Shown here: positions 1 through 64,000 of the stretch, piece after piece
How the letters are laid out: every line of letters begins with the position of its first letter
Numbering within the stretch: position 1 is the stretch's first letter
NCBI RefSeq assembly: GCF_000027125.1
Contig: NC_017626.1
DNA: 64,000 nt
Direction: 5' to 3' (one strand)
DNA from: Escherichia coli 042
GTDB lineage: Bacteria; Pseudomonadota; Gammaproteobacteria; Enterobacterales; Enterobacteriaceae
Translations under genes and position numbers: made by a program
Notes under the pieces: generated by a model
Seen by the model: only the letters and a program-made list of their open reading frames with translations
Database searches by the model: none
Told to the model about the DNA's origin: nothing

Positions 1-775
1 CCGGAATTCATCAATCCACGCTTCGTCAATACGCTGTTCGATGGTTTCTGTTCGCTGCTCGCTTACCTCGCTATAATTCTGTACCGGCACAGGATTGATG
101 ATTTTTTCCTGTGGCTCTTCCAGTTCGTCCGGAGTATACACGCCCAGGATGACGTCAGGACAATAAAGGCGAGCCCAGTATTTCAACGCCAGATAGGCGA
201 GCTGTTGTTTCGGGTTTGAGGTCCATAAAGGAGAATTACGCGTAATCACGCTGGAAAGAAACACCGGTTCTCCCCAGGTAATCTCACTTTCACCGCGAAG
301 AACTGCACCAACTCGAACTGATAGACCATACTCATCTTCACTGGTCCAACATGGGATCGTTTCTTTTTTCTCATAGATTCCGCCTCCTTTGGCCGTTTTC
401 TTAACGGTCTCCACTCGGGTGCGAGAGCATTTCTCCCAGTCTCCCTCGTACTTGTAATGGAAGCGGCCTACAATTGCACTTGAGCTAGAGATCACAGCGT
501 TAACCAGTTGTGCTTCATAACCCAGAACTCCGTTTACCAGGTGTGTTTTCTGAGCCACAGCGTAGGGGTTCATGCCCCATTGCATGGCTTGCATGATGAT
601 TGCCATGCAGTCGGCAGGATTTCCGCGAAGGTGATCGGGAACTGTGACGGTGGCCTGTGACATCAACCTGGCTACTGCCTGAAGTTGCGTCAACGCCTGA
701 ACGTTAAAAATAGTGTTACTGGCAGAAATGGTATTTGGTGTCTGCTCTGTCGTGATGATATTGGTATTTTGCATG
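1..775 (-). CDS. Phage single-strand annealing/recombination protein, N-terminal part only (gene continues past window start)
   Basis: Hand translation of minus strand from ATG at 775 (MQNTNIITTEQ...) stays open to position 1; GGAG RBS; starts 13 nt after recE stop, the position recT occupies in Rac. Sequence does not resemble Rac RecT as I recall it, so family is uncertain. Confidence 0.5.
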
Positions 776-788
776 GTCAGGTTCTCCA

Positions 789-3700
789 TTAAGCCAGATG
801 CAGTGCTTCAAGACGACGAAGATCAAAGTCGTTTAATTCGTCGGTATAACTTTCGGTAATCGGTGCTGGCCAGTTGTTTGTCTCCAGGGCTTCGTTTATC
901 TGGCGTAGCGTCCGGCGATATTCCTGTCGACCAAGTTCCAGGAGTTCCTGCGAGGCTTCCACGACAGCCACCCAGTGATAGCCAGCATCTTTGTTGACGA
1001 AGATCCAGAAAAATTTTTCCAGGTTTGCCACATCGCAATACATTGCGGCGCTGAGGTGATAATCACGCTCAATAATTTCACGGTGCAGGCGATCTTTAAG
1101 TCGTTCCTGCCGCACATAACCGAGGCTGACTGACTTCACGTCGGCGCAAATGCTTTCGTATGGCAGCCGGATTTCGATATCAGGACGGACCCTGATTTCC
1201 AGCCCGGTTTCTTCATCAAACCCGAAATAGCTGATTTCAGATTTGCGATCCGGGTGGTTGAGTAGCCTTGCCGCATCAGTATTGTTTTGCAGTGCCGCGT
1301 GAATATTTTTTGCCTGTTCATACATATCCGGACTGATAAACGTTTTCCCGGCGTTTTCTTCTTGCTGGCGTTTTTGCCAGTCCTCCAGTGTCACCAGTTC
1401 CGGGCGAATTTTCCGTGCGATTTCGGTTAATTGCTCTTTCGTGCCACTGATGTTGTAAGGCAAAGATTTAGCACGTTCTTTTTTTGCCAGTTCTGGGTCT
1501 ACAGTTTCAATTTGATCCAGAAGTTGCTCCCGTGCTCCACTGGTTTTCAACAGAGGAGGGAGGCTTGCGTTGTATTCTTTAATACAGGCTTTCATTGCTG
1601 ATGCTGTGTGTTTTTCCCCCTCAGGGATACGCCGAAATTCCACCGGAAGCGAACCGTAAAGGATGCCTGTTTCTTCGGCCCCAGCACTTACAGACAGTGG
1701 CTGTATAAGAGTGCTGTTGTAGCTTTCGATCCACTCTTTCATCTGCTCTGGTGTCATCAGTGCTGGCAGACTGGCATTGTGTTTTTTAATGATGGCGATC
1801 AGTTCGTTAGAAGTAGTAACCACATATTCAGGAACCGGTACCGGAATGGCATATTCATCAGCGAATTTATCCGTTTCCAGAACATAGCTGTGAATGATCC
1901 TCCCACGCAGCAGTGCATCACTTTCCTCATTCGGAATAGTTCCGGCAATGTGCCGCCCGTGGTAATACATCAGGCTGATACGGGCATCCTTCAGCATCGT
2001 GCTGCTTATTCCGTTGGCGGAGTGATAAACCTCGTTCGGGAGGTTTTCATAGCGGCCTGGCTCGAAATATGACGGCCACATGATTTCAGTTGCTACAGGA
2101 GCTGACGCTTCACCAGTTTGATCACTGCAATCACGATGCGGATCGCTGCCAGCATTCTCATTGTGCGGATGTTCAGCGCCTTCCATTTCCACCGGATCTT
2201 TTTCCTTAGCTTCAACCTGATTCTCTTCATCGAATGTTTCCTGGTATGTTGCGTCGCCCATCACCGCGCCACAGTCAGGGCAGTTACTGCCGCCGGTCTG
2301 ACCGCAGGCGGCGCAGACTTTTTCCGGTTCCTGTTGCGCTTCTGGTTCATTTTGTCGCGAATTTTGGCCGTTTTGTTCCGATTTTCGGTCGTTCTGTTCC
2401 GTTTTTGGCTGATGCTGGTACACAGAATCGCGGGTCTGGATCCCCTTAACCCATTTCGGATCATTCGGGTCGCTAATCCCTTCAACAAATTCTCCGCGAT
2501 AGGCAGCCAGTAATTTGTCTGCATCAACAGAATTTACCTGTGACTGAGCATCCAGCGGCTGCGTGTCCTGATGATGTTCAGTTGCATCCGGTTCCACTGT
2601 TTCAGCCGTTGCCTGTTCATCTGCCATTGCGCCAGATGGTTGCGGTTTTTCTTCATCATTCTGTTTTCCCTCCTCTGTTACACGCTGCGGCATCGGGGCA
2701 GAGGAGCGACCGCAGGCAATATCCACGATTTCCGGATCAGGGTTGGCATGATCGGTTTCAGTCAGTACTTTGTTCAGATATTCTGTGACGTGCGCGGGGA
2801 TGACCTCGATCCCAATTGGTGCTTCTTTCACGGACGCAACCACGATGGCGCGAGAATAATCCAGCCCGCCAGGCATGGTGATGAATTTGTCGCGGAAAAC
2901 AGAAAAGGGCGGTTTATTTTCAGCGATAATTTCCTCAATGCGTTTAGCGTGTGCCGGATGAAGGTTATAGATGTCCACGTCCATTGAACGGGCCAGTACG
3001 CCAGTGGCTACGTCGCGCGCCAGTGACGTAAGATCGTGGACGAAACCTTCGCCGCGATCGGTGAGGTTCCCGCCGCCAGCATTAGCACCGGAAGCCGTGC
3101 GAGTGATGCGTGAAACACGATTACCCTTCATCCACTCTTTTGTCAGCAGTCCTCGATCGGTGTAGTCAGCGTTCAGGTATACTTCGAAAAAAGCAGTTAA
3201 CAGTCCCAAGTCTGAATTACCAGGATTAGGGAAAACTTTGTCAGTGTCACGAACCAGTTTGTGGAGATCGCGAATTTCCAGCGGGTCGAGCAGGCTGGTT
3301 TTGTGGGAAACAGCCAGGGCAGTAACAGCCGGTAGTTCTTCAGCCCGTGCAATGTGTAATGCCTGGAGTTCGCCGCGTGAAACGTGCGTTACCGGTTTTT
3401 CGCTGCCGTGTTGAGCAAGCCAACGAATGGGCAGTTCCTGGCCAGAAATTGGGAGTAGCATATTCTCCTCAATCTCAGTCATGTCTTCGCCGTTGACGTT
3501 GGTATTGCCTTGATAGTGAGCGTTGTCTGGTGCTGCTCCCGGTTTTAGTTCCCATGTCATGGAGTCTTTGCTGAGTTGATAGCGTTCACTCCAGGTAAAA
3601 TCGATCTCACCTTCAGCGGGCAGGTCATTAACGACAGGAAAATTCGTGGCAACAGCTTTAAAATAGCTGCTCAGTTTTTTACCTGACTTAACGATCTGGT

Positions 3701-3812
3701 AGTCCAGAGTGGCACAGGTCGATTCAAAATCGTCACTTGCCCACAGGACGACGTCAGGTTCACCGGATGATTTTTTCGCTTTCCGTAACAGGAAGAGTGG
3801 TTTTGTGCTCAT
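789..3812 (-). CDS. recE: Exonuclease VIII (RecE-like), 1007 aa
   Basis: Long ORF; C-terminal region has RecE-type nuclease-domain character (e.g. [10 protein letters not shown]) as I recall it; synteny with racC/ydaE/kilR. Longer than K-12 RecE (866 aa). Confidence 0.8.
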
Positions 3813-3913
3813 TGTTTTTTAACCTCAACTCAGATTAAAATTCGTTTTGTTCAGTGAATGATCTTGCCGGATACACACTGTTCATAGCCTGCGCCATACG
3901 CAGGCTATTTCTT

Positions 3914-4189
3914 TCAGATTTCACCTTTTAATTTCATTGCAATCAGAGTTGCCAGAAATCCGGCTTTTTTTTCTGCGGGCAGATTCTTTCCGATATGCAC
4001 TAGGCTCATTTTTTTGACACCTTCGTGAAGTGTTTTAACGTTGCCTGATGGACCGTCGATATCAACTACAGTGAATGGGGTTTCTTTATTTTCTGTTTTA
4101 ATCACGTAGCCAATACGCTTTCCTTCCAGATTAACTTCGTGAACAATGTCATCAGTAGTTACAACAGTGGCTTCATAACTGGTAATCAT
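3914..4189 (-). CDS. racC: Rac prophage protein RacC (91 aa from internal Met MITSYEA)
   Basis: ORF translation matches RacC as recalled; position between recE and ydaE. Confidence 0.8.
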   Translation of the reverse strand: MITSYEATVVTTDDIVHEVNLEGKRIGYVIKTENKETPFTVVDIDGPSGNVKTLHEGVKKMSLVHIGKNLPAEKKAGFLATLIAMKLKGEI

Positions 4190-4263
4190 GTTTTTCTTCT
4201 TAATTAAGGTTGAGCGAATCCCTGCCATTGCTGGCATAAATTCAGTTTCGCATAGTCAGTTAA

Positions 4264-4434
4264 TTAAAGTTCGTGTGCCATCTGGTCTTTTTCGGCACAT
4301 ATTTCGCTACAATATTTTTTCATTTCCGTCGTTGGGATAACTCCACGCATGAAATGAAGTGGTCTTTTAATGCTTTTGCTTTCTTTAACTTCTTTATCGC
4401 AAAGGTGGTAAGCACATTTTATTTTCTTAGTCAT
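4264..4434 (-). CDS. ydaE: Small zinc-binding protein YdaE (56 aa)
   Basis: Not in ORF track (<60 aa); hand translation [16 protein letters not shown]...YCSEICAEKDQMAHEL, GGAG RBS, 56 aa as in K-12 ydaE. Confidence 0.75.
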   Translation of the reverse strand: MTKKIKCAYHLCDKEVKESKSIKRPLHFMRGVIPTTEMKKYCSEICAEKDQMAHEL

Positions 4435-4655
4435 CACCATGACTCCGCCTTTACAGGTAAACCATCACGACCGAGGAAGACTTTAATCATGCAGTCAGTA
4501 ATGCATGTTTTTGTGGTCAGGTTACGAATATAAAGCTTTCGCTTTTTAATATTGTTTGCCGAGGCAATATATGTCCGGCCGTTATGAAGAACATAATCAC
4601 CAGGAGTCACACACTGACGAGGTATTTCATCAGTTCCGAAGTGATGAGCAATCAT
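4434..4655 (-). CDS. kilR: Cell-division inhibitor KilR (73 aa)
   Basis: ORF translation [21 protein letters not shown]...; Rac synteny. Confidence 0.8.
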
Positions 4656-5085
4656 AATTATCTCCATTTTCACAAATGAACTTTGTTGATGCGGTGCCTG
4701 GTGCCTCCAGGTGACGTTAACCAGTTAACAATTAACGCCGGATAATCCACCCATAACACTGATGCTTTTAACTGTTCCGCGTGCGCTTAGCCGCATTCAC
4801 CGCATCACAAAATTCACTTTAAAAAGGGCGGACATCAGCCGAACTTCAAGAAAAAACTGATGCCGCCAAGACTACACACAGCAATGTCGTTATTTACAAC
4901 CGGAGGCGCACTCCCACCATTTAAATTTAACAGACAAGACCGACTCTTTATGGATATCGGAAATGCGCCTTCGTGTTGCGCCCAGTTTTATTTCACCACC
5001 TCCGGGCTTCGGTGGTCTCGGCTATACCCCTACAGCGAGAGCTTGTGTTAACATTTCAATACCCTTACAGTTGAGAGTTATTGAT

Positions 5086-5574
5086 ATGTTGGATGTATTT
5101 ACTCCATTGTTGAAACTTTTTGCTAACGAGCCACTCGAAAGACTTATGTATACGATTATCATTTTTGGTCTCACTCTCTGGCTGATACCGAAAGAGTTTA
5201 CTGTCGCATTCAATGCTTATACTGAAATACCTTGGCTCTTTCAGATTATCGTTTTTGCCTTTTCTTTCGTGGTCGCCATTTCCTTCTCAAGATTGCGAGC
5301 ACATATTCAAAAGCATTTTTCATTACTACCAGAGCAACGAGTATTGCTTCGTTTATCTGAGAAAGAAATCGCTGTATTTAAAGATTTCCTTAAAACAGGA
5401 AATCTTATTATCACTTCTCCTTGCCGTAACCCGGTTATGAAAAAATTAGAACGGAAGGGCATCATTCAACATCAGAGTGATAGCGCAAACTGTTCTTATT
5501 ATCTCGTCACCGAAAAATACTCCCATTTTATGAAGTTATTCTGGAACAGCAGGAGTAGACGTTTTAATCGTTAG
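5086..5574 (+). CDS. sieB: Superinfection exclusion protein B (162 aa)
   Basis: Translation MLDVFTPLLKLFANEPLE... with hydrophobic N-terminal segments; divergent from kilR. Confidence 0.85.
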   Translation: MLDVFTPLLKLFANEPLERLMYTIIIFGLTLWLIPKEFTVAFNAYTEIPWLFQIIVFAFSFVVAISFSRLRAHIQKHFSLLPEQRVLLRLSEKEIAVFKDFLKTGNLIITSPCRNPVMKKLERKGIIQHQSDSANCSYYLVTEKYSHFMKLFWNSRSRRFNR

Positions 5575-5726
5575 CTTACTGTGTGCTTCTCCAACCATCG
5601 GCGCGCACCAGTTTCGGTTTTAAATGTTTTGCTTTTTGTATACGTCATCGCGGTGAACGTACCGTCCTGGTTGGGAAACACGCCACACACTATGGATTCG
5701 TTGTTGCCGAGGTCGATTTTTTGCAT
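5571..5726 (-). CDS. ydaF: Rac prophage small protein YdaF (51 aa)
   Basis: Hand translation MQKIDLGNNESIVCGVFPNQDG...; GAGGG RBS; size matches ydaF. Confidence 0.7.
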   Translation of the reverse strand: MQKIDLGNNESIVCGVFPNQDGTFTAMTYTKSKTFKTETGARRWLEKHTVS

Positions 5727-5737
5727 TTTGGGAACCC

Positions 5738-5872
5738 TCACATCTTGTTGTTACGGATAGAGGCTTCTGCCTGCCAGAGATCCCAGTCGTTGCTGCGTAG
5801 AGCCTGTACAGCCTGGCTGTAAGTGATGCCGCAACAATCCATCAAATACTGAACTACTTCGTAATGCACCAT
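5738..5872 (-). CDS. ydaG: Rac prophage small protein YdaG (44 aa)
   Basis: Hand translation MVHYEVVQYLMDCCGITYSQAVQALRSNDWDLWQAEASIRNNKM; size and position match ydaG. Confidence 0.65.
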   Translation of the reverse strand: MVHYEVVQYLMDCCGITYSQAVQALRSNDWDLWQAEASIRNNKM

Positions 5873-6043
5873 CTTATCTCTCCCCTTAACGCCGGGTGGC
5901 GGAACTAACTGCTGCACTGCAAAATTTGAATCCCGCCGTCATGTTCATACGCCTCGGGCTGGCTACTTAACCCCTGACCACTGCCTGGTAACTCGAAGTA
6001 TTGCCCTGCGTTCTGTGGGGCGGGGTGGGTTGGTAGGTATATG

Positions 6044-6085
6044 ATGTACTTTGTGTTCATTGTTGTAAAGTACTTTAAGTACATT
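6044..6085. promoter_or_regulatory. Candidate left operator: inverted ATGTACT/AGTACAT repeats
   Basis: atgtact at 6044-6050 and agtacat at 6078-6084, plus aagtac direct repeat; same heptamer recurs twice between racR and ydaS. Confidence 0.35.
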
Positions 6086-6159
6086 TTGTGTGTAAAAAAA
6101 TGAGATGGGATAAAGTGAAGCACAAACCCGGAGGGGGACGCTACCGGATTTATGCTGGT

Positions 6160-6579
6160 TTAAGAGGCTTTTTGTTTTTTCTTTCGTGCTAACTCTTCGT
6201 AAATTGCATTGTACTTCTGTTTTTTCTCCTCAAGAGTTTTTAAAAGTTCATCTGTCTCACTGTCAGGGAGCTCGTCCAGAAGGTCAATGATGATTTTTTG
6301 TCTTGGATTTAACTCCTGATAGAAACGTACCTGTCCACTTTCTTCTGTATCCTCTCCCAAAAGATAGGTTGGTGTTGTTCCAATGAGTGTTGCTAATTCC
6401 CTTAATTTCTCTCGGCGAGGAATTGTTTCGCCATTAAACCATTTGCTAACCGCTTTTGGTGTTAATTTCATTCGACGGGCAATTTCTGCCTGCCTTCCAT
6501 GTTGTTCATAACCAGCGTTTTCACAGGCTAGCGCAAGCCTACTGGCGAACTCTTTACGCGCTTTATCTTCATGAACCAT
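6160..6579 (-). CDS. racR: Prophage repressor, HTH XRE family (RacR-like), 139 aa
   Basis: HTH motif (QAEIARRMKLTPKAVSKW); divergent from ydaS/ydaT as in Rac. Confidence 0.75.
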   Translation of the reverse strand: MVHEDKARKEFASRLALACENAGYEQHGRQAEIARRMKLTPKAVSKWFNGETIPRREKLRELATLIGTTPTYLLGEDTEESGQVRFYQELNPRQKIIIDLLDELPDSETDELLKTLEEKKQKYNAIYEELARKKKQKAS

Positions 6580-6603
6580 AAGTTCAATGATATTCGCTCT
6601 TGA

Positions 6604-6634
6604 ATGTACTGTCAGTTCTGTTATAGCATGTACT
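6604..6634. promoter_or_regulatory. Candidate right operator/divergent promoter region (ATGTACT x2)
   Basis: atgtact at 6604-6610 and 6628-6634 in the 80-bp racR-ydaS intergenic region. Confidence 0.35.
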
Positions 6635-6658
6635 CAAAGTTCACATTGTGAGGGTGAT

Positions 6659-6913
6659 ATGAACCAGAAAACACTTGAAGATGTAATCAAAACTGTTCGC
6701 GTTTCTGTTGTGGCCGACGTTTGTGGTGTCAGCCAAAGAGCAATCTACAAATGGATGGATAACGGAAAATTGCCTCGCACAGAATATACCGGCGAAACAA
6801 ATTACGCTGAAAAAATCGCTCATGCATCAAACGGATTATTTTCTGCCGATGCAATTTTAACTATTGGCAGAAATAAAACTACTACGAAAAAGCTGATGGG
6901 AGTTGATTCATGA
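6659..6913 (+). CDS. ydaS: Cro-like HTH protein YdaS
   Basis: Translation MNQKTLEDVIKTVRVSVVADVCGVSQRAIYKW; position right of repressor. Start uncertain. Confidence 0.7.
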   Translation: MNQKTLEDVIKTVRVSVVADVCGVSQRAIYKWMDNGKLPRTEYTGETNYAEKIAHASNGLFSADAILTIGRNKTTTKKLMGVDS

Positions 6914-7332
6914 AAATCAAGCATGAGCACATCGAATCAGTGTTGTTAGCCCTGGCTGCTGAAAAAGGGCAGGCATGGGTAGCCAATGCCATTACTGAAG
7001 AATATCTGCGCCAGGGGGGCGGCGAATTGCCTCTGGTTCCAGGCAAGGACTGGAACAATCAGCAGAATATCTATCACCGTTGGTTGAAAGGTGAAACGAA
7101 AACGCAAAGAGAAAAAATTCAGAAGCTGATCCCAGCAATTCTGGCAATCCTTCCGCGCGAGCTGCGTCACCGACTCTGCATCTTCGATACCTTGGAACGC
7201 CGTGCATTACTGGCGGCGCAGGAAGCGTTAAGTACGGCAATTGATGCGCATGATGATGCTGTCCAGGCCGTTTACCGGAAAGCGCATTTCAGCGGTGGCG
7301 GGTCTTCCGACGATTCTGTCATTGTTCATTAA
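6910..7332 (+). CDS. ydaT: YdaT (140 aa), toxic Rac protein repressed by RacR
   Basis: 140-aa ORF overlapping ydaS stop (ATGA); matches ydaT size and synteny. Confidence 0.8.
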   Translation: MKIKHEHIESVLLALAAEKGQAWVANAITEEYLRQGGGELPLVPGKDWNNQQNIYHRWLKGETKTQREKIQKLIPAILAILPRELRHRLCIFDTLERRALLAAQEALSTAIDAHDDAVQAVYRKAHFSGGGSSDDSVIVH

Positions 7333-7344
7333 GCAAAAGTTTTC

Positions 7345-8202
7345 ATGCTGTTTGTGCTTATTCTAAGCAACCGGACAGCATCATACGGGGCAATTATGGC
7401 CGCATTACCATACATGCAACTGTACATAGCTGATTACTTGGCTGACACCATGCATTTGTCAGCAGAGGAGCACGGTGCGTATTTGTTGCTGATGTTCAAT
7501 TACTGGCAAACAGGAAAGCCAATACCCAAAAACAGGCTGGCAAAAATTGCCCGTCTGACTAACGAGCGATGGGCTGATGTTGAACCATCCTTGCGGGAGT
7601 TTTTTTGCGATAACGGCGAGGAATGGGTGCATCTTCGGATTGAGGAAGATCTGGCATCAGTCAGGGAAAAATTAACCAAAAAATCAGCCGCAGGAAAAGC
7701 ATCTGTTCAGGCCAGAAGAAGCAGAAAGGAAGCAGATGTTCAAACAAAACAAGAGAGAAATTTAACAGGTGTTCAAACAGATGTTGAAGTGGTGTTTGAA
7801 CATGATGCCAACACAAAGGCAACTAATAAAGATACAGATAAAGATCTAAAAACAGATCCCCCCCTAAATCCCCCCCGGGGGAATCGAGGTGTCAAAAAGT
7901 TTGACCCTCTGGATATTGCTTTGCCGAACTGGATTTCTGTCTCGCTTTGGCGTGAGTGGGTTGAATTTCGCCAGGCATTGCGTAAACCGATTCGAACGGA
8001 GCAGGGCGCTAACGGGGCGATACGGGAGCTGGAAAAATTCCGCCAGCAGGGTTTTTCACCTGAGCAGGTGATTCGACACAGCATCGCCAATGAATACCAA
8101 GGCTTGTTCGCGCCAAAAGGTGTTCTACCTGAGACGTTACTCCGACAGGTTAACACCGTCTCGTTACCGGATAGTGCGATCCCGCCAGGCTTCAGGGGGT
8201 AA
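7345..8202 (+). CDS. ydaU: Replication initiation protein O-like (YdaU), 285 aa
   Basis: 285-aa ORF, same length as K-12 YdaU; precedes DnaC-like gene. Confidence 0.75.
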   Translation: MLFVLILSNRTASYGAIMAALPYMQLYIADYLADTMHLSAEEHGAYLLLMFNYWQTGKPIPKNRLAKIARLTNERWADVEPSLREFFCDNGEEWVHLRIEEDLASVREKLTKKSAAGKASVQARRSRKEADVQTKQERNLTGVQTDVEVVFEHDANTKATNKDTDKDLKTDPPLNPPRGNRGVKKFDPLDIALPNWISVSLWREWVEFRQALRKPIRTEQGANGAIRELEKFRQQGFSPEQVIRHSIANEYQGLFAPKGVLPETLLRQVNTVSLPDSAIPPGFRG

Positions 8203-8208
8203 CTGACC

Positions 8209-8955
8209 ATGAAAAATATTGCGGCAGGCGGCATTCTTGAACGTATCCGCAGACTGGCCCCGCCACATGTAACCGCCCCATTCAAAACGGTAGCGGAGTG
8301 GCGCGAGTGGCAACTTTCCGAAGGCCAGAAACGTTGTGAGGAGATCAACCGTCAGAATCGTCAGTTGCGGGTGGAAAAAATTCTGAATCGCTCTGGCATC
8401 CAGCCATTGCACCGCAAATGCTCGTTTGCGAATTACCAGGTGCAGAACGACGGTCAGCGATACGCGTTGAACCAGGCGAAATCTATCGCTGATGAACTGA
8501 TGACCGGGTGTACAAATTTTGCGTTCAGCGGAAAACCTGGTACCGGAAAAAACCATCTGGCGGCGGCTATCGGGAATCGCCTGCTGAAAGATGGCCAGAC
8601 AGTGATTGTGGTTACCGTGGCTGATGTCATGAGTGCTCTACACGCCAGCTATGACGACGGGCAATCAGGCGAAAAATTTTTGCGGGAACTGTGCCAAGTG
8701 GATCTGCTGGTTCTTGATGAAATTGGCATTCAGCGCGAGACAAAAAACGAGCAGGTGGTGCTGCACCAGATTGTTGATCGCCGGACAGCGTCGATGCGCA
8801 GCGTGGGGATGCTGACAAACCTGAACTATGAGGCCATGAAAACATTGCTCGGCGAGCGGATTATGGATCGCATGACCATGAACGGCGGGCGATGGGTGAA
8901 TTTTAACTGGGAGAGCTGGCGTCCGAATGTCGTCCAGCCAGGAATTGCGAAGTGA
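8209..8955 (+). CDS. ydaV: DnaC-like helicase loader (YdaV), 248 aa
   Basis: Walker [14 protein letters not shown], Walker B LLVLDEIG. Confidence 0.85.
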
Positions 8956-8977
8956 TTTTTACCGGGAGGAAATTTTA

Positions 8978-9739
8978 ATGGAAACCGTTTTTGATGCACT
9001 GAAAGCAATGGGAAAAGCCACGTCGGTAGAACTGGCTGCGCGACTTGATATCAGTCGTGAAGAAGTGCTGAACGAGCTGTGGGAACTTAAAAAGGCTGGC
9101 TTCGTTGATAAAAGCGTATACACCTGGCGTGTGGCTGATAACAACGTTCAGCAGGAACAGCCAGAGCAGGCAGAACTGCCGGAAGAAACCACCACGGCAA
9201 CAGTAGCGAAAATCTCAGAGTGCGATTTAACCGCGACGATTGAACAACGTGGCCCACAAACGGCGGATGAACTGGCTACGTTTTTCGGCACCACATCACG
9301 CAAAGTGGCTTCAACGCTGGCAATGGCAATCAGCAAAGGCCGTCTGATTCGCGTTAATCAGAACGGTAAATTTCGTTACTGCATGCCGGGCGATGATTTA
9401 CCAGCAGAGCCGAAAGCTGCATCGGTAACGGAAACTGATGGTAAAGCCTTTCCTCAACCAGCAGGTGTTGCGTTACCGGGACAGGAAGCTGCAACACAGG
9501 AAGATATTAAAACAGAAACTGTGGCGGACATTGTGCAGTCGTTGCCATCGTTTACCGAAACGCGAGCGGATGACCTCGTTCTGCCATCGCTGCATATGGC
9601 AAACCGCGAACTGCGTCGGGCGAAAAATCATGTCCAGAAGTGGGAACGTGTCTGCGCCGCGCTGCGGGAGCTGAACAAGCACCGGGATATTGTTCGACAG
9701 ATTACTGATTCTTCTCGCTGTGTTGCATCGGAAAAGTGA
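8978..9739 (+). CDS. Phage hypothetical protein (YdaW-like), 253 aa
   Basis: ORF with strong RBS GGGAGGA before ATG at 8978; function unknown. Confidence 0.55.
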
Positions 9740-9754
9740 TTGCCGGAGGCGCTT

Positions 9755-10171
9755 ATGGCAAAAGTATTTACACAAGAAGAGCGGGAAAAAATCAAGGGAC
9801 AGGTTGTTGAGCTAGTACGCCGGAGTGGGCGCGAGACGTTACGGCAACTGGAAGCCAAGACAGGTGCGACAAGATATCTGATGAGCGTTCTCGCCAGAGA
9901 GCTGGTTGCCAGTGGCGATGTATACAACTCTGGCTACGGGTTATTCCCGTCTGAACAGGCTCGTAAGGACTGGCAAAATGCCCGCAAAAAACTATCTAGG
10001 GCAAAGGTGAAGAAACCATCTGTGGTTGATCCGGACCTTATCTGGTCATTACCTGACGGAGAAATACGTCGTTATGACAGGCACCAAAACATAATTTGCT
10101 GTGAGTGCCGGAAGAGCGAAGTTATGCAGCGCATACTGGCATTTTATCAGAGAAATTTTCGTTATTTATAG
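9755..10171 (+). CDS. Phage hypothetical protein, 138 aa
   Basis: ORF with GGAGG RBS; C-terminal Cys pair (CCEC). Confidence 0.5.
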   Translation: MAKVFTQEEREKIKGQVVELVRRSGRETLRQLEAKTGATRYLMSVLARELVASGDVYNSGYGLFPSEQARKDWQNARKKLSRAKVKKPSVVDPDLIWSLPDGEIRRYDRHQNIICCECRKSEVMQRILAFYQRNFRYL

Positions 10172-10334
10172 ACGTTACTCGATTAAAGAGCATTAGTTCA
10201 GATGTGAATTGACATTTTCACGGCACAGGATTGAGCTAGCGTGGTTGTCTGCTTTGTGTCAAAAGCAGATATTACCAGATTTAGACATCTATTCCCGATA
10301 GCCCTGCTCTGATGCTACACTCTGTGCTATTTTC

Positions 10335-11021
10335 ATGACCCCAATAAAAATATTTATGACTATTGCTGATTTCAAACGGCCTAAATTGGAGCTCCCAAAC
10401 GGGGCAAACAAACTACTACTGCACTCTTGCTGTGCTCCATGTTCCGGTGAAGTGATGGAGGCGCTTCAGGCCTCGGGAATCGACTATACCATCTTTTTCT
10501 ACAACCCGAACATTCATCCTCAGAAAGAGTATTTAATTCGTAAGGATGAGAATATTCGCTTTGCTGAACAACACGGCGTGCCATTTATTGATGCTGATTA
10601 CGACACAGACAACTGGTTTGAACGTGCCAAAGGAATGGAATGGGAGCCCGAGAGGGGGATCCGTTGTACCATGTGTTTTGACATGCGTTTTGAGCGGACA
10701 GCGCTGTACGCTGCTGAAAATGGTTTCAGTGTGATCAGCAGTTCACTGGGCATTTCACGCTGGAAAAATATGCAGCAGGTTAACGACTGTGGGCGGCGAG
10801 CCGTCGCGCATTATCCGGGCATGGTGTACTGGGATTATAACTGGCGCAAGCAGGGCGGCTCGTCCCGCATGATTGAAATCAGCAAGCGCGAAAAATTCTA
10901 TCAGCAGGAATATTGTGGCTGTGTGTATTCTCTGCGCGATACCAATCTACACCGCAAATCTCAGGGACGCCCTCTTATCAAAATTGGTCAACTCCACTAC
11001 GGTAAAGAAGAGAAGGAGTGA
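10335..11021 (+). CDS. DUF208/QueH-like Fe-S protein (epoxyqueuosine reductase family)
   Basis: N-terminal [21 protein letters not shown] and C-terminal YCGCVYSL motifs typical of QueH. Start codon uncertain (10335 or 10356). Confidence 0.65.
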
Positions 11022-11201
11022 TTTTATGGAGCACCTTTCTTATTGATTTCATATTGGCGAGGTAGCGGGAGTTAAGTAAAATTGCTGCGGGTGCTTGAGG
11101 CTATCTGCCTCAGGCATGAACACCAAAAGGCAGATAGAGAAAAGCCCCAGTTAACATTACGCGTCCTGCAAGACGCTTAACATTAATCTGAGGCTCAATC
11201 T

Positions 11202-11414
11202 ATGCTGAACACATGTAGGTTAGCCTCTTACGTGCCGAAAGGCAAGGAGAAGCAGGCTATGAAGCAGCAAAAGGCGATGTTAATCGCCCTGATCGTCATC
11301 TGTTTAACCGTCATAGTGACGGCACTGGTAACGAGGAAAGACCTCTGCGAGGTACGAATCCGAACCGGGCAGACGGAGGTCGCTGTCTTCACAGCTTACG
11401 AACCTGAGGAGTAA
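11202..11414 (+). CDS. mok: mok-like overlapping reading frame (translational coupling to hok)
   Basis: 70-aa frame that contains the hok ORF in-frame, as in hok/mok loci. Confidence 0.5.
   Translation: MLNTCRLASYVPKGKEKQAMKQQKAMLIALIVICLTVIVTALVTRKDLCEVRIRTGQTEVAVFTAYEPEE
11259..11414 (+). CDS. hok: Hok/Gef family membrane toxin (51 aa)
   Basis: MKQQKAMLIALIVICLTVIVTALVTRKDLCEVRIRTGQTEVAVFTAYEPEE: Hok-family TM helix plus conserved C..E..R. Confidence 0.85.
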   Translation: MKQQKAMLIALIVICLTVIVTALVTRKDLCEVRIRTGQTEVAVFTAYEPEE

Positions 11415-11880
11415 GAGACCGGGCGAGGGAGAAATCCCTCGCCACCTCTGATGTATTATGCATCCTCAACGCACCCACACTTAACCAGTTTTGGCGAGTT
11501 TATTTTATCTGTAAATATTTTTATAAAAATAATGCCCACGCACAGCATAAAACAAAAAGTATTACAGATAAAAAAGGAGCGTAATGTGCAGATTTGTTGT
11601 TTTCCATATTTACTCACCTTAATATGATTGATCTTGATAGGATTGTTATTTCAGTGGTTTTCAAATGAGATATTATGGTGATCTGGTAGATTTGCATAAC
11701 ATTAAAATTTAATTTGTTTAACCGCTTTTAATAATAAGCGTTGTTTTTATCCCGGCAATCTGTTGTTTGGTTTTTATTCCATTAAGGTGGGGACTTTACA
11801 CTGGAGCCAGTTTATTTATACTTCATACGTCAGCCTGAACAACTGGCATCTGCTGCACTGCGCCATCGAGAGATTGAGAA

Positions 11881-12480
11881 ATGGCGCATATACAACTGGT
11901 CAAACAAACTTCTTCTGGTTTACTTCTCCCGGCGACGCCGGAGAGTTGCGATTTTCTGCATCAAATCAAAATAGGTGAGTGGATACACGCAGACTTTAAG
12001 CGTGTGCGTAACTACGCATTCCACAAGCGTTTTTTCAAACTCCTGCAACTGGGATTCGATTACTGGACTCCGGTCGGTGGGGCGATCACACCTCGCGAAC
12101 GAGAAATGGTGTTCGGCTTCGTTGATTACCTGTGTGAATCAGTAGGCAGGGAACATACGCCAGCTCTGAGTGATGCCGCGGAACAATATCTGAATACCGT
12201 TGCGACACGCAGAACCCGGGATATGGCATTGCTCAAATCATTTGACGCTTTCCGCGAGTGGGTAACCATTCAGGCCGGATTTTACACCGAGCATTTTTAT
12301 CCTGATGGTAGTCGTGGGCGTCGGGCGAAATCCATCGCGTTTGCGAATATGGACGAAACCGAGTTTCAGCAGGTTTATAAATCTGTACTGAATGTGCTGT
12401 GGAACTGGATTCTGTTCCGTAAATTTTCCTCTCCGGAACAAGTCGAAAATGTGGCCGCGCAGCTACTGGAGTTTGCGTAA
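11881..12480 (+). CDS. Phage nin-region protein of unknown function, 199 aa
   Basis: ORF immediately upstream of and abutting the YbcO-like gene. Confidence 0.55.
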   Translation: MAHIQLVKQTSSGLLLPATPESCDFLHQIKIGEWIHADFKRVRNYAFHKRFFKLLQLGFDYWTPVGGAITPREREMVFGFVDYLCESVGREHTPALSDAAEQYLNTVATRRTRDMALLKSFDAFREWVTIQAGFYTEHFYPDGSRGRRAKSIAFANMDETEFQQVYKSVLNVLWNWILFRKFSSPEQVENVAAQLLEFA

Positions 12481-12770
12481 TGGTGGATTTACGTAAAGCG
12501 GCGCGGGGCCAGATGTGCCAGGTCAGAATCCCTGGCTACTGCAATCACAATCCCGAAACTTCTGTGCTGGCGCATTACAGGTTGGCAGGGACGTGCGGAA
12601 CAGCGACAAAACCACACGATATGCAGGCAGCGATTGCCTGTAACTCATGCCACGATTTAATCGACGGGCGGGTAAAAACCAGCGATTACACCAAAGAAGA
12701 ATTACGCCTGATGCATGCAGAAGGTGTTTTTCGCACGCAAGAAATCTGGAGAAAGGAAGGTTATTTATGA
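12480..12770 (+). CDS. YbcO-like DUF1364 phage protein (putative nuclease), 96 aa
   Basis: Conserved Cys pattern (CQVRIPGYCN...CNSCHD) as in DLP12 YbcO. Confidence 0.7.
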   Translation: MVDLRKAARGQMCQVRIPGYCNHNPETSVLAHYRLAGTCGTATKPHDMQAAIACNSCHDLIDGRVKTSDYTKEELRLMHAEGVFRTQEIWRKEGYL

Positions 12771-13303
12771 TTTACCCAACAAATACAGGCAAAAGCGGGG
12801 AACACCTTCGTCTCACCACGCTGGAAAGTGTCTGGATTCAGGGAAAACTGCGCATGTGGGGGCGCTGGTCGTATATTGGCGGCGGTAAGACGGGGAATAT
12901 GTTTAACCAGTTGCTGGCGTCAAAAAAATTGACGAAAACAGCCATCAATGAAGCCCTGCGCAGAATGAAAAAAGCGGGAATAGAGAAAGCTGAGCTGGAA
13001 GCGTTTTTGCGAGAGATGATCAACGGCAAGCAAAAGAGCTGGCTGGCGCATTGTACTGATGCAGAGGCACTAAAAATTGATAGTGTTATAGGTGAAGTTC
13101 TGGCGGATCATCCAGGACTACTAAATGTCCTGAGTCAGCGTTATGTGGGGCGAGGGATGAGTAAGAGAAGGATGGCCGAGTTATTAAACGAACAGTACCC
13201 AGAGTGGGCGTTGATTACATGCCGACGTCGTGTTGATCAGTGGTTGCGTGTTGCTGAGTTCATTTTGTATTCACCTATGAGAGAAGCGTTCGATTATGCT
13301 TAA
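12767..13303 (+). CDS. Late-gene antiterminator Q-like protein, 178 aa
   Basis: Position (last gene before tRNAs and lysis cassette), overlap with upstream gene, RBS GAAAGGAAGG; family assignment from memory only. Confidence 0.55.
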   Translation: MIYPTNTGKSGEHLRLTTLESVWIQGKLRMWGRWSYIGGGKTGNMFNQLLASKKLTKTAINEALRRMKKAGIEKAELEAFLREMINGKQKSWLAHCTDAEALKIDSVIGEVLADHPGLLNVLSQRYVGRGMSKRRMAELLNEQYPEWALITCRRRVDQWLRVAEFILYSPMREAFDYA

Positions 13304-13399
13304 AAAATCATTGCAAAATGAGCCACAAACTGCTTCAATTTCGGTACGCTTCGCATAGCTGTATCGCGAGGCAAATTAAGCGCATGAACTTTAATACAA

Positions 13400-13426
13400 C
13401 CCGCCATTGAGCGGGTTTTGTTGTTT
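13400..13426 (+). terminator. Candidate tR'-type intrinsic terminator
   Basis: cccgc-cattga-gcggg stem-loop followed by ttttgttgttt. Confidence 0.4.
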
Positions 13427-13558
13427 CTGTGGCGTGATATCAGAAACGACATTTAATAATCGCCTTCAAAATAAATTTGTTTATACATTGTCATGTATAT
13501 TTTAAGTGAAAGTGAATTATTCACATAAAATAAAAACACATAAATAAATTTACATAAC

Positions 13559-13590
13559 TTGACGCAAAGTGTTGTTGCGATTGGAATATT
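13559..13590 (+). promoter_or_regulatory. Candidate sigma-70 promoter for the tRNA pair
   Basis: TTGACG then 17-nt spacer then TGGAAT; AT-rich UP-like tract upstream. Confidence 0.25.
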
Positions 13591-13665
13591 AAATCGTATC
13601 ATCGAAAACGGTTCTGAGGGGGAACTCTTCTTTGCTCGGTGATATCGCTCCCCTGAAGAACCAAT

Positions 13666-13741
<76 letters not shown>

Positions 13742-13744
13742 TAT

Positions 13745-13819
<75 letters not shown>

Positions 13820-14121
13820 GCATTTGAAACAAGCCTTATTGTATTGCGGCACTGGCGTATTTTTTTATTACGTGGGAGCAGGTTGTTTTGAAAAAGCATT
13901 CTGTTCTCTGGCTATGATTTGAGGCCGGGTGTAGCCTCAGTGCTGATTTTTTACGGCAGCAGAATGGTGCATTATCGGTGGAGATTTTGTATTTCCTGGC
14001 AGGGTCGGTGATGCATCATTCTGGTGTTGTAAAAGCACCGCAGAGGCGTTCCTCAGGGCGAGGGTGGTTTAAAGAGTCGGTTTAGCGGGAAACCACAGTA
14101 TCCATACGGCACGGAATACTT

Positions 14122-14148
14122 CGGGAGGCACCCGACGCCTCGGTTTTA
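14122..14148 (+). terminator. Terminator-like hairpin
   Basis: gaggc-acccgac-gcctc then ggtttta. Confidence 0.3.
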
Positions 14149-14182
14149 TAACAATTAAATAATTCATCCCTTAATTGACCAA

Positions 14183-14207
14183 CCGCCGTATCAGGCGGTT
14201 TTTTTTA
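14183..14207 (+). terminator. Intrinsic terminator
   Basis: ccgcc-gtatca-ggcgg followed by T9. Confidence 0.5.
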
Positions 14208-14595
14208 TTCCTTTCTCAGGACAAAAAAATACACGAGCATCCAGGAATACTCGTGGGACAACGTCCTTTGGATAGCAATTTGCGAGAGGGTGAAAAGTAG
14301 CGCGGTCGTCGGATTAAGACCGCGGGACAAAGTCCATGAAGAAGAATAAGTATCGGTCTCCTTCCGGAGACGAGTTGATATTACTAAGCTTTAAAAATGG
14401 TTTAAATCCTCAGATCAACCTTAATTTCAGATAAGGTTTATTTCATTTTCTCCGCGTCACATCCGACGCACATCACATCAGATAACACCACACAAAAGGC
14501 ATCTGCGGGTGTCTTTGACGGGGTGTTTTTTACGGGCCGCTGGTGGCCATTTTTTGTTTCCATTACACAGCGCCCGCATCTGCGAGGTGGGGGTT

Positions 14596-14811
14596 ATGAA
14601 ATCCATGGATAAGTTAACAACGGGTGTCGCCTATGGCACCTCCGCAGGCAGTGCTGGCTACTGGTTTTTACAGCTGCTCGATAAAGTCACGCCCTCACAG
14701 TGGGCAGCAATAGGTGTGCTGGGTAGCTTGGTATTTGGCCTGCTGACGTACCTGACAAACCTTTATTTCAAGATTAAAGAAGATAAGCGCAAGGCTGCGA
14801 GAGGTGAATAA
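14596..14811 (+). CDS. Pinholin, phage 21 S21-type, dual-start (MKSM), 71 aa
   Basis: [26 protein letters not shown]...; RBS GAGGTGGGGG; two start Mets three codons apart. Confidence 0.85.
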
Positions 14812-15308
14812 TGCCTCCATCATTACGAAAAGCCGTTGCTGCTGCTATTGGTGGCGGAGCAATTGCTATAGCATCAGTGTTAATCACTGGCCCAAGTGGT
14901 AACGATGGTCTGGAAGGTGTCAGCTACATACCATACAAAGATATTGTTGGTGTATGGACTGTATGTCACGGGCATACAGGAAAAGACATCATGCTCGGTA
15001 AAACGTATACCAAAGCAGAATGCAAAGCCCTCCTGAATAAAGACCTTGCCACGGTCGCCAGACAAATTAACCCGTACATAAAAGTTGATATACCGGAAAC
15101 AACGCGCGGCGCTCTTTACTCGTTCGTTTACAACGTGGGCGCTGGCAATTTCAGAACATCGACGCTTCTTCGCAAAATAAACCAGGGCGATATCAAAGGC
15201 GCATGTGATCAGCTACGTCGCTGGACATATGCTGGCGGTAAGCAATGGAAAGGTCTCATGACTCGTCGTGAGATTGAGCGTGAAATCTGTTTGTGGGGTC
15301 AGCAATGA
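14811..15308 (+). CDS. SAR endolysin (R21-type lysozyme), 165 aa
   Basis: N-terminal Gly/Ala-rich signal-anchor-release segment [18 protein letters not shown]; lysozyme body. Confidence 0.85.
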
Positions 15309-15769
15309 ACAGAGTAACCGCGATTATCTCCGCTCTGGTTATCTGCATCATCGTCTGCCTGTCATGGGCTGTTAATCATTACCGTGATAATGCCATTACC
15401 TACAAAGCGCAACGCGATAATGTGAAGGAAAAACTCAACCAGGCGACCGCAATCATTACTGACATGCAGATACGCCAGCGTGATGTTGCTGCACTCGATG
15501 CAAAATACCTGAAGGAGTTAGCTGATGCGAAAGCTGAAAATGATGCTCTGCGTGATGATGTTGCCGCTGGTCGTCGTCGGTTGCACATCAAAGCAGTCTG
15601 TCCGTCCGTGCGTGAAGCCACCATCGCCTCCAGCGTGGATAATGCAGTCTCCCCCAGACTGGCAGACACCGCTGAACGGGATTATTTCACCCTCCGGGAA
15701 CGACTGGTAATGATGCAGGCCCAACTTGAAGGTGCTCAGCAATACATAACCGAACAGTGTTTAAAGTAA
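15305..15769 (+). CDS. Spanin inner-membrane subunit Rz
   Basis: N-terminal TM, coiled-coil body, follows endolysin. Confidence 0.8.
15525..15710 (+). CDS. Spanin outer-membrane lipoprotein Rz1 (embedded in Rz, +1 frame)
   Basis: Lipobox LVVVGC, Pro-rich mature part, fully nested in Rz. Confidence 0.75.
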
Positions 15770-15906
15770 AATCTTAACTACAATATGATTCATTTTGATG
15801 ATTGTTTCATAAGGAACAGTGAAGTAAGATCTAAGATGAGTTAAATTTTATACAGTATAATCATAATGTTGCAGCAAGGTGGTTATAATTGAAAGAATAT
15901 TTAGAT

Positions 15907-17364
15907 ATGAATACATCTCATGTAAGAGTTGTTACTCATATGTGTGGGTTCCTGGTTTGGCTCTATAGTCTTTCAATGTTGCCACCAATGGTTGTAGCAT
16001 TGTTTTATAAAGAAAAAAGCCTGTTCGTTTTCTTTATAACTTTCGTTATATTTTTTTGCATTGGTGGCGGAGCGTGGTATACAACTAAGAAATCTGGTAT
16101 TCAATTACGTACCCGTGATGGGTTTATTATAATTGTAATGTTTTGGATTTTGTTTTCTGTTATTAGTGCATTCCCTTTATGGATTGACTCAGAACTTAAT
16201 TTAACGTTTATTGATGCTCTATTTGAAGGGGTTTCTGGAATAACAACAACAGGAGCAACTGTAATTGATGATGTTAGTTCATTACCTCGGGCATATTTGT
16301 ACTATCGGTCACAGTTAAATTTTATAGGTGGCTTAGGAGTTATTGTTCTGGCGGTTGCTGTATTGCCATTATTGGGTATTGGTGGTGCAAAGCTTTATCA
16401 GTCAGAAATGCCAGGGCCATTTAAGGATGACAAACTTACTCCCCGCCTGGCCGATACGTCACGGACACTTTGGATAACTTATTCTTTATTAGGTATTGCT
16501 TGTATTGTCTGTTATAGACTTGCAGGAATGCCTTTGTTTGATGCTATTTGTCACGGGATATCCACAGTTTCGCTTGGTGGTTTCTCAACTCATAGCGAGA
16601 GTATCGGATATTTTAATAACTATTTGGTTGAGCTGGTGGCTGGTTCTTTTTCCCTGCTATCGGCTTTCAACTTCACCCTTTGGTATATTGTTATTAGCAG
16701 GAAAACGTTAAAACCTTTAATCAGAGATATTGAACTTCGTTTCTTTCTGTTAATAGCCTTAGGGGTGATCATTGTTACCTCTTTCCAGGTCTGGCATATA
16801 GGTATGTATGACTTGCCTGGAAGTTTTATTCATTCGTTTTTTCTTGCCAGCTCCATGCTCACTGATAATGGTTTAGCTACGCAGGATTACGCAAACTGGC
16901 CCACGCACACGATAGTGTTTTTGCTGTTGTCAAGTTTCTTTGGGGGATGTATAGGTTCAACTTGTGGTGGAATTAAGTCACTTCGATTTCTTATACTTTT
17001 CAAACAAAGCAAACACGAGATAAACCAGCTTTCTCATCCCAGAGCGTTGTTGAGTGTAAATGTAGGAGGGAAGATAGTTACAGATCGTGTAATGAGGTCT
17101 GTATGGAGTTTCTTTTTTCTTTATACTCTCTTCACGGTGTTTTTTATACTGGTGTTAAATGGTATGGGATATGATTTTCTTACATCATTTGCAACAGTGG
17201 CTGCATGTATTAATAATATGGGATTAGGTTTTGGGGCTACTGCATCGTCATTCGGAGTGCTTAATGACATTGCAAAATATTTAATGTGCATAGCTATGAT
17301 TCTTGGTCGCCTTGAAATTTATCCTGTTATTATATTGTTTTCAGGTTTTTTTTGGCGCTCCTAA
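15907..17364 (+). CDS. trkG: Potassium uptake protein TrkG (485 aa)
   Basis: Polytopic membrane protein matching TrkG/TrkH; AT-rich relative to flanks. Confidence 0.85.
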   Translation: MNTSHVRVVTHMCGFLVWLYSLSMLPPMVVALFYKEKSLFVFFITFVIFFCIGGGAWYTTKKSGIQLRTRDGFIIIVMFWILFSVISAFPLWIDSELNLTFIDALFEGVSGITTTGATVIDDVSSLPRAYLYYRSQLNFIGGLGVIVLAVAVLPLLGIGGAKLYQSEMPGPFKDDKLTPRLADTSRTLWITYSLLGIACIVCYRLAGMPLFDAICHGISTVSLGGFSTHSESIGYFNNYLVELVAGSFSLLSAFNFTLWYIVISRKTLKPLIRDIELRFFLLIALGVIIVTSFQVWHIGMYDLPGSFIHSFFLASSMLTDNGLATQDYANWPTHTIVFLLLSSFFGGCIGSTCGGIKSLRFLILFKQSKHEINQLSHPRALLSVNVGGKIVTDRVMRSVWSFFFLYTLFTVFFILVLNGMGYDFLTSFATVAACINNMGLGFGATASSFGVLNDIAKYLMCIAMILGRLEIYPVIILFSGFFWRS

Positions 17365-17501
17365 TATATGGCTGATTTATAATTGTGAGTTTAATATTAT
17401 ATTGACTCACTCATTGATCCAATACCTAACTTTACCAGCAACACCTCCGCCCCCAGTAGCACTGGCTGCTGGGGTGCGTTTTATTCATAAAGCAAGGCTG
17501 T

Positions 17502-18293
17502 ATGAGCGAGAAATTGAAGATCGTCTATCGCCCTTTACAAGAACTGTCTCCGTATGCACACAACGCCAGGACACACAGCCCTGAGCAGGTGGCACAACTG
17601 GTAGAAAGCATTAAGCAATTCGGCTGGACTAATCCGGTGCTGATTGATGAAAAGGGCGAAATTATTGCTGGTCACGGTCGCGTTATGGCGGCTGAAGTGC
17701 TCAAAATGGATTCCATTCCGGTCATCGTTCTGTCTGGTTTGATGGATGATCAGAAAAAGGCGTACCGCCTGGCAGATAATCGCCTGCCGCTGAACGCTGG
17801 CTGGGATGAAGAACTGTTGCGGATGGAGCTGTCGGAGCTAATCAATGCTGATTTTGATATCTCCCTGACAGGATTCAGCCCGACAGAAATTGATGAACTG
17901 TTGACGGATGTTTTGCCAGGTACAGGAAATGAGGAGGAGCCGTACACGACGAAAATTGATACGCCTGTTTATGAGCCGTCGGGCGATAAACCGGACATCA
18001 GTGAGCTGTACGACGATACGAAAACTCAGGAGCTGATCAGCCGGATACGTTCGGCGTCCCTTGAGCCCGATATCGAAAAATTCCTCCTGTGCGCGGCAGA
18101 ACGCCACACGGTGTTTAATTTCAGCAGAATTGCGGACTATTACGCTCACGCCCCCGCTGAAATTCAGTGTTTTTTCGAGGAGTCGGCGCTGGTGATCATT
18201 GATTATCAGCAGGCTATTGAAAATGGATTTGTCCGGATGACGCAGCGCATGGTGGAGATCATGCATGGTGGTGAGGAGGAGGAATATGCGTGA
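17502..18293 (+). CDS. ParB-like nuclease domain protein, 263 aa
   Basis: N-terminal ParB/Srx-like motif (GHGR..A); acidic C-terminus. Confidence 0.65.
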   Translation: MSEKLKIVYRPLQELSPYAHNARTHSPEQVAQLVESIKQFGWTNPVLIDEKGEIIAGHGRVMAAEVLKMDSIPVIVLSGLMDDQKKAYRLADNRLPLNAGWDEELLRMELSELINADFDISLTGFSPTEIDELLTDVLPGTGNEEEPYTTKIDTPVYEPSGDKPDISELYDDTKTQELISRIRSASLEPDIEKFLLCAAERHTVFNFSRIADYYAHAPAEIQCFFEESALVIIDYQQAIENGFVRMTQRMVEIMHGGEEEEYA

Positions 18294-19218
18294 TGATTTT
18301 TGCGCCTTTATTCTGACTCACGGGCGACCGGACAAAGTTCTGACTTACCGGACGTTGCGTCGTGCTGGCTATACCGGGAAAATTTTTATCGTTGTTGATG
18401 ATGAAGATAAGACACGGCATCAGTACATGGCTGAATTTGGTGAACAGGTGCTGGTGTTTTCCAAAGCCGATATCGCCAGTCGTTTTGACGAAGCCGATAA
18501 TTTCGGTGACCGCCGCTCAATTTTTTACGCCCGTAATGCCTGTTTCGACCTGGCAAAACTGGTCGGGTGTAAATACTTCATTCAGCTCGATGATGATTAT
18601 CACGAGTTCCAGTTTCGGGTGGATCGCAACTATGACCAGGCCTATTTTCCGATAAGGAAACTGGATGCGATCCTTTCTGAAATGCTGGCGTACTACGAAT
18701 CAATACCTGCTCTTTCCATCGCTATGTCGCAGGGCGGGGATTTTCTTGGTGACAATGGCGGCCATGCTTCGTGGGTGAAACGCAAGGCAATGAACAGCTT
18801 TATCTGTTCGGTTGATCGACCGTTCTCATTCATGGGGCGCATTAACGAGGATGTGAATACGTACACGAATCTCGGTCGCTGTGGTGAATTGTTTATGACG
18901 ATCGGTGCTGTCCAGTTAGGGCAGAAACAGACGCAGAAAAACAGCGGCGGAATGACCGAGCTGTATCTGGATTCCGGAACCTACGTTAAAAGTTTTTACT
19001 CCGTCATGTATGCGCCGTCGTGCGTAAAAATCTCACTGATGGGTGCCAGCCATAAACGCATTCACCATCAGGTCACCTGGAACAACGCTGCAGTAAAAAT
19101 CCTTCACGAAAAATACAGGAAGAAGACACCCTGCATATCAATAGGGGTGACAAATGATTCCATATTCGAAAGTCGAGTCTCTGGCAGCGTGCCGGATGAC
19201 TGCACAACAAATCGCTGA
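18286..19218 (+). CDS. Hypothetical protein, 310 aa (possible nucleotide-sugar transferase-like fold)
   Basis: Strong RBS GAGGAGGAGG; motifs FILTHGRP, IVVDDED, FIQLDDDY suggest DXD-type transferase but unverified. Confidence 0.5.
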   Translation: MRDDFCAFILTHGRPDKVLTYRTLRRAGYTGKIFIVVDDEDKTRHQYMAEFGEQVLVFSKADIASRFDEADNFGDRRSIFYARNACFDLAKLVGCKYFIQLDDDYHEFQFRVDRNYDQAYFPIRKLDAILSEMLAYYESIPALSIAMSQGGDFLGDNGGHASWVKRKAMNSFICSVDRPFSFMGRINEDVNTYTNLGRCGELFMTIGAVQLGQKQTQKNSGGMTELYLDSGTYVKSFYSVMYAPSCVKISLMGASHKRIHHQVTWNNAAVKILHEKYRKKTPCISIGVTNDSIFESRVSGSVPDDCTTNR

Positions 19219-19405
19219 CGTTCTGGATGTTGATCTGAACCGACTGAAAGAAAATCGGGAAGCAATGACAGATTTTTATGCGGCCATCCGTAAGGGCAGA
19301 GCGAAAGGTGAAGCCGAGTTACGAGCGGCATTGTTTAAGCTTGCCAGAAAAGGGGATGCCTTTGCTCTGCGCGAACTACTCAGGGTGGATAAAAATCAGG
19401 ACTAA
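19154..19405 (+). CDS. Small HTH-like phage protein, 83 aa
   Basis: ORF overlapping end of upstream gene; start uncertain. Confidence 0.4.
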   Translation: MIPYSKVESLAACRMTAQQIADVLDVDLNRLKENREAMTDFYAAIRKGRAKGEAELRAALFKLARKGDAFALRELLRVDKNQD

Positions 19406-19408
19406 CTG

Positions 19409-20503
19409 ATGAGCAGACCGGACTGGGGGGCGTTGCAGCAGGAGTATATTGCTGAATACACCCGCTCCGGTATATCTCCGGTGGCATGGTGTGAAGCAAG
19501 GGGACTGAATTACGCAACAGCCCGTCGTTACATCAAAAAACCTCCGAAAAATGCGCAGACAGAAATGCGCAAAACTGCGCAAAAAAGTGCGCAGAAAAAA
19601 TCTGCGCAGACTGCACAAAAGCGGAACGAAAAATCTCAGGAAAAAAAGCCAGTATTCGATGCGGGCCTGAATGAGGGCGACGCGGAGGAATTTTCGTTCT
19701 GTCCCGATGAATTCGGCATTTCTGACCAGCAGGCTAAGTTTGCGATGCTTGTTGCTCAGGGGAAAAAGCCGACAGAGGCGTACCGACTAGCCGGTTATGA
19801 GGGGCAAGGTGCGACAGCTAACAGCAACGCCAGTCGTATGCTTAGAAATGCCAGGGTTTTTCGCGCTATCAGCTACTTCCGCAATCAGTACCAGAAACGC
19901 TATACCGCAGACCTGGATTTACTGGTGAGTCAGTTGATGGCCATTGTCCTGGCCGACCCCAATCAGCTTGCACAATTTCGCCGTGTTAACTGCCGTTATT
20001 GCTGGGGCGAGAATCATCTCTACCAGTGGCGCGATATAGCAGAATTCGACAAGGCAGCGGCGCAGGCTTCCAGAGATGGCAAACCCGAACCGGAATATGG
20101 AGGCCTCGGCTTTGTTGATAACGCCATACCCAATCCGGACTGCCCGAAGTGCTGCGGTGAGGGAACGGGACAGCTTTATATGGCTGATACCACTCTGCTT
20201 GATGGGGATGCGCGGCAATTATATGCAGGGGCAAAACTCGGAAAATTCGGCGTTGAGATCCTGCTGGAGGATAAGGCTGCCGCCCGGCGTGAATTGTTGC
20301 GTTTGCTTTCTGCTGGCGGGGCTTTATGTGCAGATAAGCGGCTACAGGAACTGGAAATTGAACGACGCAGAATGGAAAACCAGAAGCTGCGCAAAGAGAT
20401 CGAAACGGTGGAAGATAATGAACATCCCCAGCCTGTGGCGATCAATATTAATGTGGTTGATGCCAGAGTAAGGAGTGATGAAGATGATCTCTCCGACGCT
20501 TAA
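19409..20503 (+). CDS. Terminase small subunit (P27-type), 364 aa
   Basis: N-terminal HTH, position directly upstream of large terminase. Confidence 0.7.
   Translation: MSRPDWGALQQEYIAEYTRSGISPVAWCEARGLNYATARRYIKKPPKNAQTEMRKTAQKSAQKKSAQTAQKRNEKSQEKKPVFDAGLNEGDAEEFSFCPDEFGISDQQAKFAMLVAQGKKPTEAYRLAGYEGQGATANSNASRMLRNARVFRAISYFRNQYQKRYTADLDLLVSQLMAIVLADPNQLAQFRRVNCRYCWGENHLYQWRDIAEFDKAAAQASRDGKPEPEYGGLGFVDNAIPNPDCPKCCGEGTGQLYMADTTLLDGDARQLYAGAKLGKFGVEILLEDKAAARRELLRLLSAGGALCADKRLQELEIERRRMENQKLRKEIETVEDNEHPQPVAININVVDARVRSDEDDLSDA
19550..19620 (+). repeat. TGCGCA(G/A) direct-repeat array (5-6 copies, 9-15 bp spacing)
   Basis: tgcgca at 19552, 19566, 19576, 19588, 19603, degenerate 19612. Confidence 0.6.
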
Positions 20504-21785
20504 TGTGCCTCAGGCGCGATTTCTTTCAATGCCCCATAAATTTAAAGCCTATATTGCTGGTTTTGGCTCGGGCAAAACATGGGTTGGGTGTGGCGGCATA
20601 TGCAAGGGGATTTGGGAGCATCCAGGTATAAATCAGGGATATTTTGCGCCAACGTATCCCCAAATTCGCGATATTTTTTACCCTACAGTGGAAGAAGTTG
20701 CTGCTGACTGGGGATTGAACGTAAAAATTAATGAGGGAAATAAAGAGGTTCACTTTTATTACGGACGCCAGTATCGGGGAACCACTATCTGCAGATCGAT
20801 GGAGAAGCCACAAACGATCGTCGGTTTCAAAATTGGTAATGCGCTGGTGGATGAACTGGACATTTTGCCGAAGGAAAAAGCCAGAACGGCGTGGCGCAAG
20901 ATAATTGCGCGTATGCGTTATAAGATTGATGGACTTCGCAACGGTATTGACGTTACAACCACGCCGGAAGGATTCAAATTTGTCTACGAGCAGTTTGTTA
21001 AAGCCGTGCGTGAAAAAACAGAGCTGGCCTCACTGTATGGTCTGGTGCAGGCATCTACTTTCGATAATGAAAAGAACCTGCCAGCAGATTACATTCCTTC
21101 GCTTCTTGAATCATACCCACCAGAGCTGATTAAAGCCTATCTTCGAGGACAGTTTACTAACCTGACAAGTGGTACTGTTTACCATCAGTTTGACCGGAAA
21201 CTGAATAATTGCGAAGAAGTGGAGCAGCCAGGGGAGCCGATTTATATTGGGATGGATTTTAACGTTGGAAAGATGGCGGGGATCGTCCATGTGCTGCGTT
21301 TGGGGCTTCCATGTGCGGTAACTGAAATCATCAATGCCTACGATACGCCGGATATGATCCGCATCATTAAAGAACGCTTCTGGCTGTATGACGGGAATGA
21401 TTACCGGAAAGTGAGGGAGATTTATATTTATCCAGATGCTTCCGGAGATTCCAGAAAATCAAGTAACGCAAGTACGACGGATATAGCCCAGCTTAAGCAG
21501 GCTGGTTTTAACGTTGTGGTGAACAGCTCGAACCCGCCAGTAAAAGATCGCGTTAACTCAATGAATGCAATGTTCTGCAATGCCAATGGTGAGCGTCGCT
21601 ATAAAGTTAATGTGAAGCGTTGTCCGGTATATGCCGAATCTCTGGAGCAACAGGTCTGGGATGATAAGGGGGAGCCTGATAAAAAATCTGGCAATGATCA
21701 CCCGAATGATGCCGGAGGTTATTTCATCGTTAAGCAATTCCCTATTGTCAAACCGACCGGAAGAGTCACATCACTTCGGATTTAA
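20475..21785 (+). CDS. Terminase large subunit, 436 aa
   Basis: Walker A GFGSGKT near N-terminus; size and position. Confidence 0.85.
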   Translation: MMKMISPTLNVPQARFLSMPHKFKAYIAGFGSGKTWVGCGGICKGIWEHPGINQGYFAPTYPQIRDIFYPTVEEVAADWGLNVKINEGNKEVHFYYGRQYRGTTICRSMEKPQTIVGFKIGNALVDELDILPKEKARTAWRKIIARMRYKIDGLRNGIDVTTTPEGFKFVYEQFVKAVREKTELASLYGLVQASTFDNEKNLPADYIPSLLESYPPELIKAYLRGQFTNLTSGTVYHQFDRKLNNCEEVEQPGEPIYIGMDFNVGKMAGIVHVLRLGLPCAVTEIINAYDTPDMIRIIKERFWLYDGNDYRKVREIYIYPDASGDSRKSSNASTTDIAQLKQAGFNVVVNSSNPPVKDRVNSMNAMFCNANGERRYKVNVKRCPVYAESLEQQVWDDKGEPDKKSGNDHPNDAGGYFIVKQFPIVKPTGRVTSLRI

Positions 21786-21787
21786 TT

Positions 21788-23194
21788 ATGGCTGATATAT
21801 CAACACCCAACCTCGACTATAACGATATGCTGGAGGCGTGGGATATTAACGACGCATTGATGGGCGGTACGCTTGAAATGCGCAGGCAGGGGGAAAATTA
21901 TCTCCCCAAATGGCCTAATGAAGATGAAGACGCTTATAAAAAACGCCTGTCTGTGGCTACGCTACTTCCTGTGTATGAAGAAAGCATCAAACAAAATATT
22001 GGGCGCATATTTGCAGAGCCGACAGTATTGAGTGAGGAAACGCCGGAAAAAATCAGGGAATATGCAGAAAATATCGACATGGAGGGGAGCCGACTGGATG
22101 TGTGGGCGCAGCAATTTTTCAGTCTCGCATTTCAGTATGGTGTGGCACATGCGCTGGTGGACTATCCACGGACGGATATGAAAGAGATTCGGACAAAAGC
22201 CGATGAAAACGCGGCCGGTGGTCGCCCGTACGTTACGATGCTGAATCCACGCCAGGTTATTGGATGGAAATCGAAAGTTGAAAAAGGGAAAGTTGTTCTC
22301 ACTGATTTGCGTATAAAAGAGGTCATCATTATTGATGGTGATGATTTCGGGCAGAAGAAGGTGGAGCAGATCCGCCATATTATGCCCCGTCGAGTTGAAA
22401 TTTATCGACGCAGCGAAGGTACTAATGGCGAATCTGTCTGGACGCTTCATGAGTCATGGAATACCAGCCGTGATGATATTCCTCTGGTAACACTGTATAC
22501 GAAGAAAACAGGGTTTATGCGTGGTACACCGCCATTGCTTAATCTTGGCTTGCTGAATATCAAGCACTGGCAAAGCCAGAGCGAGCAGGACAATATTCTT
22601 CATGTTGCCCGCGTTCCATTGCTGGTGGCCTACGGGCTGGACAGGAATGAAGAACTGACGGTTGGTGCATCCACCGCTACGATTTTTGAGGACAGAACAA
22701 AAAATGGCCTCGAATATGTTGAACATAGTGGCGCAGCGATAGAATCTGGCGAAACATCACTTGAGAAGCTGGAAAATCAGATGCGTCATGCCGGCGCTAA
22801 ACTTCTGCGGGCTGAAAATACATCCACCAAATCTGTTGATCAGACTAATGAAGAGCGGATGCAGGAACACTCGCCGCTTTATACAATGGCGAACTCCCTC
22901 GAAGATGCCCTCGATAATATTCTCCAGATAATGGCGGAATGGAGCGGAGAGAGTTGCGGTGGCAATGTGGATGTGCGCACTGAACTGGATGTATCTGCCC
23001 AGGTGTTTGACTCATCCTCCGCGCTGGCTGTTCAGTCATTGCGTCAGGGCGGTGATATACGTCAGATTGATGCGGTTCGGGTGTTGCAGGCGTTGAAATT
23101 TATCGATCAGGATTCCCGTCCAGAGGAAGTGATCGATGAATTAAAAAATCAGAGTGTAATGCTGATGGAAATCAATGATGCAAACCGTGAATGA
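21788..23194 (+). CDS. Portal protein, 468 aa
   Basis: Follows terminase; size. Confidence 0.7.
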   Translation: MADISTPNLDYNDMLEAWDINDALMGGTLEMRRQGENYLPKWPNEDEDAYKKRLSVATLLPVYEESIKQNIGRIFAEPTVLSEETPEKIREYAENIDMEGSRLDVWAQQFFSLAFQYGVAHALVDYPRTDMKEIRTKADENAAGGRPYVTMLNPRQVIGWKSKVEKGKVVLTDLRIKEVIIIDGDDFGQKKVEQIRHIMPRRVEIYRRSEGTNGESVWTLHESWNTSRDDIPLVTLYTKKTGFMRGTPPLLNLGLLNIKHWQSQSEQDNILHVARVPLLVAYGLDRNEELTVGASTATIFEDRTKNGLEYVEHSGAAIESGETSLEKLENQMRHAGAKLLRAENTSTKSVDQTNEERMQEHSPLYTMANSLEDALDNILQIMAEWSGESCGGNVDVRTELDVSAQVFDSSSALAVQSLRQGGDIRQIDAVRVLQALKFIDQDSRPEEVIDELKNQSVMLMEINDANRE

Positions 23195-24290
23195 ACGGCT
23201 GCGTGATGAATCAATTGCTCATGCAGTCTGGATATCCCGCTATAGCACTGGTGTGGCTGCCAGAATAGTGAAAATACTGAATGACAGCGATGCGGAGCTT
23301 ACAGCTCGCCTGCTGGTAGCACTGGACAGCCTCGATCCTAGTAGTTTTACCGTTACGCGCCTGGAGTCACTTCTGGCGAGTGTCAGAGAGGTTAACCGCA
23401 CTGCTATTAACAGCATGTTTACCAGTCTCTCCGGAGAGCTGAACGAGCTGGCAATTTATGAGGTTGGTTATCAGTTAAGTCTGTTTGATTCTCTGCTACC
23501 TGATTTTGTTGCTGATGTTCACCCTCTGGTTGGTATCTCTTCTGATGCACTTTACGCCGCTGCAATGGCGCGACCATTCCAGGGACGACTGCTCAGTGAG
23601 TGGGCCTCAGATCTTGAGGCGGATCGGCTCAGACGCATAACAAATACGGTGCGTCAGGGTTTTTTGCTGGGGGATACCAATGAGCAGATCGCAAGAAAAA
23701 TTCGGGGACATGTCAGTAAGGGATTTCAGGATGGTGCATTGCAGATGAGCCGGGCTAATGCGGCCAGCATTGCAAAAACAGCGGTTGGACATCTTGCTGC
23801 TACTGCTCGTGAGAGTTTTGCACGCGCGAATAATGATTTGATTAAGGGTAAGCAATGGTTATCAACGCTTGATAATCGTACTACGCCACAATGTCGAATC
23901 AGGGATCGCCTCAAATATACGCTGGATAATAAACCTGTAGGTCACAGCGTGCCTTATTTGCAGGGGCCGGGAAAAATTCATTTCTGCTGCCGCTCAACGG
24001 AAACGTTCATTCTGAAATCAGCGAAGGAACTGGGTATTGATGTTCGTGATATTTCCCCGGCTGAGCGGGCCAGCATGGATGGCGTGGTGGCCGGAGATAC
24101 AACCTACAGGGAATGGTTTTTGCGTCAGCCTTACACCAGACAAAAACAGATTGTGGGGGAAACCCGGGCAAAGCTGATTCGGGATGGTGGTATGTCGCCA
24201 GATGAATTTTACACCGATAAAGGCGAATGGCTGACGCTGAAGCAACTCCGTGAGCGTGATGCACAGGTATTCAGAAAAGCAGGGATTTAA
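23175..24290 (+). CDS. Head morphogenesis protein (Mu F / SPP1 gp7-like), 371 aa
   Basis: Position after portal; family assignment from memory. Confidence 0.6.
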   Translation: MMQTVNERLRDESIAHAVWISRYSTGVAARIVKILNDSDAELTARLLVALDSLDPSSFTVTRLESLLASVREVNRTAINSMFTSLSGELNELAIYEVGYQLSLFDSLLPDFVADVHPLVGISSDALYAAAMARPFQGRLLSEWASDLEADRLRRITNTVRQGFLLGDTNEQIARKIRGHVSKGFQDGALQMSRANAASIAKTAVGHLAATARESFARANNDLIKGKQWLSTLDNRTTPQCRIRDRLKYTLDNKPVGHSVPYLQGPGKIHFCCRSTETFILKSAKELGIDVRDISPAERASMDGVVAGDTTYREWFLRQPYTRQKQIVGETRAKLIRDGGMSPDEFYTDKGEWLTLKQLRERDAQVFRKAGI

Positions 24291-24309
24291 ATAAATCATT
24301 TATTACAAC

Positions 24310-24336
24310 AGGCTACCTTCGGGTGGCCTTTTTTAT
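24310..24336 (+). terminator. Intrinsic terminator with UUCG tetraloop
   Basis: aggctacc-ttcg-ggtggcct followed by T7. Confidence 0.45.
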
Positions 24337-24394
24337 TGCTGCGATCCGGATGGTGAGCAGCGTAACTGTCGGAAGACTTAAACCAGGTACTAAT

Positions 24395-25159
24395 ATGAAA
24401 CTGAAAACGGTCGAGATTAACGGAAAACAATACGCAGAAATTGATACTGCTGGCCTGCCAGTTTATGTGCACGACGATGGTAAAGAAATCGGCTTCGATG
24501 CACCGCTGGCGACAAAAAAAATTACAGAACTTAATGGCGAGGCAAAAAATCATCGCCTGGCTAAAGAAGCTGCAGAGGAAAAACTGGCTAAGTTTGCCGC
24601 TATCGAAGACCCGAAGAAGGCGATCGAGGCACTGGAAATGCTGTCAAAAATCGACCAGAAAAAGCTGATCGATGCGGGACAGGTTGACCAGGTTAAGGCT
24701 GAAATTACGAAAAATTTTCAGCAGCAATTAGATGAAGAAAAGCAACGCTCTCAGATGCTGGAGAAGCAGCTTTACGATTCTATGATTGGCGGTAGTTTTG
24801 CGGGTTCAAAATATATTGCCGATAAAATTGCGATCCCGGCAGATTTATTACAAGCCCGCTTCGGACAGGCATTCAAAGTGGAAGAAGGGAAGATCGTTGC
24901 TTATGACGCTTCCGGCAACAAAATTTATTCCCGCGCGAAGCCAGGAGAACTGGCGCAGTTTGATGAGGCGCTGGAGTTCCTCGTCGAAAATTACCCTCAG
25001 AAAGACTACATCCTGAAAGCCAGTGGCAACAATGGCGGCGGTTCCCGTCCGACACAGCATGATATTGGTCAGAAAACGATGAAACGCTCTGCTTTTGATG
25101 CACTGGATGTTGCAGGTAAGCAAAACGCACTGAAAGACGGTATCACAATCGTTGATTAA
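24395..25159 (+). CDS. Scaffolding protein (putative), 254 aa
   Basis: Acidic, helix-rich, immediately upstream of major capsid gene. Confidence 0.55.
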   Translation: MKLKTVEINGKQYAEIDTAGLPVYVHDDGKEIGFDAPLATKKITELNGEAKNHRLAKEAAEEKLAKFAAIEDPKKAIEALEMLSKIDQKKLIDAGQVDQVKAEITKNFQQQLDEEKQRSQMLEKQLYDSMIGGSFAGSKYIADKIAIPADLLQARFGQAFKVEEGKIVAYDASGNKIYSRAKPGELAQFDEALEFLVENYPQKDYILKASGNNGGGSRPTQHDIGQKTMKRSAFDALDVAGKQNALKDGITIVD

Positions 25160-25257
25160 TACATTTGCCAGCTTCCGGATGGGAGTTGGTGTCAGGGCTG
25201 GATAGCTCACTACTCAATCCATTCACAATTACGCAAATTTTTAAGGAATATTTAATT

Positions 25258-26397
25258 ATGGCTGGAAATACCCTGACCGGGTTGATCCCGACTATTTACA
25301 CCGCCCTGGATGTTGTATCCCGTGAGCAGGTAGGTTTTATCCCTGCGGTAGCAAAAAACGCAAAAGCTGACGCCGCAGCAAAAGATCAGACGGTAACCGC
25401 GCCAGTTGCGCCTGAGGCGAAAACCGAAGATATCGTACCGGGGCCGTCAGCTCCGAATACCGGTGATCAAAATATTGGCACTGTTGATGTAAAAATTACT
25501 AAATCCAAAATGGCGCCGGTTAAATGGAATGGTGAAGAACAACTGGCTCTTGGCCCTTCAGGGACTTACAACACCATTCTGGCTGATCAGTTCAAGCAGG
25601 CTTTTCGCGCCCTTGCAAACGAGGTTGAGGCTGATCTTGGTGTGTTGTATTTCGGTGCTTCCCGCGCCGTGGGAACCGCAGGGACAACGCCGTTTGGTGT
25701 TAAAGATGATCTTTCTGATGCTGCTCTGGCTCGTCAGGTTCTGGAGGATAACGGCGCACCGACAACAGATCTGCAGATGGTGCTTGGTTCCACTGCCATT
25801 GCTAATTTGCGCGGAAAACAGTCTGTATTGTTTAAAGTGAATGAATCCGGCACTGAACAGCTACTGCGTGAGGGCGTGTTGGGGCGTCTGGAGGGATTCA
25901 ATATTCACAGTTCGGCAGGTGTAAAACGAGCGCCAAAGGTTGCTGCAACTGGTTATCTCGTGAATGGCGAGAAAAAAGAAGGCGATGTTCTTATTTCCAT
26001 TGATACTGGTTCGGGGAGTATTTCTGCAGGTCAGATTGTTACGTTCGCTGGCGATCCTAATCAGTATGTTGTGGCAGCAGCGACCAGCAATCTGATTACT
26101 CTTGCAGCACCGGGACTGCGTCAGGATCTGGCCGATGATACTGCAATCACAGTTGTTGGCTCCTTTACTGCAAATATGGCGTTTGATCGCAACGCGTTTC
26201 TGCTGGCATCCCGTACTCCGGCAATGCCGGAAGGTGGCGATAATGCTGATGATGTAATGAATGTTACGGACCCGATTTCAGGGATTACGTTCCAGATTGC
26301 ACTGTATCGTCAGTATCGCCAGGTGCGCTATGAAGTTGGACTGGCATGGGGTGTTTCGTCAGTGAAACCGGCACATGGTTGTCTGATTCTTGGTTAA
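25258..26397 (+). CDS. Major capsid protein (putative), 379 aa
   Basis: Position, size, RBS TAAGGAATA. Confidence 0.65.
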   Translation: MAGNTLTGLIPTIYTALDVVSREQVGFIPAVAKNAKADAAAKDQTVTAPVAPEAKTEDIVPGPSAPNTGDQNIGTVDVKITKSKMAPVKWNGEEQLALGPSGTYNTILADQFKQAFRALANEVEADLGVLYFGASRAVGTAGTTPFGVKDDLSDAALARQVLEDNGAPTTDLQMVLGSTAIANLRGKQSVLFKVNESGTEQLLREGVLGRLEGFNIHSSAGVKRAPKVAATGYLVNGEKKEGDVLISIDTGSGSISAGQIVTFAGDPNQYVVAAATSNLITLAAPGLRQDLADDTAITVVGSFTANMAFDRNAFLLASRTPAMPEGGDNADDVMNVTDPISGITFQIALYRQYRQVRYEVGLAWGVSSVKPAHGCLILG

Positions 26398-26439
26398 ACA
26401 TCCAAACGGGGCTTCGGCCCCATTTTTAATGGAGGGTAT

Positions 26440-26664
26440 ATGGCCGGATTAACTAAAGAGCAAAGAGCACAGCGTGAAGCCGCGCAAAAAAATGCAGTGG
26501 TGGAGCAAAATGTGGAGCAAATTCAGGAGCCACAAAAAACGCAAATTGAGTTAGTGGTTATGGTGACCGATTATCAGATGTTTCCCGGCGCACCAACTAT
26601 CGCTAATGTTCATCCTGATGAAGTTGACAACTGGAAGGCTCTGGGCTGGAAAACTCAGGAGTAA
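26440..26664 (+). CDS. Small head-associated protein, 74 aa
   Basis: ORF in head module. Confidence 0.4.
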   Translation: MAGLTKEQRAQREAAQKNAVVEQNVEQIQEPQKTQIELVVMVTDYQMFPGAPTIANVHPDEVDNWKALGWKTQE

Positions 26665-26667
26665 CAC

Positions 26668-27063
26668 ATGATCACTTACGTGACCTGTGATGACGTTGAT
26701 AATGCGTTTGGGAACGCCTGGACGAGTGAGAACGCTAAAAATAAAGCTGTTTTAATGGCTAATGCCTGGCTTAATGGCTTCGGCCTGAAAATTAACCCAT
26801 CCCGTATTCCGGAAGAGGTAAAACTTGCGGGAGCATATGCAGCCAGAATTGCCTCTGTCGGTAAGTTGTTTCAGCAGAAAAATGATTCTGGCGTTGTTAT
26901 CAGTAAAGCCGTGTCGGCTGACGGGGTCAGTGTATCGAAATCATTTGCTGAATTGCCAGCAAACAGCACTGCATTGCTTGAACCCGATTTACAGCTTGCG
27001 ATAGCACTGCTGAAACCGTACGGACTTAGTCGCTCACAAGTCAGGGTTGTGAGGGGGGGATGA
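26668..27063 (+). CDS. Head-tail connector/adaptor protein (putative)
   Basis: Abutting ORFs between capsid and tail tube genes. Confidence 0.5.
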   Translation: MITYVTCDDVDNAFGNAWTSENAKNKAVLMANAWLNGFGLKINPSRIPEEVKLAGAYAARIASVGKLFQQKNDSGVVISKAVSADGVSVSKSFAELPANSTALLEPDLQLAIALLKPYGLSRSQVRVVRGG

Positions 27064-27446
27064 TGGGGCTTCGTGAAGAGATTCAGTCAGAGGTTGCCGC
27101 TGCTTTTGATGAGGATTTAGCAGACGCCGTGAGTGATTTTTCTGGTTCTTACGTTGCGCACCGGAACTGGAATCCAGTGACGGAAACTGGCGGCGAATCC
27201 ACAGCAACCTATACCGGGCGAGGCGTGTTGACGCGTTATAAGCTGGGCAGAATTGATGGGATTAATATTTTGCATGGTGACCTTAAATTAACAGCTCTGG
27301 TATGCGAGGTTACGGATAAAACCGCTGTCGGCCATATTATTGAGATTTATGATCCTGTATCAAGGCAGTTGCAACGATACGAGGTAATTACAGCGAGTGT
27401 AGATCCTTCCGCATCAGTTTACTCAATCCAGTTAAGGAGAGCGTAA
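27060..27446 (+). CDS. Head-tail joining protein (putative)
   Basis: Gene order. Confidence 0.5.
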   Translation: MMGLREEIQSEVAAAFDEDLADAVSDFSGSYVAHRNWNPVTETGGESTATYTGRGVLTRYKLGRIDGINILHGDLKLTALVCEVTDKTAVGHIIEIYDPVSRQLQRYEVITASVDPSASVYSIQLRRA

Positions 27447-27827
27447 ATGGCAAAGGCATGGGATATCGAACCGTCAATATTTGCCGGGATGATTGAGGAA
27501 GATGTGGGGCTGAAAATTCGCTACATCGCTATTCAGATTCTTACTGCTATCGATATTGCTGCTCCGGTTGATACCGGGCGTTTCAGAAATAACAACATGG
27601 TGTCGTTACAGCATCCCGATTTTGGTATATCTGATAACGTGGATCCGAACGGTACGATTGCGGTTCAGCGTGGGATCGGGGTTATTTCGAAAGCTGCAAA
27701 TTACGGAATTATTTATATCCAGAATAACCTTCCTTATGCAGAGGCTCTTGAAAACGGTCATTCACAACAAGCGCCAACTGGCGTGTATGCCAACGCTTTT
27801 CATGGTGTTTTACAGGCTTACAAATGA
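27447..27827 (+). CDS. Head-tail joining / tail completion protein (putative)
   Basis: Gene order. Confidence 0.5.
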   Translation: MAKAWDIEPSIFAGMIEEDVGLKIRYIAIQILTAIDIAAPVDTGRFRNNNMVSLQHPDFGISDNVDPNGTIAVQRGIGVISKAANYGIIYIQNNLPYAEALENGHSQQAPTGVYANAFHGVLQAYK

Positions 27828-28216
27828 CGTTTACTGAAATCAGAAATACGGTCATTTCCAGAATGACGGCACAGACGGTTATTAATGGAAAAGACGTATT
27901 GTATCCGAACGGGCCAACGTTCGATCCTTCCGGTAAGTTAATCTGGGCGCGGTTAAGTAATATTCCCGGGCAGGCTGGAGTTAATGAAATTGGTGCGGGG
28001 CCGGTTGTTTATCGCACGGGGATAATCATTATTCAGTTATTTGTCCCCGCAGGTTCTGGTTCAAAACTCATTACTGAGACAGCCGATAAATTGCGGGAAC
28101 TGTTTGAGTTTCAGGATGACGACCGTCTCAGTTACCAGGCTGTTTCCTCAATAACCGTTGGCGAAAAGAATGGCTGGTTCCAGCTTAATCTTCAAATTCC
28201 ATATCGCGCGCTCTAG
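27824..28216 (+). CDS. Tail completion/terminator protein (putative)
   Basis: Gene order immediately before major tail protein. Confidence 0.5.
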   Translation: MTFTEIRNTVISRMTAQTVINGKDVLYPNGPTFDPSGKLIWARLSNIPGQAGVNEIGAGPVVYRTGIIIIQLFVPAGSGSKLITETADKLRELFEFQDDDRLSYQAVSSITVGEKNGWFQLNLQIPYRAL

Positions 28217-28242
28217 CGCAATTAATGACATAGGAGGCTCCT

Positions 28243-29205
28243 GTGAGTTCAGGTGCAAAGGTTATCTCGGCATTTATCCGGGAGACAGTTGCAGGCACCA
28301 CACCAGCAAGTGGTGACTGGAGTTTATTAAAACGCACAAGCTGGGGAGTAAAACCCACCCAGAATAAAGGCGAAAATAATGAGATTGGTGGCTCCCGGAT
28401 GGCTCAGGGGGCGACGCCTGGCACTGTGGATGTTGGCGGTGATGTTGGTACCAAATTTCGCTGGGGTCAACATGATGATTTTCTTGCATCCTGTTTCGGC
28501 GCGGAATGGTCAGGTGATTCTCTGACAATGGGGAATGAGCGAATAACATTTTCTCTGGCGACCTATGCGTCCGATGTCGGAATTGCCTCTGTTGTCAGAG
28601 GAGCGCAGGTTGGCTCATGGAAAATGCAGATCCCTAACGACGGCGATATTACGGCGACCGTAACCTTTGCCGGGCTGGACTGGGAATCAAAGGCCGATGA
28701 TACGAATTTTATCAAAGGCGAACCTGTGGATAGTGCAGGAAAGCTACGTTATTCGTTTAAGGAGGTTTCAGCAGTAAGCCTGAATGGTGTTGCCGGAGGT
28801 AACGGTTTTTGTATCGACAGTTTTGATATTCAGTTCGATAACAAACTCCAGACACAGCGTTGTATCGGGACTGGCTCGCCTTATGCAGGAGCAAATATTC
28901 CGACTACTTTTACACCGTCCGGTACGGTGACGCTTTCATGGTCTAAAGCCGCGTGGGAAATCTGGAGTAAAACACTGACTGGAGAAACAGTTCCGTTCAG
29001 CTTCACGCTTTCGAATGGAGAGGGGGCATACACTTTCAGTTTCCCGAAGGTTCAGATGTCAGGTGAATGGCCTGATGGGGGTAATACCGACATTATCCAG
29101 GTTCAATTGAGCATTACCGCAGCAGATGAAGCACCTACGATAACCAGAAAAAAAGCCTCCCCGGCTGCCGTGATCGCAAAAGCCAGTGCTGAGGCGATTA
29201 GTTGA
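28243..29205 (+). CDS. Major tail (tube) protein, 320 aa
   Basis: Position before G/GT chaperone; size. Confidence 0.65.
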   Translation: MSSGAKVISAFIRETVAGTTPASGDWSLLKRTSWGVKPTQNKGENNEIGGSRMAQGATPGTVDVGGDVGTKFRWGQHDDFLASCFGAEWSGDSLTMGNERITFSLATYASDVGIASVVRGAQVGSWKMQIPNDGDITATVTFAGLDWESKADDTNFIKGEPVDSAGKLRYSFKEVSAVSLNGVAGGNGFCIDSFDIQFDNKLQTQRCIGTGSPYAGANIPTTFTPSGTVTLSWSKAAWEIWSKTLTGETVPFSFTLSNGEGAYTFSFPKVQMSGEWPDGGNTDIIQVQLSITAADEAPTITRKKASPAAVIAKASAEAIS

Positions 29206-29253
29206 TTTTCCGTTATTCCCCCTGTGGTACTGCACTACAGGGGGGCGCATTGA

Positions 29254-29715
29254 ATGAGGTTATGGATGTTTATTCTTAATCAGAAAATTATCATCGGTGG
29301 TGAACGCTGGTTTACCCCAATGAAGGACTTAAAACCTGTAGACGGGTTAAAACTGTTGGTGGCAAGCAGCGATAACGATCAGTATCGCTCCCGTAATGCA
29401 TTAATCCGTCGCCACATTGAGAAAATGGATGCCAGTTTGCACGTCGGAACGAAGGAGTTTGATATTGCAAAGGTTTCCGAGGTGGATTCTGTTGATGATT
29501 TACTCATTGATAATGCTGCTCGTTATCTGCTGAAAGACTGGAAAGGGGTTGGTGAACTGGTTGATGGTGTTGAGGTTGCACTGGAATATACGCCAGAACG
29601 AGGGATCGCGCTGCTTAAGCAGAATCCGGAGTTGTACTGGCAGATCCTTGCAGAAGCAGCCAGCATCGCCCAGGGTAAAGAGCAGCAGAAGCAGGATACG
29701 ATAAAAAAGCCATAG
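29254..29715 (+). CDS. Tail assembly chaperone (G-like), 153 aa
   Basis: RBS AGGGGGG; ends just after slippery heptamer. Confidence 0.7.
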   Translation: MRLWMFILNQKIIIGGERWFTPMKDLKPVDGLKLLVASSDNDQYRSRNALIRRHIEKMDASLHVGTKEFDIAKVSEVDSVDDLLIDNAARYLLKDWKGVGELVDGVEVALEYTPERGIALLKQNPELYWQILAEAASIAQGKEQQKQDTIKKP

Positions 29716-42305: not shown

Positions 42306-42586
42306 TGAAAGATTTAACACTCAAATTTGCCGACAGGGCCGACTTTTCGGCCTTTATGGATAGCACTGGCTATTATGATGACGAGTCGATGCAGGATGAT
42401 ATTCTTATTGACGTGATAGGTAACGTGTACAAAGAAACCGGAGAACTGACTGAAGATGGCGAACCGGTATGTGTTAAGGAAGACGGATATTTTGTAAACG
42501 TGCGCATCATTAATGATTCGCAAATATCGTCATTATTCGATGAATACGTGGTTGCTGTTGAGCATCAACTTCGTGGCTGGATGTGA
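42305..42586 (+). CDS. Hypothetical acidic protein, 93 aa
   Basis: ORF between fibre genes. Confidence 0.45.
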   Translation: MKDLTLKFADRADFSAFMDSTGYYDDESMQDDILIDVIGNVYKETGELTEDGEPVCVKEDGYFVNVRIINDSQISSLFDEYVVAVEHQLRGWM

Positions 42587-42595
42587 GGAAGAAAA

Positions 42596-43636
42596 ATGGC
42601 TACATCGACAGTAATTCCTGATGACATCAAAACGCTAAAATCCGACGTTAGCAAATTAAAAAACGATCAAGGAAGCTACGCAACAAAATTATATGTAGAC
42701 AGCAAAGATGAAATCGTTGGTGACTGGTCTGCTTCATGGTATCAGCAGGTATTGCCAACTAGCGGAGCTATATTTGGGAGAAAACTCCGCTCAACTCACA
42801 GGACGGCAGGTGTTGAGGATGCGTATTGCGAACTATACCTCAAAAAATGGATAGACAGTCCAGGTAACGCAATGGCGCGCCTTAACCTGAACGATAACGG
42901 GACAAACATTTGCTGGGACTTTACCAACCTTTATGGCGGTACGATGATTTTTCCCGGTGACAGCGGATACCTCAAAATGGGTAACTGCCTTATGTCATAC
43001 AGCAAGCGTGGAAGTAACGCGCTTATTAAATTTGATTACACCGACACATTACAGATCAAATATGCCAATCATGGGTCAACCATGACATTAAACACACAGG
43101 GAACCGCTTATGCTGGTGTTACTGCTCAATTGTGGGGCAACACCAGCCGTCCTGTTGTTTATGAAGTCGGTGTTGATGGTGGCGCTTATATGTTCTATGC
43201 GCAGAAAAATACCGATAACACCTATATGTTAAGCGTTAATGGTGCATGTCATGCCACCGCATTTAACCAGCATTCCGACCGGGATCTGAAAGACAACATT
43301 CAGGTGATCGATAATGCAACCGACCGCATCCGTAAAATGAACGGCTATACATACACGCTTAAAGAAAACGGTATGCCCTATGCTGGTGTCATTGCACAGG
43401 AAGCTCTGGAAGCAATCCCAGAAGTTGTAGGTTCCGCAATGAAATATCAGGACGGTGCGAGCGGATCGGAAGGTGAAGAAGGTGAACGTTATTACACAGT
43501 AGATTATTCTGGTGTTACTGGCTTGCTTGTTCAGGTAGCCAGAGAGTCAGACGACAGAATAACAGCACTGGAAGAAGAAAACGCAGAATTAAGACAAAGA
43601 TTATCTGCAATTGAGGCGGCGCTTGCGTCTAAATAA
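42596..43636 (+). CDS. Tail fibre protein with C-terminal intramolecular-chaperone (S74-like) domain
   Basis: C-terminal chaperone-domain character followed by coiled-coil (TALEEENAELRQRL). Confidence 0.7.
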   Translation: MATSTVIPDDIKTLKSDVSKLKNDQGSYATKLYVDSKDEIVGDWSASWYQQVLPTSGAIFGRKLRSTHRTAGVEDAYCELYLKKWIDSPGNAMARLNLNDNGTNICWDFTNLYGGTMIFPGDSGYLKMGNCLMSYSKRGSNALIKFDYTDTLQIKYANHGSTMTLNTQGTAYAGVTAQLWGNTSRPVVYEVGVDGGAYMFYAQKNTDNTYMLSVNGACHATAFNQHSDRDLKDNIQVIDNATDRIRKMNGYTYTLKENGMPYAGVIAQEALEAIPEVVGSAMKYQDGASGSEGEEGERYYTVDYSGVTGLLVQVARESDDRITALEEENAELRQRLSAIEAALASK

Positions 43637-43642
43637 TATTAA

Positions 43643-43665
43643 GGGGCCGAGCGCCCCGTTTTATT
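43643..43665 (+). terminator. Intrinsic terminator after tail fibre gene
   Basis: ggggc-cgagc-gcccc then gttttatt. Confidence 0.5.
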
Positions 43666-43678
43666 GGGTAGGATGAAA

Positions 43679-43972
43679 ATGGATATAACACCTTTCCTTC
43701 ATGCGCTTTGTGCTGTGGCTGCGCAGCTACTGATTGGTCTTTTTACCGGGAACTGGGCTTACGGGGCGATAGCCGGTTGTACGTTCTTCATTGCGCGTGA
43801 ACACACCCAGGCAGAATATCGCTGGATCGAAATGTTCGGGCATGGCAAGCGAATGAATATGCCGTGGTGGGGCGGTTTTGATCCGCGTGCATGGGATGTG
43901 GCAAGCCTGATGGATTTTGCTGTGCCGGTGGTGGCGTGTCTGCTGGTCTGGCTGTTGGTTAATCGTGGGTGA
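43679..43972 (+). CDS. Small membrane protein of unknown function (97 aa), terminal moron
   Basis: RBS AGGA; two to three predicted TM segments. Confidence 0.5.
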   Translation: MDITPFLHALCAVAAQLLIGLFTGNWAYGAIAGCTFFIAREHTQAEYRWIEMFGHGKRMNMPWWGGFDPRAWDVASLMDFAVPVVACLLVWLLVNRG

Positions 43973-44323
43973 AAAAAGGTGAGCTGTATATGCAACGGAG
44001 GAAGAAACCCCGTTGCTGGAAGCCTGGAAAAAGTATCGGATGCTGCTGAACCGTGTTGATACATCAACTGCACCTGATATTGAGTGGCCTACGAACCCTG
44101 TCAGGGAGTAATCATTGGGATTATGCCGCAGAAACGTTGTATGCAATAACGTTCTGCGGTTGGCTGATGCACTTTCGAGAGTGCATGTATTGAATTATTT
44201 CCAGCTATTATCGATTTTACGTATTTTTTGCATGAGAGAATTTGTACCTCCTCCCAACAACGACCTTCCATGACTTTCCGGACTTCTGTGGGCCAGCGGA
44301 CGATGCTGCCCTCGGATGTTGTG

Positions 44324-45181
44324 CTAATTGGGTGATGACAAATCCTGTGTATGGGTGTTTCCCTTTGTGCGTGCGTTGATGCTGGTAACGGTGAACGTCA
44401 TGATGAACACAACCGCGAATAAGACGACAATCGTCGGAGCTGGTGCACTGTCGATAAAAAAGGACAACCAGACACCAGTCATTGACACTATTACCGATAT
44501 GCCAATCGCCAGTAGGAGCGCAATATGAAAGCGTTGTGTCAGGAGTACCGCAATGGCGCCAGGCGCAATGAGCAGAGAAATGGAGAGAATGATACCTACC
44601 GCTTTCAGCGTCGCCACAATGGTCAGAGAGACCATGCACAGCAGCCCATAATGCAGACATCTCGTATGCAAACCGCTTACCTGCGCCTGTTGATAATCAA
44701 AGCTGAACAGCAAAAAATCCCGCCATTTTACGCTAATAACAAGTGTAACCAACCCGGCAATAATCACCGTCTGGATTATATCGCCGATGGTTACCCCGAG
44801 CATGTCGCCGAAAAGAATATGGTCAAGATGTACGTCTGGTTTGACTGCAATATACAAGATCAGACCTGCGGCAAACATGCCAGAAAAAACAATCCCCATC
44901 ACTGTATCTTGCTTGATTCGGCTGTTGTCTTTCAGGTATCCCGTCGCCACCGCGCAGAATACTCCGGCGACGAATGCCCCTGTAGCCAGAGGTAACCCCA
45001 GAATCCAGGCAAGCACGATGCCAGGAAAAACCGCATGACTCATCGCGTCACCCATCAGTGCCCAACCTTTCAGGACCAGAAAGACCGACAGCAGCGCACA
45101 GGGTATGGAAACTACCAGTGAAATCAGCAGTGCGTGACTCATAAAGGTGAACTGCAGTGGCTCCAGTAATAATGCCATCAT
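44324..45181 (-). CDS. sitD: Mn/Fe ABC transporter permease SitD
   Basis: Polytopic permease; operon order sitABCD. Confidence 0.9.
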   Translation of the reverse strand: MMALLLEPLQFTFMSHALLISLVVSIPCALLSVFLVLKGWALMGDAMSHAVFPGIVLAWILGLPLATGAFVAGVFCAVATGYLKDNSRIKQDTVMGIVFSGMFAAGLILYIAVKPDVHLDHILFGDMLGVTIGDIIQTVIIAGLVTLVISVKWRDFLLFSFDYQQAQVSGLHTRCLHYGLLCMVSLTIVATLKAVGIILSISLLIAPGAIAVLLTQRFHIALLLAIGISVIVSMTGVWLSFFIDSAPAPTIVVLFAVVFIMTFTVTSINARTKGNTHTQDLSSPN

Positions 45182-46035
45182 GAGCGATCCTCCAGCGCTT
45201 TATGCGCACGCCGACGATTTGCCAAAAGCCCATGGGTGGGCGCAAATACAAATGCTAAAAGAAACAGCAGTGTCTGCGCCACCACGATGATTCCACCTGT
45301 CGCGCCGTCCAGAAAGTAACTGACCCACGCGCCGAGGAAACTGGTTACACTGCCAATAGTTACAGCAATTATGAGCAGGCGGGGAAAATGATCGGTTAAC
45401 AACCATGCTGTTGCACCGGGAGTCACCACCAGACAGATCACCAGAAAGGCACCAACCGTTTGCAGCGCCGCAACGGTCGAAACCGACAGCAGGGTGAAGA
45501 AGAGGATTTTTAATCTGCCCGGATGCAATCCAATAGCACGAGCGTGATTCTCGTCGAAAAAGGTCACCATAAGATCTTTCCATTTGAAAAAAAGCACGAT
45601 GATCGAGAGAATGCCAATGATAGTGAGTTGCAGGATATCCGCCGGATCGATTGCCAGAATATTGCCCAGGACGATGGTCTGAATGTTCACGGATGTCGGG
45701 TTCAATGACACCATAAACAGCCCCAGGCCAAAAAAGGAGGAGAAGATCAGGCCGATGATGGCATCTTCTTTTAAGCGAGTGCGTTGGTTAAGAAACAGCA
45801 TGCTGCCCGCTGCCAGTCCGCCGGAAAAGAAGGCTCCCAGAGAAAACGGAAGCCCCAGCATATATGCCCCCGCAACACCCGGGACAATAGAGTGCGACAG
45901 CGCATCGCCAATCAGCGACCAGCCTTTTAGCATCAGATAGCATGACAGGAAAGCGCAGAGACCGCCGACCATCGCCGAGACCCACATCGCATTGAGCATA
46001 TATTCATAGCTGAAGGGTTCCAGTAGCACGTTCAT
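45178..46035 (-). CDS. sitC: Mn/Fe ABC transporter permease SitC
   Basis: Polytopic permease paralogous to SitD. Confidence 0.9.
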
Positions 46036-46859
46036 CTTGCTTCCCCCTGCACCGCTGACGGTCGATGTGCCACAAAAGGGTGTTCATCGTCAGTAATAAT
46101 GCTTTCTTCCGAGCCGTTAAGTGTGACATGGCGCAGTACGCCGCTAAAAGCCAGCTCCAGGTTCTCGGCTGTAAAAGTGGTGTCTGTCGGCCCGCTTGCC
46201 AGGACGGTGCCTTTGACCATGACCGTATAATCGCAAAATGTCGTGACTGAGCCGAGATTGTGCGTTGAGACAAGCATCGTCTTGCCTTCCGCGCGTAACT
46301 CCCTCAACAGGCTGATGATTTTCGCTTCGGTTTTCACATCAACGCCGGTAAAAGGTTCATCCAGCAGGATCACATCACCCTGCTGTGCAATCGCTCTCGC
46401 CAGAAAGACGCGTTTCTTTTGTCCACCGGAAAGCTCGCCGATTTGTCGATGGCGAAAATCCACCATATCGACACGTTCCAGCGCATCGGTGACAATCTGA
46501 CGATCCCTCTTTTTGGCTATACGCAACATACCCATGTGCCCATAGCGGCCCATCATCACCACATCTTCCACTAGTACAGGAAATGACCAGTCAACCTCTT
46601 CTGACTGAGGGACGTAGGCAACCAGGTTTTTCTGTAGCGCCTGTCGCGTGGGAATACCCAGAACAGATATCTTTCCGCTGGTCAGACGGACAAATCCCAT
46701 AATCGCTTTAAACAACGTCGATTTTCCGGAACCGTTTACCCCAACCAGAGCGGCAATAGATCCACTTGGTACTGTGAAGGATGCATCGCGCAGTGCTGTG
46801 TGCCCGTTACGCCAGGTGACAGTAACATCATTAACGACAATGCCCGCAGATTGCATCAT
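46032..46859 (-). CDS. sitB: Mn/Fe ABC transporter ATP-binding protein SitB
   Basis: Walker [13 protein letters not shown] signature LSGGQKKR, Walker B ILLDEP. Confidence 0.9.
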
Positions 46860-47773
46860 TATTTCTCCCTTTTCCCGGCTTTAATTCCCTGTACCAGCGT
46901 ACTGGTAGTAACCTTCAGAAGGTCGATATACGTAGGTACCGGGCCGTTTTCTGTGCTCAGGGAATCGACATAGAGTACACCGCCGTAGTGCGCGCCGGTT
47001 TCACGCGCAACCTGACGCGCTGGTTTATCGGAAATCGTACTCTCGCTAAAGACTGCCGGGATATGATTTTTCTTCACCATATCAACAACCTTACGTACCT
47101 GCTGCGGCGTGCCTTGTTGATCGGCATTAATCGGCCACAGATAAAGCTCTTTTAGCCCCAAATCGCGTGCGAGATAAGAAAAAGCCCCTTCACTGGTGAC
47201 CATCCATCGCTGATTCTCAGGGAGTTCAGCAATCTGCTTACGCAGGGGGGCAAGGGTTTGGGTAATCTTGGCTTTATAAGTATCGGCATTACGTTGGTAG
47301 GTTTGTGCATTTGCCGGATCGTATTTTATCAACGCATCACGAATATTATCGACATAAATCAGAGCATTATCTGGCGACATCCAGGCATGGGGGTTAGGTT
47401 TGCCCTCATAGGGTCCTTCGGTGATCCCTACTGGCGTCACACCCGAAGAGACAATTACTTCTGGAACCCCATTGAGATGTTGGTAAAAGCGTTGGAACCA
47501 CAATTCCAGATTCATACCATTGGCGAGAATCAGTTGTGCCCCCTGCGCACGTTTAATATCTCCAGGGGTAGGCTGATACTCATGAATTTCTGCACCAGGC
47601 TTGGTTATGGATGAGACTTCTGCAGCATCTCCAGCCACGTTTTTGGCCATATCCGCGATGATGGTAAATGTTGTAATGACCTTGAATTTTTCAGTTGCAC
47701 TTGCCTGAAATGCGATCGAGCAGGTGAGGGCGAGGCACCCCAAGAGCATGGTTACTTTTTTTATTGAGTGCAT
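46859..47773 (-). CDS. sitA: Periplasmic metal-binding protein SitA
   Basis: Signal peptide; cluster-9 substrate-binding protein family. Confidence 0.9.
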
Positions 47774-47805
47774 AATTTAGTACCTATAGTGAGCAAAATT
47801 AGAAA

Positions 47806-47827
47806 AAACATAGCAACAGCTATGTTT
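47806..47827. promoter_or_regulatory. MntR box (perfect palindrome AAACATAGC-AACA-GCTATGTTT)
   Basis: Palindrome 33-54 bp upstream of sitA start; matches E. coli MntR operator consensus. Confidence 0.75.
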
Positions 47828-47845
47828 TATAGCATAAGCCATGCA

Positions 47846-47866
47846 AAATGAAAATGATTATCATTA
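47846..47866. promoter_or_regulatory. Fur box-like site
   Basis: aatgaaaatgattatcattag resembles GATAATGATAATCATTATC. Confidence 0.6.
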
Positions 47867-48325
47867 GCGGTTGTGGGCCCAACACAGGGATTAGGTTGTT
47901 TCCTGCTGGCGATGTGGTATTGAGGAAAAAATTAGGGCAGCTATTAGGCTTTGAAATGACTTTATGAGGAGAATTGTTGATGGCAAAAATGGGGCAAAGC
48001 GCTGCAAAAGGGGCAAAAAAGGGGCAAAAAAAGAGTGGGTTATCGTAGCTTATTGTTGTCGCTGATGATGTTTAACACATTGAAAAATAAGTAAAATACT
48101 TATGAGTCAGAGAGTTGTGATTTTTGCCCTTACTTGTTCAGATTGTATTGTTCTTTCTTACTAATTTCTTGATTTTGCGACATTTAAAAGCGACTCAATT
48201 CGTTATATGGCATCAGAAGAGTATGCGTCATGCCGGAAAGCCCAGCATAAGAAATCTGATATAAAAACTGTGGCGTGTATGGTACGGATTAGAGGGGAAA
48301 ATGTCAGCACATTTGCGAAATGAAT

Positions 48326-48351
48326 CAAAAAGCCCGCAGCAATGTGCGGGC
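48326..48351 (-). terminator. uspF intrinsic terminator
   Basis: gcccgca-loop-tgcgggc with T5 on minus strand. Confidence 0.6.
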
Positions 48352-48358
48352 GTTAGTG

Positions 48359-48874
<516 letters not shown>

Positions 48875-48901
48875 TTAGATCAAAGGAGGAAGAATAAGCA
48901 G

Positions 48902-48926
48902 AAAAAGCCCGCCATAACAGCGGGCA
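48902..48926 (-). terminator. ompN intrinsic terminator
   Basis: gcccgc-tgttat-ggcggg then T5 on minus strand. Confidence 0.55.
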
Positions 48927-48933
48927 GGAGGAT

Positions 48934-50067
48934 TTAGAACTGATAAACCAGACCTAAAGCGACAATATCATCGGTAGAGATGCCGTTGGCAGCGTAGAAG
49001 CTGTCATCTTCATCCAACAGGTTGATTTTATAGTCAACATAGGTGGACATGTTTTTATTGAAATAGTAAGTCGCGCCAACATCGGCGTATTTAACCAGAT
49101 CTTTATCATCAACACCTGCCGGGTTGTCTGCACCACCGGCAGCGTGCAGGTCACGGCCTTTAGACATCAGGAAAGAGACTGCCGGACGCAGACCAAAATC
49201 AAACTGGTACTGTGCAGTAACTTCAAAGTTCTGGGTTTTGTTTGCAACAGCATAATCGCTGTCGCCAAACGGGGTCATATTACGCGTTTCTGAATACATG
49301 GTTGCCAGGTAAATATTGTTAGCATCGTATTTTAGCCCAGCAGTCCACGCGTCTGCTTTATCACCACCCGCCGCAGTATGGTTAACCTGGTCATTGGTGC
49401 GGTCAGAAGAGGTGTATGCCGCACCAGCGCTAAAGCCCATGCCTAAATCATATGTTGTGGAAAGACCCCAGCCGTCACCGTTTTCATGGCGAACATCACG
49501 TCCGTTGTTGGTGCCTTCCTGACCATTACTGGCACCTTCGTTGTTACCTTGATACTGCACCGCGAAGTTCAGACCATTTACCAGACCGAAGAAATCAGTA
49601 TTACGATAAGTCGCGACGCCATTGGCACGACCAGTCATAAAGTTGTCTGCATTGGTATAAGAGTCACCGCCAAATTCAGGCAGCATATCGGTCCAGCCTT
49701 CGATGTCGTACATTACGCCATAATTACGTCCGTAATCGAAAGAACCGTAATCTGCAAATTTCAATCCGGCAAATGCCAGACGGGTCCATGACTGGTTTTT
49801 TGAGGATTCAGTGTTGTTTGCCTGAATATTGTATTCCCATTGACCGTAGCCAGTGAGTTGATCGTTAATTTGCGTTTCGCCTTTAAAACCCAGACGCGCA
49901 TAGCTCTGGTCGCCATCTTTCGCTGAATTATCAGAAAAATAATGCAGGCCATCAACTTTGCCATACAGATCTAATTTGTTGCCGTCTTTATTATAAACTT
50001 CGGCTGCATGTGCAGCACCTGCGGCGAGCAGGGCAGGAATTAAAAGTGCCAGTACTTTGCTTTTCAT
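48934..50067 (-). CDS. ompN: Outer membrane porin OmpN
   Basis: Signal peptide; OmpC-family porin ending in F. Confidence 0.9.
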
Positions 50068-50294
50068 TGAATAAATCCTTTAGTTATTTTATTTGCCTTT
50101 TATCCCCATTTCGGGGAGTGAAAACATCCTAAAGGAGATGTTCAGTTAGCCGATAAATATCATTTGTTACGCCTTAAGTAAAACCTTAATCAAATAATTC
50201 TTCTGAAATGATAATAAGTCTGGTGAATGTATTGGAGATAATACATACAAAATAAAAATTATACTTTTAATTTGCTATACGTTATTCTGCGCGG

Positions 50295-50403
50295 GTTATA
50301 TGCCTTTATTGTCACAGATTTTATTTTCTGTTGGGCCATTGCATTGCCACTGATTTTCCAACATATAAAAAGACAAGCCCGAACAGTCGTTCGGGCTTTT
50401 TTT
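50295..50403 (+). ncRNA. micC: MicC small regulatory RNA
   Basis: Sequence GTTATATGCCTTTATTGTCACAG... ending in gcccgaac...gttcgggc + T-run; between ompN and ydbK. Confidence 0.85.
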
Positions 50404-50432
50404 TAGAATTGGATAATTCTTATCCAGAGCAT

Positions 50433-53400
50433 TTAATCGGTGTTGCTTTTTTCCGCTTTTCCGGCCATTTGTGCCAGGAAGTCATAGCGTTTTTGCAAAT
50501 CAGCTGCAGCATCTTTCCATAACTGTTCTGCCACTTCTGGCTGCTGCGAATTCAGACGACGGAAACGTTGCTCATGCAGTAACGTTTCTTCCAGTGCTTC
50601 TGACGGCGGGCGTGAATCCAGTGCCAGCGGCAGTTTGCCTTCATCGGCTCGACGTGGATCGAAGCGATATAGCGGCCAGAAGCCGGTGGCAGTGAGTTGG
50701 CGCATCTGGTCGTGACTGAGTGCCAGATCGTAACCATGCTCTTCACACGGGCTATAAGCGATGATCAGCGATGGTCCCGGATACGCTTCTGCTTCCTGAA
50801 TCGCTTTCACTGTCTGGTTCAGCTGTGCACCAAGAGAAATTTGCGCCACATAAACATGACCGTACATCATCATACTGACGCCAAGATCTTTACGCGCTTT
50901 ACGTTTGCCATGCTCGCCAAACTTAGTTACTGCACCCAGCGGTGTCGCTTTCGACGCCTGACCACCGGTGTTGGAATAGCATTGCGTATCCAGCACCAGA
51001 ATGTTGACGTTTTCCGTCAAACTCAATACATGATCCAGACCGCCAAAGCCGATATCGTAAGCCCAGCCGTCGCCACCAATCAGCCAGATTGATTTTTCCA
51101 CCAGTGCATCTGCGTCACGTAGCAGTTCATGTGCTTCGGCAACATCTTTGAGTTGCTGGCGTAAAGCTGCAACCTGTTCACGACGAACCTCTGGCGTGGC
51201 GTCTGATTTCAACGCAGTCAGTAATTCCGCCGGGATTTTATCGGCAAATTGATCCAGCAGACGCAGCACGCGGACACGGTGTTGATCGACCGTCAGGCGG
51301 AAACCAAGGCCAAATTCGGCGTTATCTTCAAACAGCGAGTTCGCCCATGCCGGTCCACGACCGTTGGCATCGGTAGTATACGGTGTAGAGGGCAGGTTAC
51401 CGCCATAAATTGAAGAACATCCGGTGGCGTTAGCGATCAACATTCGGTCGCCATAGAGCTGAGTCAGCAATTTAATATACGGCGTCTCGCCACAACCGGA
51501 GCAAGCACCTGAATATTCAAACAGCGGTGTAATCAGCTGCGATGTACGAATATCAATACGTTCCAGTTTGCTACGGTCGATTTCTGGGAGGTTGAGGAAG
51601 AAATCGTAATTGATTTTCTCTTCTTCGACATGTTCCAGGCGCGACATCATATTGATGGCTTTGATCTCTGGATTCTGACGGTCTTTCGCCGGGCAAACTT
51701 CGACGCACAGGTTACAGCCGGTGCAATCTTCCGGTGCCACCTGCAAGACATATTTCTGCCCGCGCATATCACGCGATTTCACATCCAGCGAATGCAGGCT
51801 GGCAGGGGCGTTTTCCATCGCTTCAGGCGGTACCACTTTTGCGCGAATAGCGGAGTGTGGGCAAGCAGCGACGCAGTGGTTACATTGGGTACAGAGTTCC
51901 TCTTTCCAGATGGGGATCTCTTCGGCGATATTGCGTTTTTCCCAGCGCGTAGTGCCCATCGGCCAGGTGCCGTCTGGCGGCAGCGCCGAAACGGGGAGGG
52001 CATCACCAAGCCCGGCGAGCATCGCCGCGGTTACGGTTTTCACGAAATCAGGGGCGGCATCGGAAACCACTGGCGGTCGATTGGCGCTGTGCGGATTTAC
52101 TGGTTGCAGCGGAACTTCTTCTACGGATTCACGTGCCAGCGCCAGAGCCTGCCAGTTGCGTTCCACCAGATCCTGACCTTTGCTACTGTAACTTTTGGCA
52201 ATCGCACCCTGCAATTCTGCGAGGGCGCTATCGCCAGGCAGAATTTGCGTAAGATGGAAAAAAGCCATCTGCATGACGGTATTAATACGGGCTGCCAGGC
52301 CACATTCGCGGGCGATTTTCGCCGCGTTAATCACATAGAAGCGCGCTTTTTTCTGGTTTAACACGGCCTGAACTTCCTGCGGCAAGCGCGACCATACTTC
52401 ATCTGCGCTGTACGGCGTGTTGAGCAGGAAAATGCCGCCAGGTTTTAAACGTTCAGCCATCTGATATTTATCGATAAACTGCAACTGGTGGCAGCCAACA
52501 AAATCAGCCTGGGAAATGAGATAAGCGGAACGAATCGGCTGCTCACTCACGCGAAGGTGAGAAACCGTCAGGCCGCCCGCCTTTTTGGAGTCGTAAACAA
52601 AATAGCCCTGTGCGTACCACGGCGTGGAATTACCGATAATCTTGATATTGTTTTTGGTCGCGGAAACGCTGCCATCACTACCAAGGCCATAAAACAAGGC
52701 TTCAAGTTTCGCCGAGTTTGGCAGGGTGTTTTCCGGCAACGGTAGTGACAGATTGGTCACATCATCATAAATACCAACCGTAAAGCGCGCTTTCGGTTTA
52801 GCCGCGTTGAGCTCGGCAAATACCGCCAGTACACAGTCCGGGCCAAATTCTTTGGATGAAAGACCATAGCGCCCACCAATGACACGGGGCAGGGTTTCGC
52901 GCTCGCCATTATTAAAGGCTTCTGCCAGTGCAGTCATCACATCCAGATAGAGCGGTTCTGCCTGGGCACCGGGTTCTTTGGTTCTGTCCAGTACCGCCAC
53001 GCTGCGTACGGATCCCGGTAGAGCTTGTAGCAAGTGTTTGGCGGAGAAGGGACGGTACAGGCGAACTTTCAGCACGCCGACTTTTTCGCCACGGGTTAGC
53101 AATTCATCAACCACTTCTTCACAGGTGCCAATGGCAGAGCCCATCAGGATAATCACCCGTTCCGCTTGCGGATGCCCGTAATACTCAAACGGCTGATACT
53201 GACGACCTGTCGCGGCAGCGAAATCATTCATCGCCTGTTCAACATGGTCGTAAACTGCGTTGTACCACGGGTTGGTGGCTTCACGTGACTGGAAGTAGGT
53301 GTCCGGGTTAGCCGAGGTACCGCGAATCACCGGATGCTCCGGATTCAGCGCGCGGGCGCGATGAGCATCAATTTCGGCCTGCGGCATCAGTTCCAGAATC

Positions 53401-53957
53401 GTGTCATCGGCCAGCGGGACAATTTTATTGATTTCGTGGGACGTGCGGAAACCATCAAAGAAATGAATAAATGGAACGCGGCTTTTCAGCGTCGCGATGT
53501 GCGAAATGAGAGCAAAGTCTTGCGCTTCCTGGACGTTAGCCGCACACAACATCGCGCAACCCGTCTGGCGCACCGCCATAACGTCGGAATGATCGCCAAA
53601 AATAGAGAGTGCATGTGTGGCAACGGTACGTGCCGCTACATGCAGGACAAATGGCGTCAGTTCGCCTGCCAGTTTGTACAGCGTCGGGATCATCAGCAAC
53701 AAACCCTGCGATGACGTAAACGATGTTGAAAGGGCACCCGTCTGCAAAGCGCCATGCACGGTAGCGATAGCCCCCGCTTCCGACTGCATTTCAACCACGC
53801 GTGGTGTGTCTCCCCAAACGTTCTTCAAGCCGTTTCCGGCCCATGCATCAGCCTGTTCTGCCATCGTGGAACTGGGGGTAATAGGGTAGATGGCGATAAC
53901 TTCACTGGTGCGAAACGCCACCGAAGCAACCGCGCCATTACCGTCAATAGTAATCAT
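50433..53957 (-). CDS. ydbK: Pyruvate:flavodoxin oxidoreductase YdbK (1174 aa)
   Basis: Size; two 4Fe-4S ferredoxin motifs (CTQCNHCVAACP, CTGCNLCVEVCP). Confidence 0.95.
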   Translation of the reverse strand: MITIDGNGAVASVAFRTSEVIAIYPITPSSTMAEQADAWAGNGLKNVWGDTPRVVEMQSEAGAIATVHGALQTGALSTSFTSSQGLLLMIPTLYKLAGELTPFVLHVAARTVATHALSIFGDHSDVMAVRQTGCAMLCAANVQEAQDFALISHIATLKSRVPFIHFFDGFRTSHEINKIVPLADDTILELMPQAEIDAHRARALNPEHPVIRGTSANPDTYFQSREATNPWYNAVYDHVEQAMNDFAAATGRQYQPFEYYGHPQAERVIILMGSAIGTCEEVVDELLTRGEKVGVLKVRLYRPFSAKHLLQALPGSVRSVAVLDRTKEPGAQAEPLYLDVMTALAEAFNNGERETLPRVIGGRYGLSSKEFGPDCVLAVFAELNAAKPKARFTVGIYDDVTNLSLPLPENTLPNSAKLEALFYGLGSDGSVSATKNNIKIIGNSTPWYAQGYFVYDSKKAGGLTVSHLRVSEQPIRSAYLISQADFVGCHQLQFIDKYQMAERLKPGGIFLLNTPYSADEVWSRLPQEVQAVLNQKKARFYVINAAKIARECGLAARINTVMQMAFFHLTQILPGDSALAELQGAIAKSYSSKGQDLVERNWQALALARESVEEVPLQPVNPHSANRPPVVSDAAPDFVKTVTAAMLAGLGDALPVSALPPDGTWPMGTTRWEKRNIAEEIPIWKEELCTQCNHCVAACPHSAIRAKVVPPEAMENAPASLHSLDVKSRDMRGQKYVLQVAPEDCTGCNLCVEVCPAKDRQNPEIKAINMMSRLEHVEEEKINYDFFLNLPEIDRSKLERIDIRTSQLITPLFEYSGACSGCGETPYIKLLTQLYGDRMLIANATGCSSIYGGNLPSTPYTTDANGRGPAWANSLFEDNAEFGLGFRLTVDQHRVRVLRLLDQFADKIPAELLTALKSDATPEVRREQVAALRQQLKDVAEAHELLRDADALVEKSIWLIGGDGWAYDIGFGGLDHVLSLTENVNILVLDTQCYSNTGGQASKATPLGAVTKFGEHGKRKARKDLGVSMMMYGHVYVAQISLGAQLNQTVKAIQEAEAYPGPSLIIAYSPCEEHGYDLALSHDQMRQLTATGFWPLYRFDPRRADEGKLPLALDSRPPSEALEETLLHEQRFRRLNSQQPEVAEQLWKDAAADLQKRYDFLAQMAGKAEKSNTD

Positions 53958-54230
53958 ATGACACCCTTACATTGCGCAAATGAGGGGCGCACGAAATTGC
54001 TGCGCGCCCAGTAGTTATCTTTCAATTTTAGCAAATGGCTTTCTTCTGCATTTTCGCTTTTGTGTCCCCCACATCAGCGTAATGAATGTTTTGATCAAAC
54101 AGAGGGCAAAAAAATAGCCATAAAAAAGTAAAAATGCGGGGCAACGCGCAGGACAGCTCTCGACGTCGCCCTCTGTGCTGCCTATTATTTATGGCGGTGT
54201 CGTTTGGCTTGAAGATCAGAGGAAGAAAAG

Positions 54231-54497
54231 ATGCGAGCAGCGTTTTGGGTAGGGTGTGCCGCTTTATTGTTGTCGGCGTGTAGTAGTGAACCTGTTCAGC
54301 AGGCGACTGCGGCGCACGTAGCGCCAGGTTTAAAAGCGTCGATGTCCAGTAGTGGAGAAGCAAATTGTGCAATGATCGGCGGTTCGCTTTCTGTTGCCCG
54401 TCAACTGGATGGTACGGCGATTGGGATGTGTGCATTACCCAACGGCAAACGCTGTAGTGAACAGTCACTTGCCGCCGGGAGCTGTGGCAGCTATTAA
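54231..54497 (+). CDS. ydbJ: DUF333 lipoprotein YdbJ (88 aa)
   Basis: Lipobox LLSAC; size. Confidence 0.8.
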   Translation: MRAAFWVGCAALLLSACSSEPVQQATAAHVAPGLKASMSSSGEANCAMIGGSLSVARQLDGTAIGMCALPNGKRCSEQSLAAGSCGSY

Positions 54498-54916
54498 TTC
54501 ATTAAATCCGCCAGCTTATAAGTTAATGTCTGTTTCGCGGTCGCCAGCGTTAACTGGTTCGCGGTCAGATCCACTTGTGCACCTTCTTTCAGCATTTCGC
54601 TAATGGTGTTATCGAGTTCATTAAGCTGCGGGTTAGCGCACATCATACGGGTCATTGCCAGCCCTTTGGCTGTTAGTTCACCATTAGACAGTTTGCCTTC
54701 ACCGCTAAAGCGGTTACACATGCTGCCGGAAATCATCATCTTTTCACCAAAGCTGATTTCTGGCGGATTTTTATCGCTGGTCACGGGCTTACCGTTTACG
54801 CTTTCCAGCACAAAGCGATGACGCTGTAGCTGTTCTGGGGTTACAGCAATTTTGTCATTACTTACACATCCCGCCATCAGCAGGCTTAGCGCAACAAACG
54901 CGGCTACTTTCTTCAT
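54494..54916 (-). CDS. hslJ: Heat-shock lipoprotein HslJ
   Basis: Lipobox LMAGC; synteny. Confidence 0.85.
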   Translation of the reverse strand: MKKVAAFVALSLLMAGCVSNDKIAVTPEQLQRHRFVLESVNGKPVTSDKNPPEISFGEKMMISGSMCNRFSGEGKLSNGELTAKGLAMTRMMCANPQLNELDNTISEMLKEGAQVDLTANQLTLATAKQTLTYKLADLMN

Positions 54917-55026
54917 TGTGGTTCTCAATTACAGTTTCTGACTCAGGACTATTTTAAGAATAGAGGATGAAAGGTCATTGGGGATTATCTGAATCAGCTC
55001 CCCTGGAATGCAGGGGAGCGGCAAGA

Positions 55027-56016
55027 TTAAACCAGTTCGTTCGGGCAGGTTTCGCCTTTTTCCAGATTGCTTAAGTTTTGCAGCGTAGTCTGAGAAATAC
55101 TGGTCAGTGCTTCTGCTGTCAGGAATGCCTGGTGCCCGGTAAACAGCACGTTGTGGCAGGCAGACAGACGACGGAATACGTCATCCTGGATCACGTCGTT
55201 GGATTTGTCTTCAAAGAACAGATCGCGTTCGTTCTCATACACGTCCATACCCAACGAACCAATTTTCTGATTTTTCAGCGCTTCAATTGCCGCCTGAGAA
55301 TCAATCAATGCACCGCGACTGGTATTGACGATCATCACGCCATTTTTCATCTGATCGAAGGCGGCTTCGTTCAACAGATGGTAGTTTTCCGGTGTCAGCG
55401 GGCAGTGCAGAGAGATAACGTCTGATTCAGAGAACAGGGTTGGCAGATCGACATACTCCACACCGAGTTCCAGTGCCGCCGCACTTGGATACGGATCGAA
55501 CGCCAGCAGACGCATACCAAAACCTTTCAGAATGCGCAGCATCGCCACACCGATTTTACCGGTACCGATAACGCCTGCCGTTTTGCCATACATAGTAAAG
55601 CCGGTCAGACCTTCCAGAGAGAAGTTGGCGTCACGAGTACGCTGATACGCGCGATGAATACGGCGGTTCAGCGTCATCATCATACCGATGGCGTGTTCAG
55701 CAACGGCTTCTGGATCATAGGCTGGAACACGGACTACTTTCAGCCCCAGTTCTTTTGCCGCGTCAAGGTCGACGTTATTAAAACCGGCACAGCGCAGGGC
55801 GATATATTTAACGCCGTGCTTTTTCAGCTCTTCCAGCACCGGGCGGCTGCCGTCATCGTTTACGAAAATACATACCGCTTCGCAGCCATTGGCGGTTTTA
55901 GCGGTTTTTTCCGTCAGCAGAAAGTCAAAAAATTCCAGCTCAAAGCCAAAGGACTCGTTCACCTGTTGCAGGTACTTCTTGTCGTACTGTTTTGTGCTAT
56001 AAACGGCGAGTTTCAT
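55027..56016 (-). CDS. ldhA: Fermentative D-lactate dehydrogenase
   Basis: 329 aa; NAD-binding GVIGTGKIG; 2-hydroxyacid dehydrogenase family. Confidence 0.95.
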   Translation of the reverse strand: MKLAVYSTKQYDKKYLQQVNESFGFELEFFDFLLTEKTAKTANGCEAVCIFVNDDGSRPVLEELKKHGVKYIALRCAGFNNVDLDAAKELGLKVVRVPAYDPEAVAEHAIGMMMTLNRRIHRAYQRTRDANFSLEGLTGFTMYGKTAGVIGTGKIGVAMLRILKGFGMRLLAFDPYPSAAALELGVEYVDLPTLFSESDVISLHCPLTPENYHLLNEAAFDQMKNGVMIVNTSRGALIDSQAAIEALKNQKIGSLGMDVYENERDLFFEDKSNDVIQDDVFRRLSACHNVLFTGHQAFLTAEALTSISQTTLQNLSNLEKGETCPNELV

Positions 56017-56223
56017 AAGACTTTCTCCAGTGATGTTGAATCACATTTAAGCTACTAAAAATATTTTACAAAATTTCAAATATAATTGAAAGCTATGGCG
56101 ATATTGAAAAATTCATCAACAACTATGCTTAGTGTAGGCGCAACCTTCAACTGAACGGTTAAACATGCCACAATACCCGTATTGAATGCTTAATTTTTCG
56201 CTAAATCAGGATATTAACTACCC

Positions 56224-58863
56224 ATGCTGGGTAAATATAAAGCCGTTCTCGCGCTGTTATTACTGATTATTCTTGTGCCGTTGACGCTGCTGATGACGCT
56301 CGGCTTGTGGGTTCCCACGCTGGCGGGCATCTGGCTACCGCTCGGGACACGTATTGCATTAGATGAAAGCCCACGCATTACGCGTAAAGGTTTAATCATT
56401 CCCGATCTCCGTTATCTGGTGGGAGATTGTCAGCTTGCGCATATCACCAACGCCAGCCTTTCACATCCCAGCCGCTGGTTATTGAACGTCGGCACGGTAG
56501 AATTTGATTCTGCTTGTCTGGCGAAATTGCCGCAGACGGAGCAATCGCCAGCTGCTCCAAAAACCCTCGCGCAGTGGCAGTCCATGCTGCCTAACACCTG
56601 GATCAATATCGATAAACTGATTTTTTCTCCCTGGCAGGAATGGCAGGGAAAACTCTCTCTCGCATTAACCTCTGATATTCAGCAACTGCGTTATCAGGGC
56701 GAAAAAGTTAAATTTCAAGGCCAGCTGAAAGGGCAACAACTTACAGTCAGCGAACTGGATGTCGTCGCGTTTGAAAATCAGCCGCCGGTTAAACTGGTGG
56801 GGGAATTTACTATGCCGCTCGTGCCGGATGGACTTCCTGTAAGTGGGCATGCTACTGCGACGTTAAACTTGCCGCAGGAACCGTCACTGGTGGATGCAGA
56901 GCTGGACTGGCAGGAAAATAGCGGGCAATTGATTGTGCTGGCACGGGATAACGGCGATCCGTTGCTCGATTTGCCGTGGCAAATTACTCGTCAACAATTG
57001 ACCCTAAGCGATGGTCGCTGGAGCTGGCCGTATGCAGGTTTTCCTTTGAGTGGCCGACTGGGTGTCAAAGTCGACAACTGGCAGGCAGGGCTCGAGAACG
57101 CTCTGGTCAGCGGACGACTTAGTGTGCTGACCCAGGGGCAAGCGGGTAAAGGCAACGCGGTGCTAAATTTTGGCCCAGGAAAATTAAGCATGGATAACAG
57201 CCAGCTGCCTATGCAACTGACCGGTGAAGCGAAACAGGCGGACCTCATTTTATATGCCCGTTTACCTGCGCAGCTAAGTGGAAGTCTGACTGACCCAACG
57301 CTGGCCTTTGAGCCAGGCGCGTTATTACGTTCGAAGGGAAGAGTCATCGATTCGCTGGACATCGATGAAATCCGCTGGCCTTTAGCGGGTGTAAAAGTCA
57401 CCCAACGTGGTGTTGACGGACGTTTGCAGGCCATTTTGCAGGCGCATGAAAATGAACTGGGCGATTTCGTGCTGCATATGGATGGGCTGGCGAATGATTT
57501 TCTCCCTGACGCTGGCCGCTGGCAGTGGCGCTACTGGGGAAAAGGCAGTTTTACACCGATGAATGCCACCTGGGATGTTGCAGGAAAAGGTGAGTGGCAT
57601 GACAGCACGATTACGCTGACCGATCTCTCCACCGGTTTCGACCAGTTACAATACGGTACGATGACGGTAGAAAAGCCGCGATTAATTCTCGACAAGCCCG
57701 TCGTCTGGGTACGTGACGCACAGCATCCCTCCTTTAGCGGCGCGCTGTCACTGGACGCCGGGCAAACGCTGTTCACTGGCGGCAGTGTGTTACCGCCATC
57801 AACCTTAAAATTTAGCGTCGATGGACGCGATCCGACGTATTTCCTATATAAAGGCGATTTACATGCTGGTGAGATTGGCCCGGTTCGGGTAAATGGTCGC
57901 TGGGACGGTATTCGTCTGCGCGGTAACGCCTGGTGGCCTAAACAATCACTGACCGTATTCCAGCCGCTGGTGCCACCCGACTGGAAGATGAACTTACGCG
58001 ATGGCGAACTGTATGCTCAGGTCGCATTTTCTGCTGCGCCTGAACAAGGATTCCGCGCGGGAGGGCACGGTGTGTTGAAAGGCGGTAGTGCCTGGATGCC
58101 AGATAATCAGGTTAACGGTGTCGATTTTGTCCTGCCTTTCCGTTTTGCCGATGGAGCCTGGCATCTGGGGACTCGCGGCCCCGTTACGTTGCGAATTGCC
58201 GAAGTGATTAATCTGGTGACAGCGAAAAATATTACGGCTGATTTGCAAGGGCGCTATCCGTGGACAGAAGAAGAACCATTGTTGTTGACTGATGTTAGCG
58301 TCGATGTGTTAGGCGGTAACGTGCTGATGAAACAATTACGTATGCCGCAACATGACCCGGCGCTGTTGCGGCTGAATAATCTCTCATCCAGCGAACTGGT
58401 TAGCGCCGTCAATCCGAAACAATTCGCCATGTCCGGGGCATTTAGTGGTGCATTGCCGTTATGGCTAAACAACGAAAAATGGATAGTGAAAGATGGTTGG
58501 CTGGCAAATAGCGGGCCAATGACCTTGCGGCTGGATAAAGACACCGCAGATGCGGTGGTAAAAGACAATATGACTGCGGGTTCAGCAATTAACTGGTTGC
58601 GCTATATGGAAATTAGCCGTTCATCGACAAAAATTAATTTAGATAATCTCGGTTTATTAACCATGCAGGCCAACATTACAGGTACCAGTCGCGTTGATGG
58701 TAAAAGCGGTACGGTAAACCTTAATTACCATCACGAAGAGAATATTTTTACGCTGTGGCGCAGTTTACGCTTTGGCGATAATCTCCAGGCATGGTTGGAG
58801 CAGAACGCGCGTCTGCCGGGAAATGACTGTCCGCAAGGAAAAGAGTGTGAGGAAAAACAATGA
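56224..58863 (+). CDS. ydbH: AsmA-family protein YdbH (879 aa)
   Basis: Size, N-terminal TM, synteny with ynbE/ydbL. Confidence 0.85.
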   Translation: MLGKYKAVLALLLLIILVPLTLLMTLGLWVPTLAGIWLPLGTRIALDESPRITRKGLIIPDLRYLVGDCQLAHITNASLSHPSRWLLNVGTVEFDSACLAKLPQTEQSPAAPKTLAQWQSMLPNTWINIDKLIFSPWQEWQGKLSLALTSDIQQLRYQGEKVKFQGQLKGQQLTVSELDVVAFENQPPVKLVGEFTMPLVPDGLPVSGHATATLNLPQEPSLVDAELDWQENSGQLIVLARDNGDPLLDLPWQITRQQLTLSDGRWSWPYAGFPLSGRLGVKVDNWQAGLENALVSGRLSVLTQGQAGKGNAVLNFGPGKLSMDNSQLPMQLTGEAKQADLILYARLPAQLSGSLTDPTLAFEPGALLRSKGRVIDSLDIDEIRWPLAGVKVTQRGVDGRLQAILQAHENELGDFVLHMDGLANDFLPDAGRWQWRYWGKGSFTPMNATWDVAGKGEWHDSTITLTDLSTGFDQLQYGTMTVEKPRLILDKPVVWVRDAQHPSFSGALSLDAGQTLFTGGSVLPPSTLKFSVDGRDPTYFLYKGDLHAGEIGPVRVNGRWDGIRLRGNAWWPKQSLTVFQPLVPPDWKMNLRDGELYAQVAFSAAPEQGFRAGGHGVLKGGSAWMPDNQVNGVDFVLPFRFADGAWHLGTRGPVTLRIAEVINLVTAKNITADLQGRYPWTEEEPLLLTDVSVDVLGGNVLMKQLRMPQHDPALLRLNNLSSSELVSAVNPKQFAMSGAFSGALPLWLNNEKWIVKDGWLANSGPMTLRLDKDTADAVVKDNMTAGSAINWLRYMEISRSSTKINLDNLGLLTMQANITGTSRVDGKSGTVNLNYHHEENIFTLWRSLRFGDNLQAWLEQNARLPGNDCPQGKECEEKQ

Positions 58864-59045
58864 AAATTTTACTGGCTGCGTTGACGTCATCTTTTATGCT
58901 GGTTGGCTGTACGCCTCGCATTGAAGTCGCTGCACCTAAGGAACCGATCACTATCAATATGAACGTTAAAATTGAGCATGAGATCATCATCAAGGCAGAC
59001 AAAGATGTCGAAGAGCTGCTTGAGACTCGTAGCGATCTTTTCTGA
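58860..59045 (+). CDS. ynbE: Lipoprotein YnbE (61 aa)
   Basis: Lipobox LVGC; overlaps ydbH stop. Confidence 0.8.
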   Translation: MKILLAALTSSFMLVGCTPRIEVAAPKEPITINMNVKIEHEIIIKADKDVEELLETRSDLF

Positions 59046-59049
59046 GGCG

Positions 59050-59379
59050 ATGATGAAGAAAACATTACTTCTTTGTGCGTTTCTTGTTGGGCTGGTAAGC
59101 AGCAATGTAATGGCATTGACTCTGGATGAAGCCAGAACTCAGGGGCGGGTAGGGGAAACATTTTATGGTTATCTGGTTGCGCTGAAAACAGATGCTGAAA
59201 CAGAGAAATTAGTAAACGACATTAATGCCGAACGTAAAGCGAGTTACCAACAACTGGCAAAGCAAAATAATGTCTCGGTAGATGATATCGCGAAACTCGC
59301 CGGGCAAAAGCTCGTAGCTCGGGCTAAACCGGGGGAATATGTACAAGGGATAAACGGTAAATGGGTGCGAAAATTTTAA
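59050..59379 (+). CDS. ydbL: Periplasmic protein YdbL
   Basis: Signal peptide; third gene of ydbH-ynbE-ydbL. Confidence 0.8.
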   Translation: MMKKTLLLCAFLVGLVSSNVMALTLDEARTQGRVGETFYGYLVALKTDAETEKLVNDINAERKASYQQLAKQNNVSVDDIAKLAGQKLVARAKPGEYVQGINGKWVRKF

Positions 59380-59513
59380 TAGCAAAACCGCAATATCGGG
59401 ATAACGCTACAGGAGAAGGCGATTATTCTATTTTCCGGAAACAAGGTGAATATTCAAAAATTCCTGTCAAATTGCCTTTCGCCCTGAAAAATGCATAGTC
59501 AAATATCTGTTTT

Positions 59514-59552
59514 AACTAATTCGCGTTGCTGTACATGCAACGCGAATTAGTT
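59514..59552. terminator. 39-bp palindrome (bidirectional terminator-like)
   Basis: aactaattcgcgttgc-tgtacat-gcaacgcgaattagtt. Confidence 0.45.
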
Positions 59553-59784
59553 AGCGGAATTTACGTCGATACTCGCCTGGCGTCATCCCAAAGCGTTGAT
59601 TAAATACCGTTGAAAAATGACTCTGGTCGGAAAATCCCCAATGAAAGCCAATGCCTGCCAGTTTTTCATCATCTGCGGCATGGCGAATCGCATCTGCACA
59701 AAAATCGAGACGACGGTTACGGATATATTGCGCGACTACCAAACCTTTATCGGCAAACTTTATCAGCGCGTAGCGCCTGCTGCT
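59551..59784 (-). pseudogene. feaR: feaR 3' remnant (AraC-family C-terminal HTH only)
   Basis: Frame encodes ...GFHWGFSDQSHFSTVFNQRFGMTPGEYRRKFR; stop at 59785-59787 truncates it to about 77 codons. Confidence 0.6.
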
Positions 59785-59787
59785 TTA

Positions 59788-59910
59788 GCGTTCGTTAGTG
59801 AAAAAGGTGAAACCTCGGTCGGTGAACTGCCTGCGCCGGGAAGCCTGTATTTTCAACGTTTTGGCGGCTTGAATATTGAACAGGACGCGTTATGCCAATT
59901 TATCAGATAG
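59788..59910 (+). pseudogene. paaX: Probable paaX 3' remnant
   Basis: Open frame running into and overlapping the paaY start; identity inferred from synteny only. Confidence 0.35.
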
Positions 59911-60482
59911 ACGGTCTGACTCCGGTTGTGCCAGAAGAGAGTTTTGTTCATCCGACAGCGGTATTGATCGGCGATGTTATTCTCGGCAAGGGTGTTTACG
60001 TTGGGCCAAATGCCAGCCTGCGTGGCGATTTTGGTCGTATCGTGGTGAAAGATGGCGCGAACATTCAGGATAATTGCGTTATGCACGGTTTTCCCGAGCA
60101 GGATACTGTCGTGGAAGAAGATGGACATATTGGTCATAGCGCTATCCTTCACGGCTGCATTATCCGCCGCAATGCATTAGTGGGAATGAACGCGGTAGTG
60201 ATAGACGGTGCGGTGATTGGCGAGAACAGCATTGTTGGCGCATCCGCATTTGTGAAAGCCAAAGCAGAAATGCCAGCTAATTACCTGATTGTCGGCAGCC
60301 CGGCGAAAGCGATTCGTGAACTCAGTGAGCAGGAGTTGGCATGGAAAAAGCAGGGTGCGCATGAGTACCAGGTGCTGGTGACACGCTGTAAGCAGACGTT
60401 ACATCAAGTCGAGCCATTGCGGGAAGTTGAACCTGGCAGGCAGCGCCTGGTATTTGATGAGAATCTGCGACCGAAACAGTAA
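59892..60482 (+). CDS. paaY: Hexapeptide-repeat thioesterase PaaY (196 aa)
   Basis: Left-handed beta-helix hexapeptide repeats; size. Confidence 0.85.
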
Positions 60483-60525
60483 CGTCCTGATGCTGGACGT
60501 TCTAATTTTTAGCATGTGATACACA

Positions 60526-60558
60526 AACCGCAACGCTGATACAGGTTGCGGTTTTTTA
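60526..60558 (+). terminator. paaY intrinsic terminator
   Basis: accgcaac-loop-gttgcggt followed by T6. Confidence 0.6.
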
Positions 60559-60712
60559 TTGCCGGATGCGGTACTTGACGCGTTTTGTTTTGGTGTCTTT
60601 CAGGGCAATAGAGCAACTCATCCAGTAATCTTGTTTACGCCTTCGCATTATTTATCTCTTTTCGTTTCTATACTGATTTTTCTTAATCCGTTTTATTACA
60701 GGGCAGGGTGCG

Positions 60713-61573
60713 ATGAGCAACAACACATTTACTCTCGGTACAAAATCCGTTAACCGTCTTGGTTATGGCGCGATGCAACTGGCAGGCCCTGGGGTTTTTG
60801 GCCCCCCAAGAGATCGCCACGTTGCTATAACCGTGCTGCGTGAGGCGCTGGCATTGGGTGTCAATCACATTGATACCAGCGACTTTTATGGTCCGCACGT
60901 CACCAATCAGATTATCCGCGAAGCGCTTTATCCTTACTCTGACGATCTGACAATTGTCACTAAAATTGGTGCGCGGCGTGGAGAGGACGCATCCTGGTTG
61001 CCCGCATTTTCTCCGGCAGAGCTGCAAAAAGCGGTACACGATAATCTACGTAATCTCGGCCTGGACGTACTGGATGTGGTTAACCTGCGCGTCATGATGG
61101 GGGATGGTCATGGCCCGGCGGAAGGATCGATTGAAGCCAGCCTGACCGTGCTGGCAGAGATGCAACAACAAGGCCTGGTAAAACATATTGGCCTGAGCAA
61201 CGTCACACCGACGCAGGTCGCAGAGGCGCGTAAGATTACCGAAATCGTCTGTGTGCAGAACGAATACAACATTGCTCATCGTGCTGATGACGCAATGATT
61301 GATGATTTGGCCCGCGATGGCATTGCTTACGTGCCGTTCTTCCCGCTTGGGGGCTTTACGCCGCTGCAATCCTCCACACTTTCGGATGTAGCAGCGAGCC
61401 TGGGCGCAACACCAATGCAGGTGGCGCTGGCGTGGCTGTTACAGCGTTCACCGAATATTTTGCTGATCCCAGGGACGTCTTCTGTTGCGCATTTACGGGA
61501 GAATATGGCTGCTGAAAAATTGCATCTTTCTGAGGAAGTGTTGTCTACGTTGGATGGTATTTCGCGAGAATAA
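60713..61573 (+). CDS. ydbC: Aldo-keto reductase YdbC (286 aa)
   Basis: AKR-family sequence; size. Confidence 0.85.
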   Translation: MSNNTFTLGTKSVNRLGYGAMQLAGPGVFGPPRDRHVAITVLREALALGVNHIDTSDFYGPHVTNQIIREALYPYSDDLTIVTKIGARRGEDASWLPAFSPAELQKAVHDNLRNLGLDVLDVVNLRVMMGDGHGPAEGSIEASLTVLAEMQQQGLVKHIGLSNVTPTQVAEARKITEIVCVQNEYNIAHRADDAMIDDLARDGIAYVPFFPLGGFTPLQSSTLSDVAASLGATPMQVALAWLLQRSPNILLIPGTSSVAHLRENMAAEKLHLSEEVLSTLDGISRE

Positions 61574-61630
61574 CGAATATACAAAAGGGAAAGATGCATT
61601 TCCCTTTTGTTTCTTTTTTAATGGCATGGA

Positions 61631-63937
61631 GTGCATATGTTTAAGCCCAGGATTTGCAGCTGGATAGGTTTACTTCCCCTGTTTATGCTGAGTCTTCCAG
61701 TACAGGCGGAACTTCGATGTGTTGCAAATGCAGTTGATATTGAACCATTTTTTTCTGCGGCTACCGCTGAAGATAAACAACAAGTTGAACAAGCTATCAA
61801 CAGTAGCGTGAATCTTGTCCCCTTCGGTTTATCTGCATCGGACTGGAAAGTGCATCGTGGCGATTTAGTGGTTGACGGTAATATAGAGAGTAATCAAAAA
61901 TTGATTGTTCTTGGCAATTTGACAGTCAAAGGTAATATTTCCACTTTCTCTCTTTCTAATCCATGGATTATTCTCGGTAACGTGACGGCAACGAATATAG
62001 TTACGGATTCACCACTGTTAATTACCGGTTCGATAAATGCAAGTGGACTGGTATTTATCGACTCATATTACGATAATCCGTCTACGATTAAGGGGAGTAT
62101 TAATGCGCGTGGGATATTTATCAATGACATAATTGCACCTGTTGTTGTGTCTTCGACAAATAGTGAATTCATGGTCCGTGCGGGAGACAAAAATGACACT
62201 GAAAATGTCAAAAAAGCGCTGACGATAATAAATCCTGATGCATATTATTGGGGCCTAATAAATGATGAAGATGCTCTGAAAGAAATTTTTAAGCGAAGCA
62301 ATATTCGCATAGCAGGGAATGTCTGTAATCAGATGAAAAAAGAAGCGCTGTTTCGCCCTAAGCCTTCACCTGAATTAGTGCAGGAATTGCAAATGCTGGA
62401 TGAAGGCAAAGTTGCTGCATTTGAAGGGCGAGACATTGCGACATTTGATCTTGCCATAATGCGAACTCTCCCAAGGCTTAAAGGAATTTCAGCTAACCTA
62501 CGCAAACAACTTATTAATAGCAATGATGAACAAACGATTGAAAGTATGGCGAGATATATGCCTGACAATGAGATTCTGGAGTTGACCGATCAGCAATTGG
62601 GTTACCAGCCTGTGGTTCTGGGGTTGCTCAACCGTGAACCGCTCTCTGTCGAAATAATGACGCGAATTAGCCATCTACCTGATGGTGCCGGTCCGTTGAA
62701 TCTTGCGCTACGTGAAAATCTCCCTCTGGATATCGTCATGACTCTGGCGAAAAGAGATTGGGTCATTGAGGGGCTTTATAAAGATGCATGGTTATTGCCC
62801 GAATCCATTATAGATGGCTATATCCGCAGTGATGATCCCACAATTCGTCAGGTCGGTGCTGGAGGACAACTCACCTACAATCAGGCAATGCAGTTGGCGA
62901 AAGATTCATCAAAAAATGTTGTCACAAACTTAGCGTTCAAGCTGGCAGAGATGAAACACCATGGTCAATTGTTGCGGATGACACCACAAGAGAGTGACAA
63001 AATAGCAGTATATTTATACCAAAAATTCGAGAATGACGATGATCTAATAGGTACGTTATTTTTAGCGTTGCCAGATAACTTACAGTTTAATTTTGTTAAA
63101 AGGATGGAGAAAAAATCCCCTGCCTACTTTTGCTGTCGGGATATGCAGATAATTCACTCTGACGCTGCTTTACAACGGTTATTGACACGTTTCAACGATC
63201 CTGAGGGGTGGAGTAATTTGGCGAAAAATCAGTATCTGAGCACGTCGATGAAACAAAAAATTTGGCAACGTGCTTTATCGCATCGGAAAAATAATCCGAA
63301 AGCAGATTCTGCAGCATATGAAACCAGCGCTGATATGATTTTGTCTGAGCTGATTAGCCACGGTGAAGTTGATGACCAGATGCTATTAAATGCCACCTCT
63401 CTGATACGTTCGGAAGGCTGGGACTTTTTAGAGAGTGCATTAGTTAGTTGGGATAATTTACCCGCTGTTGTCCTCAAGGAATTACAGCAAAATATGCCAC
63501 GCAATGATATTTGGGCGAAGTTTTTTCTGAGGCAGGAAAACAGCTCTCGTGCGCAGGTTAACGAAGCGTTACGTGTTTATTATGCACTTGACCCCGATGC
63601 ATTAGCACAACTGGATAAACTGGCAAAACAACCGGATCGTATATGGTGGAGTACACTGGCGAAAAGCAATCTCACATTTTTCAAGTTCGGCGCACTTAAC
63701 AACCACCACACACCGCCTGCAGTACTGGCGGCAGAAATTGATCCCGAGTGGTGGATTGTGGCGATGAATAATCCCCGTTTTCCAGTTGATATATTAAAGG
63801 CGAGGCTGAAACGTGATCCTTTGCTGGCGTTAGAGCTTGTTAACCCTGAACTGGATTTAGTTCGGCAGCTGGCGCTTAACGGTAAGACGCGCGCAATACG
63901 GGAACAAGCGATGAGAAAACTTGATGAGTTGTATTGA
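61631..63937 (+). CDS. ydbD: Protein YdbD (768 aa)
   Basis: Signal peptide; size and synteny after ydbC. Confidence 0.8.
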   Translation: MHMFKPRICSWIGLLPLFMLSLPVQAELRCVANAVDIEPFFSAATAEDKQQVEQAINSSVNLVPFGLSASDWKVHRGDLVVDGNIESNQKLIVLGNLTVKGNISTFSLSNPWIILGNVTATNIVTDSPLLITGSINASGLVFIDSYYDNPSTIKGSINARGIFINDIIAPVVVSSTNSEFMVRAGDKNDTENVKKALTIINPDAYYWGLINDEDALKEIFKRSNIRIAGNVCNQMKKEALFRPKPSPELVQELQMLDEGKVAAFEGRDIATFDLAIMRTLPRLKGISANLRKQLINSNDEQTIESMARYMPDNEILELTDQQLGYQPVVLGLLNREPLSVEIMTRISHLPDGAGPLNLALRENLPLDIVMTLAKRDWVIEGLYKDAWLLPESIIDGYIRSDDPTIRQVGAGGQLTYNQAMQLAKDSSKNVVTNLAFKLAEMKHHGQLLRMTPQESDKIAVYLYQKFENDDDLIGTLFLALPDNLQFNFVKRMEKKSPAYFCCRDMQIIHSDAALQRLLTRFNDPEGWSNLAKNQYLSTSMKQKIWQRALSHRKNNPKADSAAYETSADMILSELISHGEVDDQMLLNATSLIRSEGWDFLESALVSWDNLPAVVLKELQQNMPRNDIWAKFFLRQENSSRAQVNEALRVYYALDPDALAQLDKLAKQPDRIWWSTLAKSNLTFFKFGALNNHHTPPAVLAAEIDPEWWIVAMNNPRFPVDILKARLKRDPLLALELVNPELDLVRQLALNGKTRAIREQAMRKLDELY

Positions 63938-64000
63938 ATAACAGCGTAATAATTTTTAACCACTTGATTTATTGGGGATAATCATTCCTGACGGTGAGTC

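Follow-up and report, generated by a model that had tools for sequence, protein, structure and literature searches.

At one end of the window analysed here, a stretch of 64,000 nucleotides from Escherichia coli 042 (contig NC_017626.1), lies the recET gene pair of what is very probably a Rac-like lambdoid prophage, with a chimeric RecE: its N-terminal part is of the Rac/K-12 type, while its nuclease domain is of the Gifsy type and was swapped in jointly with a Gifsy-type annealing protein (SSAP). The gene pair itself is a known, standard RecET-type two-component recombinase; dozens of RefSeq E. coli genomes and a deposited phage genome carry it with the correct annotation, and genetic work has characterised its Gifsy relatives. 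It is a clear-cut natural case of Rec-module exchange, with the breakpoint within recE where the N-terminal region meets the nuclease domain.

The open reading frame is uninterrupted over 1007 codons and, judged by its profile matches, encodes RecE (exonuclease VIII), which would be expected to act as a processive 5'-3' double-stranded DNA exonuclease and to form a tetrameric toroid. The protein matched the NCBIfam exodeoxyribonuclease VIII equivalog NF007259 with 1412.4 bits (cutoff 1269), phrog_607 over residues 3-1006 and the Pfam family Exonuc_VIII (PF06630) at residues 2-178 (E = 5.5e-95), and near its C-terminus the PD-(D/E)XK family DUF3799 (PF12684) with 55 bits (cutoff 26). The N-terminal region of RecE is described as being of unknown function and genetically dispensable (PMC11611040). 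It is followed by an acidic linker rich in Q and N (D+E 21.8%, Q+N 14.8%), and relatives with other linker lengths have RecE proteins of 1024 and 1048 aa. Coordinates of all features are compiled in Table 1.

Table 1 Features of the recET module in window coordinates, with the evidence for each.
Feature	Position	Strand	Evidence or remark
recE CDS, 1007 aa	789..3812	-	ATG start; stop codon 789-791; ORF list
Rac/K-12-type N-terminal part, RecE aa 1-573	2094..3812	-	blastn and protein identity to K-12; Exonuc_VIII
Acidic Q/N-rich low-complexity linker, RecE aa 361-576	2085..2732	-	composition; length varies between alleles
Zinc-ribbon-like Cys cluster, RecE aa 500-515	2268..2315	-	two CxxC pairs; common to K-12 RecE
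Gifsy-type PD-(D/E)XK nuclease domain, RecE aa 574-1007	792..2093	-	DUF3799, homology, AF2 model
H641, upstream of catalytic core	1888-1890	-	invariant alignment column
Helical insertion of ~140 aa, RecE aa ~667-807	1392..1814	-	putative array of SAP/HeH-like helix-extended loop-helix units
Catalytic core E859...D878...D891-x-K893	1134..1238	-	invariant alignment columns
RecT-family SSAP gene (Gifsy type), 5' 258 codons	1..774	-	translation; Pfam RecT; runs off window edge

A first-pass annotation of the locus had described RecE as about 140 aa longer than its K-12 counterpart, which is correct (1007 versus 866 aa, a difference of 141), and had by implication tied the extra length to the N-terminus and its cysteine cluster. 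The latter does not hold. K-12 RecE has 17 aa more in its N-terminal part, which rules out an N-terminal extension, whereas the nuclease domain of the RecE studied here, with about 434-435 aa compared to 276 aa in K-12, is 158 aa longer. Alignment to K-12 RecE divides the protein accordingly: residues 1-573, including the cysteine cluster, align with 92.4% identity (BLASTP: 96.1% for residues 1-431, 80.7% for residues 432-573), the linker lacking 24 aa and containing 7 additional ones, while from residue ~574 on the two proteins diverge and identity falls to 32.7%. The DNA follows the same pattern, with blastn matches to K-12 of 97% over window positions 4299-2521 and 82% over 2535-2094, and no match beyond. 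The far end of the exchange was located in the full-length locus of E. coli RM11911 (L002), a relative 97% identical to the window, in which homology to K-12 returns 8 nt past the recT stop and a cassette of 2417 bp takes the place of 1640 bp in K-12. Since K-12 homology ends inside recE and resumes past the recT stop, one cassette of nuclease domain and SSAP was exchanged; on this sequence evidence, the exchanged unit is the RecE nuclease domain plus the whole SSAP gene. The earlier proposal of a swapped annealing-protein module is thus right about the swap, as homology ends at about position 2094, and wrong in confining it to the SSAP, as the nuclease domain was swapped jointly. A single recombination event would have replaced the cassette, which begins at recE codon ~573/590 and ends shortly beyond the recT stop. 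Lying inside recE, where the dispensable N-terminal region gives way to the nuclease domain, the breakpoint fits an exchange of nuclease and annealase as a cognate pair. Both were most likely exchanged together because they need a specific mutual interaction, and we infer a partner specificity between nuclease and SSAP.

What kind of protein is the partner? Its gene is located immediately downstream of recE and co-oriented with it, as in Gifsy-2, Rac-SA53 and RM11911, and starts either at ATG 774, leaving a gap of 14 nt after recE, or at ATG 788, which overlaps the recE stop (TAATG). In relatives with the full-length gene (RM11911 and locus L003) it encodes 362 aa. The partner had been judged not to resemble Rac RecT, and BLASTP indeed yielded no alignment with K-12 RecT. 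An hhalign comparison of a Gifsy-type RecT profile with K-12 RecT gave a probability of 0.1, a value from a 3-sequence profile that is too shallow to inform, and searching the PDB with the sequence of the full-length protein returned nothing at E ≤ 1. The further step of placing the partner outside the RecT family was reversed by profile search: the fragment in the window matched Pfam RecT (PF03837) with 128.5 bits (cutoff 24; E = 3e-37, profile positions 2-192 of 198), and it is 61% identical to Gifsy-2 RecT when compared as the full-length protein over its full length. The assignment to the family is based on the Pfam HMM, with which a full-length relative scored 127.3 bits and K-12 RecT 188.9 bits (positions 1-187). 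In PHROGs, the partner matched phrog_561, a RecT-like ssDNA annealing protein, with E = 2e-120. As Pfam and PHROGs gave RecT-type matches only, and no match to any other SSAP family, a non-RecT SSAP was ruled out. Matching the RecT profile yet lacking BLASTP similarity to K-12 RecT, the partner belongs, by these searches, to the RecT family as a divergent subtype. It thus shares the Pfam family with Rac RecT of K-12 and differs from it in lacking pairwise similarity, in being ~93 aa longer and in its distinct C-terminal domain.

The origin of the cassette type is indicated by the Gifsy-1 and Gifsy-2 recET genes of Salmonella Typhimurium (Gifsy-2: STM1009/STM1008), which share the gene order, the long nuclease domain with its insertion (52-60% identity) and a RecT similarity that includes the C-terminal domain. 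Gifsy-1 RecE matched the nuclease domain with ~52% identity at 99% coverage, and proteins of Citrobacter, Klebsiella and Ewingella did so with ~52% identity at 98-99% coverage; Gifsy-2 RecE has the same long domain. Unlike the RecE studied here, Gifsy RecE has an only distantly similar N-terminal part (41% identity overall) without the cysteine cluster, and the Gifsy prophages differ in backbone and integration site. Once derepressed by mutation, recET of Gifsy-1 and Gifsy-2 reportedly suppresses recB recombination defects (PMC3121763), so that this type of cassette has genetic evidence of function; by analogy, the suppression lends indirect support to ssDNA annealing or strand exchange by the partner. 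A survey of Rec modules in lambdoid phages, published in 2025, names Gifsy-1 as prototype of a nuclease plus SAP class; it describes sequence types as extensively shuffled and suggests that partner-interaction domains have been shuffled as well (PMC12315714).

In a sample of 5426 complete E. coli genomes, some part of window positions 1-3900 was matched in 4759, mostly the N-terminal part of RecE. The K-12 cassette, composed of nuclease domain and RecT, was whole in 1728 of the 1751 genomes matching it. The long nuclease domain was present in ~194 genomes, followed by the RecT allele of the window in 31 and, in 159, by another allele of Gifsy type, WP_001004423.1, which is characteristic of O157:H7 and O145. 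By these counts, the type of the nuclease and that of the SSAP are tightly linked. The two Gifsy-type RecT alleles are 64% identical overall, with nearly identical C-terminal ~110 residues; at the DNA level, their 3' 174 codons are 96% identical. In lambda, partner-specific contact between Exo and Beta is mediated by the C-terminal domain of the SSAP (PMC6393309). By analogy with this binding of lambda Exo by Red-beta, the conserved C-terminal domain of Gifsy-type RecT may be the element that contacts the nuclease.

The nuclease domain retains the residues expected of a working enzyme. H641, E859, D878, D891 and K893 were invariant in an alignment of 52 sequences and correspond to H652, E729, D748, D759 and K761 of K-12 RecE, with which the domain has the catalytic residues and the PD-(D/E)XK fold in common despite 33% identity and the helical insertion. 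An AF2 model of the domain reached a pLDDT of 94.5, and Foldseek returned the RecE nuclease structure 3H4R as top PDB match (E = 7.7e-10, TM 0.61 normalised on the target), while lambda Exo (3sm4) gave a weak fold match (E ~0.02). With lambda Red, the module shares the arrangement of a 5'-3' PD-(D/E)XK exonuclease beside an SSAP of the Rad52/RecT/Red-beta superfamily; lambda Exo differs as a 226-aa single-domain trimer without a large N-terminal region. No equivalent of Gam adjoins the module. Enzymatic activity of RecE is presumed here, and the mechanism would be that expected for any RecET/Red pair: the RecE nuclease domain would resect the 5' strand at a double-stranded DNA end, and the RecT-family protein would load on the resulting 3' overhang and anneal it to complementary ssDNA.

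The additional ~140 aa make up a helical insertion in the C-terminal nuclease domain which, as far as profile and structure comparisons go, is probably an array of SAP/HeH-like units. When the insertions of 24 homologues were searched against Pfam, SAP was matched by 14 (best E 7.8e-6), SAP_new25 by 6 and Thymopoietin/LEM by 2, and others matched the Ish1 HeH family. The insertion of the RecE under study matched only SAP_new25, below the cutoff (E 0.19). Its closest compact structural matches were SAP domains of DNA-binding proteins, a likeness to be read with the sub-threshold SAP evidence for this sequence. We propose that the insertion is probably an accessory element binding duplex DNA. 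A SAP domain in RecE was not found described in the searchable literature. Alternatively, the insertion might serve oligomerisation or partner docking, for example by recruiting the C-terminal domain of Gifsy-type RecT, rather than being a DNA-binding SAP array. It is always present where the long domain pairs with a Gifsy-type RecT, and these RecT proteins carry a helical C-terminal extension of ~110 aa, nearly invariant between the two alleles and missing from K-12 RecT (269 aa); the sub-threshold score of RecE's own insertion likewise suits a docking element. However, most homologous insertions match SAP and others LEM/Thymopoietin or Ish1 HeH, SAP domains from DNA-binding proteins are the best matches among compact structures, the copy number of the repeat units varies, which is typical of accessory nucleic-acid-binding repeats rather than of a specific docking surface, and the insertion also occurs in stand-alone nucleases of ~430 aa, whatever partners these may have. 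We thus consider a docking function rather unlikely and favour DNA binding by the insertion.

The Rac prophage of K-12 is cryptic, and its recET genes are silent unless activated by sbcA mutations. The genes described here might accordingly be a decaying remnant of a cryptic prophage, with recE and its partner no longer functional and the mosaicism mere neutral debris, the more so as some genomes contain IS-disrupted or partial copies of this recE (e.g. locus L005). Several observations make this improbable. The frame of 1007 codons is intact with all catalytic residues conserved, and the allele of the nuclease domain is conserved at 96-99% across the ~194 genomes. A long run of large plus-strand ORFs downstream in the window is consistent with a full-size prophage, and a near-identical module (98.5% identity), annotated as recE and recT, is found in the deposited complete genome of Escherichia phage Rac-SA53 (KU052037). 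Essentially the same module is carried by Rac-SA53 and by the Rac-like prophages of E. coli RM11911, STEC309 and others: recE and recT are 97-99% identical at the nucleotide level, bear the annotations exodeoxyribonuclease VIII and RecT family recombinase, and lie beside ralR, xis and int at ttcA. These modules differ from that of the window only in the length of the RecE linker, which gives RecE proteins of 1024 and 1048 aa compared to 1007 aa.

The cysteine cluster had been assigned to an acidic, low-complexity N-terminal region. Motif and acidic Q/N-rich stretch were both found, but the cluster (C500, C503, C511, C514) is situated in the middle of the protein, at residue 500 of 1007, and can be called N-terminal only relative to the nuclease domain. 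K-12 RecE contains the cluster as well (CNACGQTGGDNCPDCG, residues 517-532), which rules it out as a novelty of this allele. Arrangements of the type C-x2-C-x(5-12)-C-x2-C arose by chance in 7 of 200000 shuffles of the RecE protein. A 22-residue island, VCxxCGxxGGxxCPDCGAVxGDATY, is kept in the divergent homologues P0125 and P0141, in which the flanking linker cannot be aligned; conservation of the island between unalignable flanks argues that selection maintains it as a mini-module, plausibly of the zinc-knuckle or zinc-ribbon kind, which may bind metal. The match of RecE to an NCBIfam zinc-ribbon family was sub-threshold (E 0.098). Gifsy-2 RecE lacks the cluster, and of 44 long RecE-like representatives 43 lack it and one has it, so that, going by these alignments, it is neither particular to this allele nor general in RecE. 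A zinc motif in RecE was not found described in the searchable literature, where queries combining full-length RecE and zinc were dominated by matches to 'receptor'. That RecE gained a zinc-ribbon cluster by N-terminal extension and was paired with an SSAP outside the RecT family (e.g. of the Erf, Sak or Red-beta type) can practically be dismissed: the 141 additional residues, the presence of the cluster and the lack of similarity between partner and K-12 RecT in BLASTP and the shallow profile comparison would suit such an origin, but K-12 RecE has the cluster too, the added length lies in the nuclease domain behind a shortened N-terminal part, and the partner scores far above the Pfam RecT cutoff while matching no other SSAP family.

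Do the two small elements contribute to the function of the chimeric RecET? Tentatively, and with considerable doubt, we suggest that the SAP/HeH-like array, with its variable copy number, and the zinc-ribbon-like island, strongly conserved within a linker that otherwise evolves fast, are functional modules that bind DNA ends or the partner and tune end resection. Full-length RecE is needed for linear-linear recombination, a requirement that is known and unexplained. If the suggestion is true, the zinc-ribbon island might contribute to this requirement, and the Gifsy-type cassette, used as a recombineering tool, might behave unlike K-12 RecET. Both the SAP-like insertion and the cysteine island are minor uncharacterised elements of possible relevance to the engineering of RecET for recombineering and direct cloning.

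As regards the surroundings of the module, the prophage is of the same type as Rac of K-12. ORFs resembling RacC, YdaE and KilR were observed upstream of recE at positions 3914-4673 on the minus strand; K-12 Rac and RM11911 share this order. In RM11911, the module lies next to ralR, xis and int at ttcA.

The two Gifsy-type recT alleles of E. coli are mosaic in turn. This emerges from a comparison of the region left of window position 1 between two relative loci, the full-length locus L002 of E. coli RM11911 (recT at 5686-6774) and L004 (recT at 3936-4988). While the 3' 174 codons of the two alleles share 96% DNA identity, blastn gives no match for the central ~280 nt and the 5' part can be aligned at lower identity only. 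Such an uneven distribution of identity points to an additional recombination junction within recT.

For the RecT-family gene of the window, two start codons come into consideration, ATG at 788 (window 786-791) and ATG at 774 (772-774). The former shares bases with the recE stop codon (TAATG) and thus suggests translational coupling of both genes if it is the start; its equivalent is used in the record of Escherichia phage Rac-SA53 (protein MENLTMQNT...). ATG 774 is preceded by GGAG and was chosen by PGAP.

The nuclease-domain insertion of RecE (homologous to window 1392-1814) contains additional SAP/HeH-like units in RecE-like homologues such as P0158 and P0160. Proteins of this kind have lengths of 1127-1341 aa and carry duplicated 'KKPTLPxxGT..DL..R.KSFNP' and 'ELKEMIEE.N' units, so that the copy number of the array is variable.

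In some genomes, the recE allele of the window is split into two pseudogene fragments by an IS3-family insertion, as observed for the homologue in E. coli 99-3311 (locus L005); hence, a fraction of the population carries a recE/recT module in decay. A further match, to window 795-3842, was found in PP818812.1 (hit H27), deposited as Actinobacillus phage vB_Apl-pPE4 with A. pleuropneumoniae as host. Its recE shares 94% nucleotide identity with the Rac-like E. coli gene of the window. One would not expect this in a phage of Pasteurellaceae, and the host may have been misassigned or the sample contaminated.

Upstream of recE, the early-left operon contains three ORFs. The RacC-like ORF is longer at its N-terminus than K-12 RacC (91 aa), and the YdaE-like ORF is Cys-rich; YdaE of K-12 is annotated as a zinc-binding protein. 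A long series of large + strand ORFs spans window ~9000-43600 and thus suggests a full-size lambdoid prophage, not a 23-kb remnant as in K-12. It is followed by ORFs of mixed orientation (44300-64000).

ORFs outside the recE/recT module
Feature	Length (aa)	Window position	Strand	Region
RacC-like ORF	107	within 3914-4673	-	early-left operon
YdaE-like ORF	58	within 3914-4673	-	early-left operon
KilR-like ORF	79	within 3914-4673	-	early-left operon
ORF	1077	30187-33420	+	large-ORF series (example)
ORF	1131	35803-39198	+	large-ORF series (example)
ORF	1174	50433-53957		mixed orientation

Follow-up and report, generated by a model that had tools for sequence, protein, structure and literature searches.

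The heptamer ATGTACT is repeated on both sides of a repressor gene in a Rac-type prophage of Escherichia coli 042, which raises the question of whether these repeats are protein-binding sites and, if so, which repressor recognizes them. The initial annotation of this locus named the gene racR, likened the two heptamer clusters to lambda OL and OR and suggested that they were RacR operators controlling kilR and the toxic genes ydaS and ydaT. This question was addressed by computational analysis of the window, i.e., the whole stretch of 64,000 nucleotides in which the locus lies.

Copies of ATGTACT were confirmed at 6044-6050 (plus strand), 6078-6084 (minus strand), 6604-6610 (plus strand) and 6628-6634 (plus strand). 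Just two further copies, at 18422 and 33091, were found in the 64 kb, and both of these lack a dyad partner. While the total number of heptamers in the window is not enriched (6 observed versus 5.13 expected, with at least 6 in 35 of 100 shuffles), the occurrence of four copies within 591 bp, where 0.047 are expected, has a Poisson probability (at least 4 copies) of about 2e-7. Repeat finding and pattern searches showed the heptamer to be the left portion of a longer motif, ATGTACT-N3-AGTTC, and when both strands are read the complete unit is a 17-bp dyad, ATGWACY-N3-RGTWCAT, of which the heptamer is the better half. The inverted pair at 6044-6084 that had been described initially is present; its two members belong to adjacent operators (6044-6060 and 6068-6084), each of which contributes its outer half-site. 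The direct copies at 6604 and 6628, also present, form the left halves of a further two operators (6604-6620 and 6628-6644). When all 17-mers of the window were scored against the dyad, five sites took the top five places with 12 to 13 of 14 positions matching, compared to 11 for the best site elsewhere; the dyad consensus was refined on these same five sites and the ranking is partly circular, which is offset by the independent annotation of phage HK022 and by conservation across genera (see below). The fifth site, ATGAACCATAAGTTCAA at 6571-6587, lies across the repressor start codon and had not been part of the initial annotation. The ATGTACT heptamers are, by this analysis, real half-sites of five predicted 17-bp operators that flank the prophage repressor gene:

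6044-6060: OL1, ATGTACTTTGTGTTCAT, matching the dyad at 13 of 14 positions; aligns with the annotated HK022 oL site 2201-2215; overlaps the -10 and spacer of the predicted leftward promoter
6068-6084: OL2, AAGTACTTTAAGTACAT, 13 of 14 positions; 24 bp from OL1; aligns with the HK022 oL site 2225-2239; overlaps the -35 of the predicted leftward promoter
6571-6587: OR3, ATGAACCATAAGTTCAA, over the repressor start codon (CAT at 6577-6579); 15-nt core identical to the HK022 oR site 3000-3014; abuts the -10 of the predicted repressor promoter
6604-6620: OR2, ATGTACTGTCAGTTCTG, 12 of 14 positions; aligns with the HK022 oR site 3033-3047; placed between the -35 and -10 of the predicted rightward promoter
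6628-6644: OR1, ATGTACTCAAAGTTCAC, 13 of 14 positions; aligns with the HK022 oR site 3057-3071; extends over the predicted rightward transcription start

The lambda-like layout around the repressor gene proposed in the initial annotation is therefore borne out, with two sites to the left and three to the right.

The prophage in the window has a Rac backbone, located at ttcA and including ydaT and its YdaT box, and flanks that are 95.5% and 97.8% identical to K-12 Rac. Blastn against K-12 BW25113 placed these matches at 3410-6035 (95.5%) and 6904-8344 (97.8%) and returned nothing between them. Since K-12 homology ends at 6035 and resumes at 6904, an 868-bp cassette at 6036-6903 has, judging from this alignment, replaced racR-ydaS in a Rac-type prophage. 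HK022 DNA matches the cassette at 6040-6100 (80%) and 6419-6829 (70%), and the exchange junctions coincide with the predicted start of PL on the left and the YdaT box on the right. The cassette and the genes in and next to it are as follows:

6036-6903: swapped immunity cassette (OL/PL, repressor, OR and cro-like gene), 868 bp, no homology to K-12 Rac
6160-6579, minus strand: repressor of 139 aa, with an HK022-CI-like HTH domain (residues 1-75), a disordered linker and a DicA-like two-helix tail
6659-6913, plus strand: Cro-like gene, 84 aa, 62% identical to HK022 Cro (E = 1e-34)
6903-6920: YdaT (CII-like) box, TTGATTCATGAAAATCAA, a perfect TTGATT-N6-AATCAA located across the start codon of ydaT, where the right-hand mosaic junction falls
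6910-7332, plus strand: ydaT, a CII-like activator (PHROG 163, CII-like transcriptional activator, E = 3e-37), in the segment 97.8% identical to K-12

The K-12 counterpart of the YdaT box, ATGATTCATGAAAATCAA, has been footprinted (PMC11879457). A megablast search of 5900-6700 against 5,426 complete E. coli genomes found the whole stretch in 1,046 of them (approximately 19%), and in K-12 strains the match was limited to the first 136 bases. The cassette was found in Rac-type backbones in the window, E. coli O157:H7 H2495, strain 3-72 and strain 2009C-3133, as well as in Qin-type backbones, at the dicA-dicC position, in Escherichia phage Tritos and E. coli Ceylon31. No published description of the cassette in Rac-type prophages was found among open-access papers on HK022/Rac immunity and on RacR/ydaS operators.

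The identification of the repressor gene as racR did not hold, as the protein has only an HTH-only local match of 33 residues to K-12 RacR (12/33, or 36%, identical) and there is no DNA homology to K-12 in 6036-6903. The assignment of the rightward gene to ydaS likewise failed, this gene being an HK022 Cro homolog, although ydaT is present as had been proposed, in the 97.8% identical backbone that begins at 6904. Comparison of the Cro-like protein with K-12 YdaS gave 6/18 identical residues and nothing significant, and no alignment was obtained with DicC. The operators of K-12 RacR have been footprinted and have the consensus WTAGGC-N3-GCCTAW, with three sites (O1-O3) of which O3 lies over the racR ATG (PMC9638921). 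This motif is absent from 5900-7000 with up to 3 mismatches allowed, whereas the K-12 locus has five copies with at most 2 mismatches, including three dyads in the racR-ydaS gap (L001 3287, 3312 and 3338). In K-12, a further pair of RacR-type dyads was observed at the OL position, just inside the left junction (L001 2646 and 2671); these overlap a strong leftward promoter, TTGACA-17-TATAGT, with its start point at the junction.

The window shows the K-12 layout at both OR and OL, with a different repressor and a different motif, and the dicA region of Qin has its own dyad on each side of dicA. Because both operator clusters change when the repressor allele changes (K-12, window and Qin), each motif would represent the cognate operator of its own repressor, and this co-variation is the strongest in-silico argument for such an assignment.

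The closest match to the cassette is the immunity region of HK022, for which record X16093 annotates two oL sites, three oR sites, pL and pR. The annotated site sequences (TGTACTTAAAGTTCA, AGTACCAATAGTACA, TGAACCATAAGTTCA, TGTACTATCAGTTCC and TGAACCATAAGTTCA), labelled in the record as 'potential' binding sites, equal the window motif, and the operator core TGWAC-N5-GTWCA is common to both. The OR and OL regions of HK022 and the window align essentially gap-free; the OL pair is 24 bp apart over pL in each (starts at 2201/2225 in HK022 and 6044/6068 in the window), and the OR sites, between the divergent repressor and cro genes, are spaced by 33 and 24 bp (starts at 3000/3033/3057 and 6571/6604/6628), the third of them overlapping the ATG of the repressor. 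By operator motif, layout and predicted regulators, the cassette is an HK022-type immunity module. The two regions differ in that HK022 CI (235 aa as translated) has an Ala-Gly site and the S24 serine motif, while the window repressor has 139 aa and a DicA-like helical tail; HK022 has cII where the window has ydaT; and HK022 carries nun, while the leftward operon in the window is of the Rac type (ydaG, ydaF, kilR, recET). HK022 also has additional candidate sites, an OL3 at 2277 (53 bp from OL2) and a distal operator at 3323 (approximately 300 bp downstream of OR and downstream of cro), for which no counterpart with at least 11/14 matches was found in 6085-6160 or from OR1 to 7400, except for a weak 11/14 site at 6916 inside ydaT. 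Cooperative binding of HK022 CI to neighbouring operators, both within OR and within OL, has been reported (Carlson & Little 1993, as cited in PMC8053113), and this protein was shown to form loops between OL and OR in vivo (PMC8053113).

Three predicted promoters accompany the operators:

6041-6069, minus strand: PL-like promoter, TTTACA-17-CATCAT (-35 at 6069-6064, -10 at 6046-6041), found by promoter scan
6587-6615, minus strand: PRM-like promoter, CTGACA-17-TATCAT (-10 TATCAT at 6592-6587), a putative, unmapped promoter found by promoter scan (10/12)
6600-6627, plus strand: PR-like promoter (-35 TTGAAT at 6600-6605, TG at 6619-6620, -10 TATAGC at 6622-6627), proposed from its positional homology to HK022 pR

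The -35 and -10 of the PL-like promoter are identical in sequence to the annotated HK022 pL hexamers (TTTACA/CATCAT) and likewise correspond in position, and the predicted start, at about 6034, coincides with the mosaic junction. A terminator scan predicted no minus-strand terminator from PL down to 3800, i.e., between PL and racC. On the right, pR stands at the equal position in HK022, where the annotated hexamers (-35 TTGACT, -10 CATAAT) align with TTGAAT and TATAGC in the window. The predicted -10 TATAGC is weak, and the promoter was missed by the consensus scan because this -10 lacks the final T. The -10 of the PRM-like promoter ends 7 nt before the repressor ATG, and a TAnnAT hexamer is retained at this position in all relatives aligned; no Shine-Dalgarno sequence was found upstream of the repressor ATG. 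This short distance and the missing Shine-Dalgarno sequence suggest that the repressor mRNA is probably leaderless. Moreover, OR2 overlaps the predicted -35 of the repressor promoter, with its center at about -32 from the predicted PRM start, a position that does not suit activation of PRM from OR2 in the manner of lambda. An Rfam scan gave no match in the immunity region. Taken together, the sites are operator-like, as had been proposed, and overlap a predicted leftward promoter that faces ydaG-ydaF-kilR and the predicted divergent repressor and cro promoters; to call them RacR operators is correct as to the kind of site, but not as to name or specificity.

Further analysis included the alignment of eleven immunity regions, i.e., those of the window, E. 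coli O157:H7 H2495, E. coli Ceylon31, Tritos, HK022, Klebsiella phages 2 and 2b, Citrobacter phage Omnitron, Salmonella phages S9-5 and SI8, and phi24B. The initial annotation had made its reading depend on conservation of the heptamers in related prophages, and all three OR sites were found in 11/11 regions, at offsets of -8, +24/25 and +48/49 relative to the A of the repressor start codon. Nine of the eleven share the offsets -8, +25 and +49, and the two 933W-type phages have +24 and +48. Across the non-coding segment 6580-6658, conservation was 0.90 in the cores (TGWAC/GTWCA), 0.71 in the central trinucleotides and 0.68 for bases that belong to none of the sites (Mann-Whitney p = 5e-5). In OR3, repressor codons 1-3 place an additional constraint on the left half. 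In Ceylon31, whose immunity region has 90% DNA identity, and in Tritos, substitutions in the sites were confined to degenerate dyad positions (1, 7 or the central N3). OL1 is conserved in O157:H7 H2495, Ceylon31 and Tritos, and two OL sites spaced 24 bp apart are likewise present in HK022, S9-5, Omnitron, Klebsiella phage 2 and each of the four E. coli copies. On the protein side, the helix TPKA(V/I)SKWFNGE pairs with ATGWACY half-sites, and the 933W-type helix, SSKGVSKWFNAE, pairs with a GWAC core as well, with different outer bases.

The 139-aa repressor is 47% identical to HK022 CI over residues 4-102 (E = 6e-32), and its recognition helix, TPKAVSKWFNGE, is identical to that of HK022, TPKAISKWFNGE, at 11 of 12 positions, with one conservative V/I change. 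Among phage genomes searched with tblastn, the annotated CI of Tritos is 100% identical to this repressor, and the CI proteins of 933W and phi24B are approximately 51% identical to its first 73 residues. Pfam identified HTH_3 alone in the repressor, with no S24 domain, and residues 86-139 contain neither an Ala-Gly (AG) cleavage site nor a G[DN]SM motif; both the Ala-Gly site and the GDSM motif are present in the long relatives from HK022, Klebsiella, Citrobacter and S9-5. BLASTP against K-12 DicA aligned 112 residues, the tail among them, at 29% identity (E = 5e-15), and the C-terminal 50 residues align with DicA, including an L-P-(D/E)-S-E motif. The best NCBIfam model was DicA (NF007257), which covers residues 29-137 at 56.8 bits, below the curated cut-off of 101, and PHROG 5736 matches residues 27-139. 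The repressor is, in its predicted architecture, a relative of DicA and not a DicA equivalog. An AF2 model (mean pLDDT of 78) has a five-helix N-terminal domain, a disordered linker at 77-88 and helices at 92-103 and 106-138. Among solved structures, a sequence search with the repressor matched only the N-terminal domain of P22 C2 (E = 0.006), and a Foldseek search with the model returned generic XRE HTH domains. Full-length Foldseek matches to SinR/SinI, to 9iaq of the arbitrium system and to 5d4z, a Salmonella temperate-phage repressor, were rejected as too weak (E of about 0.02, rmsd of 5-10 A).

The sites and the distances between them are direct observations, as are their conservation and homology to HK022 and the way in which they co-vary with the repressor allele. 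Taking these into consideration, we put at roughly 85% the probability that the heptamers are half-sites of five operators belonging to an HK022-type cassette that replaced racR-ydaS, and that these operators are bound by the 139-aa repressor. It would be very improbable for the heptamers to be chance repeats, or repeated promoter elements in AT-rich intergenic DNA, that have no role in protein binding. The heptamer count over the window does equal chance, and the overlap of the sites with -35 and -10 hexamers means that part of their conservation could stem from promoters; however, the clustering (P = 2e-7) speaks against chance, the dyad symmetry reaches beyond the hexamers, position and core are conserved over four genera while the spacers vary, and a change of repressor allele brings a different motif at both OL and OR. 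As for the assignment of the sites to a K-12-type RacR controlling kilR and the toxin genes ydaS/ydaT, the chromosomal position and flanking genes are those of K-12 racR, and the layout matches the published one for RacR, with three intergenic sites of which the third lies over the ATG (PMC9638921). With only 12/33 residues shared with RacR, a gap in K-12 homology at 6036-6903, no RacR motif and a rightward gene that is not ydaS, this assignment is left with next to no probability, and at the level of sequence it is already refuted.

A different possibility is that the operators are real and serve, mainly or exclusively, the Cro homolog or YdaT, the short repressor having its targets elsewhere or being a decayed remnant. 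In the racR-ydaS gap of K-12, YdaT has three binding sites as well (PMC11879457), lambdoid Cro proteins share the operators of the repressor, and the repressor here is without a canonical C-terminal domain, all of which would be consistent with this arrangement. It is nevertheless unlikely, given that the repressor gene has an intact ORF encoding a protein 100% identical to the CI of an active phage, and that transcription of this CI in lysogens is 24-fold above background (PMC9928086). The recognition helix of the repressor also matches that of HK022 CI. In addition, the dyad bears no relation to the YdaT consensus TTGATT-N6-AATCAA, which occurs separately at 6903-6920, and the short form of the repressor is a recurrent architecture (DicA; PHROG 5736).

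If the five sites are operators of the 139-aa repressor, this protein would bind them as a dimer. Dimers at OL1 and OL2 would block the leftward promoter that reads into ydaG-ydaF-kilR-recET, and dimers at OR1 and OR2 would do the same to the rightward promoter, which serves cro-ydaT and the replication genes. OR3, which is located over the repressor's own start codon, could provide negative autoregulation. The Cro homolog would most likely work on these same sites in the lytic direction, and YdaT would act at the TTGATT-N6-AATCAA box at 6903-6920. Within this scheme we infer not only that binding takes place but also the order in which the sites are filled, cooperativity, looping between OL and OR and the points at which the promoters start. 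In K-12, expression of ydaG, ydaF, kilR, ydaE and racC has been reported to rise 40- to 70-fold upon antagonism of RacR (PMC11014345).

The DicA-like tail of the repressor replaces the RecA-cleavable domain, making induction by SOS autocleavage unlikely. DicA has no cleavage site, and in Qin the antirepressor Rem lifts its repression (bioRxiv 10.1101/2023.04.14.536235). A tblastn search of the window with K-12 Rem gave no match, though hokD, which lies beside Rem, is 100% identical; there is no antirepressor annotation in near-identical genomes. No LexA box (CTGT-N8-ACAG) was found anywhere in the 64-kb window, which gives no sign of an SOS-controlled antirepressor. Tritos forms plaques and expresses this CI in lysogens, as mentioned above, but did not belong to the prophages that ciprofloxacin or trimethoprim induced (PMC9928086).

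The domain-swapped repressor on an unchanged operator geometry is the sole mildly unusual point of this locus. We tentatively consider, as a possibility that is rather doubtful at present, that a natural chimera of a DNA-binding domain with HK022 specificity and a DicA-type non-cleavable tail operates on the exact 24- and 33-bp spacings of HK022. If the tail does support pairwise cooperativity and OL-OR looping like those of the unrelated S24-type C-terminal domain, operator geometry would be set by the DNA-binding and not the oligomerization module, and in about one-fifth of E. coli strains an SOS-insensitive repressor would lock kilR, recET and ydaT off. Such a repressor would also confer immunity to phages of HK022 immunity, with release only by an antirepressor or another signal. 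The cassette itself predicts cross-immunity with HK022-type phages. These findings also correct an annotation trap, as genes at the racR/ydaS position of Rac-type prophages are not always racR and ydaS; consequently, results on operators, toxicity and cross-talk of K-12 RacR are not transferable to approximately 19% of complete E. coli genomes, O157:H7 strains included. Five predicted operators and three predicted promoters are now available for studies on the control of kilR, recET or ydaT.

Overall, the locus is an ordinary and well-understood kind of phage switch, arising from a textbook exchange of lambdoid immunity modules, and it shares features with several known systems. The K-12 Rac switch RacR/YdaS/YdaT (PMC9638921, PMC11879457, PMC5700373) has the same prophage backbone and integration site, with 95-98% identical flanks, and resembles the window in its three N3-centered dyads between divergent genes, the third over the repressor ATG, in a dyad pair at the OL position over a leftward promoter, and in ydaT with its YdaT box. 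By contrast, the K-12 operator WTAGGC-N3-GCCTAW is unrelated to the window motif, RacR has 158 aa, and YdaS is unrelated to the window Cro. The DicA/DicC system of Qin (PMC3441716; bioRxiv 10.1101/2023.04.14.536235) is similar in having a repressor of about 135 aa with an XRE-type HTH and an L-P-(D/E)-S-E tail but no cleavage site; it differs in the DicA operator, Oc (TTGTTAGTCATAACTAACAA, PMC3441716), in DicC, which is unrelated to the window Cro, and in Rem, which has no homolog in the window. Lambda CI/Cro also has 17-bp dyads about 24 bp apart over divergent PR and PRM promoters, a distant PL beyond the repressor gene and a leaderless repressor mRNA (cI), the last of these being probable for the window. 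The sequences differ from those of lambda, however, and the window has two OL sites and not three, an OR2 too near PRM for activation of the lambda type and no RecA-cleavable domain. Finally, PaaR2/YdaS/YdaT of CP-933P (PMC8630535, PMC9986795) is a lambdoid cassette with a CII-like YdaT that recognizes TTGATT-N6-AATCAA and with OL and OR flanking the repressor operon, and the paaR2 repressor mRNA is leaderless (PMC8630535). Unlike the sites in the window, the PaaR2 operators are 18-bp palindromes with the half-site GTTTAGTAA, and paaR2 is co-transcribed with a toxin-antitoxin pair.

In the Rac prophage of K-12 BW25113 (locus L001), two dyads of the RacR type (WTAGGC-N3-GCCTAW) lie downstream of racR:

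L001 2646-2660, RacR-type dyad ATAGGTAATGCCTAA
L001 2671-2685, RacR-type dyad ATAGGCTATGCCTAA

Within L001 2643-2685, both dyads overlap a strong leftward promoter, TTGACA-17-TATAGT, and because of this overlap the region looks like an OL/PL for RacR. The RacR literature examined places operators in the racR-ydaS gap only and terms the regulon, including ydaFG, uncharacterised. Antagonism of RacR in K-12 has been reported to increase ydaG, ydaF and kilR expression 40- to 70-fold (PMC11014345), an increase for which RacR binding at this pair of dyads would account.

In the window, racR-ydaS is replaced by the HK022-type immunity cassette (6036-6903). On the left, the mosaic junction (6035/6036) falls where transcription from the leftward promoter is predicted to start (+1). 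The cassette supplies this promoter and the operators, and the DNA under their control is entirely Rac backbone. On the right, the junction at which K-12 Rac homology restarts is the first base of a box for the CII-like YdaT protein (consensus TTGATT-N6-AATCAA):

6903-6920, YdaT box TTGATTCATGAAAATCAA, perfect match, across the ydaT start codon

By comparison, K-12 Rac reads ATGATT... at the position of this perfect box.

The same cassette, with its operators, occupies the dicA-dicC position of Qin-type backbones in phage Tritos (L004 4001-6200), which carries the Qin-type markers DicF and dicB, and in E. coli Ceylon31 (L010 1171-2500), which carries ydfA and ydfB. Therefore, the immunity cassette is mobile between lambdoid prophages of the Rac and Qin types. 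In Qin of K-12 (L013), dicA is flanked on both sides by DicA-type dyads, e.g., TGTTAGTTATGACTAACA and TTAGCCATGACTAACA (L013 8623-8705 and 9114-9279), and Qin represents a third immunity allele, in which OL and OR have a motif of their own.

Other features of the window were as follows:

about 10356-11021, QueH-like epoxyqueuosine reductase gene, placed from the annotation of L014, a 99.2% identical genome (offset about 101 bases)
11089-11411, sok antisense RNA overlapping hokD (Rfam RF01794, 119.6 bits)
13666-13819, tRNA-Thr (TGT) and tRNA-Gly (TCC) genes, prophage late region
50292-50412, MicC sRNA (Rfam RF00121, 127.5 bits), host chromosome

Since MicC belongs to the host chromosome, the right-hand limit of the prophage must lie short of about 50 kb. 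In contrast to Rac of K-12, the prophage retains terminase, portal and head genes, as seen in loci L012 and L014. The hokD product is 100% identical to K-12 HokD, and the hok/sok module is a Qin-like element within a Rac-type prophage, without an adjacent rem, the Qin antirepressor gene. The QueH-like gene is a moron, with the replication genes on one side and hokD on the other; strain 3-72 has two anti-phage genes, iteA and iteS, in the equivalent stretch instead. The tRNA pair precedes the lysis genes essD and rrrD.

Follow-up and report, generated by a model that had tools for sequence, protein, structure and literature searches.

The stretch from 6036 to 7332 of the window, as we call the 64,000 nucleotides of Escherichia coli 042 that were analyzed, is with a probability of about 0.8 the immunity (lysis/lysogeny) region of a full-size Rac-like lambdoid prophage, in which a cassette has been swapped in to give a heteroimmune CI/Cro/CII-like switch. 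Three open reading frames lie here, at 6160-6579 on the minus strand (139 aa) and at 6659-6913 (84 aa) and 6910-7332 (140 aa) on the plus strand, and by sequence all three products are DNA-binding regulators of the HTH type. An earlier note on this DNA had described the region as a conserved racR-ydaS-ydaT module. The layout that it gave, a repressor gene pointing away from an operon of two genes, the second of them ydaT, within a Rac-type prophage, agrees with both the reading frames and the synteny. The claimed conservation does not hold, because non-orthologous genes with operators of their own stand in place of two of the three. That repressor and cro were exchanged as a single block is the usual mosaicism of phages rather than the mark of a variant addiction module.

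The exchanged cassette

The cassette and the genes discussed here are the following.

6036..6903, no strand: swapped immunity cassette comprising PL/OL, the repressor gene, OR/PRM/PR and cro, delimited by blastn against K-12 Rac
6160..6579, minus strand: short CI-type repressor, 139 aa, with an HK022-CI-like HTH, a DicA-like helical C-terminus and no S24 cleavage domain
6659..6913, plus strand: Cro-type regulator, 84 aa; ribosome binding site GAGGG at 6650-6654; stop codon overlapping the ydaT start (ATGA)
6910..7332, plus strand: ydaT, CII-analogue transcription factor (Pfam PF06254; PHROG 163, CII-like activator)

When compared with K-12 Rac by blastn, the window showed 95.7% identity at 2521-6035 and 96.5% identity at 6904-9427, but 6036-6903 gave no match to the 1059-bp racR-ydaS segment in whose place it stands. 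As both flanks run colinear with K-12 Rac at about 96% DNA identity and 6036-6903 does not, the K-12-type repressor/Cro pair has been replaced by recombination together with its operators. The two prophages share their backbone and the gene order of a divergent repressor, a Cro-like gene and ydaT, whereas the repressors and Cro-like proteins are non-orthologous and the operators and intergenic regions unrelated. The intergenic region measures 79 bp in the window and 123 bp in K-12, and cro overlaps ydaT where K-12 has a gap of 22 bp. The synteny on both sides, which puts the repressor divergent from a Cro-like gene and upstream of ydaT, is thus a positional analogy only. These boundaries, like the homologies, the operator layout and the prevalence given below, were seen directly in the analysis.

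Of 5426 complete E. coli genomes, 1048 contain the cassette, and in 617 genomes of this set it is coupled to a K-12-type ydaT. It is also part of the phage Tritos (LF82 prophage 3; OV696610), which shows 96.4% DNA identity over window positions 5881-6933, a range that takes in the whole cassette and the YdaT-box. The flanks of Tritos differ: its ydaT allele is 33% identical, its replication module is another one and its left arm carries dicB/DicF instead of kilR. The repressor of the window is 100% identical to Tritos CI. Tritos is a plaque-forming phage of strain LF82, and expression of its CI in the lysogen was 24-fold over background (PMC9928086).

K-12 Rac is cryptic and decay is frequent among Rac-like elements (PMC5700373), so the cassette might be regarded as an inactive relic whose reading frames are intact through chance or recent decay and which controls nothing in strain 042. 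We consider this very unlikely, given that more than 1000 genomes carry the cassette intact at 95-100% identity and that its five predicted operators and its promoter hexamers are kept as far out as a Salmonella relative with a repressor of 65% identity. Moreover, the identical repressor is expressed in the lysogen of a viable phage, and the prophage of the window retains replication, lysis, terminase, capsid and tail genes that are colinear with those of its relatives.

The repressor and the Cro-type protein

The two ends of the repressor resemble different proteins. Its DNA-binding domain matches HK022 CI (47% identity over residues 4-102, E = 6e-32), and HTH_3 is its only Pfam domain. Peptidase_S24 (PF00717), on which HK022 CI scores 69.5 bits, gave no match in the 139-aa protein. 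BLASTP against DicA returned 29% identity over 112 residues including the C-terminus (E = 5e-15), and the C-terminal LP(D/E)SE...EEL motif of DicA is also present. The NCBI DicA subfamily model NF007257 was matched at model positions 20-132 of 135 with 56.8 bits, which is under the cutoff of 101, and the DNA-binding domain is nearer to that of HK022 CI than to that of DicA. The nearest long relatives (235-240 aa, S24-bearing) match the repressor in the N-terminal domain alone, and the alignment shows their S24 part swapped for the DicA-like tail. HK022 CI itself has 235 aa and carries the S24 self-cleavage domain. Full-length homologues in Salmonella have 138-151 aa; an identification of these with the Gifsy repressors GfoR and GfhR was considered and set aside, as the phage collection returned no Gifsy record.

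The AF2 model of the repressor is all-helical (pLDDT 83.7), with a helical hairpin that closes the protein at residue 139. A Foldseek search of this model against the PDB returned generic HTH domains only, none of them at E<=0.001, and a comparison of the sequence with solved structures found only the N-terminal domain of P22 C2 (E = 0.006) and nothing beyond the Xre HTH. A SinR-like antirepressor interface was considered and rejected, as the full-length fits to SinR (1b0n) and to an arbitrium-phage repressor (9iaq) were too weak (rmsd 6-8 Å). Because it lacks a LexA-like cleavage domain and ends in a DicA-like helical tail, the repressor is by its sequence a member of the short, non-cleavable class. 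This class, with DicA of Qin and GfoR/GfhR/GtgR of the Gifsy prophages, comprises antirepressor-controlled proteins of similar size (about 135-150 aa) that have an N-terminal Xre-type HTH and, like the window repressor, no Ala-Gly/S24 cleavage module.

The 84-aa protein showed 62% identity to HK022 Cro (E = 1e-34). It falls into PHROG 35 (1.5e-14), a broad family that also holds K-12 YdaS (1.3e-27). Only 18 residues could be aligned to K-12 YdaS, 6 of them identical, and the Pfam model YdaS_toxin (PF15943) gave no match at E<=0.01; against its gathering threshold of 30 bits, K-12 YdaS reaches 107.7 and HK022 Cro 17.6 bits. The protein is unrelated to DicC. The RefSeq annotation of strain 3-72 contains the same 255-nt gene. 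A longer reading frame of 108 aa, which begins at the mechanical start 6587, was discarded as cro because it would start inside the PRM -10 and ahead of the inferred PR; the ribosome binding site in front of the ATG at 6659, the RefSeq annotation and the alignment with HK022 favor 84 aa as well.

The earlier note had taken the 139-aa protein for a variant RacR, of 139 instead of 158 aa, and had proposed an alignment to the K-12 protein. The length is correct, and so is the claim that the repressor differs from K-12 RacR, but it is a different protein and not a shortened RacR: BLASTP aligned no more than 33 HTH residues, 12 of them identical, and the NCBIfam RacR equivalog NF049929 (curated cutoff 200 bits; K-12 RacR scores 244.6 bits) gave no match at E<=0.001. 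Among the gene names ydaT can be kept, as the protein is identical to that of K-12 in 139 of 140 residues, while racR and ydaS have to be dropped because the family models missed both.

The same evidence bears on the idea that a diverged RacR orthologue represses the toxins YdaS and YdaT and that the trio forms an addiction module stabilizing the prophage. In its favor, gene order and Rac context are as in K-12, and YdaT hardly differs from its K-12 counterpart. In K-12, moreover, racR can be deleted only if ydaS and the intergenic region go with it, and ectopic YdaS or YdaT is toxic (PMC5700373; PMC5700377). We nevertheless hold this idea to be extremely unlikely, since the repressor and the leading gene of the operon fail every RacR/YdaS test used and are homologous to HK022 CI and Cro. 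The toxin framing is also outdated. Published work now reads YdaS and YdaT as analogues of Cro and CII (PMC5917428, PMC8630535, PMC11879457), the literature argues against a toxin-antitoxin role for them (PMC5917428, PMC8630535), and an earlier study, as far as its citation in PMC5917428 conveys, saw no toxin-antitoxin behavior. Because kilR, lysis genes and a complete set of virion genes are also present in the prophage, lethality upon loss of the repressor would not single out ydaST. In the published view of lambdoid immunity the repressor is 'essential' merely in the way that any lysogen's repressor is. That the module helps to maintain the prophage was nonetheless a sound suggestion, for the repressor almost certainly keeps the prophage state.

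Classical SOS induction through RecA-stimulated self-cleavage, as in HK022 and lambda, would fit the HK022-like DNA-binding domain and operators and the S24 domain of HK022 CI, but its chance is close to negligible because the repressor has no Peptidase_S24 match, stops at residue 139 in a modeled helical hairpin, carries a DicA-like tail where its long relatives have S24, belongs with short Gifsy, DicA and RacR-type repressors that are documented as non-cleaved (PMC3121763, PMC10448788) and is shared with a phage, Tritos, whose induction by ciprofloxacin was not reported. In that experiment the only LF82 prophages with strong induction by ciprofloxacin were two others, Gally and Cyrano, and trimethoprim cut the yield of Tritos 3.4-fold (PMC9928086).

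Predicted operators and promoters

A consensus scan and alignment with the annotated HK022 sequence (GenBank X16093) placed the following elements in the cassette.

6041..6069, minus strand: PL-like leftward promoter, -35 TTTACA (6069-6064), -10 CATCAT (6046-6041), from the consensus scan
6045..6059, no strand: predicted OL operator, TGTACTTTGTGTTCA, exact TGWAC-N5-GTWCA, aligned with an annotated HK022 oL site
6069..6083, no strand: predicted OL operator, AGTACTTTAAGTACA, 24 bp from the first OL site
6572..6586, no strand: predicted OR3-like operator, TGAACCATAAGTTCA, exact match to the pattern, overlapping the repressor start codon (6577-6579)
6587..6615, minus strand: PRM-like promoter for the repressor, -35 CTGACA (6615-6610), -10 TATCAT (6592-6587), scan 10/12
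6600..6627, plus strand: PR-like promoter for cro-ydaT, -35 TTGAAT (6600-6605), -10 TATAGC (6622-6627) or TAGCAT (6624-6629)
6605..6619, no strand: predicted OR2-like operator, TGTACTGTCAGTTCT, within the PR spacer and covering the PRM -35
6629..6643, no strand: predicted OR1-like operator, TGTACTCAAAGTTCA, immediately downstream of the PR -10

Across the 64 kb the pattern TGWAC-N5-GTWCA has three exact matches; together with two one-mismatch matches they make up the sites at 6045, 6069, 6572, 6605 and 6629. The stricter pattern ATGTACTNNNNGTWC has 7 matches where 0.97 are expected, a number reached by 0 of 100 shuffles. The 15-bp consensus is that of HK022, and the start-to-start spacings (33/24 in OR, 24 in OL) equal those of the oR and oL sites annotated in X16093. 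One of the annotated oR sites of HK022, which likewise covers the start of cI, is identical to the OR3-like site in sequence and position. The distal operator that HK022 has downstream of cro is without counterpart in the window. The layout recurs in Tritos, in two metagenome loci and in the Salmonella prophage, and the spacing of 24 bp in OL is common to the window, HK022, Tritos and the loci L005 (the Salmonella relative) and L006. Across relatives the half-sites do not change, in contrast to the 5 bp at the center. The operator repeats of CP-933P, a prophage of E. coli O157:H7 (consensus GTTTAGTAA), differ from those of the window.

The promoters likewise sit relative to the operators as pR and pL do in HK022. 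PL stands to the two OL sites as annotated for pL in X16093, and its -35 is invariant across a five-way alignment. PR was located by alignment with the annotated HK022 pR; its -10 is weak and below the threshold of the promoter scan. The -10 of PRM ends 7 nt upstream of the repressor ATG, an arrangement kept in the alignment of homologues, and the transcript start that we infer from it would yield a leaderless or near-leaderless repressor mRNA. A 72-aa reading frame at 5905-6123 on the minus strand runs across PL and OL and is unlikely to be a gene.

The recognition-helix segment of the repressor, TPKA(V/I)SKWFNGE, shows V/I as its sole variation across 12 homologues. This near-identity, together with the common half-sites, suggests the immunity specificity of HK022. 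We expect the prophage to be heteroimmune to K-12 Rac and possibly homoimmune to, and thus cross-immune with, HK022-type phages.

YdaT, its box and the proposed switch

Two further elements mark the right end of the cassette.

6903..6920, no strand: YdaT-box, TTGATTCATGAAAATCAA, a perfect inverted repeat with the ydaT ATG within its spacer
6904..6933, no strand: conserved 30-nt joint, made up of the right part of the YdaT-box and the first 8 ydaT codons

The YdaT of the window scores 44.8 bits on PF06254 (cutoff 21) and keeps H56, R57 and W58 (YHRW at residues 55-58); H56 and R57, with W58, are DNA-binding residues (PMC11879457). K-12 YdaT footprints its box ATGATT...AATCAA and activates racR transcription 29-fold (PMC11879457). 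The box lies over the ydaT start in both prophages, as a perfect palindrome (TTGATT...AATCAA) in the window in contrast to K-12. TTGATT-N6-AATCAA has a single exact match in the 64 kb, and this match agrees exactly with the consensus described for CP-933P (PMC9986795). In CP-933P (paaR2-paaA2-parE2 / ydaS-ydaT), PaaR2, YdaS and YdaT act as CI, Cro and CII (PMC8630535), a logic that the window shares, although the YdaT of CP-933P is only about 30% identical to that of Rac (PMC11879457). CP-933P has a toxin-antitoxin pair behind its repressor, whereas none lies behind the repressor of the window. A HigB-like pair is found behind the repressor of L005. HK022 differs in having a lambda-type cII with its own pE where the window has cro followed by ydaT and the YdaT-box.

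In the 30-nt joint, K-12, the window, L006 and Tritos agree in 28 of 30 columns; the flanks change partners, and megablast matches break at 6904 or 6933. As judged from these alignments, cro types and ydaT types are re-assorted at 6904-6933, and the right joint of the cassette is within the YdaT-box. On the minus strand of 6640-6935 a search for a YdaT-dependent leftward (PRE-like) promoter within cro gave weak -10/-35 candidates only; neither of the -10 elements TATATT (6788-6783) and TAAAAT (6859-6854) was convincing, and both were set aside. In K-12 the YdaT-dependent leftward promoter sits inside ydaS, a gene that is absent from the window.

We infer binding, promoter activity and induction behavior of the cassette from the homology to HK022 and from motif statistics, and propose the following switch. 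Repressor dimers would bind OR1 and OR2 (6629-6643, 6605-6619) and the two OL sites (6045-6083) and so shut PR, which would serve cro, ydaT and the replication genes, as well as PL, which would serve the ydaG/ydaF-kilR-recET side. The repressor would be made from the PRM-like promoter, with a transcript start at or next to the ATG, and would regulate itself through OR3 (6572-6586), while Cro would compete with it for the same operators. YdaT made from PR may bind the YdaT-box at its own start codon and thereby increase leftward transcription of the repressor, like lambda CII at PRE. As a LexA-like cleavage domain is missing from the repressor, we expect induction to need no RecA cleavage and to proceed via an antirepressor or by spontaneous switching. 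Within the 64-kb window we found no Rem homologue (tblastn with Qin Rem) and no LexA box (CTGT-N8-ACAG), and the annotated near-identical prophages list no dinI/antirepressor operon. The repressor may have an unrelated or trans-acting antirepressor.

Beyond the annotation, the operator map, the immunity predictions and the YdaT-box, the locus is textbook lambdoid mosaicism. It corrects an error of annotation by position, as some 600 to 1000 complete E. coli genomes have genes other than racR and ydaS beside ydaT. Results on the essentiality of K-12 RacR, on its operators and on C-protein cross-talk should not be carried over to strains that bear the cassette. For these strains we offer a concrete predicted map of the operators and promoters of a common and unstudied immunity type. 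Tentatively, and as a possibility that we rate well below even odds, the cassette could define an uncharacterized immunity type, present in about one fifth of E. coli genomes, that combines the operator specificity of HK022 with a DicA-like tail serving oligomerization or as the target of an antirepressor, the 30-nt block being a recombination linker. If so, such prophages would exclude phages of HK022 immunity, and their induction signal or antirepressor would bypass RecA-stimulated cleavage of the repressor. The block of YdaT-box and ydaT start would then be a functionally constrained linker across which Rac-like, Tritos-like and other lambdoid phages trade immunity cassettes, and the exchange would keep a common CII-analogue circuit. 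The YdaT-box has been retained, and is even more symmetric, after replacement of the repressor that it was thought to serve, and thus provides a natural test of whether the CII-like role of YdaT is independent of the identity of the repressor.

Gene content and exchange of the racR-ydaS segment

The region 6160-7332 had been described in an earlier note as a racR-ydaS-ydaT addiction-like module with a variant RacR of 139 aa. Its three-ORF layout and the length of 139 aa both match ORFs of the window.

6160-6579, minus strand: repressor ORF, 139 aa
6659-6913, plus strand: cro-type ORF, 84 aa from the ATG at 6659, with GAGGG at 6650-6654 ahead of it
6910-7332, plus strand: ydaT, 140 aa

A start of the middle ORF at 6587, as given by the mechanical ORF, was rejected because it would fall upstream of the promoter. 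We compared the proteins directly with those of K-12 Rac (NC_000913, 1410000-1436000). The third protein was identical to K-12 YdaT at 139 of 140 residues and scored 44.8 bits against Pfam PF06254, which upholds the ydaT assignment. The names RacR and YdaS could not be kept. Alignment of the repressor to K-12 RacR was limited to 33 HTH residues (12 identical), and the NCBI RacR equivalog model, which K-12 RacR matches with 244.6 bits, gave no match. The 84-aa protein aligned to K-12 YdaS over 18 residues and did not match Pfam YdaS_toxin (107.7 bits for K-12 YdaS).

DNA identity to K-12 Rac was 95.7% over 2521-6035 and 96.5% over 6904-9427. Between these stretches, 868 bp of unrelated sequence (6036-6903) stand in place of the 1059-bp racR-ydaS segment of K-12. 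We read the region, from sequence comparison, as a cassette replacement and not as divergence of racR. By tblastn against phage genomes, the repressor matched at 100% identity the protein annotated as CI in Escherichia phage Tritos (prophage 3 of strain LF82) and, over residues 4-102, was 47% identical to HK022 CI; identity of the 84-aa protein to HK022 Cro was 62% (E 1e-34). The best-supported reading of the immunity region is a lambda-like CI/Cro/CII-analogue switch with an exchanged repressor, Cro and operator set. The swapped block begins on the left at 6036, no more than 10 bp from the inferred PL start, so that what was exchanged would be the classical 'imm' region (PL/OL, cI, OR, cro). 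Tritos keeps the left flank of the cassette to 5881, 155 bp left of the K-12 breakpoint at 6035; the PL transcript's untranslated leader and the beginning of a ydaG-like ORF fall within 5881-6035. In HK022, a putative nutL lies ~100 bp downstream of pL.

Predicted operators, promoter-like elements and repressor of the cassette

Binding, promoter and induction assignments for the cassette were inferred from homology. A repeat search found a motif at 6044, 6604 and 6628, and the pattern ATGTACTNNNNGTWC had 7 matches (overlapping matches and both strands counted) against 0.97 expected by chance, a number reached in no shuffle. The HK022 record X16093 annotates 15-bp repressor sites, three oR and two oL, whose sequences give the consensus TGWAC-N5-GTWCA. 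When the window was scanned with this consensus, all three exact and two one-mismatch matches fell in the cassette.

6045-6059: predicted OL, first site
6069-6083: predicted OL, second site, 24 bp from the first
6572-6586: predicted OR3, over the repressor ATG and identical to an HK022 oR site
6605-6619: predicted OR2, 33 bp from OR3
6629-6643: predicted OR1, 24 bp from OR2

The operator spacings of HK022 are exactly equal to these. The 3+2 layout was also found in Tritos, in two metagenome loci (repressor 89% identical) and in a Salmonella prophage (65% identical). Five-way alignments showed invariant half-sites and a variable central 5 bp, the pattern that would be expected of HTH-dimer sites. 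Promoter-like elements fit the HK022 annotation.

-35 at 6069-6064 and -10 at 6046-6041, minus strand: PL-like promoter, interleaved with the OL sites
-35 at 6615-6610 and -10 at 6592-6587, minus strand: PRM-like promoter, from the promoter scan
6600-6605 and 6622-6627, plus strand: predicted PR, placed by alignment, weak and under the promoter-scan threshold

The PRM-like -10 ends 7 nt ahead of the repressor ATG, which would imply a leaderless or near-leaderless repressor message.

HTH was the only Pfam domain of the repressor, whereas HK022 CI carries Peptidase_S24 in addition. Identity to the nearest long relatives (235-240 aa, with S24) was 62-72% and confined to the N-terminal domain; full-length relatives, from E. 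coli and Salmonella, were all short (138-151 aa). In the AlphaFold model (pLDDT 83.7), residues 1-74 form a five-helix HTH domain and residues 92-138 a helical hairpin, joined by a lower-confidence linker; a fold search with it gained nothing firm. Across 112 residues, the LP(D/E)SE...EEL motif of the C-terminus among them, the repressor was 29% identical to K-12 DicA; it scored 56.8 bits, under the cutoff, with the NCBI DicA subfamily model. By sequence, the tail is DicA-like. Short non-cleavable lambdoid repressors have been described in Gifsy prophages and as DicA and RacR (PMC3121763, PMC10448788). Domain content, short relatives and the DicA-like tail suggest that the repressor joins this class, at least loosely, carrying HK022-like DNA specificity.

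Tritos forms plaques and expresses CI in the lysogen; strong ciprofloxacin induction was reported for two other LF82 prophages only, the paper reports no induction for Tritos, and trimethoprim reduced Tritos yield (PMC9928086). This behavior agrees with a non-cleavable repressor class. No antirepressor was found: the 64-kb window gave neither a Rem homologue nor a LexA box, and annotated relative prophages contained no dinI-type operon.

A Salmonella repressor homologue (P0015) recalls, at the place of window 6580-6624 in the repressor frame, the Gifsy-3 GfhR* form (PMC3121763); the corresponding window codon is ATA, so no extension of the window repressor is possible. In a Salmonella prophage locus (L005 4553-5220, GCA_028156025.1), the gene of the short repressor is separated from the OL pair by two genes, one HigB-toxin-like and one of HTH type, in the same 'moron' slot as that of lambda rexAB and CP-933P paaA2-parE2.

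Prophage context and cargo

A full-size relative of Rac, the prophage carries recE, kilR, sieB and ydaF on its left side. Its right side holds the replication genes ydaU/ydaV, lysis genes, trkG, and genes for terminase, capsid, tail and tail fibres; the attR side (ttcC/uspF) lies at ~48.1 kb. A 377-aa ORF (48934-50067) matches the K-12 ompN side and the MicC sRNA (50292-50412, plus strand; Rfam RF00121, 127.5 bits) lies just beyond in host DNA, so that the window exits the prophage (attR ~48133) into the uspF-ompN region.

The right end of the prophage (44324-47773, minus strand) has a run of four ORFs (304, 275, 285 and 285 aa) that resemble, as cargo, a metal ABC importer of the sitABCD type: the first encodes a periplasmic binding protein of the ZnuA family (PF01297, 289.9 bits) and the second an ABC ATPase. 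In strain 3-72, the related prophage has cdtABC at the equivalent end. A gene for the epoxyqueuosine reductase QueH (10335-11021, PF02677) comes directly after the replication genes and is followed by a hok/sok-type locus (11089-11264; Rfam sok, 119.6 bits). This cargo (10335-11264) is unlike that of relatives; strain 3-72 has iteAS anti-phage genes there. Two tRNA genes (13666-13816, plus strand; Rfam tRNA, 73.8 and 65.6 bits) lie in the late region, where related annotated prophages have tRNA-Thr and tRNA-Gly.

The recombination module likewise appears mosaic. The recE ORF (789-3812, minus strand) has 1007 aa versus 866 aa in K-12. Identity to K-12 drops to 82% in the middle of the ORF (2094-2535), and 1-795 had no match in the best related genomes. 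The 203-aa sieB ORF (4963-5574, plus strand; superinfection exclusion B, PF14163) matches Pfam from residue 62, and the true start is probably internal to the listed ORF; in strain K56-43, sieB is annotated as frameshifted.

The YdaT-box joint and the immunity type

In K-12, the footprint of YdaT covers an inverted repeat, ATGATTCATGAAAATCAA, that spans the ydaT start codon, and from there YdaT activates the leftward racR promoter (PMC11879457). The CP-933P homologue recognizes TTGATT-N6-AATCAA (PMC9986795). The predicted YdaT-box of the window is a perfect palindrome, TTGATTCATGAAAATCAA, at 6903-6920, the sole exact match in 64 kb; no YdaT-dependent leftward promoter could be placed within the new cro gene. 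Aligning the window, K-12, Tritos and a further locus (L006) gave a 30-nt block (6904-6933) with 28 of 30 columns invariant. Left of it the window equals Tritos and L006 and K-12 differs; right of it the window equals K-12 and the other two differ, the Tritos gene downstream being a YdaT family member just 33% identical. Megablast with a joint probe (6690-7130) found the full cro/ydaT junction in 617 genomes; other genomes match up to 6933 only or from 6904 only, and a few match the box alone. The block alignment and these breakpoints point to the YdaT-box and ydaT start as the joint where immunity cassettes and ydaT alleles re-assort. Among 5426 complete E. coli genomes, 1048 carry this cassette, 1089 the K-12 racR-ydaS block and 1480 a K-12-type ydaT.

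The label 'addiction module' finds no support here; YdaS and YdaT are treated as regulators in the current literature (PMC5917428, PMC8630535, PMC11879457). Any lysogen is harmed by loss of its repressor, and the harm would be greater here, given the presence of kilR, lysis genes and a set of virion genes. Since operators and proteins share nothing with those of K-12 Rac, the prophage should be heteroimmune to it. The cassette and HK022 have in common the recognition-helix segment TPKA(V/I)SKWFNGE and the operator half-sites, and thus may share a specificity. That lambdoid phages swap immunity regions in mosaic fashion is classical knowledge, with the imm434 and imm21 hybrids of lambda as the textbook case, and the Tritos record (OV696610) already annotates the same sequence as 'CI repressor' and 'Cro'. 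What is modestly new is the recognition of a common 'Rac' immunity type as an HK022/DicA hybrid, an explicit map of its predicted operators and the YdaT-box as a recombination joint.

Follow-up and report, generated by a model that had tools for sequence, protein, structure and literature searches.

A predicted cobalamin-independent epoxyqueuosine reductase, QueH, carried as accessory cargo by a Rac-like prophage of Escherichia coli 042

The question raised by this locus is why a prophage of Escherichia coli should carry a gene for the last step of queuosine (Q) formation in a host that already has an enzyme for it. E. coli has no de novo synthesis of vitamin B12, and its QueG enzyme needs cobalamin and two [4Fe-4S] clusters. 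Queuosine influences how Asp, Asn, His and Tyr codons are decoded, and phenotypes of metal stress, biofilm and virulence have been connected with it; the physiological difference between tRNA carrying epoxyqueuosine (oQ) and tRNA carrying Q is poorly defined. Zallot and colleagues reportedly showed in 2017 that other genes of the DUF208 family convert oQ-tRNA to Q-tRNA. The reduction of oQ by QueG is cobamide-dependent in E. coli (Frey et al. 1988, as cited in PMC4646009), and QueH is the cobamide-independent alternative to QueG (PMC6461909; PMC9508795). The reading favored by the sequence and model comparisons described below is that the prophage gene would encode an active, cobalamin-independent QueH, carried as cargo, which would probably let lysogens finish Q without B12. 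A probability of about 0.6 was assigned to this reading as a whole.

The window, i.e. the whole stretch of 64,000 nucleotides of the E. coli 042 sequence (NC_017626.1) that was analyzed, contains an intact 228-aa ORF at 10335..11021 on the + strand, and all four motifs that the original prediction had named as QueH hallmarks (HSCCAPC, YNPNIHP, RCTMC and YCGCVYS) are present in it. The ORF exists as it was first described, but its start had probably been placed too far upstream. Comparison with related alleles and orthologues indicates that translation most likely begins at the second in-frame ATG (10356), which yields a protein of 221 aa, and that the in-frame ATG at 10335, 21 nt 5' of it, is probably unused. 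The downstream start is preferred because the RefSeq CDS begins there in identical and near-identical prophages, because the equivalent Met opens the chromosomal QueH orthologues, and because in one allele (L082) a 1-nt insertion between the two ATGs puts the upstream one out of frame. The coding sequence is given as:

10356..11021, + strand: queH coding sequence, 221 aa plus stop (PF02677, RefSeq start, orthologue starts)

Membership of the gene product in the QueH/DUF208 Fe-S family, the class to which it had been assigned from its motifs, is supported by the agreement of a profile match, invariant cysteines and a predicted fold. The Pfam profile PF02677 (QueH, formerly DUF208) matched residues 27-201 of the 228-aa ORF over positions 1-174 of its 175, and a match with E=2.3e-65 over nearly the full model is not attributable to chance. 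T. maritima QueH (PDB 7lc5) matched the prophage protein with E=5e-22, and PHROG 3217, annotated as 'unknown function', with E=2e-138. No NCBIfam model matched the protein, so that the curated NCBI models lend the name no independent support. The identification as QueH is not new in itself, since RefSeq/PGAP and UniRef already call the protein 'epoxyqueuosine reductase QueH'.

A search of 1.84 billion proteins returned 4754 matches at E<=0.001, and the family alignment comprised 30 diverse representatives that were 35-73% identical to the query. Seven cysteines (C25, C26, C29, C104, C107, C187 and C189 in the 221-aa numbering), which form the CCxxC, RCxxC and CGC motifs of the prophage QueH, were invariant across these 30 representatives, as were N52, E58, R62, E99, R103, R111, K137 and Q184. 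The three cysteine motifs were taken as the set for an Fe-S cluster and an adjacent metal. An AlphaFold2 model built from the family alignment had a mean pLDDT of 95.7 and a pTM of 0.91, and Foldseek superimposed this predicted model on 7lc5 with a TM-score of 0.92 (target-normalised) and an rmsd of 1.3 A over 179 columns. The next-best folds, TtuA-type and other PP-loop-like enzymes, were much weaker matches, with E values of ~1e-4.

To our knowledge, the QueH of T. maritima is the only one with a solved structure. It (PDB 7lc5, 7lc7, 9deu) belongs to the same Pfam family as the prophage protein and has CC, RCxxC, CGC, FFYNPNI and YxQxYCGC in common with it, but the two are only ~30% identical. 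T. maritima QueH has Asp13 (PDB entry 9dco is a 'D13N mutant') where the prophage protein and 30 of 30 representatives have Cys. Because this Cys is invariant among the representatives, CCAPC is the norm in the family and the T. maritima CCAPD is the exception. The prophage protein is also longer, by ~18 residues at the N-terminus and ~20 at the C-terminus, and its close orthologues have these extensions too.

The gene was identical to copies in E. coli APEC O1 and many further strains, and the window from ~6900 to 33350 was 98-99% identical to the Rac-like prophage that adjoins ttcA in E. coli strain 190. The gene order in the latter prophage was intR, xisR, ralR, recT, recE, kilR, sieB, racR, ydaS, ydaT, ydaU, ydaV, DUF1627, DUF977, queH, hokD, DUF1367, DUF1364, DUF1133, tRNA-Thr, tRNA-Gly, the lysis genes and trkG, followed by terminase, head and tail genes. 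Annotation, an Rfam match to sok and the ORFs confirmed the proposed location of the gene in a prophage, between replication-type genes and DUF1367/DUF1364/DUF1133 and beside hok/mok. The replication-type genes (ydaU/ydaV, DUF1627 and DUF977) lie upstream of queH and sok/hok lies immediately downstream. The genes on either side were:

9755..10171, + strand: DUF977 family gene, conserved left flank (ORF; near-identical prophage L098, 21556-21972, offset 11801)
11089..11414, + strand: sok/mok/hok type I toxin-antitoxin module, conserved right flank (Rfam, ORF, annotation)

In other prophages the DUF977 gene occurs with or without queH. Within the right-hand module, Rfam sok RF01794 was found at 11089-11264 with 119.6 bits, a mok-like ORF spans 11202-11414, and hokD is annotated at the equivalent of 11259-11414. 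The module is not part of the QueH function.

Other features of the window were recorded along with this comparison. Two tRNA genes, tRNA-Thr(TGT) at 13666-13741 (+) and tRNA-Gly(TCC) at 13745-13819 (+), lie just upstream of the lysis cassette, and neither of these two tRNAs carries queuosine. Just past the lysis genes, at ~15900-17360 (+), the prophage contains trkG, a potassium transporter gene that is known as cargo and has the same placement in K-12 Rac. Between the tail-fibre end of the prophage and uspF, four genes at 44324-47773 (-) resemble an accessory island adjoining the prophage; they code for a SitABCD-like Mn/Fe ABC transporter, for which the manganese/iron ABC ATPase PRK15056 was the best match (E=7e-178). 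The MicC sRNA, at 50292-50412 (+) with 127.5 bits, adjoins an OmpN/OmpC-like porin gene at 48934-50067 (-), and both show that the DNA on the right-hand side of the prophage is host chromosome. The Rac-like prophages of strain 190 and APEC O1, although 95-99% identical elsewhere, have no match to positions 1-2094 and ~6035-6904; these stretches are mosaic replacements, located in the early-left region (recE side) and the immunity region.

The same annotation bears on the substrate of the enzyme. It had been suggested that QueH might act on another 7-deazaguanine compound; a modified DNA base or a free nucleoside, in place of oQ-tRNA, would be examples. Phages do use 7-deazaguanine chemistry in DNA (PMC6884629), and the N- and C-terminal extensions are missing from the T. 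maritima enzyme; the chromosomal orthologues, however, have the same extensions. No DpdA/Tgt-like or preQ0-synthesis genes (FolE, QueC/D/E) were annotated in the strain 190 prophage, over the stretch that runs from the integrase gene to the tape measure gene, and spot checks of ORFs to the right of the tail region in the window found no 7-deazaguanine genes, the genes there being those for the SitABCD-like transporter, UspF and the OmpN-like porin. Phage DNA-modification sets, in which DpdA occurs with FolE, QueD, QueE and QueC, resemble the prophage locus in being phage-borne genes of the queuosine/archaeosine pathways, but they make preQ0-derived bases for phage DNA, whereas queH is a lone, late-pathway, tRNA-specific gene without DpdA. 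A survey of viral 7-deazaguanine genes found no homologues of QueA, QueG or QueH, i.e. no Q-specific genes, in the viruses analyzed (Hutinet et al. 2019, PMC6884629). The suggestion was not borne out by these results, and a substrate other than oQ-tRNA is considered extremely improbable.

Positions 8200 to 13300 of the window were searched against 5426 complete E. coli genomes. Homology on the left flank ended at ~10269-10274 and homology on the right flank resumed at 11024; both flanks were widespread, and the content between them varied. Across the complete genomes this survey found the slot empty, filled with other cargo or filled with queH. The slot is empty in T7Express/BL21. In one prophage (L004) it holds an AbiH abortive-infection gene (PADLOC E=1.6e-27) and a 462-aa ORF, and in another (L005) a 689-aa Sll1717-type P-loop ATPase that matched the candidate defence family PDC-M36A in PADLOC. 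Further cargo, identified by annotation, included KilA-N, DUF4209, DUF7167 and methyltransferase genes. The junction between DUF977 and hok, at 10172-11088 of the window, is thus a hotspot for cargo among the lambdoid prophages of E. coli, and defence genes are part of that cargo.

The DNA next to queH varied as well. Different DNA flanks the gene in L002, L006 and L016, and in phage HannyBb and strain 19KM1831 the remnant of a methyltransferase gene precedes queH, which lies 375 bp from hok. In 17 of 80 IMG/VR loci a different sequence precedes queH and homology to the window begins exactly at 10285, which is also the leftmost point of homology common to all queH-bearing loci. This break indicates a mobile unit of ~10285-11027, consisting of the ORF and ~70 nt upstream, and no partner gene was found in the queH cassette in the loci compared. 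In one prophage group an inserted 137-aa ORF, at 5419-5832 (+) of L016, separates queH from the DUF977 gene; this ORF had no PADLOC match.

These results show that queH is dispensable accessory cargo, which Rac-like and other lambdoid prophages carry in a slot of varying content. Its description as a moron holds in part. Like lambdoid morons and the cargo of similar hotspots, queH is a dispensable insertion at a module boundary, between conserved flanks, with varied alternatives and presence/absence polymorphism. Unlike a classic moron, it has no terminator of its own downstream and its base composition is not atypical (GC of 0.485, against 0.483 for the window).

The gene was found in 994 of the 5426 complete genomes (18%), and 1013 of its 1016 copies were chromosomal. 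In one of the three 'plasmid' copies, queH again occupied the slot between DUF977 and hok. The replicon concerned, pNR3838_1 (NZ_AP040233.1, 94.5 kb), is annotated as a plasmid and has a lambdoid, Stx-phage-like gene set that includes dicB, a cI-like repressor, Q, a DNA methyltransferase, tRNA-Ile/Arg, a holin and a SASA family carbohydrate esterase, which is presumably NanS-p-like.

Close relatives of queH were present on at least 163 viral contigs in IMG/VR. At the DNA level one isolated phage in INPHARED, the temperate HannyBb, has queH, in the same early-region position. Protein-level matches in INPHARED were rejected as phage evidence, since most were short fragments of faecal origin, without annotation and labelled 'Bacteriophage sp.'. 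Two records named 'Acinetobacter phage MD-2021a' were likewise rejected, their neighbourhood resembling a bacterial chromosome; in one of them (CAKLQH020000001.1, 328 kb) soxR, cynX, tadA and LysR-family genes surround the QueH homologue, and the record looks like a mislabelled bacterial contig.

Two elements lie upstream of queH:

10285..10355, + strand: conserved 5' region with a candidate native promoter, which always travels with queH
10242..10277, + strand: stable hairpin at the slot's left-hand junction (RNA fold of 10236-10290)

An extended -10-like motif, TGCTACACT, at 10313-10321 lies 34 nt before the start codon and was invariant in 15 of 15 distinct upstream variants. In Erwinia and Enterobacter a similar sequence, TGCTAC(A/C)CT, precedes the start codon of the chromosomal queH by 31-34 nt. 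This conservation suggests that queH probably brought its own weak extended -10 promoter, here a candidate element, and makes autonomous expression plausible. A simple scan for the sigma-70 consensus called no promoter upstream of queH, TGCTACACT included, and a terminator scan called none from 11021 as far as the promoter region of hok, with its closest calls at 11723 and 11932. With neither a sigma-70 call upstream nor a terminator directly downstream, expression in the lysogen is something that we infer.

The RNA fold of 10236-10290 had an energy of -18 kcal/mol (z=-3.5), and none of 200 shuffled sequences was as stable. The hairpin coincides with a mosaic boundary, since homology to prophages with other cargo ends at 10269-10274 and homology to the queH cassette elsewhere begins at 10240-10242. 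It is not a canonical intrinsic terminator, because no U-run follows it, and it could attenuate transcription that runs on from the genes before it. No cobalamin or preQ1 riboswitch or other Rfam element was found beside queH, at gathering or permissive thresholds, in the window and in five chromosomal queH orthologue loci, so that nothing regulatory ties the gene to B12; a B12 riboswitch would have counted strongly in favor of such a tie.

It is possible that queH, which has the same orientation as the early rightward operon, might be expressed only on induction. According to one such explanation, QueH serves the phage: transcription with the early operon after induction would convert oQ to Q during lytic growth, tuning the decoding of NAU/NAC codons in phage genes or altering the host stress response. 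The gene is co-oriented with and directly downstream of ydaS-ydaT-ydaU-ydaV-DUF1627-DUF977, with no canonical terminator between, and its position in HannyBb is consistent with such a role. However, the stable hairpin and the conserved promoter-like motif part queH from the upstream operon, we know of no difference in decoding between oQ and Q, and many sister prophages have no queH, or have unrelated cargo in the slot, which indicates that the phage cycle does not need the gene. The oQ-to-Q step is regulated during phage infection in Shewanella, where infection shifts the Q/oQ ratio through induction of queG (bioRxiv 10.64898/2026.03.05.709803), and this too would fit a role in the phage cycle. 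Taking these points together, a benefit to the phage seems unlikely as the explanation for queH.

The gene could also be a neutral hitch-hiker, i.e. a captured host gene without function that is spread by recombination of lambdoid modules. QueG is encoded in 5425 of the 5426 complete E. coli genomes, so that every queH carrier also has QueG and the pair is redundant; only the 18% of genomes noted above carry queH, and its GC content equals that of the prophage, all of which would be expected of a passenger. Sequence evolution argues against this. None of 82 phage and prophage copies that were retrieved was disrupted, and their 20 nucleotide alleles encode six proteins. Relative to the window allele, dN/dS was 0.02-0.07; as many as 26 synonymous changes stood against 6-7 non-synonymous ones. 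The gene has been retained in at least three different lambdoid backbones. The prophage alleles are under strong purifying selection, and the low dN/dS together with the lack of disrupted copies argues against a decaying passenger, which makes neutrality very improbable.

Among the chromosomal QueH proteins compared, that of Enterobacter was 88% identical in amino-acid sequence to the prophage copy, and those of Erwinia, Providencia, Photorhabdus, Pantoea and Lysobacter were ~80-86% identical. The gammaproteobacterial QueH clade is unusually conserved, as seen in the ~80% identity between the E. coli prophage and Lysobacter enzymogenes (CP117873.1). Chromosomal QueH proteins of Enterobacter (e.g. 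WP_223540464.1), Erwinia, Pantoea, Providencia and Photorhabdus, with identities of 80-88%, have the same length, start and basic C-terminal tail as the prophage protein. They are encoded by single genes in non-phage neighbourhoods, whereas the E. coli copy lies in a prophage cargo slot. The chromosomal gene is beside tmcA/purC in Providencia, between glmY and glrK in an Erwinia-like genome, next to an mgtA-like ATPase gene in Pantoea and downstream of an acetyltransferase gene in Enterobacter, and in Lysobacter it overlaps an upstream metabolic operon. At the nucleotide level the prophage gene was only 72-78% identical to the chromosomal copies. Together with its prophage-like GC content, this indicates that capture from any of the sampled lineages was not recent.

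QueG (E. coli b4166) catalyzes the same reaction on the same tRNAs (PMC4646009; PMC9508795) and is present in the same cells, but it is not homologous to QueH (PF13484/PF08331 versus PF02677) and is a core gene product, whereas queH is accessory. A QueH in a host with QueG had been considered unexpected, but the co-occurrence is less unusual than supposed: a single 4,241,285-bp Pantoea chromosome encodes both enzymes, and Enterobacter ludwigii has both. Replacement of QueG by QueH in genera with chromosomal QueH was rejected for Pantoea and Enterobacter, in which QueG is present. Judged by gene content, the pair of QueG and QueH is normal in several Enterobacterales, and E. coli obtains it through a prophage.

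The cargo found in the slot also raises the possibility of a role in defence or counter-defence, in conflicts between phage and host or between bacteria. For example, QueH might change the wobble base of tRNAs with GUN anticodons, and thereby how readily anticodon nucleases cleave them, or it might act on a superinfecting phage. The AbiH and PDC-M36A genes occupy the same slot in other prophages, sieB, ralR and hok are nearby, and in Shewanella the Q status is tied to the evolution of phage resistance (bioRxiv 10.64898/2026.03.05.709803). On the other hand, PADLOC matched QueH to no family at E<=0.01, the cassette has no partner gene, and the nearest relatives are the single chromosomal genes in housekeeping neighbourhoods (tmcA/purC; glmY-glrK). 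A conflict role is considered decidedly improbable.

The reading preferred here remains that of an active QueH carried for the lysogen. In the proposed mechanism, the prophage QueH, as an Fe-S enzyme that works without cobalamin, would reduce oQ34 to Q34 in the four tRNAs with GUN anticodons, tRNA-Asp, -Asn, -His and -Tyr. Because E. coli does not synthesize B12 and QueG is cobamide-dependent, a queH lysogen should complete Q whatever the corrinoid supply, and the prophage gene would give E. coli the same enzyme pair as the Pantoea and Enterobacter chromosomes. Activity of the enzyme in E. coli, its expression in the lysogen and an advantage when B12 is limiting are what we infer from the comparisons; the enzymatic part is likelier than the explanation as a whole, which is weakest where it invokes a physiological benefit and expression in lysogens.

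A broader and more speculative proposal, which we consider unlikely, is that temperate lambdoid phages spread a tRNA-modification enzyme as a lysogenic-conversion gene. Freed from the corrinoid supply, the oQ-to-Q step would then change the wobble-base chemistry of the hosts where B12 is scarce, for instance amid competition in the gut, or in btuB-deficient cells that are resistant to phages or colicins. If this were true, effects would be expected on fitness, on translation of codons decoded by GUN anticodons, or on later attack by phages or colicins; queH would be the first phage-borne tRNA-modification function specific to Q, and the choice between oQ and Q would be under selection.

Searches of 7.7 million open-access papers and of bioRxiv yielded no description of a QueH borne by a phage or prophage. 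What is new is a genuine QueH in a mobile prophage context, and what was already known is the enzyme family, the reaction and the gene name, so that the present analysis adds context and not a new mechanism. The prophage queH reveals no new chemistry and no new type of system, and it corrects the published impression of viruses without Q-specific genes.

In conclusion, about one in five complete E. coli genomes carries a prophage-borne gene for a predicted B12-independent enzyme for the last step of Q formation. Purifying selection on so widespread a gene suggests that the difference between oQ and Q matters in nature, and natural strains with and without queH make this question directly testable.

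Follow-up and report, generated by a model that had tools for sequence, protein, structure and literature searches.

A predicted complete hok/mok/sok locus of the hokD/hokW subtype in a Rac-like prophage of Escherichia coli 042

Analysis of a 64,000-nucleotide stretch of Escherichia coli 042 (contig NC_017626.1; hereafter the window, whose positions are used throughout) indicated with high confidence that 11054-11509 is a complete, intact hok/mok/sok type I toxin-antitoxin locus of the hokD/hokW subtype, as known from its sequence elements. This is an ordinary, already known module of a host-killing toxin and an antisense-RNA antitoxin, and the first-pass annotation had spotted it correctly. 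At every point that sequence can address, the hok/mok/sok assignment was supported. The locus belongs to the nin region of a Rac-like lambdoid prophage, where queH and a DUF1367 gene flank it in the gene context racR, ydaS/T/U/V, queH, hokD, DUF1367/1364/1133, tRNAs, essD and rrrD. Other exclusion or toxin genes (sieB, kilR, ydaS/T) are present nearby. RefSeq labels the identical DNA hokD in six genomes, and E. coli genomes have 2 matches to this locus in the median and 10 at most. The cassette was found in many different phage backbones and positions, co-oriented with the upstream genes in all inspected examples. E. coli strain 190, 100% identical over the locus, was considered as a base-for-base collinear proxy and rejected, because indels brought positional identity to 26-70%. 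BLAST of the window against strain 190 gave blocks at 85-98.6%, and its annotation served as a mere guide outside approximately 6900-26500 of the window.

Toxin and mok reading frames

The coding features are as follows.

11259-11414, plus strand: hok toxin gene (HokD, 51 aa), SD AAGGAG at 11244-11249; assigned from Pfam, K-12 identity and the RefSeq name hokD
11202-11414, plus strand: mok frame (70 aa), in frame with hok, SD GAGG at 11190-11193; from the open reading frame list
11397-11400, plus strand: TACG motif in the Tyr47 codon, read from the sequence; candidate site for A-to-I editing by TadA, which would change Tyr to Cys

A 51-aa Hok toxin nested in a 70-aa mok frame had been claimed, and the shorter frame does lie in frame inside the longer one. 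The toxin is identical to the K-12 HokD protein and matched Pfam HOK_GEF (PF01848) at E = 3.5e-23 over the entire 42-position model. The mok frame matched PHROG 251 ('MokW-like host killing') at 7.7e-33, and its GAGG sits 8 nt 5' of the mok ATG. The two frames are arranged as in the annotated mok coding sequences of the R1-type and Sp5 loci; from this arrangement, hok translation is predicted to be coupled to mok via the overlapping frame. NCBIfam NF007279 (Hok family toxin) and NF007290 (HokA) scored 48.5 and 40.2 bits, under their curated cut-offs of 73 and 89, respectively; both models were built on other Hok subtypes. Despite these scores, PGAP calls the exact same protein HokD. The toxin ORF was identical in 80 of 80 phage loci, and the flanks varied.

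K-12 HokD, whose sequence is identical, is reported to be toxic when overexpressed (bioRxiv 10.1101/2025.08.07.668861), and sokW is reported to neutralise HokW (PMC8621323). Editing at the equivalent hokD codon has also been stated (bioRxiv 10.1101/2025.08.07.668861). Around the TACG motif, local folding into a tRNA-like (tRNA-Arg-like) hairpin was unconvincing (-2.5 kcal/mol, 13-nt loop).

Structure and conservation of the two RNAs

The predicted sense transcript carries the following elements, listed from the promoter to the 3' end.

11054-11082, plus strand: predicted hok promoter, -35 TTGGCG (11054-11059), 17-nt spacer, -10 TAAAAT (11077-11082)
11089-11509, plus strand: predicted full-length hok mRNA, 5' end at approximately 11089/11090; from folding and alignment with the R1-type and Sp5 loci
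11089-11100, plus strand: tac (translational activator), GGGUGCUUGAGG; fbi partner in the MFE structure, invariant in 68 relatives
11094-11114, plus strand: metastable 5' hairpin, CUUGAGGC-UAUCU-GCCUCAGG (inverted repeat I6); putative role by analogy with R1 (PMC9841398)
11101-11110 with 11128-11137, plus strand: leader stem; from folding and repeat search
11142-11150, plus strand: ucb (anti-SD of mok), AAGCCCCAG; its partner is CUGAGGCUC (11188-11196) in the full-length structure and tac in the alternative one
11223-11227, plus strand: dcb, GCCUC; partner of the mok SD GAGGC (11190-11194) in the processed mRNA, from the RF01794 consensus structure
11422-11443, plus strand: 3' stem-loop, nine perfect pairs (repeat I5); predicted 3' end of the processed, active mRNA
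11464-11476, plus strand: fbi (fold-back inhibition), CCUCAACGCACCC; tac partner in the MFE structure (repeat I8)
11483-11509, plus strand: decayed intrinsic terminator, AACCAGTTTTGGCGAGTTTATTTTATC; family consensus AACCCGCTTCGGCGGGTTTTTGTTTTT (consensus-bearing copies, AACCCGCTTCGGCGGG)

The suggested match to hok mRNA architecture was borne out: promoter, tac, metastable hairpin, leader stem, ucb, mok SD/ATG, dcb, hok SD, 3' stem-loop and fbi were all found. The hok promoter had 9 of 12 consensus matches in a consensus scan, and the distance from its -10 to GGGTGC is equal in the Sp5, PPompW, P1-like and R1-type loci. Rfam RF01794 matched window 11089-11264 on the plus strand with 119.6 bits against a gathering value of 59, over model positions 1-157. 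The 392-nt RNA 11089-11480 folded with an MFE of -157.8 kcal/mol (z = -6.7; 0 of 100 shuffles were equally stable), with its 5' and 3' ends paired.

In the leader, a long inverted repeat had been placed at about 11098-11135. It is present, but those coordinates are a few bases off: the arms span 11090-11110 and 11128-11148 (21 nt, 76% complementarity), and the perfect core is CTATCTGCCT (11101-11110) with AGGCAGATAG (11128-11137). This leader stem was 98.1% paired across the relatives, and 2 of its pairs had changed on both sides, one example being A-U replaced by G-C in 7 sequences. A second hairpin, 11092-11101 with 11107-11116 (repeat I6), overlaps the leader repeat inside the string first reported. 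The metastable 5' hairpin was 100% paired across the 68 relatives, with G.U variants on the plus strand.

At the other end, the hairpin reported at 11418-11442 is real, but it actually lies at 11422-11443 and is formed by GGCGAGGGA (11422-11430), GAAA and TCCCTCGCC (11435-11443). It was 99.3% paired, and one pair shows A-U, G.U and G-C variants. This hairpin is the counterpart of the internal stem-loop at which the processed, active R1 hok mRNA ends, and it would therefore be a 3'-trimming stop, not the 3' end of the primary transcript (PMC9841398). In R1, mutations in the equivalent 3' stem cause loss of function (PMC9841398). The span first drawn, 11040-11450, cuts off both fbi, which starts 20 nt 3' of the stem-loop, and the terminator remnant. 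tac and fbi form twelve pairs with one bulge in the MFE structure and were 99.5% paired in the 68 relatives, among which fbi variants were mostly C-to-U changes giving G.U on the plus strand. Between R1 and the present copy, tac/fbi covary from GGCGC/GCGCC to GGUGC/GCACC. The terminator hairpin has an energy of -3.0 kcal/mol here versus -11.5 kcal/mol for the family consensus. Because this terminator has decayed in the present copy, the primary transcript may end after fbi or, should the decayed terminator not work, as far as a terminator-like site at 11723-11750.

Conservation of pairing was evaluated in the 68 relatives. The full-length structure was 90.8% paired, versus 33-46% when the partners were slid. 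Nine pairs were changed on both sides, a number reached by 0 of 500 shuffles. The alternative pairings (tac-ucb, metastable hairpin, SD-dcb) were 99-100% paired; tac-ucb pairing was possible in 100% of cells, and the mok SD-dcb pairing reached 99%. Complementarity for the closed form (ucb-mok SD) and for the open form (tac-ucb, mok SD-dcb) was conserved in both cases and agrees with the Rfam consensus structure. Since most of the tac, ucb and dcb pairs do not vary within the family, they give no covariation, leaving covariation support weak. ViennaRNA MFE folding of the 3'-truncated RNA 11089-11447 gave the metastable 5' hairpin instead of the tac-ucb stem. The refolding step was therefore not reproduced by MFE prediction and was adopted from the R1 literature.

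On the opposite strand, the antitoxin features are as follows.

11212 to 11137, minus strand: predicted Sok antisense RNA, approximately 72-76 nt, with predicted ends; from folding and homology
11217-11245, minus strand: Sok promoter, -35 TTGCCT (11245-11240), 17-nt spacer, -10 TAACCT (11222-11217); identical to that of Sp5 sokW

A minus-strand Sok had been expected around 11150-11240 and judged impossible to delimit by eye. The strand agrees with our prediction, but the RNA is better placed at approximately 11212 to 11137 with its promoter at 11245-11217, and homology to sokW together with folding now sets predicted limits. The predicted RNA begins with a single-stranded 5' tail (11212-11197), continues as a long hairpin (11196-11142) and ends in a U-rich 3' tail (11141-11137). 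The sequence features of a Sok-like RNA were found, namely a predicted promoter within the mok region, a putative terminator hairpin and a 5' tail whose sequence complements the mok start. The span folded at -31.8 kcal/mol (z = -6.0) on the minus strand versus -20.0 kcal/mol (z = -3.6) on the plus strand. Across the 68 relatives, the Sok hairpin was 96.5% paired on the minus strand versus 78.9% on the plus strand. On the minus strand, this hairpin contains 270 G.U cells, whereas the G.U pairs of the mRNA helices all lie on the plus strand. The conserved pairing, plus-strand for the mRNA helices and minus-strand for the Sok hairpin, indicates that both RNAs have probably stayed under selection.

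Promoter prediction on the minus strand had been proposed as a check. The Sok promoter, with a -10 that fits only 3 of 6 positions, went unflagged in a generic promoter scan; it is identical to the validated sokW promoter. Mutation of the sokW -10 (primers YO-421/422) eliminated antitoxin activity (PMC8621323). With 1 mismatch, 11182-11211 matches the northern probe used for sokW, YO-592. A generic terminator scan missed the terminators of both Sok and hok. Since the generic scans, which did recover the hok promoter, missed all three, the Sok promoter, Sok terminator and hok terminator rest on homology and folding. The Rfam RF01794 'sok' match lies on the plus strand and models the sense leader, so it gives no evidence for the antisense RNA; caution is needed, as this model marks the sense leader and not the antitoxin strand.

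Relation to known hok/sok systems

The closest relative, which is experimentally characterised, is hokW-sokW of the Stx2 prophage Sp5 (phage VT2-Sakai) of E. coli O157:H7 Sakai (Takada et al. 2021, PMC8621323). Nucleotide identity to this locus was 93.8% over window 11069-11487. The tac, fbi and ucb elements, the Sok -35, spacer and -10, dcb, the mok SD and the mok N-terminal region are all identical, and the predicted Sok differs from sokW by 2 nt, at 11167 (in the hairpin loop) and 11201. The toxins differ in 4 of 51 residues at the C-terminus (...FTAYEPEE here and ...FVDYESEK in HokW), and these four residues separating HokD from HokW are the sole differences between mok and MokW. Both loci reside in a lambdoid prophage, co-oriented with the upstream genes. 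The Sp5 cassette lies among ea22-like/DUF551 genes before a YgiW/YdeI-family gene, whereas the present one lies between queH and DUF1367 in the nin region. Sequences 3' of fbi are unrelated between the two copies, and hokW-sokW is also without a terminator.

The R1 hok/sok (parB) locus, the paradigm type I system, has the same elements in the same order: tac, metastable hairpin, leader stem, ucb, Sok terminator hairpin, mok SD/ATG, Sok promoter overlapping dcb, in-frame mok-hok, TACG Tyr codon, 3' stem-loop and fbi. The R1 transcripts are reportedly 398 and 361 nt long. At the DNA level, R1 and the present copy align in short stretches only. The Sok hairpin is approximately 17-20 nt longer here than in R1, through an inserted GCGUC...GACGC extension, and the Sok -10 reads TAACCT in the present copy against TATCCT in R1. 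R1 is a plasmid and the present host element is a prophage, so the plasmid-stabilisation role of R1 may not carry over. A distant DNA search of plasmids returned mostly P1-like hokD copies and short leader fragments. An R1-type locus was retrieved with the R1 Hok protein sequence as query, which gave a 100% match in >2,600 plasmids. Sp5 HokW, 92% identical to the present toxin, is 44% identical to R1 Hok (PMC8621323), and the mechanism elements are named as defined for R1 (PMC9841398).

K-12 hokD (relF), in the Qin cryptic prophage, encodes the identical 51-aa toxin and is homologous in hok SD, coding region, 3' stem-loop and fbi. This homology begins at the hok SD, at approximately window 11243. 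Upstream of it, relBE takes the place of promoter, tac, leader, ucb, mok start and sok, which makes K-12 hokD a truncated remnant. It retains the strong terminator that has decayed in the present copy.

Mechanism and role in the prophage

The mechanism is modelled on R1 and Sp5; the present locus contributes the presence and conservation of every required sequence element. A stable hok mRNA would be transcribed from the promoter at 11054-11082, starting at approximately 11089, and its nascent 5' end would be trapped in the metastable hairpin (11094-11114). In the full-length RNA, tac (11089-11100) would pair with fbi (11464-11476), and ucb (11142-11150) would cover the mok SD region (11188-11196); this closed form would allow neither translation nor Sok binding. 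Slow 3' trimming to the stem-loop at 11422-11443 would remove fbi, after which tac-ucb pairing and pairing of the mok SD with dcb (11223-11227) would expose the mok start region. The short, unstable Sok (approximately 11212 to 11137, minus strand; promoter 11245-11217) would bind that region and lead to RNase III cleavage. Upon loss of Sok, mok would be translated from 11202 with hok coupled to it, and the 51-aa HokD would enter the inner membrane and kill or lyse the cell.

By analogy with hokW-sokW, the most likely role in the prophage is that Sok disappears upon RecA-dependent induction and Hok hastens lysis and phage release. After mitomycin C, sokW was lost and HokW was produced, and phage release was halved without the locus (PMC8621323). 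The Sp5 cassette sits elsewhere in its phage genome, and its role may not transfer. Native chromosomal hok loci that have been tested showed no post-segregational killing (bioRxiv 10.1101/2025.08.07.668861).

The same mechanism may instead have been selected for defence, in which a superinfecting phage stops host transcription, Sok decays and infection aborts, or for maintenance by killing of cells that lose the prophage; we regard this as a possible but clearly less probable role than help with lysis. Toxin-antitoxin systems are generally implicated in mobile-element maintenance and phage defence, and R1 hok/sok reportedly excludes T4. The many phage backbones and positions of the cassette are as expected of a selfish or defensive moron, and the neighbouring sieB, kilR and ydaS/T would suit that setting. 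hok is four-fold enriched in prophages (23% versus 5% expected) but not enriched near defence systems (bioRxiv 10.1101/2025.08.07.668861). Moreover, the sole direct experiment on a prophage copy favours lysis and phage release (PMC8621323), although sequence cannot tell these roles apart.

It is very unlikely that the cassette is a silent relic, with a recognisable structure that neither kills nor regulates in its native setting, as the native chromosomal hokA, hokB and hokC behaved: the terminator after fbi has decayed in the present lineage and the Sok -10 is a weak match to consensus, but every regulatory element is intact, the strand-specific conserved pairing indicates that both RNAs are still being selected, the phage loci share an invariant toxin ORF while their flanks vary, the near-identical hokW-sokW is functional though it also lacks a terminator, and a relic such as K-12 hokD looks different, with leader, mok and sok replaced by relBE.

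The Sok 5' tail targets a stretch of approximately 20 nt (11195-11216) that directly follows the mok start codon. In a set of 74 intact phage loci with identical HokD, this stretch occurred in 17 distinct versions, and its flanks and the toxin gene were almost invariant. We propose tentatively that 11195-11216 may be a specificity cassette under diversifying selection that stops cross-neutralisation by Sok between copies, giving each toxin private control. Linked to this equally tentative proposal, co-orientation with the upstream genes in the inspected examples means that read-through after induction could titrate Sok or disturb its convergent promoter; if true, this would explain the loss of Sok on induction. 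The Sok-target cassettes of co-resident copies differed in 4 of 4 genome groups, a result that is uninformative because random pairs share a cassette only 11% of the time.

The discovery value of this locus is small, as RefSeq already includes the toxin, Rfam has a family for the leader, and earlier work characterised a prophage copy with 94% identity. As a reference, it displays how the truncated K-12 hokD locus looks with promoter, leader, mok and sok intact, and it provides a base-by-base element map of the hokD/hokW subtype. The strand-asymmetry argument for Sok works independently of expression data. The hypervariable Sok-target cassette could merit study at population scale, with a view to cross-talk among the toxin-antitoxin modules of co-resident prophages.

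Toxin gene and elements of the hok mRNA

The gene annotated by RefSeq as hokD encodes a 51-aa protein identical in sequence to HokD of E. coli K-12. As the first-pass annotation had proposed, this toxin is nested in a 70-aa mok frame, whose product matched Pfam HOK_GEF (E = 3.5e-23) and PHROG 251 'MokW-like host killing' (7.7e-33). Element definitions were taken from the R1 literature (PMC9841398), and the window was aligned with hokW-sokW of the Stx2 prophage Sp5 (VT2-Sakai), K-12 hokD, an R1-type plasmid hok/sok, PPompW, a P1-like plasmid, and phage PhiR12_3.

Elements of the hok/mok/sok locus (window positions, strand, element)
11054-11082, +, hok promoter TTGGCG, 17 nt, TAAAAT (promoter scan)
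11089/11090, +, predicted hok mRNA start
11089-11100, +, tac
11094-11101 with 11107-11114, +, metastable hairpin
11101-11110 with 11128-11137, +, leader stem
11142-11150, +, ucb
11190-11193, +, mok SD GAGG
11202, +, mok ATG
11202-11414, +, mok ORF, 70 aa, containing the hok frame
11212 to ~11137, -, predicted Sok RNA (promoter homology and folding)
11223-11227, +, dcb GCCUC
11245-11240 (-35 TTGCCT), 17-nt spacer, 11222-11217 (-10 TAACCT), -, predicted Sok promoter (identity with Sp5)
11244-11249, +, hok SD
11259-11414, +, hok ORF, 51 aa, in frame within mok
11397-11400, +, TACG motif at the hok Tyr47 codon, candidate TadA A-to-I editing context (Tyr to Cys)
11422-11443, +, 3' stem-loop, 9 perfect pairs (11422-11430 with 11435-11443)
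11464-11476, +, fbi CCUCAACGCACCC

The RNA from 11089 to 11480 folded at -157.8 kcal/mol (z = -6.7), far more stable than shuffled controls. In the MFE structure, the first 12 nt paired with fbi, and ucb paired with the mok SD region. Rfam RF01794 ('sok antitoxin') matched 11089-11264 (176 nt, + strand) with 119.6 bits, above its gathering score of 59. Because this match lies on the + strand and its consensus structure holds tac-ucb and SD-dcb, the family models the sense leader and not directly the antisense RNA, and its strand should not be taken for that of the antitoxin. Fold and family match confirmed the hok mRNA architecture noticed earlier. The long leader inverted repeat was recovered with arms at 11090-11110 and 11128-11148 and the leader stem as its perfect core, and the stable hairpin ascribed to the 3' end was also found, both 1-4 bases from the positions first assigned. 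This hairpin corresponds to an internal stem-loop rather than to the end of the primary transcript; its R1 equivalent forms the 3' end of the processed mRNA and shields it from exonucleases (PMC9841398). The span first assigned (11040-11450) left fbi outside because it stopped at 11450.

Most relatives carry AACCCGCTTCGGCGGG and then a T-run after fbi, an intrinsic terminator with a hairpin of -11.5 kcal/mol. The window copy (11483-11509) has four substitutions and a hairpin of -3.0 kcal/mol, the terminator having decayed in this lineage, and intermediate alleles are present in related loci. The next + strand terminator-like site lies at 11723-11750 (terminator scan). Since Sp5 also lacks the terminator, this decay need not mean inactivity.

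TadA A-to-I editing in a TACG context has been reported for hok mRNAs, hokD included (bioRxiv 10.1101/2025.08.07.668861), and the Tyr47 motif is also kept in the Sp5 and R1-type copies of the locus alignment. The local fold around 11397-11400 was weak and gave no clear prediction of a tRNA-like hairpin. A second TACG (11353-11356) is out of frame. The promoter scan also returned TTAACA, 18 nt, TATGCT on the + strand inside the hok leader (11177-11206), probably a chance match; a transcript begun there would be missing tac, ucb, and the mok start.

Conservation of the mRNA structure

Searching IMG/VR with the HokD protein gave 80 loci, all with an identical toxin and varied flanks. An alignment of 68 distinct intact loci was assembled, among them the window's own and four annotated copies from phages or plasmids. 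Across this alignment the full-length structure was 90.8% paired, compared with 33-46% when the 3' partners were slid by 1-3 columns. Changes on both sides occurred at nine pairs, a number reached by none of 500 shuffles. The leader stem changed from A-U to G-C in 7 sequences, and one pair of the 3' stem-loop was seen as A-U, G.U, and G-C. The tac-fbi helix was 99.5% paired, its few variants being mostly C-to-U in fbi preserving G.U, and it covaries between subfamilies (GGCGC/GCGCC in R1, GGUGC/GCACC in the window). The alternative tac-ucb, metastable hairpin, and SD-dcb pairings were 99-100% paired and nearly invariant, and thus add little covariation evidence.

The predicted Sok antisense RNA

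The generic scan did not flag the minus-strand Sok promoter, because its -10 matches only 3/6; by sequence it was placed at 11245-11217, where the window and Sp5 agree at every base, with the Sok start expected at ~11212-11210. Protection was abolished when Takada et al. mutated exactly this TAACCT -10 in Sp5 (primers YO-421/422) and was restored by sokW supplied in trans (PMC8621323). Of their probes, YO-597 (hokW) matches 11247-11218 exactly, and YO-592 (sokW) has one mismatch to 11182-11211. The predicted RNA would open with a ~15-nt single-stranded 5' tail over the start codon of mok, continue as a long hairpin (11196-11142), and close with UUUUCUC. It differs from Sp5 sokW at 11167 (hairpin loop) and 11201, and compared with R1 its hairpin has an additional ~17-20-nt GCGUC...GACGC extension.

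Predicted Sok folded at -31.8 kcal/mol (z = -6.0), compared with -20.0 kcal/mol (z = -3.6) for the + strand of the same span. Among the 68 relatives, the hairpin was 96.5% paired when read as the - strand and 78.9% as the + strand, and the - strand reading accounted for 270 G.U cells. The bias was reversed for the helices of tac-fbi, the leader, and the 3' stem-loop, which had their G.U pairs on the + strand. This strand asymmetry is sequence-only evidence for a structured - strand RNA at the Sok span.

Variability in the locus is highest in the stretch after the mok ATG targeted by the Sok 5' tail. At 11199-11208 entropy peaked at 0.86 bit per column, versus at most 0.10, with most values under 0.05, across the hok coding region. 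The tail target (11195-11216), comprising mok codons 2-5 and the sequence directly before the mok ATG, took 17 distinct forms in the 74 intact phage loci compared, all with identical HokD. This variability suggests diversified antisense specificity, and 11195-11216 may be an antisense-specificity cassette.

Prophage context and probable role

A 521-nt query around the locus was 100% identical in six complete E. coli chromosomes and, at lower identity, matched 4,727 of 5,426 E. coli genomes (median 2 and maximum 10 sites per genome). Over most of its length the window shares 96-98.6% identity with E. coli strain 190, with indels. Strain 190 carries sieB, racR, ydaS/T/U/V, DUF1627, DUF977, queH, hokD, DUF1367, DUF1364, DUF1133, tRNA-Thr, tRNA-Gly, essD, rrrD, and trkG, followed by head and tail genes and then sitABCD, ompN, and nifJ. 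The surrounding element is a Rac-like lambdoid prophage whose gene set appears complete, and the locus lies in its nin region in the same orientation as upstream queH and downstream DUF1367. MicC sRNA (50292-50412, 127.5 bits) has its strain 190 counterpart in the ompN-nifJ (ydbK) intergenic region, putting the prophage at the chromosomal Rac site of E. coli.

Immediately 5' of hok in the nin region, a 228-aa ORF (10335-11021) encodes an epoxyqueuosine reductase QueH homologue, a queuosine-pathway gene aboard a phage. The AT-rich spacer that separates hok from the DUF1367 gene holds a tiny ORF (11584-11622, MCRFVVFHIYSP) with a strong AAGGAG SD (11574-11579). Two prophage tRNA genes (13666-13738 and 13745-13816; Thr and Gly by strain 190 annotation) separate the DUF1133 gene from the lysis genes. 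In strain 190, the closest sequenced strain, ralR, which encodes the toxin of a further type I toxin-antitoxin system, adjoins recET in the Rac-like prophage (L089 4932-5039), a region unmatched in BLAST against the window.

The Sp5 locus is 93.8% identical to that of the window and has the same Mok N-terminus; HokW and HokD are told apart by 4 C-terminal residues. R1 hok/sok has the whole architecture in common with this locus, with sequence likeness in patches only. In the K-12 Qin prophage (L003 4120-4873, - strand), relBE lies directly upstream, replacing the hokD promoter, leader, mok start, and sok. Homology to K-12 hokD begins only at the hok SD. The window therefore holds the intact form of a locus that survives in K-12 as the hokD remnant.

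The molecular mechanism would be that of R1 (PMC9841398) and Sp5 (PMC8621323), and all elements it requires are present, in the correct order, and conserved. In Sp5, sokW was gone after mitomycin C, HokW appeared RecA-dependently ~1 h ahead of endolysin, and loss of hokW-sokW halved phage release (PMC8621323). By analogy, this cassette most likely assists lysis when the prophage is induced. It may instead serve in maintenance of the prophage or in defence by abortive infection, roles between which the sequence does not distinguish. Native chromosomal hokA, hokB, and hokC were inactive in killing assays elsewhere (bioRxiv 10.1101/2025.08.07.668861), but a silent relic is unlikely here because both RNAs are conserved strand-specifically and the toxin is invariant.

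The hok/mok toxin locus is thus a real feature, correctly interpreted at first pass. It is a system of known kind, already annotated, with a close relative characterized experimentally. What it still offers is an exact element map, evidence for Sok from strand asymmetry, and a lead toward a possible specificity cassette.

Follow-up and report, generated by a model that had tools for sequence, protein, structure and literature searches.

An AT-rich interval between hokD and the nin/Q operon of Escherichia coli 042 joins the hokD mRNA 3' UTR to a conserved cassette with a candidate peptide gene and a candidate promoter

Type I toxin-antitoxin loci of the hok/sok kind, such as hokD/relF of Qin and hok of plasmid R1, carry in the mRNA a fold-back inhibition (fbi) element that is complementary to the 5' end (tac) and is followed by a terminal hairpin. 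Further, chromosomal type I systems of E. coli, in which the toxin is a small hydrophobic peptide and the 5' UTR is structured, are Ibs/Sib, Ldr/Rdl, ShoB/OhsC, ZorO/OrzO and TisB/IstR. Morons of lambdoid phages are additional genes of atypical GC content, each bringing a promoter and a terminator of its own, that are inserted between conserved phage genes, and H-NS in E. coli preferentially coats horizontally acquired AT-rich DNA. In the nin region of lambda, the terminators tR2-tR4 are located between the replication genes and Q. In Salmonella, a separate transcription start site (TSS) has been mapped for the Gifsy-1 antQ operon (SL2582-SL2579); it precedes antQ by 1.6 kb (PMC4825925).

The window analysed here is a 64,000-nt stretch of the E. 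coli 042 genome (NC_017626.1). The interval 11415-11880 is bounded by the hokD stop codon (11414) and the start codon of a DUF1367/NinB-like gene (11881), as an earlier note on this DNA had placed it. The note described the interval as a strongly AT-rich, ORF-free spacer with phased A/T tracts, and proposed an H-NS-silenced promoter region, an origin-like element or an unannotated sRNA locus. The AT-richness was borne out: the GC content, 48.3% in the whole window, falls to 36.7% over 11415-11880 and to 30.7% over 11520-11819. A GC content as low as that of 11520-11819, where the window is at its most AT-rich, is reached by only 0.17% of 300-bp windows. Both A/T strings quoted in the note were located (11518-11533 and 11702-11719), but the phasing did not hold up, as the AA/TT Fourier power at 10-11 bp was not above that of dinucleotide shuffles (fraction at or above the observed value 0.38-0.91). 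The interval contains no complete ORF of at least 60 aa. Its largest ORFs, of 58 aa (plus strand, 11451-11627) and 53 aa (minus strand), were discounted because they extend past the conserved boundary described below and are context-specific; a 71-codon TTG ORF (11763-11978) crosses the right edge of the interval in a frame different from that of DUF1367. The term ORF-free is nevertheless misleading, since the minus strand holds a conserved 28-codon ORF (11607 to 11521). The term spacer misleads as well: roughly 100 nt at the left belong to the 3' UTR of the hok mRNA, and the remainder is conserved in ∼21% of complete E. coli genomes. The interval is best read as two units placed end to end, the hokD mRNA 3' UTR (11415-11512) and an AT-rich cassette (11520-11857). 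We give an even chance to the fuller reading that the 3' UTR is followed by a divergent control region, with a small-peptide gene at one end and a nin/Q promoter at the other.

The hokD toxin coding sequence, of the Hok/Gef family, occupies 11259-11414 on the plus strand in the ORF list and is annotated as hokD in L001, the near-identical locus of strain 190. Upstream, the hok mRNA 5' leader and sok antisense region (11089-11264, plus strand) was matched by the Rfam sok model RF01794 with 119.6 bits, compared with a gathering score of 59. A mok-like ORF overlapping hokD starts at 11202. The 3' UTR (11415-11512, plus strand) comprises a stem-loop at ∼11421-11444, the fbi element CCTCAACGCACCC (11464-11476), whose complement GGGTGCTTGAGG (11089-11100) forms the 5' end of the mRNA, and a terminal hairpin with a T-run. 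The fold of 11085-11512 (z=-5.3) closed the 5' end onto the 3' UTR region, and the pairing of fbi with tac was found in both the MFE and the centroid structures. Alignment with other copies placed the terminator at 11484-11512 (plus strand); in the window copy its stem has degenerated (CCAGTTTTGGCGAG and TTTATTTTAT), whereas many homologous copies have an intact stem (CCCGCTTCGGCGGG with a T-run) at the aligned position. In the hokD mRNA, the fbi element thus folds back onto the 5' end, and the terminal hairpin, degenerate here, would end the transcript. The segment 11415-11512 alone has matches in 4325 of 5426 genomes and in K-12 Qin hokD, and the K-12 hokD sequence is 95% identical over window positions 11245-11501. 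For annotation, this means that the left 100 nt belong to the hok transcript. The likeness to hok/sok loci accounts for 11415-11512 only.

The second unit is a conserved AT-rich mosaic module (11520-11857) that separates the variable cargo from the nin/Q operon, and it was delimited by conservation across copies, which is sharp at 11520 and ends near 11857. It is carried by 1162 of the 5426 complete E. coli genomes, and RefSeq has no annotated feature under it among the matches listed. The earlier note had held that a lack of conservation would speak against its proposals; the element proved to be widely conserved. The cassette always lies just upstream of the nin/Q operon, while the upstream cargo varies (hok, the IteAS defence system or DUF1971), and two gene contexts occur downstream, DUF1367 or 92aa+DUF968. 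K-12 Qin lacks it, with the gene rem filling the slot. The cassette is borne by lambdoid (Rac-, Qin-type) E. coli prophages at the boundary of the cargo slot and the nin/Q operon. Carriers include E. coli strain 190 (NZ_CP020520, cassette at 2637769-2638234) and 2009C-3133. When one genome from each species was scanned for the peptide pattern, E. coli alone gave matches, and tblastn against phage records retrieved four E. coli phages only. The AT-rich spacer before DUF1367 was not found in the Salmonella and Klebsiella phages inspected, where DUF1367 directly follows its upstream neighbour. A literature search on IteAS and on lambdoid cargo hotspots returned nothing specific. One cassette copy is disrupted by IS1, which is uninformative on function.

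Within the cassette, conservation is patchy. Against the ∼76%-identical clade (L004-type), the window copy showed 83% identity in the 28-codon ORF, 85% in a 46-bp block and 91% in the promoter and leader described below, compared with 62% and 48% in the intervening DNA. Three conserved islands are set in fast-evolving DNA. The 46-bp block (11696-11741), which contains the invariant TTTTAATAATAAG, is 85-98% identical between clades. The ORF and promoter blocks occur together in 154/155 copies, 200-208 bp apart. The left boundary of the cassette coincides with the stop codon of the ORF, which is abutted by bidirectional terminators in two contexts. All six indel runs fall outside the ORF.

The unannotated 28-codon ORF (MENNKSAHYAPFLSVILFVLCCAWALFL, 11521-11607, minus strand) has a polar N-terminus and a C-terminal stretch of 17 residues (FLSVILFVLCCAWALFL) that is hydrophobic for the most part and has no charged residue. 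This hydrophobicity is not independent evidence, because T-rich codons yield hydrophobic peptides by default. The ORF is intact, at 28 aa, in 152/152 full-length copies, which represent 16 peptide variants, and among the ∼30 candidate ORFs compared it was the only ATG ORF conserved across haplotypes (66/67). From 40 inferred substitution events, we obtained no stop, start-loss or stop-loss where ∼3.5 were expected (P=0.019), and 15 synonymous events, an excess over the 10.0 expected (P=0.046). The non-synonymous changes exchanged in the main one hydrophobic residue for another, and pN/pS was ∼0.3-0.45 in divergent comparisons, a small sample. The coding signal is modest (P about 0.02-0.05). 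A plus-strand mini-ORF (Shine-Dalgarno AAGGAG, ATG at 11584) was discounted, as it encodes 12 aa in most copies and 9 aa in the divergent clade. Searches of Pfam, PHROGs and NCBIfam with the peptide gave no meaningful family, with lipoprotein-signal-like noise only, and the peptide string was absent from 8 million papers. An exact look-up of six peptide variants in a collection of 15 billion proteins found none of them, which fits the length cut-off of gene callers and is not evidence of absence. The comparative data favour a putative small protein-coding ORF, unannotated and located on the opposite strand, over the sRNA that had been proposed. The candidate transcripts, one per strand, had no significant fold (z about -0.8), and no Rfam family was matched in the interval at E<=10. 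If the ORF is translated, it would add one more widespread prophage-encoded membrane peptide to the missed small proteins, and "ORF-free" AT-rich prophage gaps can conceal genes that lie below gene-caller length limits.

Signals for the expression of this ORF were read from the DNA. A Shine-Dalgarno sequence, AAGGTG (11615-11620, minus strand), lies 7 nt before the ATG; it is present in 120/152 copies and is weakened to AAAGTG or AAAGCG in the other 32. A promoter-like site, TTGCCG-16-TATTAT (11731-11758, minus strand, 9/12 match), could drive the ORF from a TSS near 11724. It occurs in 58/66 haplotypes and is missing in the most divergent clade, and a minus-strand promoter common to all three clades was not found among the 66 haplotypes. 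The leftward gene would encode a single-pass hydrophobic peptide, convergent with hok and with its own Shine-Dalgarno sequence, and its predicted mRNA folded no better than shuffles (z=-0.81). An upstream anti-Shine-Dalgarno sequence may pair with this Shine-Dalgarno sequence in the 5' UTR. The candidate helix is formed by inverted repeat I5 (12 nt, 92% complementary), with the Shine-Dalgarno-containing arm at 11614-11625 and the other arm (UCACCAUAAUAU) at 11670-11681, both on the minus strand. Across 31 haplotypes, 96.7% of the cells of this helix, which had been derived from the window sequence itself, were paired, compared with 28-44% in slid controls. One change was compensatory (UA to CG) and the others were mostly to G-U. 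Read as plus-strand RNA, the helix was 92.6% paired, so that the strand preference is small.

At the other end of the cassette, a candidate sigma-70 promoter for the nin/Q operon, TTTACA-16-TATACT (11795-11822, plus strand), matches the consensus at 10/12 positions. It is correctly oriented and lies ∼58 nt upstream of the first start codon of the operon (DUF1367-DUF1364-Q). Matches as strong as this number 7 in 128 kb, that is, on both strands of the window, and the hexamers are identical in 66/66 haplotypes, being retained where the spacer varies or the downstream genes differ. The promoter-region idea of the earlier note hence gained support, of a kind drawn from sequence only. The predicted transcript leader (11829-11880, plus strand) is conserved to 11857 whichever gene follows, with a column identity of 94-100% except at position 11857 (69%), and is common to the DUF1367 and 92aa/DUF968 contexts. 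According to the RefSeq annotation of L001, the operon (11881-13303, plus strand) consists of a DUF1367/NinB-like gene (11881-12480; PHROG 319 NinB/Orf, E=3.9e-70), DUF1364 (12480-12770) and a DUF1133 Q-like gene (12767-13303). The promoter and its ∼55-nt leader would restart transcription into DUF1367-DUF1364-Q, past the cargo terminators, and the AT-rich DNA between the peptide gene and the operon would consist of promoter and 5' UTR sequence. A constitutive promoter before Q would be dangerous for the lysogen, so that a silencing mechanism must be assumed, which counts against this divergent control region. The AT-rich DNA of the cassette would by its composition be a likely H-NS target, and H-NS silencing is plausible from this composition alone (31% GC).

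The arrangement resembles the Gifsy-1 antQ operon in that several genes, the last of them for a Q-like antiterminator, form an operon with a dedicated start site just upstream of the first gene, mapped in Gifsy-1 and predicted here. The distance from the candidate promoter, which precedes DUF1367, to the Q-like gene is ∼0.94 kb. No sequence similarity between the two operons was established, the IsrK Rfam model had no match, and the Gifsy-like Salmonella and Klebsiella phages inspected are among those without the AT-rich spacer. SL2582 is presumably a DUF1367 gene, and we take the gene content of the antQ operon to be homologous. As in the lambda nin region, rightward terminator-like hairpins (the hok terminator and a hairpin at 11723-11750) are positioned between the replication genes and Q; there is, however, no sequence relationship to tR2-tR4, the hairpins here are cargo (hok) or very weak, and a boxA-boxB of the N/nut type was not recognised in this comparison. 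Like the morons of lambdoid phages, the cassette is atypical in GC (31% vs 48%) and shows presence/absence polymorphism among prophages that are otherwise related, its ORF is opposite to the phage operon, and a bidirectional terminator adjoins the ORF in two contexts. It differs in that the gene has only 28 codons and its promoter was not identified in all clades; moreover, a simple moron has no promoter-like block facing the phage's own genes, whereas the cassette has one facing nin/Q.

The rival explanations can be weighed on this evidence. On one rival view, which we think unlikely, the DNA to the right of the hok 3' UTR holds no gene: it would be a mosaic junction or a recombination linker that travels passively with the nin/Q module, its conservation would be due to its youth and its spread by homologous exchange between prophages, and the ORF and the promoter match would have arisen by chance. 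The element is restricted to E. coli, with an identity of 90% or more for most copies, so that descent from a recent common ancestor explains much of the conservation; its position is exactly at module boundaries, a chance open frame of 28 codons is expected at ∼10% (an estimate from composition), the coding statistics are marginal, and family matches are lacking. A passive linker nevertheless does not readily account for islands of 83-91% identity separated by DNA of 48-62%, for a single frame kept open in all clades through substitutions and indels alike, or for a promoter match that is both rare in the window and invariant. A still weaker case, which we regard as very unlikely, is that of an H-NS-bound silenced promoter region that yields no peptide and whose sole role is to prevent nin/Q expression in the lysogen. 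The low GC content over 300 bp, the conserved promoter-like element facing Q and the known preference of H-NS agree with it. On the other hand, the A-tracts have no helical phasing, the high-affinity H-NS core TCGATAAATT had no match at <=2 mismatches in 11415-11860, which covers the AT-rich part, and both the synonymous excess in one open frame and the module boundary at the ORF stop codon are left unexplained. K-12, the strain with existing ChIP data, is without the cassette. Least probable by far is the idea of an origin-like element, or of an sRNA gene on the plus strand, a reading already largely refuted on sequence grounds, in whose favour nothing can be cited other than the AT-richness and the weak hairpin with a T-run (11723-11750). 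No direct-repeat iterons or tandem repeats were detected, the repeat families did not go beyond chance two-copy matches, the interval has no DnaA box at <=1 mismatch, and the replication-type genes ydaU/ydaV are located ∼3 kb upstream. For an sRNA, the plus strand had no stable or covarying structure and Rfam 15 at E<=10 gave nothing above chance in 11415-11880, the window hits at gathering thresholds and at E<=10 being sok/hok, MicC and tRNAs only. The YdaT (CII-like) operator TTGATTN6AATCAA was likewise absent from the interval, with a perfect site at 6903-6920.

Another rival is a type I toxin-antitoxin-like locus, which we consider unlikely. A 28-aa membrane toxin with a long, Shine-Dalgarno-sequestering 5' UTR would be repressed by a plus-strand antisense RNA running from near 11635 to about the hairpin at 11723-11750 and overlapping the 5' UTR. 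The peptide is similar to the E. coli type I toxins in being shorter than 30 aa and mostly one hydrophobic helix, and the locus in being AT-rich, ∼300 bp long and equipped with a candidate sequestering helix and a candidate overlapping antisense promoter. This weak candidate, TTTCCA-16-TATGAT (11601-11628, plus strand, 9/12 match), is antisense to the start of the ORF, and its -10-like hexamer was found at the same position in 65/66 haplotypes in three forms (TATGAT, CATAAT or AATAAT). It faces the candidate minus-strand promoter with an overlap of ∼90 nt, within which lies the 46-bp block, highly conserved on both strands. The conserved length of the small hydrophobic ORF, the wobble and compensatory changes in the helix and the adjoining hok/sok system point the same way. 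Against this, chance promoter-like hexamers are expected in DNA of 30% GC (5 were observed vs 2.1 expected in a 1.2-kb region), and the candidate sRNA folded no better than shuffles (z=-0.86). The doubtful terminator-like hairpin found by sequence scan (CGCTT-TTAATAAT-AAGCG followed by a T-run, 11723-11750, plus strand) has a stem of just 5 bp; in the divergent clade its pairs are G-U, the T-run is broken and the terminator scan was negative. RNAalifold consensus structures on both strands were only short, weak hairpins. The locus also differs from the known type I toxins in having no Rfam antitoxin RNA match and no convincing antisense-RNA terminator, and in being single-copy rather than tandemly repeated; to our knowledge, the peptide has no sequence similarity to Ibs, Ldr, ShoB, ZorO or TisB.

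A bolder extension, highly tentative and to our mind doubtful, is that the cassette constitutes an unrecognised, E. coli-specific mobile unit in which a novel gene for a small membrane peptide is joined to the Q-operon promoter. This peptide would be a type I-like toxin or a modulator expressed in the lysogen, controlled by the Shine-Dalgarno-sequestering 5' UTR and the overlapping antisense transcript, and the AT-rich control region would couple it to the late-gene switch. If the candidate nin/Q promoter is active, Rac- and Qin-type prophages drive the Q antiterminator from a dedicated promoter behind the cargo slot. This would explain how terminated cargo (hok, IteAS) can be inserted without cutting off late-gene expression, and would indicate where lysogens must silence the late genes. 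At the downstream end of the leader, the RNAalifold consensus placed a 7-bp hairpin, GCGCCAT...ATGGCGC (11860-11887, plus strand), around the DUF1367 start codon, and an equivalent stem, TGCGCCA...TGGCGCA, is present in the alternative downstream context.

The window carries a Rac-type lambdoid prophage of non-K-12 E. coli, and an annotated copy in strain 190, 99.8% identical to the window prophage, presents the gene order racR, ydaS, ydaT, ydaU, ydaV, DUF1627, DUF977, queH, hokD, the gap under study, DUF1367, DUF1364, DUF1133, tRNA-Thr, tRNA-Gly, essD, rrrD and trkG. The interval is bounded by the hokD stop (11414) and the DUF1367 gene start (11881). As the DUF1367 gene matches PHROG 319, NinB/Orf (E=3.9e-70), the earlier note had placed the interval accurately between hok and nin genes. 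It was also right that every ORF contained in 11415-11880 falls short of 60 aa (the two longest reach 58 and 53 aa, and a TTG ORF of 71 codons crosses the right edge in a frame other than that of DUF1367) and that the region is AT-rich, with 36.7% GC in the interval and 30.7% at 11520-11819 against 48.3% in the window; a GC content as low as that of 11520-11819 is reached by just 0.17% of 300-bp windows. The best-supported account, given about an even chance because the evidence is entirely comparative, is that the interval would comprise a hok 3′ UTR and a conserved divergent cassette (11520-11857) with a putative small-peptide gene and a candidate nin/Q promoter, and the description "ORF-free spacer" is misleading.

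The left ~100 nt of the interval belong to hok. A sok/hok leader was identified at 11089-11264 (Rfam, 119.6 bits), and the fold of 11085-11512 (-161 kcal/mol, z=-5.3) predicted pairing of the 5′ end GGGUGCUUGAGG (11089-11100) with CCUCAACGCACCC (11464-11476). This predicted pairing represents the tac-fbi closure, the defining feature of hok-family mRNAs. A terminal hairpin and T-run follow fbi at 11484-11512, with a stem that is degenerate in the window copy and intact as CCCGCTTCGGCGGG in many other copies. The hok part is common to K-12 Qin hokD up to 11501, and it alone explains the hits of the 466-nt interval query in 4325 of the 5426 complete E. coli genomes, of which just 666 cover at least 80% of the query. 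Just upstream of hok/sok lies queH (epoxyqueuosine reductase, 10335-11021), a prophage cargo found again in several related prophages.

When complete E. coli genomes were searched with 11490-11880 at a coverage of at least 80%, the cassette was present in 1162 of 5426, with identities grouped at 95% or higher, at 90-95% and around 76%; no annotated feature lay beneath the cassette among the matches listed. The alignments showed an abrupt onset of conservation at 11520 and an end near 11857. Three left neighbours were observed (the hok 3′ UTR, an AT-rich DUF1971 region and the strong terminator that closes the IteA/IteS anti-phage operon) and two right neighbours (DUF1367-DUF1364-DUF1133(Q), or DUF968, RusA and Q preceded by a 92-aa gene), while in K-12 Qin the gene rem occupies the slot instead. 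When one genome per species was scanned for the peptide pattern, E. coli alone was recovered. Constraint is patchy against the most divergent, ~76% clade, with identities of 83% in the ORF segment, 62% at 11608-11695, 85% at 11696-11741, 48% at 11742-11789 and 91% at 11790-11857. The IteA/IteS cargo (ATPase and S8 peptidase; L007 1-2974, L002 592-3985), which borders the cassette directly on its left in some prophages, ends in a bidirectional terminator with a 15-bp stem that adjoins the stop codon of the small ORF, and the slot thus behaves as a cargo/defence hotspot. In K-12 Qin, the 346-bp gap between rem and ydfU holds an intact 92-codon ORF (L008 4307-4585, minus strand; NC_000913.3 1644306-1644584) that is unannotated in RefSeq record NC_000913.3 and, compared by eye, seems to resemble closely WP_001429486.1, an annotated hypothetical protein that precedes DUF968 genes in other prophages.

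The left boundary of the cassette is the stop codon of a 28-codon minus-strand ORF (11607..11521) encoding MENNKSAHYAPFLSVILFVLCCAWALFL, with AAGGTG as Shine-Dalgarno (SD) sequence 7 nt upstream of its ATG. Copies were gathered by BLAST and by two independent patterns, one built on the ORF and one on the promoter. The 28-aa frame was kept in 152/152 full-length copies (16 peptide variants), 32 of which have the SD weakened to AAAGTG. It was the sole ATG ORF common to the haplotypes (66/67, the other having an in-frame upstream ATG), and all six indel runs in the cassette fell outside it. A minimum-spanning tree linking 20 ORF haplotypes gave 40 substitution events, of which 15 were synonymous against 10.0 expected (P=0.046) and none hit the start or created or removed a stop against about 3.5 expected (P=0.019). 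These coding statistics are modest. Replacements were mostly exchanges among A/V/I/L/F/C. Hydrophobic peptides are the default product of T-rich codons. The peptide matched no known family and was not found in a 15-billion-protein collection, plausibly because gene callers skip ORFs so short. An IS1X2 is inserted within the ORF of strain PK8566 (L006 about 2231-3000, near window 11584-11589), the only ORF-disrupted copy among those identified by BLAST; two viral-contig copies are truncated by contig ends. In another prophage (L063), an insertion parts the ORF from the promoter block. A 20-nt inverted repeat (11503-11522 and 11554-11573, 85% complementary), seen in the hok context only, pairs the middle of the ORF with sequence just beyond its stop codon when the minus-strand RNA is folded, in the MFE and the centroid structure alike; it may serve as a 3′ stabiliser or be the footprint of a recombination joint.

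At the other end of the cassette, the promoter-region interpretation of the earlier note found partial support in a plus-strand TTTACA-16-TATACT (11795-11822; 10/12 positions), 58 nt upstream of the DUF1367 ATG. Only seven matches as strong occur in 128 kb (both strands). The element is unchanged in 66/66 haplotypes, also where another gene lies downstream; it always accompanies the small ORF at a spacing of 200-208 bp and is followed by a leader conserved up to 11857. A candidate promoter downstream of terminated cargo (hok, IteAS) would make sense, and an off-switch in lysogens must be assumed for it. A precedent comes from Salmonella Gifsy-1, whose antQ operon (SL2582-SL2579) starts at a dedicated TSS mapped 1.6 kb ahead of antQ (PMC4825925). 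A 7-bp hairpin, GCGCCAT...ATGGCGC (11860-11887), surrounds the start codon of DUF1367, and its equivalent is retained where the 92-aa ORF takes the place of DUF1367; the two genes share the opening ATGGCGCA, suggestive of translational control or of a common recombination joint.

The 46-bp block 11696-11741 contains the invariant TTTTAATAATAAG, the -10 of a minus-strand promoter-like TTGCCG-16-TATTAT (58/66 haplotypes) and, on the plus strand, a weak hairpin followed by a T-run. Taken with a plus-strand promoter-like TTTCCA-16-TATGAT that overlaps the ORF start in 65/66 haplotypes, it allows the small ORF locus to be read as a type I toxin-antitoxin system with about 90 nt of antisense overlap. 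However, the candidate terminator is poor and lost in one clade, and no significant fold was obtained for the candidate sRNA. In the 5′ UTR of the putative small-peptide gene, the SD could be bound by an anti-SD through a 12-nt inverted repeat (11670-11681 and 11614-11625) in the minus-strand RNA, a helix that is suggestive only. Across 31 haplotypes, 96.7% of the helix cells were paired against 28-44% in slid controls, and while one change, UA->CG, was compensatory, several from C to U left G-U pairs; read as plus-strand RNA, 92.6% were paired, so the strand preference is slight. RNAalifold favoured other short hairpins over this helix, and the stability of the predicted minus-strand mRNA was not unusual.

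The remaining proposals of the earlier note fared less well. An origin-like element was not supported: iterons, tandem repeats and DnaA boxes are all missing from the interval, and replication genes lie 3 kb away. No evidence was found for an unannotated sRNA, known sRNA families being rejected for the interval. The A/T strings it had quoted are present but not helically phased, as AA/TT power at periods of 10-11 bp was ordinary against dinucleotide shuffles. An H-NS nucleation motif and A-tract phasing were likewise rejected; from composition only, H-NS binding is plausible. A YdaT operator was rejected within the interval. Across the 64 kb, the published YdaT (CII-like) operator TTGATTN6AATCAA is matched without mismatch just once, at 6903-6920 (TTGATTCATGAAAATCAA), presumably in the immunity region. 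A second AT-rich gap (13261-13660, GC about 0.30), between the Q-like gene and tRNA-Thr/tRNA-Gly (13666-13816), is by its position likely the late-promoter/qut region. Further low-GC patches occur at 15711-16300, 17101-17440 and 50021-50460, and the sRNA MicC at 50292-50412 (Rfam, 127.5 bits) shows that the window extends past the prophage into the host ompN/ydbK neighbourhood.
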